Program-made: the position numbers and the translations under genes | Notes under the pieces: generated by a model | The model's input: the letters and a program-made list of their open reading frames with translations, nothing else | Told to the model about the DNA's origin: nothing | Databases searched by the model: none | Shown: positions 1 to 32,000 of the stretch, one piece after another | Numbering within the stretch: position 1 is the first letter of the stretch | How the letters are laid out: every line of letters begins with the position of its first letter | From: Candidatus Methylomirabilis limnetica | GTDB lineage: Bacteria; Methylomirabilota; Methylomirabilia; Methylomirabilales; Methylomirabilaceae | Reading direction: 5' to 3' | Assembly: GCF_003044035.1 (NCBI RefSeq) | Contig: NZ_NVQC01000015.1 | Span: forward strand, 30,001 to 62,000 | DNA length: 32,000 nt

Positions 1-378
1 ATCTCGGCTCTCGTCGACGCTGCGTACGGCTGGACTCTCCTGGTCAAGCTCCTACTTGTGGGCGGCGTCTTAATTATAGCGGCTGTCAACCGGTATTACT
101 TTCTCGCCCTACTGCTGCACAGGTCCGGCAGGGCCGAGGGACTGATCTTCAGGACGATCCGTCGGTTCACCAGGATGCCCCAGTCCCAGTTCTCCCGGTT
201 CATCCGGCTGGAGTGGATGCTGGTCGTCGTGGCGCTAGCCTGTTCAGCCCTCCTCACCCAACTCATGCCGGCCCGCCATGTACGCCACCTCGAACACCTC
301 AAGTCCCTTGAGCATAATGGCGGCCATCCGCCGGCGCACCACACGCCAACGCCAATGCCACCATCAACGCAAAGGTAG
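1..378 (+). CDS. copD: CopD-family copper resistance/transport membrane protein, C-terminal part (5' end lies outside the window)
   Basis: Frame 1 is open from base 1 to TAG at 376-378. Terminal hydrophobic helices (LLVKLLLVGGVLIIAAVNRYYF; LEWMLVVVALACSALLTQLMP) resemble the last CopD helices. They are followed by a His-rich tail (HVRHLEHLKSLEHNGGHPPAHH). Family call is from recalled sequence pattern, not a search. Confidence 0.6.
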   Translation: MSALVDAAYGWTLLVKLLLVGGVLIIAAVNRYYFLALLLHRSGRAEGLIFRTIRRFTRMPQSQFSRFIRLEWMLVVVALACSALLTQLMPARHVRHLEHLKSLEHNGGHPPAHHTPTPMPPSTQR

Positions 379-382
379 ATGA

Positions 383-685
383 GTGTTGACAGCGAAGCGG
401 CCCCGCGCACGGCCCATTGAAGCACTTGCTCTTGTCCTGATCCTTTCGCTCTTCGCGTTCGCAGCCGCGCTCCACTCGGTGCACCACCTCGGTCATCTCA
501 ACCAGGCGACCAAGTGCGGGGTTGCGTCGGCCTCCGCACATCTGGCCGGCACCGCCGTCGAGTCCGTGGCCATCGAGAAACCTGCTCTGCTCTTGGAGAT
601 CATTCCAGGAGCCCTCTTTACTGATCCTTCTATCGCATGTCTCGCTCCTGTCCAGGGACGCGCTCCCCCTTCTTTCACTGCCTAA
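383..685 (+). CDS. Small membrane protein with His cluster, Cys residues and C-terminal RAPP motif (DUF2946-like)
   Basis: GTG start lies 5 nt after the copD stop. N-terminal helix ALALVLILSLFAFAAAL is followed by HSVHHLGH, then KCG, a second hydrophobic stretch and GRAPPSFTA at the C-terminus. This architecture matches what I recall for DUF2946 proteins that accompany copper TonB receptor/PepSY loci. Confidence 0.5.
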   Translation: MLTAKRPRARPIEALALVLILSLFAFAAALHSVHHLGHLNQATKCGVASASAHLAGTAVESVAIEKPALLLEIIPGALFTDPSIACLAPVQGRAPPSFTA

Positions 686-723
686 ACTTCACGCCATTGG
701 TTAGAAGGTCTCCAGCCCTCAGC

Positions 724-778
724 GTAGGGGCGACTCTTGTGGTCGCCCAATCCGGGCAGGCACAAGGCCTGCCCCTAC
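724..778. repeat. REP-like composite palindrome (two GC-rich hairpins inside an outer stem)
   Basis: GTAGGGG...CCCCTAC encloses GGGCGAC-tcttgtg-GTCGCCC and GGGCAGGC-acaag-GCCTGCCC. The artefactual translation (GATLVVAQSGQAQGLPLQ) is typical of dispersed intergenic palindromes. Confidence 0.7.
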
Positions 779-835
779 AAAGGGAAGGAGATTGGAGTGG
801 CACGCCACCGGCGCATGGGGTATTGCTCAGCCGTA

Positions 836-868
836 ACCGTAGGTCGGGTTAGCGCAGCGTAACCCGAC
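836..868. repeat. REP-like hairpin
   Basis: GTCGGGTTA (843-851) pairs perfectly with TAACCCGAC (860-868) around loop GCGCAGCG. Confidence 0.7.
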
Positions 869-870
869 AA

Positions 871-926
871 CTCAGCCAAGGCGAAGGAACTATCAGAAGC
901 TGAACGCTGACTGCTGATCGCTTAGG
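871..926. repeat. Heptamer-periodic tandem repeat (about 8 units)
   Basis: ctcagcc aaggcga aggaact atcagaa gctgaac gctgact gctgatc gcttagg shows 7-nt periodicity of the GCTGANN type. It belongs to the same family as tracts at 17853-18095, 20709-20747 and 29738-29937. Confidence 0.65.
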
Positions 927-965
927 CAGAATTGCATTGATGGGTCTTTGGGAGGAGTAACCACT

Positions 966-1184
966 ATGGACAAGTGTTTATTGCGCGTCGATGAAGCGGC
1001 GATACTGCTGACCGTCAGCCGTTGGACCATTTATCGCTGGGTGCAGGAAGGCCGATTGGATGCAACCAAGATAGGGAAAGGGAGTCTCCGCATCTTTCAG
1101 ACCTCTGTGGCTGCGCTGATCGAGCAGAACCGGACTTGGGACGCCGAGGTAAGTAAGAGCCATCGGATACTGCAGCCGCGATGA
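966..1184 (+). CDS. Excisionase-family / MerR-like helix-turn-helix DNA-binding protein
   Basis: ATG at 966 is preceded by GGAGG (951-955). The motif LLRVDEAAILLTVSRWTIYRWVQEGRLDATKIGKGSLRI matches the HTH_17/excisionase pattern (xxEAAxxLgVSrxTIYRWxxxGxLxaxKiGr). Confidence 0.7.
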   Translation: MDKCLLRVDEAAILLTVSRWTIYRWVQEGRLDATKIGKGSLRIFQTSVAALIEQNRTWDAEVSKSHRILQPR

Positions 1185-1294
1185 CCTACGAGCGGCTTGG
1201 TCAGCACGGAGTATTTGTAGCAGCCATGAGCAAGCATCAGTAGACACGCTCGTCCGGAAGAAGTAGAAAGGGTCGTGAACTATGTTCCTGCTCA

Positions 1295-1660
1295 GTGTCG
1301 TCTGCCGAAGGAGACGGAGCTTCACCAGTGGCGCGCTTGAATAGATCATCCCACGAATCTCGGCCTCTGAGGCCCCTTGCGGTCTCAGCGCTCTGTCTCT
1401 ATCTGCTGGTCAATGCGTTCCTCATTCTATGTCTAGTCCATCCCCATGATACACACCTCCAAGGCCAGACCGATAATCGTCTCAGTTCTGTCTGTGAGTG
1501 GGTTTACAAAACCGTCTCCCCCCATGTGCCATCGTCAGGGGTCTCCCTGCCGTTGGCGGCGGCTGTACTGCTCGTCTTCCTCCCGTTGGTGCGGCTCAGT
1601 CCCGAGCCCTGCCCTATCAGGCTGACCGGCCGTTCCCCACCCCTGCTCGCCTTCGCATAA
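1295..1660 (+). CDS. Second small His/Cys membrane protein ending in RSPP (DUF2946-like paralogue); start uncertain (GTG 1295 or GTG 1328)
   Basis: GGAGACGGAG lies 8 nt upstream of GTG 1328. Helix LAVSALCLYLLVNAFLILCLV is followed by HPHDTH, then CEW, a second hydrophobic segment LPLAAAVLLVFLPLV, and C-terminal TGRSPPLLAFA. The architecture is the same as ORF 383-685. Confidence 0.45.
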   Translation: MSSAEGDGASPVARLNRSSHESRPLRPLAVSALCLYLLVNAFLILCLVHPHDTHLQGQTDNRLSSVCEWVYKTVSPHVPSSGVSLPLAAAVLLVFLPLVRLSPEPCPIRLTGRSPPLLAFA

Positions 1661-1874
1661 GTCTTTCCACTCGAGTACTCGAACCAGCACACGACACAAT
1701 TATCTCGCGTGAACCAAGACGCCTGAGCCTTTTCTAGGACTTTGGTAGGTCCTGGGAACGAATCATGTCGTTATGGGCGCCATGGGCTACAGCCCTGGCT
1801 CGCATCAGCGTCGCTATATCTTTTCGCTCGCTATACTCCTACGTGGGAATGACGGAGGAACTGGAGGTGTCATC

Positions 1875-2129
1875 GTGAAGACTGCGCCCGTCGGAAGATC
1901 GCGTCAAATCATGAGCCAACACATGTCCCACGAGAAGAGAGTCCACCCATCGCGCGACTACTTCGTTGAAGCGCTCCGCATCCTCGACAATGACATCACA
2001 CTCGAGCCGCAGCGCGAGCACCTGGCGGCGCTGTGGGGGTTGGTGATCGGCATGAGCCGCAGGCTCACGCTGAATGCAAGGACAGGGGGATCTCAGTGTC
2101 ATCAACAATGTGGGAAAGGTACAACGTGA
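1875..2129 (+). CDS. Hypothetical small protein upstream of exbB
   Basis: GGAGG (1863-1867) lies 7 nt before GTG 1875. Third-position GC is high through most of the frame. No recognisable motif. The 239-aa antisense ORF here is a shadow. Confidence 0.35.
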   Translation: MKTAPVGRSRQIMSQHMSHEKRVHPSRDYFVEALRILDNDITLEPQREHLAALWGLVIGMSRRLTLNARTGGSQCHQQCGKGTT

Positions 2130-2139
2130 GGAGTCAGAT

Positions 2140-2742
2140 ATGGCTGCAATGATAACGTTTCTGGCGAAAGGCGGGCCCGTCATGATCCCCCTGTTGGCCT
2201 GCTCCATCACCGGGCTGGCCGTAGTCCTCGAACGGGCGCTGTTCTGGTGGCGCCTCCGACGCGTCGATGCGGCGCGGCGCATGCTTAACCTGGCCGCACA
2301 AGGGAACTGGGATGAGGCCCTCCACCTGGGGGCATCCTCCGACTGCCCCATCGCGAAGGTCCTGGCTGCGGGGATTGCGCATCGGAATCCCGCTCCGGCA
2401 GAAGCTATGGGGGTCGCGGCGCTGAAGGAGCGAGATCGGCTCAGGCGATACCTTCCAGCCCTCGACACGATCATCACCCTCTCCCCCCTGCTCGGCCTGC
2501 TCGGTACCGTGACCGGGATGATTAGCGCGTTTGGGGTGATGGCCTCAGGCGCGATCAATCAGCCCCATGCTATTACCGGGGGCGTGGCGGAGGCCCTCAT
2601 TGCCACGGCGACCGGACTTGCCATCGCGATTGTCACCCTGGTCCCGTACAACTATTTCAGCGCCAAGGCTGAACGTATACTTGATGCCATGGAACGCGAC
2701 GGCTCGCACCTTGAGCTGCTGCTGAAGGAGGCCTCCCGGTGA
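2140..2742 (+). CDS. exbB: MotA/TolQ/ExbB proton-channel protein
   Basis: GAGGAG precedes ATG 2140. Sequence runs GGPVMIPLLACSITGLAVVLERALFW ... LDTIITLSPLLGLLGTVTGMISAF ... GGVAEALIATATGLAIAIVTLVPYNYF, which is the canonical ExbB/TolQ pattern. The stop overlaps the exbD start (GTGA). Confidence 0.9.
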   Translation: MAAMITFLAKGGPVMIPLLACSITGLAVVLERALFWWRLRRVDAARRMLNLAAQGNWDEALHLGASSDCPIAKVLAAGIAHRNPAPAEAMGVAALKERDRLRRYLPALDTIITLSPLLGLLGTVTGMISAFGVMASGAINQPHAITGGVAEALIATATGLAIAIVTLVPYNYFSAKAERILDAMERDGSHLELLLKEASR

Positions 2743-3158
2743 AGCTTCCCCGCCGCCCACCACCGAAAGCGCGCATTGAGATCATCCCGATGATCGACAC
2801 GGTCTTCTTTCTCCTGGTCTTCTTCATGATGTCGTCGCTGTCGATGGCCGTCTATCGGGGGATGCCAATCGATCTTCCTAAGGCGGGAACGGGGCAGCAG
2901 GGCGTGCGTGATCATGCGGCGGTCACGCTCACAAAAGATGGACAGCTCTATCTGGACAAGCAACCCATTTCGCTCGATCAGCTTCGAGGGCGGCTGAAGG
3001 AGTTGCTCGAGGTGAACCCGGAACTCACGGTGGTCCTCAGCGCGGATGAGGCGGTGTCGCACGGGCGCGTCGTGGAGGCAATGGATATCGCCAGGTGGGC
3101 CGGCTCGAACAGGCTGGCGATCGCGGTGAAGCCGAATCAGATGAGGCGTGAGGAGTGA
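2739..3158 (+). CDS. exbD: ExbD/TolR biopolymer transport protein
   Basis: N-terminus ARIEIIPMIDTVFFLLVFFMM, followed by ITLTKDGQLYLD and LSADEAVSHGRVVEAMDIAR. Start and stop overlap both neighbouring genes. Confidence 0.9.
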   Translation: MKLPRRPPPKARIEIIPMIDTVFFLLVFFMMSSLSMAVYRGMPIDLPKAGTGQQGVRDHAAVTLTKDGQLYLDKQPISLDQLRGRLKELLEVNPELTVVLSADEAVSHGRVVEAMDIARWAGSNRLAIAVKPNQMRREE

Positions 3159-4057
3159 AGGTCCATTCGTTTAGAGGTCCCGCTGTGGCCTCCGGCCTGA
3201 TCCACCTCTCATTGCTGGCCCTTACCTCGCTCGTGCCGGGTCTGGGCCTCTCCGCCCCCTTAGAGATGCGGCTCCCCATTGAGATCATCACAGTCGGAGA
3301 GGCTGACGCGCCGGCGCCTCAGCGATCTACGCTGCACACTGGGCGGATATTGAAGGACCGGCTCCGAACTCCTGGCGTCCCCTCGTCGCCTGCAAATCCC
3401 ACTGCTCTTCCATCTAATCCCAACATCGAGACGCCGCAGGTGGTACAGACGCCGTCACACGAGTCGTCAGTGCCACGCGAACAGCCACCAATGCCGCTAC
3501 TGCCGCCTGAGGCTGTTGTAGAACTGAAGGCCGCCGCCGCATCGACGCGAGCATTTCCGGCAAGTGTAGCAGAAGACAACTCCGGGCAGATCGTCACTGT
3601 GAGGCAGGATACACAGGCGTTGATCGGTCACCAAGCTGCCGGCGGGACGGTGCAGATCAATCGCAATACTGTTGCAGCGGGGGTTGGCGTCGTGGCGTCT
3701 GCTCGGACGGATGGCTATTCTCCTGCCTACAAGGCGGCTGGTGGGGGGAGGGCAGGTATCGACGATGGCGGCCTGATCGACGGCAGGAAGCTCAAGGGCG
3801 GCTACCAGGTCACCCCCCGCTATCCGGAGTCGGCCCGGCGGACCGGCATCGAGGGGACGGCTCTCCTCAAATTCCTGGTTCAGGCCGATGGCGGTGTGGC
3901 CAGCGTCACGATTGAGCGATCGTCCGGTCACGTGGATCTCGACCACGCGGCCGTCCAGGCGGTCAGGCGATGGCGCTTCGAACCGGCAAGAAAAGGCCAC
4001 CGGGTCGTCGCCGTCTGGGTCGTCCTCCCTGTGGAGTTCAGGTTGAAAAAATGGTGA
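3155..4057 (+). CDS. tonB: TonB-family energy transducer
   Basis: N-terminal anchor helix and a long Pro-rich linker (PGVPSSPANPTALPSNPNIETPQVVQTP...PPMPLLPPE). C-terminal TonB_C pattern: YPESARRTGIEGTALLKFLVQADGGVASVTIERSSGHVDLDHAAVQAVRRWRFEPA. Confidence 0.9.
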   Translation: MKVHSFRGPAVASGLIHLSLLALTSLVPGLGLSAPLEMRLPIEIITVGEADAPAPQRSTLHTGRILKDRLRTPGVPSSPANPTALPSNPNIETPQVVQTPSHESSVPREQPPMPLLPPEAVVELKAAAASTRAFPASVAEDNSGQIVTVRQDTQALIGHQAAGGTVQINRNTVAAGVGVVASARTDGYSPAYKAAGGGRAGIDDGGLIDGRKLKGGYQVTPRYPESARRTGIEGTALLKFLVQADGGVASVTIERSSGHVDLDHAAVQAVRRWRFEPARKGHRVVAVWVVLPVEFRLKKW

Positions 4058-4114
4058 GGGTCGGGCTGATTCTCACAGGTAGCCCCATGGACGTTCATAC
4101 AGGAGGAGACAACG

Positions 4115-6490
4115 ATGGAACGAGGCGACGATAGACACACGTGCAGGCGTACAGCAGCCCTTGTGGGGCTGACAACATTCATGGCATGGAGCGCCTTCGC
4201 GGGTGAACGAGTCGTCTGGGCCCAGCTCCAGGCCACCCCGGATCCCCAGCAGGTAGCTCAGAAGGCACAGCGACGTCAGGAGCTTCTGGGCCAGTTGGAG
4301 CAGATCGAGAAGGAGCTTCAGGCGCTTGATCCGGAGGAGAAGGTTAGAGCCGCCCCACCTGCCCCTGCAGCCACTGTGAGTCAGCCAGTGGCCCCTCCGA
4401 CTCCAGGCGAACCGTTGGTCCTGGAGCCTGTCAAGGTGCTCGCCACCCGGATGGAGGAGAAGCCGGTTGGCCGGACCGTCAGCACGGTTGAGCAGGAGGA
4501 CATAGAGGACGCGCGGGCCTTCAGCGTCAGGGAGCTACTCGAGGCCACCCCAGGAGTCACCCTCTCGCAGGGGAACGGACCCCGTGATGTGGGCATCTCC
4601 ATTCGAGGGTCCGGCGCCAAGACCACCTTCGGCATCCGGAACATCAAGGTCTTCGATGACTGGTTTCCAGCCACCCAACCGGACGGCCTCTCGCGGACGG
4701 ACCTGAACGATCCCCATGCCTATGAGGGGGTCGATGTCCTGCGAGGGCCCTCATCGTCACTCTATGACAACTACGCCCTCGGAGGCGTGGTCAATTTCCG
4801 CACCCGCAAAGGGCGCGACATTCGAGGCGTTGAGGTAGGGAATGAGGGCGGGAGCTACGGCTATTCGAACCACTACGTCCAGATCGGGGATCAGCTCGAC
4901 AAGCTCGAGTACTCCCTCTTTGGAAGCCACGTCCGGGGTGACGGCTTCCTGGGCAACAGCAAATTCCACACCACCACTGAAAACCTGGTGGCCACCTTCA
5001 CCCCGGATGAGAAGCGATCGATCACGCTGAAGTTCATCAATAATGACATTGACACCAGGACTCCAAGCCGCCTGACGCTGGCGGAATTTCGAGCCAATCC
5101 ACTGAGCGCAGGGCGAACCTTTGTGACCGGCAAGGGCTTCGTCACCGCCGAGCAGGCGCGCCAGGGGAGAAACGATAATCGCACGATTGTCGGCGCCCGA
5201 TACGAACATCAACTGGACGCGCAGACCGGGTTCCGCCTCCTGGGGAGCTATGATTACAAGGACATTAACCAGACCTTCGGAACGATAGGTGATAACGAGA
5301 ATCCGAGCTTTAACGCCTATGGCGACATCACCCGGGAAGGAACCCTGTGGGGCCTTGCGGCGAAACACTATGCAGGCTTCTTCTTCAATTACATGGAGCA
5401 GGAATCGAGCAACTTCTTCAACCTGGCCGACTACCATGGCAGCCGCGGCGACTTGCAGGCCAATTCCCGAGGCCACATCCGCAATATCGGGGGTCGAGTG
5501 CGGGAGGAGGTCCAGTTCTCGCCGCGATGGATCGGGTACCTTGGGGTGGGTGTGGAGGGCTCGGAGATCCGGACCACAGTCCGATCCCGCAACAGCACGA
5601 CCGCCCCGCTCAGCAGGGTCGATGTGAGTCGCGACTTCATAAATGTGGCGCCGGAGGCAGGGGTGATCTATCGCGTAAACCCGGACCTCCAGATCCGTGG
5701 GCGGGTAGCGACCGCCTACGGCATCCCGGGGATCGGCGATCTGACTACGGCTACGACAGGGCTCGCGGGGAACAATACCGGCTTGAAGACGCAGCGCAAT
5801 GTCGGGGTGGAGCTGGGGATCGATGTCCGACCCCTGCCGACTGTCACGGCAAGCCTGACGGGCTACTACGAGTTCTACTTCAACGAATTCGTCCGACAGT
5901 CGCCCGGCGCGGGCATGTCGTCCTTTACCAGTAACGCCCCCAACGCCGAGCATCGCGGGATCGAGGCGGAGCTGGCCTGGCGGCCATTCGCGGGGGCGAA
6001 GGTATCAACCGCATACACCTTCAACGACCACATCTACACAGAGTTTACGGAAAGTATCTGCTCCAGTGCAGCGTACAAGAGTTTCGATAGGAGCGGCAAT
6101 AAGATCCCGGGCGTTGAACGGCATTTCCTGAACGCGAGGATCGCGTACGACACAAGCCATCGCAGCGAGTGGTGGCGCGGGGCGGGCGGATGGCTGGAGG
6201 TCAACTGGTTGAACGATTACTTCGTGAACAACAGCAACACGCTGAAGACTGAGCCCTACCAACTGGTGAACCTGAACCTCCATTACGACCGCGAGGTCAC
6301 GATCCCCTTTGTCCGATCGATGTCGGCCTTCTTTGAGATTCAGAATCTGTTCGACGCAACCTACATGGCAAGCGCCAACGTCGTGGCCGATGCGCTCAGC
6401 GATACGCCGGCCAATCTGGCGACGTCAAAGCAGGCCTTTTTCGCCGGCCAGCCGCGATCCTATTTTGCCGGCCTCAAGCTCAGATTTTAG
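4115..6490 (+). CDS. TonB-dependent outer-membrane receptor (substrate unknown) with an N-terminal coiled-coil/Pro-rich extension
   Basis: AGGAGG lies 8 nt before the ATG. Plug motifs are present (VDVLRGPSSSLYDNYALGGVVNF). There is a long beta-barrel region and a C-terminal YFAGLKLRF with terminal Phe. The gene follows exbBD-tonB. Confidence 0.9.
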   Translation: MERGDDRHTCRRTAALVGLTTFMAWSAFAGERVVWAQLQATPDPQQVAQKAQRRQELLGQLEQIEKELQALDPEEKVRAAPPAPAATVSQPVAPPTPGEPLVLEPVKVLATRMEEKPVGRTVSTVEQEDIEDARAFSVRELLEATPGVTLSQGNGPRDVGISIRGSGAKTTFGIRNIKVFDDWFPATQPDGLSRTDLNDPHAYEGVDVLRGPSSSLYDNYALGGVVNFRTRKGRDIRGVEVGNEGGSYGYSNHYVQIGDQLDKLEYSLFGSHVRGDGFLGNSKFHTTTENLVATFTPDEKRSITLKFINNDIDTRTPSRLTLAEFRANPLSAGRTFVTGKGFVTAEQARQGRNDNRTIVGARYEHQLDAQTGFRLLGSYDYKDINQTFGTIGDNENPSFNAYGDITREGTLWGLAAKHYAGFFFNYMEQESSNFFNLADYHGSRGDLQANSRGHIRNIGGRVREEVQFSPRWIGYLGVGVEGSEIRTTVRSRNSTTAPLSRVDVSRDFINVAPEAGVIYRVNPDLQIRGRVATAYGIPGIGDLTTATTGLAGNNTGLKTQRNVGVELGIDVRPLPTVTASLTGYYEFYFNEFVRQSPGAGMSSFTSNAPNAEHRGIEAELAWRPFAGAKVSTAYTFNDHIYTEFTESICSSAAYKSFDRSGNKIPGVERHFLNARIAYDTSHRSEWWRGAGGWLEVNWLNDYFVNNSNTLKTEPYQLVNLNLHYDREVTIPFVRSMSAFFEIQNLFDATYMASANVVADALSDTPANLATSKQAFFAGQPRSYFAGLKLRF

Positions 6491-6495
6491 GAAGG

Positions 6496-8046
6496 ATGGA
6501 GATGGAGAGGAAGCCGGTCCGAAAACGGACACGCTGGTACCGGAGGATGACCATCCTCAAGCTTCACAAATGGGCGGGCCTGATCTCGGCTGTCTGGCTG
6601 TGCGTGCTCGGGGCGACCGGCTTCCTTCTCGATCACAAGGAGTGGCGGTGGATGTGGTTTTCGACCGTTTCAGAACGCGTGTTGCCTGAATCGGTGACGA
6701 GTCTCAGTCGGACCGTGATTCAGATCCTACAGGTCAATCCGGATCGGCCGATGCATCAGGTAGCTGCGGGATCGCGTGGGTTGTGGGTCACGGAGGACGG
6801 GGCCAAGAGCTGGCAGCGGACACGGGTGATCGGGGACGAGGGTGGGCAGGTCCAGGTCTTTGCGGTTGAACCGGACCCGGAGCACGGCTGGAATCGGCTC
6901 TGGATCGGAACGGATGATGGGTTATGGACGTCGGAGGATGGCGGCAAGACGCTTGTGAAAGCCGGGATGGAGAGACAGAGGATTACGGCGCTAACGGCAG
7001 GGGCGAGCCATGCGGAACTGTACGGAGCGGCGGATCGAAGCCGGATATTCCAACTGCGCACCGACGAACCGGACCGTCCGGACTGGCTCCGCTTCGAGGC
7101 ACCGGCGGCCGATGCGCTACCGCGCCAGATTTCCTTGCGACGGCTCGTCATCGACCTGCACGTCGGCAATGGACTCTTCGCCAGAAACACCTCCCTCCTG
7201 CTCAACGATATTGCAAGCCTTGGTCTGTGCGCCCTGGCGCTGAGCGGGGTGTTCTATTGGGGTTTCCCCAAGTACTGGCGGCACCGCCGGCGAAACTGCG
7301 GTCAGATTCGCGTCGAAACCAAACGCAAGATTCTCATCTGGCTGTTTCGCCTCCATGGCCCATTGATCGGGCTGTGCGCCGCTGTGCCGCTCCTCTATCT
7401 CGCCATTACTGGCATCCTCTTTGGGCATCGAGAGCTAGGTGATTGGCTCGGAAGGGTACGAATCCCCGCGATGTTCCATCCCCCTGTGTACCACTTGAAT
7501 GCCTGGGACGGGTGGATTGAGGCGGTTATCGGGTATCCGGGTCAACCGGAGAAGCTGTCCATCGGGACTCGGATCGGGCTCTTCACGTCCAAGGACGAAG
7601 GCCGCACCTGGTTGGCAGAGCAGGCTGGTACCGAGCGAATACCAGCAGCCCGAAGGCTTCGCCGCTTTGGGGAGCGGGTCTACATAGGCGGCTGGATGGG
7701 CGGCGGCAGTTATCTCAGGCAGCAAGACGGGGCCGAGTGGCTCAAGCTCTCGGACCGCCATGCCAACATGGCCCGCGACATCACACGGCTGGAGGACGGC
7801 CAGATCGGATGGCTCCATCAGGGGAAGACGGTGGTGATGACGGATCGATCGGGTCAGGTCAGTGGCCAGATCGAGCTGACCCAGCCCATGGAGGATGGCG
7901 TGCCGTGGTACTACGTCCTTAATAGGCTTCACGATGGGATGATCTTCTGGGAACACTGGAAGTGGCTGAACGATCTCTTTGCGGTCCTGGCCACGACGCT
8001 GCTCGTGACCGGACTCATCCGCTGGTGGCGGGTCAAGTGGCGTTAA
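6496..8046 (+). CDS. PepSY-associated-TM-type membrane protein whose periplasmic loops carry Asp-box (BNR-like) repeats
   Basis: Four PepSY_TM-like helices: LHKWAGLISAVWLCVLGATGFLL; LHVGNGLF...LGLCALALSGVFYW; LHGPLIGLCAAVPLLYLAITGILF; LHDGMIFW...LFAVLATTLLVTGLIRWW. Loops contain TEDGAKSW, SEDGGKTL and SKDEGRTW. ATG 6502 is an alternative start. Confidence 0.75.
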   Translation: MEMERKPVRKRTRWYRRMTILKLHKWAGLISAVWLCVLGATGFLLDHKEWRWMWFSTVSERVLPESVTSLSRTVIQILQVNPDRPMHQVAAGSRGLWVTEDGAKSWQRTRVIGDEGGQVQVFAVEPDPEHGWNRLWIGTDDGLWTSEDGGKTLVKAGMERQRITALTAGASHAELYGAADRSRIFQLRTDEPDRPDWLRFEAPAADALPRQISLRRLVIDLHVGNGLFARNTSLLLNDIASLGLCALALSGVFYWGFPKYWRHRRRNCGQIRVETKRKILIWLFRLHGPLIGLCAAVPLLYLAITGILFGHRELGDWLGRVRIPAMFHPPVYHLNAWDGWIEAVIGYPGQPEKLSIGTRIGLFTSKDEGRTWLAEQAGTERIPAARRLRRFGERVYIGGWMGGGSYLRQQDGAEWLKLSDRHANMARDITRLEDGQIGWLHQGKTVVMTDRSGQVSGQIELTQPMEDGVPWYYVLNRLHDGMIFWEHWKWLNDLFAVLATTLLVTGLIRWWRVKWR

Positions 8047-8092
8047 GCATTGATGAACCGATCAGTGGTAAGCGCCGAACTTTTCGCCCACC

Positions 8093-8122
8093 TTGACACT
8101 TGAAAAATCTCTATGGTAGAGT
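8093..8122 (+). promoter_or_regulatory. Candidate sigma70 promoter for the SmbP-like gene
   Basis: TTGACA (8093-8098), an 18-nt spacer, then TAGAGT (8117-8122) preceded by TGG. About 100 nt upstream of ATG 8221. Confidence 0.45.
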
Positions 8123-8220
8123 TACCAGGCTTCTGCAACATGATGTGTTCAGGAGCTTCGATGGAGGAACAAGCGCGTTAAAGGGGAAAGTGGGCAATCT
8201 ATCACGAGGAGGAAGTCAGG

Positions 8221-8559
8221 ATGAGGCGGAGACTTGCAGCAGCAGCATTGATCCTGGGTGCGGTAGCTTTCGTGGGAACTGGTGTCTCTTGGGCTGAAAA
8301 GTCCCATCTGGTAGAGGCGACCGAGCATACCCAGGCAGCCGTCGAGCACGGCAAAGCGGGGCATGCAGATGTGTTAGCAACGCACGCGACGGAAGCCTTG
8401 AAGCATGCCGAGGCAGCCGAGAAGGCAAAGGCCAATCCTCATACGGCTGCGGCTATTAAGGAATTGAAGGGGGCCGTTGAGCACGGCAAGGCGAATCACG
8501 CCGATATCGCGACCAAGGCCGCTGAGGGGGCGCTCGGACACCTCAAAGCAGTAAAGTAA
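8221..8559 (+). CDS. smbP: Small metal-binding protein (SmbP-like), secreted
   Basis: AGGAGG precedes the ATG. Signal peptide ends ...GTGVSWA. The mature part is all helical, His-rich and repetitive (VEHGKAGHADV ... VEHGKANHADI, KHAEAAEKAK), closely resembling my recollection of Nitrosomonas europaea SmbP. Confidence 0.75.
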   Translation: MRRRLAAAALILGAVAFVGTGVSWAEKSHLVEATEHTQAAVEHGKAGHADVLATHATEALKHAEAAEKAKANPHTAAAIKELKGAVEHGKANHADIATKAAEGALGHLKAVK

Positions 8560-8589
8560 GAACGCCTCTCTACTCGATTCGAGAGAGAT

Positions 8590-8630
8590 GCAATGGGCAA
8601 GAAGGTCTCCTTCCTGCCCATTGCCTTTTT
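8590..8630 (+). terminator. Rho-independent terminator after the SmbP-like gene
   Basis: GCAATGGGCAAGAAGG-tct-CCTTCCTGCCCATTGC (one mismatch) is followed by CTTTTT. Confidence 0.7.
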
Positions 8631-8646
8631 CATGGCTCATAGCAGG

Positions 8647-8830
8647 AGGTGGGGTGGCTTTATCCCTACCCCCCACCTTAATCCTCCCCCTCAAGGGGGG
8701 AGGAGGTCTGAGAGGGAATCCTCCCCTCGGAGGGGGGATGGGCGTAAGGCGTGAGGGGTAGGAGGAGGTCAAAAGTGTGGGTGGATCTGCCCCTTCCCCC
8801 CTGCGAGGGGGAAGGTTAGGATGGGGGGCC
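8647..8830. repeat. Cluster of G/C-run hairpins (REP-like) between convergent smbP and metH
   Basis: AGGTGGGG...CCCCACCT; CCTCCCCC-tcaa-GGGGGGAGG; ATCCTCCCC-tcgg-AGGGGGGAT; CCTTCCCCC-ctgcga-GGGGGAAGG. These produce the Pro/Gly-rich artefact ORF 8374-8847. Confidence 0.7.
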
Positions 8831-8867
8831 GAAGCTGTAATCCACACCGTCCCGCCATGAGCCCTTT

Positions 8868-11800
8868 TTATTGGCCCGCGGAATCCGGATCATAATTCAG
8901 GTTCGGCGAAAGCCAGCGCTCAACCGTCCGCACATCCATCTGCTTGCGCCTGGCGTAGTCCAACACCTGATCCCGTCCGACTTTTCCGACCGCAAAGTAG
9001 ATCGCCTCAGGATGGGAAAAGTAGAACCCGCTCACCGAGCTGGCCGGAACCATCGCGCAATTGTCTGTCAGGTACATACCGGCGTTGCGCTCCGCTTGTA
9101 GAAGATCGAAGAGCATTTGTTTCTCAGAGTGATCCGGACAGGCTGGATAGCCAGGAGCAGGACGGATCCCACGATACCTCTCTCGGATCAGATCCTCGTT
9201 GCTGAGCTGTTCTCCGACTCCATACCCCCACTCTGCTCGAACCCGGCGATGCAGGCATTCCGTGAAGGCCTCCGCCAGGCGATCGGCCAACGCTTTGGCT
9301 AGAATAGAGGTATAGTCGTCATAGGAGGCTTCATATCGCTTGCAGAGGACATCGAGCCCGTGGCCGGTCGTCACGGCAAACGCGCCGAGATGGTCCGGGA
9401 GTCCGGTCGATCTGGGCGCGATAAAATCGGCCAGCGCCAGATTACACTGCCCTTCGGCCTTGTGTAGTTGCTGACGGAGGGTGTGAAAGGTCGCCAGCAC
9501 CTGCGACCGCGAGTCATCCGTGTAGAGTTCAATATCGTCGTCCACGCTGTTCGCCGGGAAGAACCCATAGACCGCCCGCGCGGTGAGCCAGCGCTGGCTG
9601 ACAATTTGCTCCAGCAAGCGCTGGCCATCCTCGAACAGCTCCATGGCTTTGGGCTTCTGTAAGATCTCAGGGTACCGGCCCCGCACCTCCCACGCATGAA
9701 AGAACGGCGTCCAATCAATCAATGGCACGATCTGGTCGAGCGGAAACTCGTCCAGCACGCGGATACCAGTGAAGGACGGCTTTGGGATGTCTGCTACCCC
9801 CCAATCAATGGGGTGTTTCCGGTCTCGCGCCTGGGTAAGCGTGAGCAACGCCCTCAGATCGCGGTCTTGGTGCGCTTGTCTCACCCGCTCCTGGTCAACT
9901 CGATTGCTTTCGACAAACGCCGATCGCTGTTCCTGGCTTAAGAGATGACCGACGACCCCCACGGCCCGGGAGGCATCCGAGACGTGGACCACCGGCTGGT
10001 CATAGAGTGGAGCGATTTTCACGGCCGTATGGGTTCTGCTGGTAGTCGCGCCGCCGATCAAGAGCGGAACGTGAAGCCCTTCTCGCATCAGCTCCCGCGC
10101 TACGTGCGCCATCTCATCGAGCGACGGGGTGATCAGCCCGCTCAGACCAATAATATCCACCTGTTGTTCCCGGGCGGTCTTGAGGATCGTGTCGCACGGC
10201 ACCATCACCCCCAGGTCGATAATCTCATAGTTGTTGCATCCGAGCACGACCCCGACAATATTCTTGCCGATATCGTGCACATCTCCCTTCACGGTGGCCA
10301 TGAGGACTTTCCGCTGTTTGCGCTTACTGTCAGATGCCAGGTGCGCGGCCTCAATAAAGGGTAGGAGGTAGGCCACCGCCCTTTTCATGACACGCGCGGT
10401 TTTGATCACCTGCGGCAAGAACATCTGCCCGGAGCCGAAGAGTTGGCCGACGAGGTTCATGCCGGCCATTAGCGGACCCTCAATGACCTGAAGCGGCCTG
10501 TCATACTGCTGCCGCGCTTCTTCCACGTCCGACTCGATATACTCCACGATCCCCTTCACCAACGCATGTGTGAGCCGTTCTTCGACCGTTCCCCGTCGCC
10601 AGGCCTCGTCTTTGCCGGCAACCTGACCCTGCTGTGTCACAGTCTCCGCAAACCTCACCAGCCGATCGGTCGCATCGGAACGACGGTTGAGCAGCACGTC
10701 TTCAACCAGCTCGAGCAGGTCCTTGGGAATCTCCTCGTAGACCGTCAGTTGCCCGGCATTCACGATCCCCATATCCAGGCCGGCCTGGATGGCATGGTAT
10801 AGGAATGCCGAGTGCATCGCCTCGCGGATCAGATTGTTCCCACGAAACGAGAACGAAATGTTACTGATCCCGCCGCTGACCTTGCAGTGAAGCAGGTTGG
10901 CCTTGATCCAGCGGCATGCCTCGATGAAGTTGACCGCGTAGTTGTTATGCTCCTCAAGCCCGGTCGCCACCGTCAGAATGTTCGGATCGAAGATGATGTC
11001 TTGTGGTGGCAACCCGGCCGTCTCGGTCAGAATCCGGTATGCGCGGGCACAGATCTCGATCTTGCGCTGTAGTGTATCGGCCTGCCCAAGCTCATCGAAG
11101 GCCATGACCACGACCGCAGCCCCATATCGTTTGATGAGCCGGGCCCGCTGGATGAACACCTGTTCGCCCTCTTTGAGGCTGAGTGAGTTCACCACCGGCT
11201 TGCCCTGTACGCACTTCAGCCCCGCCTCAATCACCGACCAGTCGGAGCTATCGATCATGATGGGCACCCGCGCAATGTCAGGCTCGGTGGCGACCAGGTG
11301 CAGAAACGTCACCATCGCCTCTTTCGAGTCCAGCATGCCCTCATCCATGTTGACATCGATGATCTGGGCGCCGCCCTCGACCTGTTGGCGCGCTACGGAG
11401 ACGGCGGCCTCGTACTCGCCGTTCCGAATGAGCTTGGCAAACATCGTGGACCCGCTGACATTGGTCCGCTCCCCGATATTAACGAAACCCACGCCGGGAC
11501 AAACCGTCAATGGCTCCAGACCGCTTAATCGGGTGTGCGGCTGAGGTTGAGGGGGAATGCGCGGCTGAAAGTCCTGCACTGCCGTCGCAATCGCCTCAAT
11601 ATGAGCCGGGGTCGTGCCGCAGCAGCCACCGACGATGTTGAGCCAGCCGCTCCTCGCAAAGTCGCTCAGGTCAGCAGCCATGATGGCCGGTGTTTCATCG
11701 AACCCCCCGAACGCGTTGGGTAAGCCGGCGTTGGGATAGCAGCTCAGGAGTACCGGGGCAATCTGAGCGAGCTCCTCGACGTACGGGCGCATCTGCTTCG

Positions 11801-12560
11801 CCCCAAGCGCGCAGTTGATGCCTACCGAGAGCAGCGGCATGTGGGCAATGGAGTTCCAAAAAGCTTCTACCGTTTGCCCGGCGAGCGTGCGACCGCTACG
11901 ATCCGTAATGGTCACCGAGACCATGACCGGTACGCGTCGGCCAAGTTCCTCGAGGTACTGATCGATGGCAAACAGCGCGGCCTTACCGTTCAGCGTGTCA
12001 AAGATCGTCTCTACCAACAGGATATCCACTCCGCCGTCCAGGAGCCCACGGACCTGCTCGGTATAGGCTGCGACCAACTGATCGAAGGTAACGGCACGGA
12101 AGGCAGCGTTATGGAGATCGGGCGACATCGATGCCGTGCGATTCGTCGGACCGATCGCGCCGGCCACGAAGCGCGGGCGGCTCGGGTCTGTCGCCATCAC
12201 TGCCAGGGCGGCTTTGCGCGCTGCTCTCGCGCCGGCGACATTCAGGTCATAGGCCAGCGATTCCAACCGATAATCCGCCATCGAGATCGACGTGGAATTG
12301 AACGTGTTGGTTTCGATGATATCGGCGCCAGCTTCCAGATACTGGCGATGAATCGCCTCAATGATGGCCGGCTGCGTGATGGACAGCAGGTCGTTGCACC
12401 CCTTGAGATCGCAGGGGTGGTTGGCAAATGGTTGCCCCCGAAAGTCGGCTTCCTCCAGCTTATGCGCTTGAATCATCGTACCCATCGCGCCGTCAAGAAT
12501 GACGATGCGACGCCGCAACATCTGCTCAAACGCTATCAACCGATCTGACGCTTCAGTCAT
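8868..12560 (-). CDS. metH: Cobalamin-dependent methionine synthase
   Basis: About 1230 aa with all modules present: a homocysteine-binding N-terminus, a pterin-binding region, the cobalamin motif [15 protein letters not shown] (DxHxxG), and a C-terminal AdoMet-activation domain. ATG 12560 (MTEASDR...) is preferred; GTG 12578 is possible. Confidence 0.95.
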
Positions 12561-12648
12561 TTGAATGCCATACCTCACATCTGCTCAGCTCTCCGCTGCC
12601 CATTTCGCCCACAACCGTCACCAGCGCCCCCGCAAGTCAAGCGTGCTC

Positions 12649-12677
12649 ACTATACTGGATTCTCCCAGTCCTCGCAA
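12649..12677 (-). promoter_or_regulatory. Candidate sigma70 promoter for metH
   Basis: Read on the minus strand: TTGCGA (12677-12672), a 17-nt spacer, then TATAGT (12654-12649). This would give a leader of about 80 nt. Confidence 0.45.
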
Positions 12678-12726
12678 GGCGAGCCCTTTGGGCATCCATG
12701 GTCAGTTGCGTGATCGGATCGGAAGC

Positions 12727-12764
12727 GTGCAAGCCTTGCACTTTCTCCTGCAGCAAGCTAGAAT
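12727..12764 (+). promoter_or_regulatory. Candidate sigma70 promoter with overlapping perfect palindrome (possible operator)
   Basis: TTGCAC (12736-12741), a 17-nt spacer, then TAGAAT (12759-12764). The palindrome GTGCAAG-c-CTTGCAC (12727-12741) covers the -35 element. It sits 11 nt upstream of the relic ATG at 12775. Confidence 0.45.
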
Positions 12765-12774
12765 ACGTCACCTC

Positions 12775-12872
12775 ATGATCTATCTCGACCATAATGTAAC
12801 GTCTCCGGTACTACCGGAGGTGCTGGAACGGTGACGCCGTTATTCACTTTAGAACAACACGGACAGAGGAGA
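12775..12872 (+). pseudogene. 5' stub of a NifS/IscS-type cysteine desulfurase gene (about 32 codons, frameshifted, remainder missing)
   Basis: MIYLDHNVTSPVLPEVLER* matches the canonical N-terminus (xIYLDxNATTPvxPeVleAM). After a 1-nt frame change the next frame reads VTPLFTLEQHGQ, compare MLPFFTEQFGN in NifS. Similarity then stops at the porin SD/ATG. Confidence 0.55.
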
Positions 12873-12875
12873 ATC

Positions 12876-14360
12876 ATGGTTCATAGAAGTTGGTGGGTTC
12901 GCGGTGTCGTCTTGGGCAGCGCCTTGCTGCTCGCCCCTGCTCCCGCGTGGGCCGATAAGCTCACAGAGCTCGAGCAGGTATTTGAGACGCAGCAGAAGTC
13001 GCTGCAGCAGTTGCAGCAGGAGATGCACCGCCTGCGGCAAGACCGGACCGCGCAACAAGCAGAGATCGACAGGCGCGTGATGGAGGTGGAGAAGAAGGCC
13101 GCAGATGCCGCAGCCTCGTCACTGCTCACCGGGTATGAGCCCGGAAAAGGGTTCTTCCTGAAGTCAGCCGATGGCCAGTTCCGACTGAACCTGAGCGGGT
13201 ACGTCCAGACTTGGATGCAAGTGGAAGGGGCGCGAAATGAAGAAGAGTTCCCCGCTGGATTGACGGCAGCAGGGCTGGCACGGCACGACCCGAGCACATT
13301 TCGGCTGCGCCGCACTCGACTCGTCGTGAGCGGCCAGATCTTCAATGACTTTGGCTTCTACATCGAGTCAGAGACCGCAAGCGGTTCCATCGGCACGCGG
13401 CTCCAACAGGGCTGGGGCAGCTACACATATGCGCCGTGGGCAAAGGTGACCGTAGGGCAGTACAAGCCCCGATTCGGTCTCGAGATGCTCACCTCCTCTC
13501 GGGGCCTGGACTTCGCCGAGCGGGCGGTCATCTCCAGGGCGCTGTCCCCGGACCAGCAGCTTGGGGCCACCGTCGAGGGCAATCTGAAACTCGCCAACAT
13601 GCCTGTCTACTACGGGGTGGGGATCTATAACGGCTGCGGCCGGGTCGATCAGTGCCCCATAGACAACGACGGTGATAAAGAGTTCACCGGTCGAGTGGCC
13701 TTTTCACCCCCTATGCCCTTCGGAACTCTCACCATCGGTCTGAATGTCGATCAGCGAGAATTTCGGCTTGTGAGGGGTAATGGCGCTACCGATGCGAACG
13801 GCGTGACGAGGGTCGTCGGCGGCTTTGAGAACTTCAACCCGGTTGGTCCGACCGGCGTCAGGCTGGCTGGCAACGGCGTCGGCGGGACCCAGAACGGCTT
13901 TCGGATCAACGGAGATCGAATTACTGGCGGCGGCGACATCGTGTTCGACTTCTACCCGTTTGTGATCAAGGGTGAGTACGCCTACGCCTCACAGGATCGT
14001 GACGGATTGGATGTTGGCGGTGGCAATCTCGAGAACCTTATCGTGCAGGGTGGGTATGGGTCGATCGGGTACTGGATCTTCGGCAATAAGCGCAATGGTT
14101 TACTGACCAACCTCCGCTACGAGCACGTGCGCGTCGATGATAACAGCGGGGGATTTAATAAGGCTTTGGGCACCGTAGAGCAGCCGATGGAGTTGCGTTC
14201 TGGGACCGTAGGTCTGGCATGGTACATCAACCCCAGCGTCCGGCTGCGAGGGAACTACATTATCACCGACCTCGCCCAAAAGCAGAATATCGTCGGGATG
14301 AGCAATAGTTCCGGCGGTAACGCTCATCAAGGGATCGCCGAGCTGATGGTCCAGTTCTAA
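12876..14360 (+). CDS. Outer-membrane porin, OprO/OprP (Porin_O_P)-like, with N-terminal coiled coil
   Basis: AGAGGAG lies 5 nt before ATG 12876. Signal peptide ends ...APAPAWA. A coiled coil follows (DKLTELEQVFETQQKSLQQLQQEMHRLRQ...), then alternating beta-strand patterns. The C-terminus is GIAELMVQF with terminal Phe. Confidence 0.8.
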   Translation: MVHRSWWVRGVVLGSALLLAPAPAWADKLTELEQVFETQQKSLQQLQQEMHRLRQDRTAQQAEIDRRVMEVEKKAADAAASSLLTGYEPGKGFFLKSADGQFRLNLSGYVQTWMQVEGARNEEEFPAGLTAAGLARHDPSTFRLRRTRLVVSGQIFNDFGFYIESETASGSIGTRLQQGWGSYTYAPWAKVTVGQYKPRFGLEMLTSSRGLDFAERAVISRALSPDQQLGATVEGNLKLANMPVYYGVGIYNGCGRVDQCPIDNDGDKEFTGRVAFSPPMPFGTLTIGLNVDQREFRLVRGNGATDANGVTRVVGGFENFNPVGPTGVRLAGNGVGGTQNGFRINGDRITGGGDIVFDFYPFVIKGEYAYASQDRDGLDVGGGNLENLIVQGGYGSIGYWIFGNKRNGLLTNLRYEHVRVDDNSGGFNKALGTVEQPMELRSGTVGLAWYINPSVRLRGNYIITDLAQKQNIVGMSNSSGGNAHQGIAELMVQF

Positions 14361-14524
14361 GCCGCACCTGTGTGTGGCAGGTTTCAGCCGGAGTTCGGCG
14401 TGGTGAAACCTAGGGTGACGCTGAGGTATTCGCCGAATAGGTGGCAGAATTGATCCTGGTACGGCCGCACGGAGAGAAGATATCAAGGCGGCAGTGTCAG
14501 CGATCAAATGTGCAACCGCAACAC

Positions 14525-14665
14525 CCCAGAACAGCGATAGAAAGTTGTCATTGCGAACGCAGTGAAGCAATCTCGCATTGTTGTACTGAGATTGCCGCGC
14601 ACCCTGCGGGTGCTCGCAATGACGGTAAGAATCGGGTAGTTGCGAAGTCTATCGCTGTTCTTGGG
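14525..14665. repeat. MITE-like nested palindromic element (about 141 bp)
   Basis: Terminal inverted repeats are AGAACAGCGATAGA (14528-14541) and TCTATCGCTGTTCT (14648-14661). Inner pairs are GTCATTGCGA/TCGCAATGAC, GCAATCTC/GAGATTGC and GCACCC-tgc-GGGTGC. It contains the common 'cattgcgaacgcagtgaagcaatc'-type motif. Confidence 0.6.
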
Positions 14666-15322
14666 TACGTGGTTGTGGGCGCGTTTAGGCTGTGGTGGAG
14701 TGACTGTGTAGTATTGGAGGTGCGGATTTGCCAGCTCCACAACCTGCAAATCTCCAAAGAGAGGCGGGTGCGGTGCCAGTCGGGATTGGCAGCAAGCAGC
14801 TATCGGATTTGCTGAACATTTACGGTTATGGATTGCTCCATGCCGTGGCAGATCACATTAAAAAACGCGTGAGTCCAGCAAAAATGAAGAGGTTAATGAA
14901 ACTTTTTTAAGGAGTATTCCGTCAGGAAGAAATCTCACCTGTTTTCTTGCTCCATGCTCAGCAACGGCAAATTATGTGCCGGACAGTATTGGGTCTGGCC
15001 CTATTTTCCTATTTTCGCCCATCCCTCGCCTCGTTTCCCGCTTGCCTGCCAGTCCGTTTCCCGCTATTATTGGGATAAGCCATCTGGGTTACCACCTTTC
15101 GGATCGACCGATTTCGCTTTCAGCCAATCCTACCAAGGCTCCCAGATGATTTTTCACTCACATTTCATCGCCATCGCGCAAAATTCAGGTAAGATGTATG
15201 TGGGTGGCCCCAGTGGCCATGACAATTCCTTGGTTGTTTTCGCCACCGGTAAGCTACACGCAGGCACAGTAAGGTCTAATGCATCAGCATTCGTTCCTTG
15301 CGCGTAGCTTGAGGTGGTGGCT

Positions 15323-16021
15323 ATGAGAGCGAAAACTGGAAGTGCCAGGAAATGGCAAAATCGCGCCTATTTGACCGGCTTCTGTTTTGGACTTGCGATC
15401 CTGGCATTTACTGTAGTCCCCGTCGGGGAATGGTTTCATGCTAAAGGAACCATGAATACAGGCCACGGCAAACTTGCCTGCGGGGCTTGCCACAAAAACG
15501 CACCTGGCAGCTTCCGTCAGCAGATTCAGGCCAACCTGCGCCACGCCTTTGGCCGGCGCGAAGGGCCCGGCCCCTTCTTTGGACGACTTCCCGTGAGTAA
15601 TGAGAACTGCCTCTCCTGTCACGAGCGGCCCAATGACCGCCACCCGGTCTATCGCTTCCTCGAGCCCCGTTTCAGCCAGGCCCGGGAAAAGCTGCGCCCC
15701 CATCAGTGCGTCTCCTGCCACGCCGAGCACCAGGGCCGGCGTGTCACTTTGGCGGAGACCAACTATTGCGTTAACTGCCACAAGGATACCCGGTTAAAGA
15801 AAGATCCGATCGACGTGCCCCATGCGGACCTGATCGCCGCCAAGCAATGGGACTCCTGCCTGGGCTGCCACGACTTCCACGGCAACCACATCATGCAGGT
15901 CGAGAAATCGGTCGACAAGCGAACGCCGACAGAGAAAATCCGCGCCTATTTTGACGGCGGGCCCTCCCCTTACGGCACAACCCTCCACTACAAAGCAAAA
16001 CAGGATGGTCAAGATGGCTAA
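15323..16021 (+). CDS. Membrane-anchored pentaheme c-type cytochrome
   Basis: GAGGTGG precedes ATG 15323. N-terminal helix is AYLTGFCFGLAILAFTVVPV. There are five CXXCH motifs: CGACH, CLSCH, CVSCH, CVNCH and CLGCH, with extra distal His residues. Confidence 0.85.
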   Translation: MRAKTGSARKWQNRAYLTGFCFGLAILAFTVVPVGEWFHAKGTMNTGHGKLACGACHKNAPGSFRQQIQANLRHAFGRREGPGPFFGRLPVSNENCLSCHERPNDRHPVYRFLEPRFSQAREKLRPHQCVSCHAEHQGRRVTLAETNYCVNCHKDTRLKKDPIDVPHADLIAAKQWDSCLGCHDFHGNHIMQVEKSVDKRTPTEKIRAYFDGGPSPYGTTLHYKAKQDGQDG

Positions 16022-16853
16022 GCAACACTTCTGGATCGCCTGCCTGGCGCTGGGCGCCTTAAGCGTATACCTATTTGTCAGCGCCCCGCCGCCATTAGAA
16101 GAGAAGGCCACCGACGCGCCCATCCCGGTAGAACGGATGTTTGAAATTCTCAAGGTGGAAAACGACGTGGTGAGGGCGATGTGGACCAAGGAAGTTGTCG
16201 GCGCGGGTAAACAGAATGGCTTGAAGTTCGACGAGCGTTGGCGCGATGCGGACGTGGAGGCCGGCCCTTTGCCTGCGTTGTTTCTGCGCGAGACGGCGAG
16301 AAGTCTGGAAAAGAATCCGACGCCGCTCAGTCTGTTCCTAGGTTCTGACTATCCCATCAACTCGGCTAACCGCTTCGAGGGGCTGCAATTGGAAAAATTC
16401 CAGGTGGTCAAGCAAACCCTCAAGCCGCAATTCTTCTTCCTGCCAGACATTCAAATGAGGGTAGCCATGTTCAGCGATTTGGCGGTCGTCGAGGGCTGCA
16501 TCCAATGCCATAACAAGCACGAACAATCACCGAAGCACGATTGGAAGCTCAATGATGTGATGGGCGCGACCACTTGGATGTACCCAAGCGGCAGCGTGTC
16601 CATGGATGAGTTGCTCCGCACACTCGTAGCCTTACGCCAAGGCTTCAAGGAGGCCTACGAGTCTTACCTGGAAAAGGCGCAAAAATTCGCCAATCCCCCT
16701 GCCATTGGCGAACACTGGCCGGTCGAGGGTTATTTCCTGCCGAGCTCCGAGGTGTTCATGGGGGAAATTGCCAGGCGCACAGCCCCACAAACCTTGGCGG
16801 CGCTCAGTTCGCTGGCAAGCAAGCCCCAATCGGGGTCCGCAACGAACAAATAA
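16014..16853 (+). CDS. Membrane-anchored monoheme c protein, DUF3365/PAS-like heme-sensor type with a helical C-terminal extension
   Basis: ATG 16014 overlaps the stop of the upstream gene. Anchor helix is HFWIACLALGALSVYLFV. The single CIQCH sits in the context AMFSDLAVVEGCIQCHNKHEQSPKHDWKLNDVMGATTWMYP, which resembles the DUF3365 pattern as I recall it. Confidence 0.7.
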   Translation: MAKQHFWIACLALGALSVYLFVSAPPPLEEKATDAPIPVERMFEILKVENDVVRAMWTKEVVGAGKQNGLKFDERWRDADVEAGPLPALFLRETARSLEKNPTPLSLFLGSDYPINSANRFEGLQLEKFQVVKQTLKPQFFFLPDIQMRVAMFSDLAVVEGCIQCHNKHEQSPKHDWKLNDVMGATTWMYPSGSVSMDELLRTLVALRQGFKEAYESYLEKAQKFANPPAIGEHWPVEGYFLPSSEVFMGEIARRTAPQTLAALSSLASKPQSGSATNK

Positions 16854-16863
16854 GGGGGCTCCC

Positions 16864-17421
16864 ATGTCATCACCCCTTAAAGGCTTAGTCTCCATGCAAG
16901 ACTTCATCCGTCTTAAATCGTCGCTGCCAGTCGCCTTCAAGCCAGGCGCGTCCGTCAGGGGGTATTTTGGGGTAGGTCTGTTTCTATTGACGGCCTTGAT
17001 TGTCCAGCAATCAACCGGGTGGCGGTGGACCTTGTTGACCGAACTGCAAGGCACCAAGACGTATAAGCTCGCTACAGGCCTCGGATTGCTTGCGTGTGTC
17101 CTTTATCAATGGCGCTTTTCTGTGACGCGTGCCCAGGGGGGGCAGCACAATTTCGAGACTATGATGGGTCGCCATAAACTGTTCGGCACCCTGCTCCCTT
17201 TGGTTTTCTTCTTCCATTCCCAAACCTTAGGCTACGGCTATCAGCAGATCTTCAGCCTGACGTTGTTACTTATCTTCCTCACCGGCCTGTTCAATCTCCA
17301 AATCGTCACAATCTACAAGCCTTGGTACAGGCCGGTGTGGATAAGTGCCCATGTCGGATTGTCTATGGCGTTGTTGCTGCTCATGACGTACCACGTCTAC
17401 ATAAACTACGCCTTTAAGTAG
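16864..17421 (+). CDS. Five-helix membrane protein with two 13-residue-spaced His pairs (ferric-reductase-domain-like di-heme b candidate)
   Basis: ATG lies 10 nt after the previous stop. HKLFGTLLPLVFFFH and HVGLSMALLLLMTYH each place two His residues 14 positions apart within predicted helices. Confidence 0.65.
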   Translation: MSSPLKGLVSMQDFIRLKSSLPVAFKPGASVRGYFGVGLFLLTALIVQQSTGWRWTLLTELQGTKTYKLATGLGLLACVLYQWRFSVTRAQGGQHNFETMMGRHKLFGTLLPLVFFFHSQTLGYGYQQIFSLTLLLIFLTGLFNLQIVTIYKPWYRPVWISAHVGLSMALLLLMTYHVYINYAFK

Positions 17422-17768
17422 GGACAGGGTTTGCTGCCTGGCGACCGCCTCGGTGGGTCCTGCGCTTTTCCTTCATTGGCTTTGGGTAGGAGAAAAGGGC
17501 GCTCTTCATGAGGAATTTCGCGTTCGCCTCACACCGAAGCGCGGACGCGTCCCGTCGCAGGGCTTAGCCTGAATCGAATAAAACAATGTCCAGAAAAGCC
17601 TCCCTGGAGATCATTGGCCTACCCTCCTTTCTCTTAAAAGAAGGGATACCACTTTACCTTCAGGGTGGTACACTTTTCGTTACCGCTTTCGGTACATTAT
17701 CGCATTACCGGTGGCAACTATGCGAGGTCAATTGGAACTCTTGCATTTATCAGCACTTACGGAATAGG

Positions 17769-17844
<76 letters not shown>

Positions 17845-17852
17845 CACAAAAA

Positions 17853-17923
17853 CAGCGATTAGCGATTAGCCATCAGCAAGTTACGGTAAACACCCCCGGA
17901 TTCTTCCTGATGGCTGATAGCTC
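17853..17923. repeat. Inter-tRNA spacer hairpin built from heptamer repeats
   Basis: cagcgat tagcgat tagccat cagcaag opposes ttcctga tggctga tagctc. AGCCATCAGCAAG (17868-17880) pairs with CTTCCTGATGGCT (17903-17915), 12 of 13 positions. Confidence 0.7.
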
Positions 17924-17932
17924 TCATACTAG

Positions 17933-18006
17933 TGCGCCCAGGGAGACTCGAACTCCCGACCTACTGCTTAGAAGGCAGCCGCTCTATCCGGCTGAGCTAT
18001 GGGCGC
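17933..18006 (-). tRNA. tRNA-Arg (anticodon TCT), CCA not encoded
   Basis: Reverse complement is GCGCCCATAGCTCAGCCGGATAGAGCGGCTGCCTTCTAAGCAGTAGGTCGGGAGTTCGAGTCTCCCTGGGCGCA, followed by CTA rather than CCA. Confidence 0.9.
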
Positions 18007-18015
18007 CTCCTCAAG

Positions 18016-18095
18016 TAGTCATCAGCAATCAGCTTTCAGCGAGGCGCGCAAAGCATCTCCTAATCTTTCCTGAACGCTGATGGCTGATGGCTGTT
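18016..18095. repeat. Inter-tRNA spacer hairpin built from heptamer repeats
   Basis: CATCAGCAATCAGCTTTCAG (18020-18039) pairs with CTGAACGCTGATGGCTGATG (18070-18089), 18 of 20 complementary. Units are AGCNNTC / GCTGATG. Confidence 0.7.
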
Positions 18096-18099
18096 ATCG

Positions 18100-18176
<77 letters not shown>

Positions 18177-18184
18177 AAGAGAAC

Positions 18185-18226
18185 AGGGTATAGGGGTTAG
18201 ACCCTCTACTCTTGACCCTAAACCCT
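18185..18226. repeat. Inter-tRNA spacer hairpin, GGGTATA/CCCTAAA heptamer type
   Basis: AGGGTATAGGGG (18185-18196) pairs with ACCCTAAACCCT (18215-18226), 10 of 12 complementary. Confidence 0.6.
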
Positions 18227-18232
18227 TTTTTA

Positions 18233-18308
18233 TGGGGTGAACGAAGGGACTCGAACCCTCAACCCCTGGAGCCACAGTCCAGTGCTCTGCCATTGAGCTA
18301 CGCTCACC
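18233..18308 (-). tRNA. tRNA-His (anticodon GTG) with encoded G-1 and CCA
   Basis: Reverse complement is GGTGAGCGTAGCTCAATGGCAGAGCACTGGACTGTGGCTCCAGGGGTTGAGGGTTCGAGTCCCTTCGTTCACCCCA. The extra 5' G is typical of tRNA-His. Confidence 0.9.
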
Positions 18309-18321
18309 ATACGAACCGCAC

Positions 18322-18404
18322 AGGGTATAGGGTATAGAAAACGGAACCCATTCTAACCCACCGCCTCAATCCCTACACCCTAGACCCTCTACCCTAAACC
18401 CTAT
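18322..18404. repeat. Inter-tRNA spacer: AGGGTAT x2 arm opposing a CCCTNNA x5 arm
   Basis: agggtat agggtat aga (18322-18338) opposes ccctaca ccctaga ccctcta ccctaaa ccctat (18371-18404). Confidence 0.75.
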
Positions 18405-18408
18405 TTCG

Positions 18409-18486
18409 TGGTGCGCCTGGCCCGATTTGAACGGGCGGCCCACGGCTTCGGAGGCCGTTGCTCTATCCGGGCTGAGCTACAGGCGC
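18409..18486 (-). tRNA. tRNA-Arg (anticodon CCG), CCA encoded
   Basis: Reverse complement is GCGCCTGTAGCTCAGCCCGGATAGAGCAACGGCCTCCGAAGCCGTGGGCCGCCCGTTCAAATCGGGCCAGGCGCACCA. Confidence 0.9.
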
Positions 18487-18494
18487 GCAAGACC

Positions 18495-18583
18495 AGGGTA
18501 TAGCGTTTAGGGTATAGGATGTAAAGGTACTCCGCAGCAATCCCGTCTCGTCCCTACACCCTAGACCTTCTACCCTAAACCCC
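18495..18583. repeat. Inter-tRNA spacer: AGGGTAT-type arm opposing a CCCTNNA arm; the right arm is near-identical to that of the previous spacer
   Basis: agggtat agcgttt agggtat aggatgt aaagg (18495-18527) opposes ccctaca ccctaga ccttcta ccctaaa cccc (18552-18583). About 45 nt next to the tRNA 3' end are shared with 18370-18408, with 3 differences. Confidence 0.75.
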
Positions 18584-18589
18584 ATTTCG

Positions 18590-18666
<77 letters not shown>

Positions 18667-18714
18667 TCATCCATCTTTCCCAACTCCAGCCGCCGACATC
18701 AACCTTCGATCGGC

Positions 18715-19317
18715 TTAAGCCGCAGTAAGCGAGAGGCGCCGTAACAACGGTTTTGTTTTCTCGATGGCACGCGCACGATGGCTGATTCCATTCTTGACGT
18801 CCGGTGGAAGCGCGGCCATCGTTACGCCAAAGTCAGGGACGATAAAAATAGGATCGTAGCCAAACCCACTATTGCCGTAGGGAGCCTCAGCGATGCTCCC
18901 GTAACAACTCCCATGAAAGATAGACAACTCTCCTCCTGGTCCGGCCACGGCCACCCCACACTGAAAATGCGCCCCCCGCCGCTGGAGAGGCATCCCATCC
19001 AGTAACTCAAGGATGCGCTGATTACGCTCTTGATCAGTGGCTGTCACACAGAGATAGCGGCCAGAGTGAACCCCGGGCTGCCCTCCGAGAGCGTCTACCT
19101 CGATACCGGAATCATCCGCGAGAGCCCAGTAACCGCTGAACTCTGCGGCTGCCTTTGCCTTGGCAGCGGCGTTCTCCGCGTACGTAACGCCGGACTCGAC
19201 CGACGGAATATACCCGTGAAGCGAGGCGAGCGACAAAAAAGAAATCCTCAGATCGCTGAGGATGGCTATGATTTCCTGAAGCTTTCCTACGTTTGCCGTA
19301 GCCAACACCACCTGCAT
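18715..19317 (-). CDS. rdgB: RdgB/HAM1 non-canonical purine NTP pyrophosphatase
   Basis: [16 protein letters not shown]..., [27 protein letters not shown] and ISHRARA motifs are present. GAGG precedes ATG 19317. Confidence 0.9.
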
Positions 19318-19353
19318 TCTAGAAACCTCGCCCCCCGATGTCAAGCTACATCT

Positions 19354-20094
19354 TTAGGCCGTCTTCAGGCTGTTGAGATCAGATCCCAAAAGTTGGCGTT
19401 GAAGATCAACGAGCCTGTCGATGCCTTGCGTCGCCAGGTGGAGCATCTGGTCTAACTGGGCCTTGTCGAAGGGAACCTCCTCGGCGGTCCCTTGGATCTC
19501 GACGAACTTTCCGGAGCCTGTCATCACCACATTCATATCAACCTCTGCCATGGAGTCTTCGGCATAGTTGAGGTCCAGCAAGAGCTCTCCATCCACATAC
19601 CCGACGCTCACACCAGCCACGAAATCTTTCAGGAGTGGCCTCTTGATCTGGCCGTTCTCTTTAAGCCGAGAGAGCGCATCTACCATTGCCACAAAGGCCC
19701 CTGTGATAGCGGTGGTTCGAGTCCCTCCGTCAGCCTGAATCACGTCACAATCGACCAGCACTGTCCGCTCCCCCAATCGCGTCAAATCGATCACCGCCCG
19801 TAGCGACCGACCGATGAGGCGCTGGATCTCGAATGTTCGGCCGCTAGCCCTCCCGGTTGCCGATTCCCGAGGTATCCTCGTCTTGGTAGAGCGGGGGAGC
19901 ATCCCATATTCCGCAGTAACCCACCCCTGCCCGGTTCCACGCAGGAACAGCGGAACCTTTTCCTCTACCGTGGCCGTGCAGAGAACTTTGGTCTCACCAA
20001 CCTCAATGAGCAGTGACCCTTCAGCATACTTGAGGAAGCCGCGGTCCACCTTTACCGGCCTATTCTCGTCCATCTTCCGACCATCAATCCTCAC
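19354..20094 (-). CDS. rph: Ribonuclease PH
   Basis: [16 protein letters not shown]...[38 protein letters not shown]...[18 protein letters not shown] is colinear with E. coli Rph as I recall it. GTG 20094 has AGGAG 5 nt upstream. The ORF-track start at 20133 is probably an over-extension. Confidence 0.9.
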
Positions 20095-20129
20095 AGTCTC
20101 TCCTTTCGCCTGATCTCCCACCAGCAATC

Positions 20130-20699
20130 TCAAAAGACGTACTGTGGAGATAAAGCCATTCGTGTATTAACATGTCCTGCCAATGTTGAAATCTCCGCCC
20201 CCTCCACAAGGATCTGCACACGCGTGATCTGGACGAAGTTCGAGGCGAGGGTATTCACAATAGAGAAGACGGTGTAGAGTTCCCCTTGAGCGCCTCCAGG
20301 CAGACGATCCCGTAACCTCCTATTGAAATCGACGTACGCAGTCCCGGATGAATCAATAAACAGATTGAGAAGCTGGGCATCCCGAGGGACCGTCGGTGCC
20401 AGATCACCACCCTTCGGCCCATTTACGAGCTCAGCCAAGGTTCGCTTGGCCTCTTCTGTCGTCGTCGTTCCACCTCCAATCTCTCTGGTCTCCTCGTGGA
20501 ACGAGTTGCCGTCACTGGTTAAAAAGAAGAGCGCTACGTTTTTTCTCCCATTTTCAAACGTCGGCTTCATCGGCTCTGAGGCGGTACGTTGGACAGCGGG
20601 TCTGTTCACCGTGACCGATTCGTTGTTCCAAAGAGCGATCGCACCGACGATCACCACCAGCAAAGCGATGGATACGGTCGCAGTCTTGAGGTTGCGCAT
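20130..20699 (-). CDS. GerMN-domain lipoprotein/secreted protein
   Basis: N-terminal anchor [18 protein letters not shown]. The pattern continues [10 protein letters not shown]...[16 protein letters not shown]...[17 protein letters not shown]...[16 protein letters not shown]...[17 protein letters not shown], typical of GerM-like domains that often follow amidase genes. Confidence 0.6.
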
Positions 20700-20701
20700 T
20701 G

Positions 20702-22348
20702 TTATTTGAGGCTGAAGGCTGAAGACTGAAGGCTGATAGGTGAAGGCACAGACATCGCACCTACCCGTTTTTCATATCTTGCCTTAAACTGGCCGATGCC
20801 GGCCAGCAGGGCCTCAGCGATCTGTTGTCGATACGCCTCTTGATTAAGTTTTTGCTCTTCCTGCAGGTTCGTGATAAAGGCCACCTCTACGAGGACCGAC
20901 GGCATCGCAGCCCCGATTAGAACGAAGAAGGGTGCCGACTTCACCCCGCGATTGTCTACCCTGAGACTCTGCCCGAGTTCGTTCAGGAGCAGTTCTGCTA
21001 ACTCACTGGATTCCCTGACGTAGAACGTTTGGGTTAGATCCCAAAGGACGCTTTTCAAGCCTCGCTGCGCATCCTGGCCGACGCCCTCGAGGTTGAGGGC
21101 GGTATTTTCTCTGACGGCAGAAGCCTTTGCGCCCAGATCGGATGGTTCACGGCTCAAGAAATAGGTTTCTACACCGACAGCAAGACTCCTGGGAGCTGCG
21201 TTGACGTGCAAACTGACGAAAAAATCTGCTCGGTGTCGATTGGCGATCATTGTCCGTCTCTCAAGCGGGACAAAGACATCCTCCGTCCGAGTCATGATGA
21301 CCTTCAACCCAAGACTCTCTTCAATCAATCGCTGTAACCTGAGACCGATATCAAGGGTAATATCTTTCTCCTTCACTCCCGACTGGCCGATCGCACCAGG
21401 ATCTCTTCCTCCATGGCCGGGATCGATCACCACTGTCTTAACGATGTGTTCCGGCGGCAATACGCCGGACGGCTCAGCCGGCTCGACATCTCGAGTAATG
21501 GGTTTTGGGTGGCCTACTCGTCCAGATGGCGTTTTCGTCGCGGTATCGGTTTGTCGCGAATTCAGCTCCAGCCCTTCGCGTGGAAAGAGATCGACTACAA
21601 TCCGGTCAGGGCTCTCCACAGCGAATACCTTGCTCCACAAACGGCGCCCTGCCCCATGGATCGTGATCTGACTATCACGACCAATCTGCCGAGTTTCAAT
21701 TGAGGACACAAGCCCATCGGAGACCTGGCTGGATTGGATTACGGGGCTTGCGACCGAGCGCTTTACCTCCAGAACAACTCGTCCTGATACGCCATCCTCA
21801 ACAAGGACGAAATCGTGTGGTCGCGTGCCTTCCAGGACAACTCGGGTATGATCCGGATATGTACGAAATCGCAAGGCGCGCAGCGAGTACACTATTTCGT
21901 CGATCCTAGCCACCCGCGCCTCAGGATCCCAGTTGACTCGGCTTTCACCATATCGTGCGCTCAGCGCAATTGGCAGGAGCTCGAGTGGAACGATCACTTT
22001 CCCTCCGAACATCCGAGGCGGCAGCGAGAGCGGGACGACGGTTTTTCCAACTCGAACTTCGGAAGAACCGACTGTGACTAAAAGAGAGGAATTCCCAAGC
22101 TGAATTCGATAGCTTCGCTGCTTTCGCACTTGCTCCACAGGCTTTCCTACGGCCCTCGCAAGACCCGCTAGCGACACATATTCAGCACCGTAAACCCTTA
22201 CTAATGCAAGGGCTATGGATTCCTTCTCGAGATATAGCCTTACCTGGGCCGCCTCAACAGAGGACATGCGCGTAGCCGCAATCACTATAGCCCAAATTAA
22301 TACGGCTCGCTTTGCCGAAGATACTTGAATTCGCCTCTTCAAGCTCAA
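20702..22348 (-). CDS. amiC: N-acetylmuramoyl-L-alanine amidase (AmiC-like, with N-terminal AMIN-type region); start codon uncertain
   Basis: Amidase_3 motifs are VVIDPGHGGRDPGAIG, ADFFVSLHVNA and PSVLVEVAFITN. A signal-like N-terminus is present. Only TTG starts are available at 22348 and 22342. The last ~14 codons are encoded by a heptamer repeat tract. Confidence 0.85.
   Translation of the reverse strand: MSLKRRIQVSSAKRAVLIWAIVIAATRMSSVEAAQVRLYLEKESIALALVRVYGAEYVSLAGLARAVGKPVEQVRKQRSYRIQLGNSSLLVTVGSSEVRVGKTVVPLSLPPRMFGGKVIVPLELLPIALSARYGESRVNWDPEARVARIDEIVYSLRALRFRTYPDHTRVVLEGTRPHDFVLVEDGVSGRVVLEVKRSVASPVIQSSQVSDGLVSSIETRQIGRDSQITIHGAGRRLWSKVFAVESPDRIVVDLFPREGLELNSRQTDTATKTPSGRVGHPKPITRDVEPAEPSGVLPPEHIVKTVVIDPGHGGRDPGAIGQSGVKEKDITLDIGLRLQRLIEESLGLKVIMTRTEDVFVPLERRTMIANRHRADFFVSLHVNAAPRSLAVGVETYFLSREPSDLGAKASAVRENTALNLEGVGQDAQRGLKSVLWDLTQTFYVRESSELAELLLNELGQSLRVDNRGVKSAPFFVLIGAAMPSVLVEVAFITNLQEEQKLNQEAYRQQIAEALLAGIGQFKARYEKRVGAMSVPSPISLQSSAFSLK
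20709..20747. repeat. Heptamer tandem repeat (AGGCTGA x about 5) at the amiC/gerMN junction
   Basis: aggctga aggctga agactga aggctga taggtga aggc. On the minus strand it encodes the amiC tail ...SPISLQSSAFSLK*. Confidence 0.7.
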
Positions 22349-22459
22349 GTCAGTTCTCTCATCCTACAGCAGCGCACCAGCAAGTTCGAACATCCTCTGA
22401 AAGGAATTATGCCCCTGCGTCCCGGTGTTGTGAAACGCATAGGGCCAACCCGGAAAGAC

Positions 22460-22495
22460 AAAAAGCTCACACGTAATGTTACGTGTGAGCTTTTT
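22460..22495 (-). terminator. Symmetric (bidirectional) rho-independent terminator ending the rrn operon
   Basis: AAAAAGCTCACACGTAA-tgt-TACGTGTGAGCTTTTT. The stem is perfect with A and T runs on both sides. It lies 8 nt downstream of 5S. Confidence 0.85.
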
Positions 22496-22502
22496 AAAAT
22501 GC

Positions 22503-22620
22503 TCCTGGCGGCGACCTACTCTCCCACGCAGTTGCCCACGTAGTACCATCGGCGCTGGAGGACTTCACTTCCGTGTTCGGGATGGGAACGGGTGTTTCCC
22601 CTCCGCTATAGCCACCAGGA
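22503..22620 (-). rRNA. rrf: 5S ribosomal RNA
   Basis: Reverse complement is TCCTGGTGGCTATAGCGGAGGGGAAACACCCGTTCCCATCCCGAACACGGAAGTGAAGTCCTCCAGCGCCGATGGTACTACGTGGGCAACTGCGTGGGAGAGTAGGTCGCCGCCAGGA. Helix I pairs end to end. Confidence 0.95.
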
Positions 22621-22689
22621 ACCTTGCAAGAAGTTTTCCGAGTTCTTATAACTTATCGTCGAGTCAACACATTGCTTCTCAATACTGAT

Positions 22690-23010
22690 CTATGGGACTG
22701 AACTAACCCAAATTCTATCCTTAATTCTAGCGAATTGTTTGCGTCCCAGCACCTTCTTACCAATCACTTGGTCAAGCTTACGATATGGTCGGTGTCGAAC
22801 GATTCGCTCGGCTGCTTCTTTCCCAATACCAGGAAGCTTCGAAAGCTCTCGAACTGTCGCTGCATTCAGATCAGTCTTACGCAGTGTTGACTTGCTAGTG
22901 GCAGTGATCTCTTTGGGCGTTGTATGCCTAGTGGGTTCAGACCCTACGCCAAAAGCCGCGAGGCCTATCGCCACGATAATGCATATGACCACACAAGCGA
23001 TCCGTTTCAT
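22690..23010 (-). CDS. ComEA-like helix-hairpin-helix DNA-binding protein with N-terminal anchor/signal, located in the 23S-5S spacer
   Basis: MKRIACVVICIIVAIGLAAF is followed by LNAATVRELSKLPGIGKEAAERIVRHRPYRKLDQVIG (HhH motif). A GTG at 23013 is an alternative start. There is no strong SD. Same strand as the rRNAs. Confidence 0.7.
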   Translation of the reverse strand: MKRIACVVICIIVAIGLAAFGVGSEPTRHTTPKEITATSKSTLRKTDLNAATVRELSKLPGIGKEAAERIVRHRPYRKLDQVIGKKVLGRKQFARIKDRIWVSSVP

Positions 23011-23043
23011 CACCAGGAATCCAGAATAGAGTTAAGAAATAAT

Positions 23044-26070
<3,027 letters not shown>

Positions 26071-26127
26071 CCAATTATTACCTAACTCGAGGTCTGTATT
26101 CATTGGAGACACGGATCGTTTATTCAA

Positions 26128-26140
26128 TTGTCAAAGAGCA
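26128..26140 (-). promoter_or_regulatory. boxA-like antitermination element in the 16S-23S spacer
   Basis: The minus strand reads TGCTCTTTGACAA, compare E. coli rrn boxA TGCTCTTTAACAA. The same 13-mer occurs in the 16S leader. Confidence 0.65.
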
Positions 26141-26213
26141 CCGCGAGCTATGCTCGCGTTAACTAATTCAAACTAGCTTTTGCTATGTGCAATAAGTTCC
26201 CGAAGTTCCCACT

Positions 26214-26289
26214 TGGTGGAGATGAGCGGAATCGAACCGCTGACCCCCTGCTTGCAAAGCAGGTGCTCTCCCGACTGAGCTACATCCCC
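26214..26289 (-). tRNA. tRNA-Ala (anticodon TGC) in the ITS
   Basis: Reverse complement is GGGGATGTAGCTCAGTCGGGAGAGCACCTGCTTTGCAAGCAGGGGGTCAGCGGTTCGATTCCGCTCATCTCCACCA. The G3:U70 identity pair is present. Confidence 0.95.
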
Positions 26290-26363
26290 CACACGCACTG
26301 CGGATATCGGATAAACGATACCGAACGTTGCTCAAAATAATAATTCCGCTATCCGAAATGGAA

Positions 26364-26440
26364 TGGTGGGCCTTCCTGGGATCGAACCAGAGACCTCACG
26401 CTTATCAAGCGTGCGCTCTAACCAGCTGAGCTAAAGGCCC
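26364..26440 (-). tRNA. tRNA-Ile (anticodon GAT) in the ITS
   Basis: Reverse complement is GGGCCTTTAGCTCAGCTGGTTAGAGCGCACGCTTGATAAGCGTGAGGTCTCTGGTTCGATCCCAGGAAGGCCCACCA. Confidence 0.95.
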
Positions 26441-26598
26441 CTTCGACAAAACACAAAGTAAACACTATACAAGACCCCAAGACGCCACCGATATCACCAA
26501 CTTATCGATCGCACCTCGGACTCTCCTATAGAAAAAGAAAAAATATTGTTGCTACCGACCTGGGGTAAATTGACCTAGGAGATTAATGGTACTCCTTA

Positions 26599-28160
<1,562 letters not shown>

Positions 28161-28260
28161 GGAACGTACATAGTAGTAGCCTACAAGCAGGTTTCCCGTT
28201 ACCGAGTCACCCACTCTGGCTGAATTCATTCGCCATCAAGTCAGTAGCAACAATATTCTA

Positions 28261-28273
28261 TTGTCAAAGAGCA
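28261..28273 (-). promoter_or_regulatory. boxA-like antitermination element in the rrn leader
   Basis: The minus strand reads TGCTCTTTGACAA about 100 nt upstream of 16S. It is identical to the copy at 26128-26140. Confidence 0.65.
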
Positions 28274-28317
28274 AGCATCAAGGCATTCCGCCATTGCCAC
28301 TCATCTAGCTCGTATCT

Positions 28318-28346
28318 AATGTAAGTCATCGAGCCGCAAGTGTCAA
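28318..28346 (-). promoter_or_regulatory. Candidate rrn sigma70 promoter
   Basis: The minus strand reads TTGACA (28346-28341), a 17-nt spacer, then TACATT (28323-28318). This is about 160 nt upstream of mature 16S. Confidence 0.55.
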
Positions 28347-28399
28347 TGGCATACAGCGACAATCACGATTTGGAAGATACAGCAACTACCCTATAGCTG

Positions 28400-29644
28400 T
28401 CAAGTGTTATTTAGTGGTTGAGCGTTCTTTTTAACCTTCCGAAAAAATCGCTTTCCCACTCTCAGCAAGTGTTCCTGATCTATCGAGATCTTCGCATGTT
28501 CATCCCGTACGACTTCCCCATCAAGGCTGACGCCACCCTGACGGATGAGCCGCCTAGCGTCTGAGAGGCTCCTCGCCCCCCCTGATTCCTTAATCAACCA
28601 CACGACATCAACGGCGGATATCTCATCTACTATGAACACATTGATGTTGTCCGGTAGCCCCTTTTCTCTGAATATTCGATCGAACTCGCGAGTCGCCTCC
28701 TCGCCAGCCCTCTCTCCATGATAGAGCGCAACCAGCTTCCTGGCCACCTCTGCTTTAGCTGTCCTGGGATGAAGCGTGCCAAGCTTTAGCCCCTCATCCA
28801 TTGCCGCTATAGCCTCCGGCGACATTCCGGCCACCAGCTCGGCATATTTCACAATGAGCGCATCAGGAATCGACATCGTCTTCCCGTATACCTCCTTGGC
28901 TGGCTCTTCAATCCCAATGTAGTTGCCGAGGCTCTTGCTCATCTTTTGAACCCCATCGGTTCCTTCAAGCAGGGGCGTGATGATCGCAACCTGAGGCTCC
29001 TGGCCATGATCCCGCTGCAGCTCCCGTCCCACAAGGAGGTTAAACTTTTGATCGGTACCACCCAACTCGACATCGGCCCTGAGTACCACGGAGTCATGCC
29101 CTTGAGCCAGCGGGTAGAGGAACTCATGGACGCCAATTGGTCGCCCCTCCCGGTAGCGCTTTTGAAAATCGTCCCGTTCCAGGATCCGAGCAACCGTGTA
29201 CTGCGCCGCCAGGCGGATCACGTGGGCAAAGTCCATTCGACTCAGCCATTCACTGTTGAAACGGATCTCCGTTCGGCCTTGATCGAGGATCTGAAAGATC
29301 TGCCTCTTATAGGTTTCCGCGTTGGCCTGAATCTCCTCAACGCTCAGCGGCTTGCGAGTCTCTGATCTGCCAGTCGGGTCGCCGATCATCCCGGTGAAAT
29401 CGCCAATCAGGAAGATCACCTGATGGCCAAGATCCTGAAACTGGCGCAGTTTTCTCAGTACGACCGTGTGACCAAGGTGTAGGTCAGGCGCTGAGGGGTC
29501 GGCGCCGAGCTTGACGCGCAGCGGGACGCCCGTCCGCAGTGAGCGCTCTAACTTCCCGAGCAGCTCTTCCTCGGAAATGATCTCCACCGCGCCTCGCCGG
29601 AGGACACGAAGTTGCTCATAGGCTCGCGCTTTCACATCGTCCAT
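28400..29644 (-). CDS. tyrS: Tyrosine--tRNA ligase
   Basis: Class I signatures HLGH ([10 protein letters not shown]) and KMSKSLGN are present, with a C-terminal S4-like domain ([15 protein letters not shown]). ATG 29644 (MDDVKARAY...) is preferred over the longer ORF-track start. Confidence 0.9.
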
Positions 29645-29737
29645 CTGTAGTTTCTCCGCCAGGTTGGTGGATGCCTTTTTAGCACAATGGATCGTTCGCT
29701 GCAATCCCAAACTCCTCTTCCTCGTGGTCTCTACTCA

Positions 29738-29768
29738 GGTGGATAGGCTGAAGGCTGTTAAGGGTAAA
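29738..29768. repeat. Heptamer-periodic tract (AGGCTGA type)
   Basis: ...aggtggat aggctga aggctgt taagggt aaagcg. It is inverted relative to the tract at 29899-29937; GGCTGAAGGCTG pairs with CAGCCTTCAGCC. Confidence 0.55.
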
Positions 29769-29898
29769 GCGATGACGTCGCAGAGCGTCGAAGCGTGTGG
29801 ACTTGTTGGCCTATGAGGAGTCCCCTCTGATAGAACCAAAGGTCGTAGAAATCGGAAAGGTCTTGAATGGCTTGATGTGTGCTTTGTGAGATAATTTA

Positions 29899-29937
29899 GA
29901 GCCTTCAGCCTACAGCCTTCAGCCTAAACGCCTAAGT
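29899..29937. repeat. Heptamer tandem repeat (CAGCCTN x about 5)
   Basis: gagcctt cagccta cagcctt cagccta aacgcct aagtag. Confidence 0.65.
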
Positions 29938-30069
29938 AGTTACAGCGAGGGCTGGCGAGGCTTGTGGGGGTCCAACCCCTCTGCTATAGTGGTGGCTGCT
30001 ATGGTTAGTATATTGAGCGTCGTATAAGTGATTACCCTTGCCGATGCCAGAAGTCTAGAGGTATAGCCT

Positions 30070-32000
30070 ATGCGACGACCACCCCGAGCTATCGTTGCGC
30101 TGCTCTGGTCCTTCCTGCTGCTGATGGCCATATCGCTAGGAGTCGTCGGGGGCCTATTGGTCACGTACCTCCAGGACCTCCCGACGCTTGACGCGCTTGA
30201 GGAGTATCAGCCCAGCCTCGTGACCACACTCTATTCAGATCACGATGAACCTTTTGCCACCTTCTTCGAGCAGAAACGTTCCTGGGTTCCGCTGGACAAT
30301 ATCTCTCGCCATCTGATCAATGGAATTATCGCGGTCGAGGATGCTCAGTTCTACGAGCATCATGGGATTAATTTCCGAGGCCTCGCCAGAGCGTTTCTGG
30401 TGAATCTCCGGGCTATGCGCCCCGTTGAGGGGGGCAGCTCCATCACACAGCAGTTGACTAAGATACTGCTCCTGACTCCGGAGAAAAACCTTTCCAGGAA
30501 AGTCAAGGAGGCCCTCCTGGCGGTTGAAATCGAGAAACGGTACTCTAAAGAGAAGATCCTTGAACTCTATCTCAACCAGATCTACTTCGGACATGGCGCC
30601 TATGGGGTGGAGTCTGCCGCCCAAACCTACTTCAAAAAGTCGGTGGATCAGCTTAACATCGCCGAGGCTGCAACCCTAGCCGGGCTGCCACGGGCGCCTA
30701 ACTACTACTCTCCCATCACCGATAAGGAACGGGCCATACGTCGCCGAGACCATGTGTTGGCCCGGATGACTGAGCGAGGATTCATCACCAATGAGCAGGC
30801 CGCTTCCGCTTTCACCGTCACCTTCGACGAATTTTCGTTCGAGAAAACTCGAAACCTCGGCCCCTACTTCGTCGAGTACATCCGTCAGCAACTGGAAGAG
30901 AAATACGGTACATACGCCGTATACCATGGCGGCCTGAAGGTCTACACCACACTGAACATCGACACGCAACGGAGCGCCGAGTCGGCTCTGATAGAAGGAC
31001 TGAGGGGGATCGACAAGGCCAAAGGCTTTCGTCTTCCTCGCACACGATCCTTGACCGCACACGATTCCGGCAAGTCCCCCCTCTCGTACCTGATCCCGAA
31101 GGTAGGGGAGACTCTCAGCGCAACAGTCACGAAGATTCTGCCAAGAGCGATCATAGTTCAAGTCGGCGGGTATCAAGGTGACATTGCCCTTGACAAGGTA
31201 CCATGGCTCAACGCCTCGCAACCGCACCAACAGCTTCAGATCGGTATGGAGGTGAAGGTTCAGGTTGTCAGCGTCAACAAGCGAAAAAAGACTCTCGATC
31301 TGAATCTCGAACAAGATCCCGAGATCGAGGGCGCTTTCCTCGCCCTGGATCCGAGGGACGGCGGCATCAAGGCGATGATAGGCGGGTACGACTTCGAGCG
31401 ATCCAAATTCAACCGTGCGACGCAGGCCAGGCGACAGCCCGGCTCAGCCTTCAAACCGTTTATCTACGCCGCTGCCTTTGATCGCGGCTTCACCCCTTCC
31501 ACAATCATTAATGACGCCCCCGTAAGCTTCCCGTTCCTTGTGGACGGCAAACGAATCGAATGGAAGCCGGAAAACTATGACCGGAAGTTCCGCGGCCCGA
31601 CTACATTACGATACGGACTCGAACACTCCACCAACGTCGTCGCGGTGAAGCTTATCGAGCGGATTGGAGTCGATCCGGTCATCACGCTGGCCCATGATCT
31701 AGGAATCGAGAGCACGCTACGGAGGGAATATGCCCTGGCTCTCGGCGTCTCGGAGGTTACATTATCGGAGATGGTCTCGGCATTCGGTGTCTTTGCGCAT
31801 TCAGGAATCCGGTTTCTGCCATACAGCATCAGGAAGGTGGTGGACAACAAGGGGGCACCCCTGGAAGAGTACGTCCCGGTGAGTCAGCGGACGATGAGGG
31901 AGGAGACGGCATTCATTTTGACCAACGTCTTAAAGGGTGTCGTCGAGAGAGGGACTGGGTCTCGAGCGCGCGTACTGGGAAGACCTGTCGCAGGTAAGAC
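30070..32000 (+). CDS. mrcA: Class A penicillin-binding protein (PBP1A-type transglycosylase/transpeptidase), 3' end outside the window
   Basis: Not in the supplied ORF track because there is no stop before the window end; I translated frame 1 from ATG 30070 by hand. The frame is open to 31998. Features: N-terminal anchor; GT51 motifs EDAQFYEHHGI, GGSSITQQL and RKVKEALLAVEIE; an OB/S1-like insert (ATVTKILPRAIIVQVGGYQGDIAL...VKVQVVSVNKRKKTLDLNL); and TP motif SAFKP. Minus-strand ORFs 30235-31314 are its shadows. Confidence 0.9.
   Translation, partial: MRRPPRAIVALLWSFLLLMAISLGVVGGLLVTYLQDLPTLDALEEYQPSLVTTLYSDHDEPFATFFEQKRSWVPLDNISRHLINGIIAVEDAQFYEHHGINFRGLARAFLVNLRAMRPVEGGSSITQQLTKILLLTPEKNLSRKVKEALLAVEIEKRYSKEKILELYLNQIYFGHGAYGVESAAQTYFKKSVDQLNIAEAATLAGLPRAPNYYSPITDKERAIRRRDHVLARMTERGFITNEQAASAFTVTFDEFSFEKTRNLGPYFVEYIRQQLEEKYGTYAVYHGGLKVYTTLNIDTQRSAESALIEGLRGIDKAKGFRLPRTRSLTAHDSGKSPLSYLIPKVGETLSATVTKILPRAIIVQVGGYQGDIALDKVPWLNASQPHQQLQIGMEVKVQVVSVNKRKKTLDLNLEQDPEIEGAFLALDPRDGGIKAMIGGYDFERSKFNRATQARRQPGSAFKPFIYAAAFDRGFTPSTIINDAPVSFPFLVDGKRIEWKPENYDRKFRGPTTLRYGLEHSTNVVAVKLIERIGVDPVITLAHDLGIESTLRREYALALGVSEVTLSEMVSAFGVFAHSGIRFLPYSIRKVVDNKGAPLEEYVPVSQRTMREETAFILTNVLKGVVERGTGSRARVLGRPVAGK

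Follow-up and report, generated by a model that had tools for sequence, protein, structure and literature searches.

A three-gene haem cassette in a Methylomirabilis genome that probably carries electrons across the inner membrane to a periplasmic Cache-fold haem protein

It has been shown by experiment that four central His residues hold haem b in DUF4405 proteins, in the manner of MsrQ and PepSY (PMC11334425). Proteins of the DUF4405 and PepSY_TM type are small, relay electrons across the membrane for redox proteins of the periplasm and pair with ApbE-flavinylated partners; DUF4405 is described with six transmembrane helices (PMC11334425). About half of the sCache_haem domains, the family of Tll0287, are sensor modules, and stand-alone sCache_haem proteins have been reported with redox roles; a Cys-less member binds NO tightly and autoxidizes rapidly (bioRxiv 10.64898/2026.02.01.703092). 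The ptdABCDEFG operon of marine Alphaproteobacteria has been proposed to act in extracellular electron transfer (bioRxiv 10.1101/2023.11.21.568154). Other systems relevant to the locus described here are the NOX/FRE ferric-reductase-type enzymes, MsrQ (YedZ), and the multihaem cytochromes NrfB and NrfH.

The window (the whole 32,000-nt stretch of Candidatus Methylomirabilis limnetica DNA analyzed here) contains three co-directional, translationally coupled genes at 15323-17421 on the plus strand. The first, g1 (15323-16021), encodes a membrane-anchored pentahaem cytochrome c of 232 aa and has an alternative GTG start at 15314. The second, g2 (16014-16853), encodes a membrane-anchored Tll0287-like/sCache_haem monohaem cytochrome c of 279 aa. 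The third, g3 (16864-17421), encodes a 185-aa protein with five transmembrane helices, predicted to carry two b haems. The ORF coordinates agreed with the same-strand layout given in the preliminary description: g1 and g2 overlap by 8 nt at 16014-16021 (junction ATGGCTAA), g2 and g3 are separated by 10 nt, and a Shine-Dalgarno-like motif precedes each of the three starts. The non-coding region before the cluster, put at about 650 nt in that description, was 962 nt long (14361-15322, GC 0.518). A porin gene lies upstream of this region (12831-14360), and the window also holds a TonB-ExbBD-receptor-PepSY_TM iron-uptake cluster at 2074-8046. Downstream of the trio, the expected tRNA array was present (six genes, 17769-18666), on the minus strand.

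A low GC content had been taken as compatible with an accessory origin. The GC contents of g1, g2, and g3 were 0.58, 0.56, and 0.52, respectively, and the GC3 of the trio (0.69-0.71) was near that of the upstream genes (0.73-0.76) and above that of the downstream genes (0.55-0.66). Because GC3 is native, the argument for an accessory origin fails, and a foreign origin based on a GC anomaly was ruled out. DNA similarity to related loci began at 15183-15316. Alignment of the upstream regions of nine loci, together with RNAalifold, delimited a conserved leader at 15241-15322 on the plus strand, in which a box (CGCCACCGGTAAGCTACAC, 15241-15259) is followed by a hairpin or palindrome (CTAATGC-atca-GCATTCG, 15276-15293) and which also contains the Shine-Dalgarno motif GAGGTGG. 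With 10 leader sequences, RNAalifold predicted a 7-bp stem with compensatory changes in five of the seven pairs. Promoter and terminator scans gave counts no higher than in shuffled sequence.

The g1 protein has a hydrophobic span at about residues 14-39, assigned as its transmembrane anchor, and five CXXCH motifs at residues 53, 96, 129, 149, and 179, in line with the anchored five-motif protein proposed previously. Three Pfam families scored above their cut-offs: Cytochrom_c3_2 (36.9 bits vs 25), Paired_CXXCH_1 (33.8 vs 20.6), and Cytochrome_C7 (27.4 vs 24.8). All five motifs were kept in 67 of 67 unique homologues (39-94% identity), in which six further His residues (H48, H107, H136, H167, H186, and H189) were also invariant; this fits bis-His ligation at each of the five haems. 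We read the haem domain as facing the periplasm and g1 as an electron wire. Such a role resembles that of NrfB and NrfH, in which a small multihaem cytochrome c feeds a periplasmic catalytic haem protein, and g1 gave weak NrfB-like matches. However, it scored far below the cut-offs for the NrfB equivalog TIGR03146 (22.2 vs 166.6 bits) and for NrfH (9.7 vs 134.2 bits), and its partner is not NrfA. No NapC/NirT (Cytochrom_NNT) match was found in Pfam or NCBIfam, so g1 is not a recognized quinol dehydrogenase.

The g2 protein has one CXXCH motif (CIQCH), and its proposed Tll0287-type (DUF3365) character was borne out by PF11845, which it passed at residues 109-188 (33.5 bits, cut-off 24.1, E 6.6e-8). 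A homologue search found 1390 proteins, and PF11845 was precomputed on nearly all of the 120 listed. Like Tll0287 and other stand-alone sCache_haem proteins, g2 is extracytoplasmic and has the CXXCH motif of the family. It differs from them in a conserved hydrophobic N-terminal anchor (residues 4-28) and in a conserved C-terminal extension, anticipated at about 80 aa and found to be about 90 aa. When 21 sequences (56-92% identical to the window protein) were aligned, residues C162, C165, H166, N167, H169, M183, and W188, the motif AGPLPALFLRE, and the anchor positions L16, Y19, L20, and A24 were invariant. The same alignment revealed no conserved Cys beyond CXXCH in the g2 subfamily; the only other Cys of g2, C10, lies in the anchor and is not conserved. 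The protein thus lacks the axial Cys ligand that distinguishes the Tll0287-type stand-alone subgroup and is present in Tll0287 and the P. putida protein. A search of PDB sequences with the g2 family profile matched no chain. We read g2 as the terminal redox site. Judging from the alignment, its haem could also be closed and purely electron-transferring, with the invariant H169 or M183 as sixth ligand.

The g3 protein carries two His pairs, H104/H118 and H163/H177, each with 13 residues between (i/i+14). All four His were invariant in 20 close homologues and nearly invariant in 169 diverse domains, H104 being replaced in one. An AF2 model built from 93 sequences (pLDDT 89.2) had five long helices, with H104/H118 on helix 97-118 and H163/H177 on helix 155-183. 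Both the five-helix architecture and the two His-x13-His pairs of the preliminary description were thus recovered, and the His residues proved conserved. An earlier model from 20 sequences (pLDDT 67) resembled generic helical bundles such as talin in Foldseek and was discarded. The inner haem is predicted to be held by H104 and H163 and the outer haem by H118 and H177, on TM3 and TM5. The g3 family is large: its profile matched at least 372 cluster representatives (50% identity clusters). A word-indexed homologue search with a diverse alignment (A2) returned at least 32 proteins, and a genome scan with another alignment (A1) returned three loci.

The window g3 had no Pfam or NCBIfam match (Pfam E <= 1). 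When 93 g3 relatives were scanned against Pfam at E <= 1, three families recurred, all sub-threshold. DUF4405 (PF14358) was the commonest (36 of 93, best E 4.3e-7), followed by Ferric_reduct (PF01794; 19 of 93, best E 1e-5) and Ni_hydr_CYTB (PF01292; 15 of 93, best E 1.9e-6). Matches inspected in single relatives reached 14.6 bits vs 26.7 for DUF4405, spanning the last two helices only, 17.3 vs 28 for Ferric_reduct, and 22.4 vs 30.1 for a near-full-length match to PF01292. Foldseek of the model against the PDB gave nothing at E <= 0.001, with a tool that discriminates small helical membrane bundles poorly; the best meaningful match was CybB (5oc0, probability 0.90, TM-score 0.47-0.50, E 1.4). 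By hhalign, the g3 family gave no signal with either MsrQ or CybB of E. coli (probability 0.2 and 0.7, respectively), and these nulls are uninformative because both templates are single sequences. A search of PDB sequences with the family profile yielded only MlaD, a match judged to be spurious. On this evidence, g3 appears to be distantly related to the di-haem membrane cytochromes b and is filed with none of their families; it would bind haem b. The earlier designation of g3 as ferric-reductase-domain, NOX, or MsrQ-like therefore stands at the superfamily level only, since the Pfam matches were sub-threshold, Foldseek and hhalign were not significant, and the protein has five rather than six helices.

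The individual resemblances can be stated more closely. With NOX/FRE proteins, g3 shares an N-in topology and a predicted pair of stacked b haems on two His pairs of TM3 and TM5. Ferric-reductase domains have six helices, whereas g3 has five, and Ferric_reduct is absent from the window protein. MsrQ, like g3 as predicted here, is an unfused membrane protein with haem b whose periplasmic redox partner is encoded beside it. The donor of MsrQ on the cytoplasmic side, Fre or quinol, is not encoded at the locus, which must also hold in this window; three g3 relatives were labelled MsrQ/YedZ by JGI pipelines. Unlike MsrQ, g3 is not partnered with a molybdoenzyme, and the number of its invariant His, four, would suit two haems. 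DUF4405 and PepSY_TM proteins share with g3 its small size, the four central conserved His, and the transmembrane step, but their flavinylated partners are not c-type cytochromes, and the helix number of DUF4405 again exceeds that of g3 by one.

The gene order g1-g2-g3 recurred in unrelated neighbourhoods, on Methylomirabilota-type and Methylococcales-type contigs. Among 80 metagenome loci located through g2, g3 was linked in 68, downstream in 54 and upstream in 14; the other 12 were cut contigs. In 61 of 62 testable loci g1 lay directly upstream of g2, and in the 62nd both were in one reading frame. Linkage persisted for a distant g3 relative (profile E 2.8e-18). DNA similarity ended at the cassette borders, and the neighbourhood was different in every relative. 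No fourth conserved gene was found: no Pfam family occurred more than four times in 97 flanking ORFs of 19 non-redundant loci. HamA_HO-like genes were seen twice in the flanks, too few to count. The notion of a self-contained trio was thus upheld at every testable locus. An MsrP-type gene, reported as missing beside the trio, was likewise absent from the window and from all related loci, and the neighbourhoods yielded no substrate clue. Nitrite-dependent methanotrophs (Methylomirabilota) and aerobic ones (Methylococcales) both have the cassette, with 50-60% identity between their proteins; it was also present in Myxococcota- and Gemmatimonadota-type MAGs. We found no published description of the trio, and profile searches placed it in no named complex, in agreement with the earlier failure to match it to one. 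The obligate pairing of g2 with a pentahaem cytochrome c and a di-haem cytochrome b is not mentioned in the recent sCache_haem work (bioRxiv 10.64898/2026.02.01.703092).

In about one-fifth of the loci the g3 domain came first, and it then mostly carried a fused N-terminal extension. Typed in family representatives, this extension was a BFD [2Fe-2S]-FAD-NAD(P) module, frequently preceded by two cNMP-binding domains. Long members (414-928 aa) made up 21 of the best 150 representatives. Eight of the 10 long representatives scanned had Fer2_BFD, FAD_binding_6, and NAD_binding_1 N-terminal to the g3 domain, four of these eight also had cNMP_binding, and the remaining two, which were shorter, had a partial reductase module only. 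At both fusion genes whose context was examined (L017 and L018), g1-like and g2-like genes followed directly. These fusions strongly reinforce the idea of a transmembrane electron conduit. The claim that a flavin/NAD partner is missing holds for this window and does not hold for the family, in which the reductase is fused in relatives. Fusion of cytoplasmic FNR-type modules to the N-terminus fixes the topology of g3, and the distance of about 25 residues between the end of NAD_binding_1 and the start of the g3 domain leaves no space for an additional transmembrane helix. Together with the K/R charge distribution, the fusions place the N-terminus inside and the C-terminus outside.

The fused relatives are similar to NOX/FRE enzymes in that an FNR-type FAD/NAD(P)H module feeds the haem domain and in having N-terminal regulatory domains, EF-hands in NOX5 and cNMP-binding domains here. 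They differ in that the reductase is N-terminal rather than C-terminal, with an extra BFD [2Fe-2S] domain, and in that the predicted acceptor of g3 is a dedicated pentahaem cytochrome c and Cache-haem cytochrome c and not O2 or Fe(III) directly. By its published description, the ptd operon follows the same logic in separate genes, with an FAD/NAD(P) oxidoreductase, a cNMP-binding FeS protein, a ferric-reductase-like transmembrane protein, and periplasmic multihaem cytochromes c. It is larger than the trio, with seven genes, among which are those for a porin and for tetra- and decahaem proteins, and it encodes no Cache-haem protein.

We consider it probable that the trio is an inner-membrane complex that takes up electrons on the cytoplasmic side and delivers them to a periplasmic haem site. 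Support comes from the gene linkage, the conservation of haem motifs and His residues, the fusion architectures, and the topology. The three proteins would form a physical complex; g1 and g2 have N-terminal anchors of conserved sequence, which suggests that the anchors pack against g3. A donor on the cytoplasmic side would reduce the two b haems of g3, inner and then outer, and g1, anchored beside g3, would receive the electrons on its five c haems, which would form a chain and probably have bis-His ligation. From there they would pass to the Cache-fold c haem of g2, likewise anchored and without a Cys sixth ligand, which is the likely ligand-accessible end point. A small periplasmic oxidant would be reduced at g2, our best guess being NO or an O2-derived species; both the terminal role of g2 and the identity of the substrate are inferred. 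In the fused relatives, the path would run from NAD(P)H through FAD, [2Fe-2S], two b haems, and five c haems to the Cache haem, and these relatives point to electron flow from inside to outside. Since the g3 of the window is free-standing, it must draw its electrons, like MsrQ, either from a reductase encoded by a separate gene or from the quinol pool; both the donor and the inside-to-outside direction of this unfused form are deduced from the relatives.

Three other readings were weighed against this. The preliminary description offered a redox sensor as an alternative, in which the Cache haem of g2 would sense periplasmic redox state or NO while g1 and g3 poise or relay, with no net catalytic turnover. 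The sensor half of the sCache_haem domains and the action of Cys-less members as NO sensors speak for it, as do the signalling-type cNMP-binding domains on some fused relatives and the PAS, GGDEF, and response-regulator genes near some loci. But no output domain (kinase, MCP, GGDEF, or HAMP) is present on g1, g2, or g3, the flanks showed no excess of any signalling family (4 of the 97 ORFs at the most), and the cNMP-binding domains are inputs rather than outputs. A five-haem wire, a di-haem carrier, and an NAD(P)H/FAD/FeS module amount to electron-supply machinery, and we regard the sensor as quite improbable. Slightly less improbable, though still unlikely, is quinol-fed export to metals or extracellular acceptors (FRE, FoxB/PepSY, or CymA-type), either as an assimilatory reductase of ferric iron or another metal or as the first step of extracellular electron transfer, with g2 as a non-catalytic relay haem. 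The ferric-reductase-like layout of g3, the conceptually similar ptd operon, and the iron-uptake cluster and upstream porin gene of the window would fit such export. Neither the iron cluster nor the porin is conserved beside the trio in any relative, however; similarity ends at the cassette borders, and porin and TonB-system families were not among the enriched flank families. Moreover, g1 and g2 have inner-membrane anchors, and the trio is accompanied by neither a cytochrome nor a conduit of the outer membrane.

The remaining reading reverses the flow: a periplasmic donor (hydroxylamine, Fe(II), or a reduced cytochrome) would be oxidized at g2/g1, and electrons would pass through g3 to the quinone pool. 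It draws on the lack of a cytoplasmic reductase in the window version and on the behaviour of di-haem b proteins like CybB, the best-probability Foldseek match of g3, which pass periplasmic-side electrons to quinone. Against it, the FNR-type modules fused in relatives fit NAD(P)H as the donor, and periplasmic c haems could reduce NAD(P)+ only against a steep energy gradient. Fused and unfused forms use the same g1/g2 partners, which argues for one direction. Inward flow seems to us very improbable, the least probable of the three.

The trio provides a partner set and a testable role for the large stand-alone half of DUF3365/sCache_haem, called no more than 'redox-related' in recent work (bioRxiv 10.64898/2026.02.01.703092). 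The g3 protein defines a four-His membrane family that is recognized by no curated library and comprises at least 372 clusters (50% identity). Its fused relatives have an inverted, iron-sulfur-containing NOX architecture wired to c-type cytochromes, and, as single-polypeptide donors, they would make biochemical reconstitution straightforward. A bolder proposal, which we advance tentatively and think rather doubtful, is that the trio and its fused relatives are an unrecognized bacterial counterpart of NADPH oxidase, a transmembrane haem chain driven by NAD(P)H and controlled by cyclic nucleotides in some lineages, with a Cache-haem catalytic end that reduces a small oxidant of the periplasm such as NO or O2/ROS; if so, a sensor fold was recruited as an enzyme active site. 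As the cassette is common to both methanotroph groups in unrelated neighbourhoods, it could be an adaptation of methane oxidizers, to NO or low-O2 stress or for periplasmic electron supply. An NAD(P)H-fed periplasmic reductase in such lineages could bear on the handling of NO and oxygen at oxic-anoxic interfaces.

The three genes of the cassette lie on the + strand. g1 (15323-16021) encodes the anchored pentahaem cytochrome c of 232 aa, with an in-frame GTG at 15314, three codons ahead of its start; g2 (16014-16853) encodes the anchored monohaem c protein of 279 aa, and g3 (16864-17421) the membrane protein of 185 aa. The g1 stop and the g2 ATG overlap (ATGGCTAA, 16014-16021), g2 and g3 are spaced by 10 nt, and a Shine-Dalgarno-like motif lies ahead of every start. 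Strand, overlap and gap were as the preliminary description had them, whereas the non-coding DNA before the cluster, put there at ~650 nt, measured 962 nt (porin stop at 14360 to 15323). The low GC content, read there as compatible with an accessory origin, did not set the cluster apart either: the GC3 of the trio (0.69-0.71) was near that of the four upstream genes (0.73-0.76) and above that of the downstream genes (0.55-0.66), and the overall GC of g3 (0.52) is low because of its hydrophobic amino-acid make-up. The composition of the cassette looks native.

Neighbourhoods of g3 homologues with 55-76% identity kept the order g1-g2-g3 in three unrelated contexts, and g2 homologues on Methylococcales-type contigs also belonged to such a trio. 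Using g2, we collected 80 metagenome loci, whose six-frame ORFs were then screened against HMMs for g1, g2 and g3. The order was g1-g2-g3 in 54 loci and g3-g1-g2 in 14, giving 68 with all three genes; g3 was absent from the other 12, all of which were truncated on at least one side. g1 lay directly 5' of g2 in 61 of the 62 loci long enough to judge. The exception (L081, 4186-5298) had its g1 and g2 matches inside a single stop-to-stop reading frame, perhaps through fusion of g1 to g2 or perhaps through an error of assembly. A g3 relative detected at a profile E of 2.8e-18 (locus L103) was still part of a trio, and one locus (L101, 2122-3880) carried LCM (methyltransferase) and HamA_HO-like genes inserted between g2 and g3. 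Linkage of the three genes is obligate, and no fourth partner is conserved: in the 97 ORFs that flank the cassette in 19 non-redundant loci, no Pfam family was seen more than four times.

Several loci showed individual features. Two unrelated loci (L101, 2122-3880; L015, 5107-5919) had a HamA_HO-like (haem-oxygenase-like) gene beside the cassette or within it. In a Methylomirabilis MAG (L007, 2102-5182; also L008), the trio lay directly 3' of a small cytochrome c gene and a NorB-like gene encoding an 808-aa protein of the qNor/NO-dismutase type; the window has no such neighbour. COX1 also matched two flanking ORFs of other loci. Close copies of the trio were present in two genome-collection loci binned as 'Patescibacteria group' (L011) and 'uncultured Methylococcaceae' (L012), the first of which is probably a mis-binned Methylomirabilota contig.

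No window neighbour of the trio was common to the locus of any relative. Upstream come an iron-uptake-type cluster at 2074-8046, made up of ExbB-ExbD-TonB with a TonB-dependent receptor and a PepSY_TM protein, then minus-strand MetH and, at 12831-14360, a phosphate-porin-like protein. Downstream are six minus-strand tRNA genes (Lys, Arg x3, His, Pro; 17769-18666), then Ham1, RNase PH and amidase genes and a complete minus-strand rRNA operon (16S-tRNAIle-tRNAAla-23S-5S; 22503-28160). The PepSY_TM protein is another predicted haem-b membrane reductase of the window and was linked to the trio in no relative. Within the tRNA array, two tRNA-Arg copies including their flanks were 86% identical over 100 nt, and a 43-nt spacer repeat occurred at 18194, 18370 and 18551.

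The borders of the cassette were examined with blastn of window positions 12000-20500 against all fetched loci. DNA similarity began at 15183-15316 in the closest relatives and stopped at 17417-17583, even in loci where g2 was 91-93% identical. Since similarity is confined to the cassette, its location differs from genome to genome, despite the native look of its composition. The conserved leader 5' of g1 contains a box at 15241-15259 (CGCCACCGGTAAGCTACAC) and, at 15276-15293, a hairpin or palindrome (CTAATGC-atca-GCATTCG). Compensatory changes were seen in five of the seven predicted pairs of this hairpin across 10 loci; it may act as an operator or as a stem-loop of the 5'-UTR. Farther upstream in the 962-nt region, an inverted-repeat element at 14536-14640 (GTCATTGCGAAC ... 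GCTCGCAATGAC around ~55 nt) is similar to REP-like or miniature palindromic repeats; on both strands, spurious ORFs run across it.

The window g3 had no match to Pfam or NCBIfam at E <= 1. A word-indexed search returned 27 close homologues, all at least 55% identical, and a profile search against a library of 1.84 billion representatives found 372 proteins at E <= 1e-3 (260 at E <= 1e-10). The two histidine pairs, H104/H118 and H163/H177, each with 13 residues between the members, were invariant among 20 aligned close homologues. In 169 extracted g3 domains, H118, H163 and H177 were present throughout and H104 in 168, so the four histidines are essentially invariant; G72, G108, G123, Q62, Q82, R89 and W159 were nearly so. 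An AlphaFold2 model built from a 93-sequence alignment was confident (pLDDT 89.2, pTM 0.81) and consisted of five long helices (30-51, 65-90, 97-118, 126-142 and 155-183), with the pairs on the third and fifth. The N-terminus and residues 84-105 and 148-157 are positively charged by Lys/Arg and the remaining loops are not; the N-terminus is therefore cytoplasmic, which predicts that H104 and H163 are near the inner face and H118 and H177 near the outer face. One library protein (P0105, 2305 aa) matched profile positions 78-124 in 15 short stretches and appears to be a repeat protein made from part of the g3 domain.

When 93 g3 relatives were scanned singly against Pfam, the commonest match was DUF4405 (36 relatives, best E 4.3e-7), followed by Ferric_reduct (19, best E 1e-5) and Ni_hydr_CYTB (15, best E 1.9e-6), all membrane haem-b families. 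Each match inspected scored under its gathering score; one nearly full-length Ni_hydr_CYTB example reached 22.4 bits against 30.1. Foldseek of the g3 model against the PDB gave nothing significant, the best meaningful match being E. coli superoxide oxidase CybB (5oc0; probability 0.90, TM-score 0.47-0.50, E 1.4), and hhalign of the family against E. coli MsrQ and CybB, each a single-sequence template, gave no signal. Three relatives carried an 'MsrQ/YedZ' label from JGI pipelines. Purified DUF4405 was shown to bind haem b, and its four central histidines are laid out as in MsrQ and PepSY-type proteins (PMC11334425). On these comparisons we take g3 to be a remote relative of di-haem membrane cytochromes b that, by its sequence matches, is outside every curated family. 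The earlier likening of its histidine geometry to that of FRD (NOX/FRE/MsrQ-like) proteins is supported at the superfamily level only, by the sub-threshold matches and paired histidines, but not by any curated cut-off or significant structural or profile alignment.

g1 scored above the Pfam cut-offs for Cytochrom_c3_2, Paired_CXXCH_1 and Cytochrome_C7, had no match to NapC/NirT, and scored far under the cut-off with NrfB and NrfH models. Its five CXXCH motifs and six further histidines (H48, H107, H136, H167, H186 and H189) were invariant in 67 unique homologues with 39-94% identity. These ligands suffice for bis-His binding of all five haems, a pattern that marks relay cytochromes and not catalytic ones.

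g2, with its single CIQCH, passed the cut-off of PF11845 (Tll0287-like; 33.5 against 24.1 bits, residues 109-188), in agreement with the resemblance to DUF3365/Tll0287-type domains noted earlier, and the C-terminal extension, described there as helical and ~80 aa long, measured ~90 residues beyond the match. The family is highly conserved: we found 1390 homologues, of which the 120 listed were all at least 57% identical. Among the invariant features were the CxxCHNxH motif, M183, W188 and AGPLPALFLRE, together with one block of the C-terminal extension and some residues of the anchor; the alignment showed no conserved Cys apart from CXXCH, and g2 matched no PDB sequence. DUF3365/Tll0287 was reclassified as 'sCache_haem' in a 2026 preprint, which describes about half of the family as stand-alone proteins with 'redox-related' roles and reports tight NO binding, fast autoxidation and superoxide production by a Cys-less member; operons, multihaem partners and NAD(P)H are not mentioned there (10.64898/2026.02.01.703092).

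The direction of electron flow was indicated by fusions. Among the best 150 g3-family representatives, 21 were 414-928 aa long with the g3 domain C-terminal. Ten long representatives were scanned against Pfam: four (802-928 aa) contained two cNMP_binding domains, Fer2_BFD ([2Fe-2S]), FAD_binding_6 and NAD_binding_1, four (458-522 aa) contained the last three modules, and two (304 and 414 aa) only part of the reductase module. About 25 residues separate the NAD_binding_1 end from the g3 domain, leaving no room for an extra transmembrane helix, so the N-terminus of the domain must be cytoplasmic. Both fusion genes whose context was looked up (L017 and L018) were followed directly by g1-like (226-230 aa) and g2-like (275-280 aa) genes, and most of the 14 g3-first metagenome loci had N-terminal extensions of 190-780 aa. 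Named sources of fusions were Myxococcales/'Deltaproteobacteria' MAGs, one Gemmatimonadota MAG and Methyloprofundus; those of unfused trios were Methylomirabilis, Methylococcaceae/Methylococcales, Methylomicrobium and unclassified Gammaproteobacteria. The module appears to be enriched in methanotrophs. In relatives, the fusions point to the direction of flow, and we infer the same for the unfused form of the window.

Taken singly, g1, g2 and g3 are all of known kinds. The literature searched described neither the g1-g2-g3 combination nor the g3 family nor the inverted, FeS-containing, NOX-like fusion, and no paper on such an operon was found. In print, the idea that comes closest is the uncharacterised ptd operon, comprising an FAD/NAD(P) oxidoreductase, a cNMP-binding FeS protein, a ferric-reductase-like membrane protein, multihaem cytochromes and a porin (10.1101/2023.11.21.568154).

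The preliminary description had offered a transmembrane electron conduit or a redox sensor, and the fused relatives argue for the conduit. A pure sensor is disfavoured, as g1, g2 and g3 have no output domain and signalling partners showed no enrichment beside the cassette. The trio could serve metal reduction or extracellular electron transfer, but the relatives share no outer-membrane component, and the iron-uptake cluster and porin of the window are not conserved neighbours. The NAD(P)H modules of the fused relatives sit poorly with an inward flow of electrons.

Bfd delivers electrons to the b haem of bacterioferritin. In the outward conduit, NAD(P)H would be the donor in fused relatives, via FAD and the BFD-type [2Fe-2S] cluster; in the window, the donor would have to be encoded elsewhere or be quinol, as for MsrQ. 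The two putative b haems of g3 would carry electrons across the membrane, and anchored g1 would relay them through its five c haems to anchored g2, which would receive them at a haem lacking Cys as its sixth ligand and there reduce a small periplasmic oxidant. NO or an O2-derived species is favoured as the substrate only by the analogy between g2 and the Cys-less sCache_haem member and by the carriers' ecology.

Follow-up and report, generated by a model that had tools for sequence, protein, structure and literature searches.

A helix-hairpin-helix protein gene conserved between the 23S and 5S rRNA genes of Methylomirabilis and related NC10 bacteria

Ribosomal RNA operons are usually seen as dedicated, untranslated and antiterminated transcription units. 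To our knowledge, the passengers that they carry are tRNAs, or else selfish ORFs within the rRNA genes. A 32,000 nt stretch of the Candidatus Methylomirabilis limnetica genome (contig NZ_NVQC01000015.1, positions 30,001 to 62,000; here called the window, with coordinates counted from its first nucleotide) has a reading frame for a helix-hairpin-helix (HhH) protein in the spacer between 23S and 5S. This raises the question of whether the frame is a recent foreign arrival, as an earlier note on this DNA had proposed, or a resident part of the operon, and of how it might be expressed. Taken as a whole, the comparison of related loci makes it likely that this is a vertically inherited, functional gene, now fixed in the Methylomirabilis/NC10 rRNA operon and expressed by the mechanism proposed below. 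In the literature searched, a gene in this position is described neither for these bacteria nor for any others, a weak result given that most subscription journals lie outside its scope.

The 23S-5S spacer does carry a real coding gene, on the same strand as the rRNAs. Rfam places the 3' end of 23S at 23045 and the 5' end of 5S at 22619, where approximately 23044 and 22620 had been estimated, and the spacer is 425 nt between these ends, against an earlier figure of about 423 nt. All features of the operon described here are on the minus strand. The gene occupies 22690..23013 and, read from the GTG at 23013 or the ATG at 23010, encodes 107 or 106 aa, the latter as claimed in the earlier note. 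Its product is 100% identical to WP_107561572.1 of Ca. Methylomirabilis limnetica, an accession that corresponds to the ATG form, and the GTG start codon is kept throughout the Methylomirabilis-like clade. A gap of 70 nt (22620..22689) separates the stop codon from 5S; in relatives this gap is 4 to 70 nt, with a median of 33. The GC contents previously given for the ORF (about 49%), the gap (about 39%) and metH (about 60%) are 0.49, 0.37 and 0.59 on computation, the last for a 1236 aa ORF at 8868-12578 that is presumably the metH gene meant. Gene callers extend the ORF of the 23S-5S spacer too far, into the 23S gene.

The operon reads, in order, promoters, boxA, 16S, tRNA-Ile, tRNA-Ala, boxA, 23S, HhH gene, 5S and terminator. 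Two tandem sigma-70-type promoter-like sites are upstream of 16S (28318..28403), P1 at 28403-28374 (TTGACA-18-TATCTT) and P2 at 28346-28318 (TTGACA-17-TACATT), each with 10/12 matches to the consensus, from which alone their putative function is judged. The 16S leader contains the boxA-like antitermination motif GCTCTTTGACAA (28261..28272), which is taken here to resemble the boxA of E. coli (TGCTCTTTAACAA). A second boxA-like motif is in the 23S leader (26128..26139), making two copies in the window where 0.09 would be expected, and it is found at the same place in all 14 of the fetched loci that include the 23S leader. The 16S gene (26600..28160; Rfam RF00177, 1593.9 bits, full length) bears the anti-SD sequence CCTCC at its 3' end and is followed by tRNA-Ile (GAT) at 26364..26440 and tRNA-Ala (TGC) at 26214..26289, both in the 16S-23S spacer, and then by 23S (23045..26070; RF02541, 2956.4 bits, model positions 1-2925). 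The 5S gene occupies 22503..22621 (Rfam 22619-22503). An intrinsic terminator-like hairpin with a T tract (22458..22495, -29 kcal/mol) ends the operon, and an equivalent hairpin is present 3' of 5S in 11/11 loci examined. In several loci, cofolding also suggests a helix that brackets 5S and the terminator, its 3' arm being beyond the terminator.

A total of 105 related loci with both boundaries were identified, and in every one the same ORF is found intact in the 23S-5S interval. They contain 82 distinct spacers of 411 to 470 nt, and in all 82 the ORF is at least 100 aa, the length used here to define an intact frame. The boundaries were set by Rfam or tblastn/BLAST for 26 loci (sets of 7 and of 4 loci, 11 GTDB species representatives, and 4 more, including that of Ca. 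M. oxyfera) and by BLAST for 80 more. The 23S end is lost at a contig edge in 2 of the 11 GTDB species representatives. For the 80 metagenome loci, 5S follows the gene in every case and the 23S end precedes it in 77, the other 3 being cut by the contig end. An empty site, for which the earlier note had suggested that relatives be searched, was found in none of the 105 loci. The sampled loci extend to a 16S identity to the window of 90.8% and a 23S identity of 84.8%, with a deep, high-GC clade at approximately 91% in 16S, and protein identity falls to 28%. The flanks are constant, with tyrS upstream and amidase, Germane and RNase PH downstream, joined in most by Ham1. No match with a Rokubacteria label was found. 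Two MAG labels are evidently wrong, these being 'Patescibacteria group' for locus L014 and 'Kofleriaceae' for locus L026.

The coding sequence is constrained as well as the location. The pN/pS of the HhH domain is 0.04-0.46, mostly 0.1-0.2, and differences at codon positions 1, 2 and 3 are 0.29, 0.19 and 0.58, an excess at the third position. By these counts the HhH domain is under purifying selection. The omega of the whole gene is 0.33-0.46, compared with 0.23-0.51 for neighbouring envelope genes. Since the gene is present in every relative examined and has been kept intact by selection, it is a long-standing and fixed component of the operon, not foreign DNA that was inserted recently. That it is conserved, selected and resident in the operon is, on these sequence comparisons, almost certain.

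In the earlier note the locus had been read as one where a foreign gene recently entered the 23S-5S spacer through microhomology or target-site duplication, with the 9-mer TTCCTGGTG as its mark. There are indeed exactly two copies of this 9-mer in the window, one at each junction (23019-23011 and 22621-22613), and removal of one copy with the intervening sequence would leave a spacer of 27 nt, close to the 25 nt or so anticipated. The GC content of the ORF, 0.49, is also below the 0.54-0.59 of the neighbouring genes. However, the downstream copy is the conserved 5' end of 5S, the Rfam 5S start being 2 nt inside it, and the upstream copy (23011..23019) is lineage-specific and no conserved repeat. 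No locus other than that of the window has TTCCTGGTG upstream. The nearest relatives differ from it at 1 or 2 bases, with TTCTTGGTG or TTCTCGGTG in its place, and in distant ones the sequence is unrelated. Two or more copies of the 9-mer also arise in 3 of 100 shuffles of the window. Across the family, a word of at least 8 nt is shared by the two junctions in 1 of the 82 distinct spacers, that of the window, and junction matches are the same as in shuffled controls (mean 5.06 vs 5.20). A 9-mer at the junctions is found in about 0.5% of shuffles per locus, or about 0.4 loci expected among 82. The bracket formed by the two copies is therefore no more than chance would supply. The base composition argues against a recent arrival too, as the GC content of the ORF rises with that of the host across lineages (r = 0.70; ORF range 0.49-0.65 in this comparison, and up to 0.67 in L018) and the low GC of the window ORF is common to other rRNA spacers, such as the 16S-23S spacer at 0.43. 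With the same site occupied by the gene in all relatives examined, that is in 82/82 distinct spacers and at 16S identities down to 91%, a recent insertion is extremely unlikely. No mobility signature is found at the locus, repeats not being conserved and synteny being fixed. The gene must have been inserted at one time, but the event dates back to a distant ancestor and no recognisable scar of it is left.

The protein was described in the earlier note as a ComEA-like, exported or anchored HhH protein with a clear HhH motif and an N-terminal anchor or signal helix, a description that is supported. Residues 47-101 (22711..22875) form a strongly basic (HhH)2 domain that matches Pfam HHH_3 (PF12836) with 48.8 bits against a gathering threshold of 27 (E 7.5e-13). 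At the N-terminus (22945..23010), an n-region with K and R precedes a hydrophobic helix of approximately 18 residues, a putative signal peptide or signal anchor that is apparent in hydrophobicity and as a helix at residues 2-19 of the structural model. The hydrophobic core is present in 81 of 82 family members, with K or R before it in 79, and the proteins of the deep clade have WLAAAQ-type A-x-A sites. By hydrophobicity analysis, the protein is putatively exported or membrane-anchored. The domain has a median net charge of +7 and a range of +2 to +12, and the window protein has a pI of about 11.

The best PDB sequence match of the window protein is 2duy (E 8.5e-10). A model of the domain only (pLDDT 65.5) superposes on 2duy with a TM of 0.78-0.80 and an rmsd of 2.2 A, and on the Geobacillus ComEA 8dss_B with a TMq of 0.76 and an rmsd of 1.5 A. 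Foldseek with this model gives a probability of 1.00, yet E values of only 9e-3 to 4e-2. The full-length model gave no usable matches in a fold search (E at least 0.66), because its floppy N-terminus dominates. PsbU chains in the PDB also match (E 3e-8, TM 0.55-0.68). Of the PsbU models, Pfam PF06514 scores barely above its cut-off (24.9 bits vs 24.5) and NCBIfam NF002708 far below it (30.8 vs 85). Although the public annotation of the protein is 'ComEA family', the NCBIfam ComEA cut-offs are not reached (TIGR01259, 33.1 bits vs 152.35; TIGR00426, 25.0 vs 53.1), and the second hairpin of the family is degenerate, with LG[RK]K in place of GIG. DNA binding is thus not assured, and whether the HhH protein binds DNA in the periplasm is, from its sequence, an evenly poised question. 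Its role is most likely that of a periplasmic nucleic-acid-binding protein.

The gene appears to have no expression signals of its own, in keeping with what had been noted from the sequence. The anti-SD duplex before the ORF is -3.1 kcal/mol, compared with -8 to -13 for most genes of the window, and a canonical SD is absent in all clades examined. In the Methylomirabilis-like clade the GTG start does overlap with an SD-like GGTGA, which is however not placed to serve it. Promoter-like sites before the ORF are not above shuffles, and their -10 element is not conserved. The ORF shares its strand with 23S and 5S, and the only hairpin of the terminator type is that 3' of 5S, none being found ahead of the ORF or between it and 5S; all related loci are alike in this. 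In some lineages only 4-18 nt separate the stop codon from 5S, too few for 5S to have a promoter of its own. With no SD, no promoter of its own and no earlier terminator, transcription within the pre-rRNA, as previously suggested, is the simplest reading.

The start of the gene coincides with a structure of the 23S precursor. Cofolding pairs the 23S leader (26071..26118) with the trailer (22998..23044) in a processing helix of -57.8 kcal/mol. The 3' strand of this helix takes in the upstream 9-mer together with the GTG/ATG start and codons 2-5, with ACGGATCG at 23005-22998 pairing with CGATCCGT in the leader. A consensus leader-trailer helix is formed in 6 related loci, with compensatory changes in 3 pairs, and the helix is predicted for each of the 11 loci in which 23S is complete. 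Compensatory pairs are seen in the two clades alike. In the deep clade the homologous helix stops approximately 10 nt before the ATG.

RNase III cuts the stems that flank 16S and 23S, freeing the precursors, as PMC6582327 describes. In the mechanism proposed, the HhH gene, with neither promoter nor SD of its own, would be read by the antiterminated polymerase of the rRNA operon and its mRNA made within the pre-rRNA. In the primary transcript its start codon would be inside the long leader-trailer helix of 23S, on which RNase III normally acts, in the clade of the window and just past it in the deep clade, so that processing of 23S would make the 5' end of the mRNA. Maturation of the 5' end of 5S would make its 3' end, and the freed mRNA, with its short leader, would be translated without an SD from the GTG or ATG. 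That the gene is co-transcribed with the rRNA and released by processing is somewhat probable given the arrangement of the operon. Two points count against it. Once RNase III has cut, the leader fragment might remain annealed to the lower part of the helix and keep the start codon masked, and a short lifetime and poor translation would be expected of an SD-less mRNA with a 5' monophosphate. The strictest form of the proposal would have a gene fixed and selected since before the diversification of Methylomirabilis/NC10, its mRNA coming solely from the pre-rRNA, cut out by the nucleases of 23S and 5S, and its SD-less start unmasked only when the helix is processed; this is about as likely as not.

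An internal promoter might drive the gene and 5S, at least in part, from a -35 element formed by the conserved 3' end of 23S (TTGACC) and a -10 element in the trailer, giving a near-leaderless mRNA that would be independent of pre-rRNA processing. In the window, TTGACC-18-TATTCT at 23052-23023 has 9/12 matches and would place the start a few nt before the GTG, and the missing SD would suit a leaderless message. The subclade of L018, L020 and L022 has TATCAT or TATGAT (5/6) 17-18 nt after TTGACC, a match that about 0.05 of shuffles reach in each. Such a promoter is nonetheless unlikely, as the best -10 scores of 21 lineages average 3.52, compared with 3.09 when shuffled, with most lineages at chance, the hexamer of L005 has lost its A at position 2, TTGACC is constrained in any case by helix 1 of 23S, and the promoter-like sites of the region do not exceed shuffles.

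It is also conceivable that the ORF is untranslated, the spacer being kept for a role of its RNA in rRNA maturation and the frame being a relic, as has been proposed for the S23p ORF of Coxiella. Two features would fit, the missing SD and a start codon in or beside a processing helix, and the ORF of the Coxiella intervening sequence (IVS), in a like situation, is apparently untranslated and decaying (PMC4990558). However, none of the 82 distinct copies is broken, even though protein identities go down to 28%, with the third-position excess and the low pN/pS of the domain (about 0.1-0.2) given above. The character of a signal peptide is kept although its sequence is not, there are significant matches in Pfam, PDB and fold searches, and the spacer RNA has no excess structure, so a relic is very unlikely. 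A structured RNA in place of an mRNA was considered and rejected, the folding of the spacer being that of shuffles (z = -0.26). The idea that the rRNA genes and an unrelated gene were brought together by faulty assembly or binning deserves almost no credence. While rRNA regions misassemble easily, and the labels of the L014 and L026 MAGs are evidently wrong, the same arrangement recurs in over 100 contigs that come from many samples and were assembled independently, two of them 2.7 Mb and 1.6 Mb long, and boundaries and flanking synteny are consistent throughout.

If expression from the pre-rRNA is true, synthesis of an exported, putatively DNA-binding protein would be coupled to ribosome production, and all of the 5S rRNA in the cell would come from transcripts that also bear an mRNA. 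The locus would then be a natural system for the translation of an mRNA excised from pre-rRNA, with a 5' monophosphate, no SD and residual duplex. It would likewise serve for the study of possible competition between translation and 5S maturation, where the stop codon is as near as 4-18 nt, and of the reason for tying a ComEA-like protein to ribosome synthesis. In addition, the 23S-5S spacer of approximately 425 nt is a lineage marker for rRNA contigs of the NC10 type, and it reveals rRNA contigs that have been mis-binned.

In natural competence, ComEA serves as the DNA receptor, either periplasmic or anchored in the membrane; it binds double-stranded DNA and is needed for transformation. Like ComEA, including the 'ComEA-related protein' of Thermus (2duy), the spacer protein has an N-terminal signal or anchor followed by a basic (HhH)2 domain. 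It differs in being only about 106 aa, with no additional N-terminal domain, in scoring far under the NCBI ComEA models, and in its second hairpin. We know of no ComEA gene inside an rRNA operon. PsbU, a 12-kDa extrinsic subunit of photosystem II, is of similar size and has a signal peptide and the same HhH fold. The hosts of the spacer gene are presumably non-phototrophic methanotrophs or denitrifiers without photosystem II, and the likeness to PsbU exists because the fold is shared.

The S23p ORFs of the 23S IVS in Coxiella, Leptospira and others also place a frame on the pre-rRNA beside a helix cleaved by RNase III, with a poor or absent SD (PMC4990558). The IVS is, however, inside mature 23S (helix 45), and is described as a selfish element with inverted repeats of its own (PMC4990558), whereas the spacer gene is in every member of its clade, is under purifying selection and encodes a cellular-type, putatively exported protein. 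An element of the IVS type was rejected for the window, as the ORF is outside a full-length 23S match that ends at model position 2925, with z = -0.26 for the spacer; on the 5' side of the spacer there is no helix apart from the normal one between 23S leader and trailer. Homing-endonuclease genes of rRNA introns and insertions, for example in CPR bacteria, are likewise protein genes within rRNA transcription units (PMC11270868), but they are mobile and interrupt the rRNA genes themselves, while the spacer gene has no mobility signature. The tRNA genes of rRNA spacers are co-transcribed passengers that are freed by the nucleases of rRNA processing, as is proposed for the spacer gene, although here the passenger is an mRNA that must also be translated. 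Reduced genomes of the Buchnera type have rRNA and ORFs in one transcription unit, according to PMC7761764. In those symbionts the operons are unlinked and rearranged and the ORFs flank an rRNA gene, whereas here the ORF is between 23S and 5S in a canonical, linked operon of free-living bacteria.

A complete rRNA operon was identified using Rfam on the minus strand of the window. The 16S rRNA (28160-26600) is followed by tRNA-Ile(GAT) (26440-26364), tRNA-Ala(TGC) (26289-26214), the 23S rRNA (26070-23045), and the 5S rRNA (22619-22503). A 425-nt spacer separates the 23S from the 5S and carries an ORF on the rRNA strand, from a GTG at 23013 or an ATG at 23010 to a stop codon at 22692-22690, encoding 107 or 106 aa. 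This protein gene is ancient, fixed, and under selection within the rRNA operon, and its start codon falls inside the predicted 23S processing helix. The values in the earlier note, made from the sequence alone, are essentially right: the GC content is 0.49 for the ORF and 0.37 for the 70-nt gap between its stop and the 5S. The 1236-aa ORF at 8868-12578 (GC 0.59) is taken to be the metH used there for comparison. Compared to the Rfam bacterial consensus, the 23S rRNA of the window has insertions at 25700-25790 and 25410-25440, for example approximately 17 and 25 extra nt near model positions 282-312 and approximately 15 near 583.

A protein search identified 37 relatives of the ORF product with 98-40% identity and a profile search identified 568. 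In every context fetched, the gene follows the 23S 3' end and precedes the 5S 5' end. These contexts were the related loci L001-L012, 11 GTDB species representatives labelled Methylomirabilota, NC10 or Methylomirabilis (2 of which begin at a contig end and contain the 5S side only), Ca. M. oxyfera and three others, and 80 metagenome loci. By BLAST, the 5S is directly 3' in 80 of the 80 metagenome loci and the 23S end directly 5' in 77, the remaining 3 being cut by the contig end. The earlier note had proposed looking for relatives without the segment; the 105 pooled loci with both boundaries, representing 82 distinct spacers, all carry a spacer of 411-470 nt (median 424). In all 82 the ORF is intact, is at least 100 aa long, and has a conserved P-Y-x-x-L-D core. 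Across the loci, identity to the window ranges from 99.9% down to 90.8% for the 16S and down to 84.8% for the 23S, and pairwise protein identity is as low as 28%. Wherever the contig extends, the flanks are constant, with tyrS upstream and amidase, Germane, and RNase PH genes downstream; most loci also have Ham1 and a tRNA array. Such constancy suggests that the rrn locus is single and conserved.

The sole defective copy seen is in L023 (1-366), where the ORF is frameshifted. This MAG is presumably nanopore-derived, judging from its project prefix, and the frameshift may be a sequencing error. Two contigs with other labels, L014 (DATMXF010000118.1, 'Patescibacteria group bacterium') and L026 (JAIOIT010000043.1, 'Kofleriaceae bacterium'), carry a Methylomirabilota-type 23S, the spacer gene, and the 5S, with amidase, Germane, RNase PH, Ham1, and DUF179 synteny in L026. 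Both appear to be mis-binned rRNA contigs. In the window the tRNA array is at 17769-18666 on the minus strand, 3' of the Ham1-like gene, and encodes Pro-Arg-His-Arg-Arg-Lys (ARAGORN, with Rfam agreeing on six); comparable arrays are in most related loci (L003, L005, L009, L011, L024, L026-L028). Gene callers often over-extend the ORF upstream into the 23S gene (L017 1-60; L027 6001-6015; proteins P0019 and P0039-P0048), giving 130 aa instead of approximately 113-115 aa. The extra N-terminus, 'VRLDP(K/N)F…', is the translated 23S 3' end, GTGCGGCTTGACCCC.

The CDS itself is already in public databases, since WP_107561572.1 (Ca. Methylomirabilis limnetica), a 'helix-hairpin-helix domain-containing protein', is 100% identical to the window protein. 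Domain, fold, and codon evidence all bear out the earlier view that the ORF is a real protein-coding gene. Its product matches HHH_3 of Pfam at 48.8 bits, against a gathering threshold of 27. Matches of the family profile in the PDB are the Thermus 'ComEA-related protein' 2duy (E 8.5e-10), PsbU chains (approximately 3e-8), and ComEA 8dss (2e-6). In the full-length AlphaFold model, an N-terminal helix (2-19) and a disordered linker (20-42) precede a helical domain. Modelled alone, the domain has four helices (pLDDT 65.5) and resembles 2duy (TM 0.78-0.80, rmsd 2.2 A) and Geobacillus ComEA (TM 0.76, rmsd 1.5 A), followed by PsbU, to which the similarity is one of common fold. The window protein misses the NCBI ComEA cut-offs and is named ComEA/PsbU-like, not a ComEA. 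The C-terminal domain carries a strong positive charge across the family (net +2 to +12, median +7), and the pI of the window protein is approximately 11. Of the 82 members, 81 have a hydrophobic N-terminal third and 79 have K or R in front of it, and classical A-x-A sites (WLAAAQ) are found in the deep clade, the distant high-GC relatives. With its signal or anchor, basic (HhH)2 domain, and resemblance to ComEA, the product may be a nucleic-acid-binding protein that is periplasmic or faces outward. Growth-rate-coupled expression is a possible reason for its tie to the rRNA operon; a historical accident that later became fixed would explain it equally well.

Selection is evident in the codons. 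Mean pairwise differences at codon positions 1, 2, and 3 are 0.29, 0.19, and 0.58, and pN/pS in the HhH domain is 0.04-0.46, mostly 0.1-0.2. The amino acids of the N-terminal third evolve near-neutrally, its hydrophobicity nonetheless being kept. Comparison of the window with close relatives gives a whole-gene omega of 0.33-0.46, against 0.23-0.51 for the adjacent amidase and Germane genes and 0.07 for RNase PH. The spacer RNA shows no excess of structure over shuffled sequence (z = -0.26), thus what is conserved is the protein rather than a structured RNA. Between the window and L001 or L003, ORF dS is 0.39-0.49, exceeding the 0.11-0.34 of neighbouring genes, and protein identity is 65-76%, despite near-identical 16S sequences. 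This divergence could make the spacer gene a high-resolution marker within Methylomirabilis.

The earlier note saw a recent foreign insertion with target duplication, on the basis of a 9-nt word present at 23019-23011 and again at 22621-22613; removing one copy and the sequence between them would leave 27 nt. That a gene is between the 23S and the 5S holds, but the repeat has no significance beyond that of shuffled sequence. Its downstream copy is the 5S 5' end. At the upstream position the nearest relatives have TTCTTGGTG (L001, L005) or TTCTCGGTG (L003), the 16S of L001 and L003 being 99.8-99.9% identical to that of the window, and more distant lineages have unrelated sequence. The longest exact word common to both junctions averages 5.06 nt over the 82 distinct loci and 5.20 nt in shuffled controls. 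Approximately 0.4 loci with a 9-mer are expected by chance among 82, and a word of at least 8 nt is found in the window alone. The repeat is a coincidence of the window's lineage. Across the related loci, ORF GC follows that of the host, ranging over 0.49-0.65 against 0.54-0.67 in the neighbouring amidase gene (r = 0.70). In the window, low GC is common to the ORF and the 16S-23S spacer (0.43). Upstream-copy divergence, junction words at chance level, and GC that tracks the host leave no evidence for a recent insertion or target duplication, a reading that is judged wrong, and the gene is at the same site in all 82 spacers. A gene anciently fixed here is of more interest than a recent arrival.

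Two promoter-like sites, each matching 10/12 positions, are 5' of the 16S. A boxA-like motif, GCTCTTTGACAA, is in the 16S leader (28261-28272, minus strand); its second and last copy in the window is in the 23S leader (26139-26128), immediately 5' of the 5' strand of the processing helix, with 0.09 copies expected by chance. The 23S-leader boxA is kept in the 14 of 14 loci covering that region. Transcription would end at a hairpin and T tract 3' of the 5S (-29 kcal/mol in the window), a terminator present in 11 of 11 loci examined. The stop-to-5S distance is 4-70 nt (median 33), and 15-18 nt in several independent lineages, which leaves no room for a separate 5S promoter, so the 5S is probably transcribed through the ORF. 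The boxA and terminator fit an antiterminated polymerase reading to that point. A promoter-like TTCACA-17-CATAAT (10/12; 22406-22434, minus strand), between this terminator and the Amidase_3 gene (22348-20702), is probably that gene's own promoter. Cofolding pairs approximately 22640-22660, 5' of the 5S, with 22440-22455, 3' of the terminator hairpin, enclosing the 5S and terminator, with equivalents in L003, L012, L018, and L020. Its 3' arm is past the T tract, and this predicted helix may be meaningless or relevant only on read-through transcripts.

Before the ORF there is a single promoter-like site, whose -35 is part of the conserved 23S 3' end and whose -10-like hexamer scores no better than chance in most lineages. 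A good one is found only in the related L018, L020, and L022, where TATCAT or TATGAT (5/6) is 17-18 nt after the 23S 3' TTGACC in the looped-out part of the trailer (the first approximately 35 nt past the 23S), a possible internal promoter restricted to that subclade. No clade has a Shine-Dalgarno (SD) sequence at a normal distance from the start. The 16S 3' end has CCUCC, and the anti-SD duplex energy before the ORF is -3.1 kcal/mol, whereas most real genes of the window have approximately -8 to -13. A conserved SD-like GGTGA(T), complementary to the 16S 3' end, overlies the GTG in the Methylomirabilis-like clade, to which the window belongs (23008-23014), and is GAGGTGA in the L012/L015/L016 group; at that distance it cannot serve the GTG. 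The GTG at 23013, conserved throughout this clade, is the candidate start codon, the ATG at 23010 being ATA or AAT in relatives. In L008 (approximately 6060-6070), ACG replaces the ATG conserved in its relatives L019 and P0034, leaving a TTG or an upstream ATG within the processing helix as its sole candidate starts.

The 23S leader and trailer are predicted to form a long helix (-42 to -84 kcal/mol in 11 loci), with 3 and 4 compensatory pairs in the consensus folds of the two clades. In the window's clade its 3' strand runs from 23044 to 22998, so that the upstream 9-mer, GTG/ATG start, and codons 2-5 all fall within it. The predicted pairing of trailer ACGGATCG with leader CGATCCGT explains the nucleotide-level conservation of K-R-I. 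In the deep clade (16S approximately 91% identical to the window), the homologous strand (…ACCCGATCGCTATTC) stops approximately 10 nt before the ATG. Helices of this type flanking the 16S and 23S are described as RNase III substrates whose cleavage releases rRNA precursors (PMC6582327). The missing signals, short gap before the 5S, boxA, and leader-trailer helix suggest release from the pre-rRNA as the simplest model. The start would be masked in the primary transcript, 23S processing would generate the mRNA 5' end and 5S maturation its 3' end, and the freed SD-less mRNA, with its short leader, could then be translated.

The usual passengers of rRNA spacers are tRNAs; here the passenger is a protein gene in the 23S-5S spacer. 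Full-text literature searches, in which subscription journals are thinly covered and a prior mention is possible, returned no description of a protein gene in this spacer. In reduced symbiont genomes, flanking ORFs can share transcription units with rRNA genes (summarised in PMC7761764), whereas this operon is canonical and linked and the gene is inside it. Homing endonucleases are encoded by rRNA introns and insertions (PMC11270868), unlike this non-mobile gene present in every member examined. The Coxiella S23p ORF, in a 23S intervening sequence, is likewise carried on pre-rRNA, but it belongs to a selfish element cut out by RNase III and is decaying and apparently untranslated (PMC4990558). 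The present gene is instead in the 23S-5S spacer, non-mobile, of cellular type, and under purifying selection.
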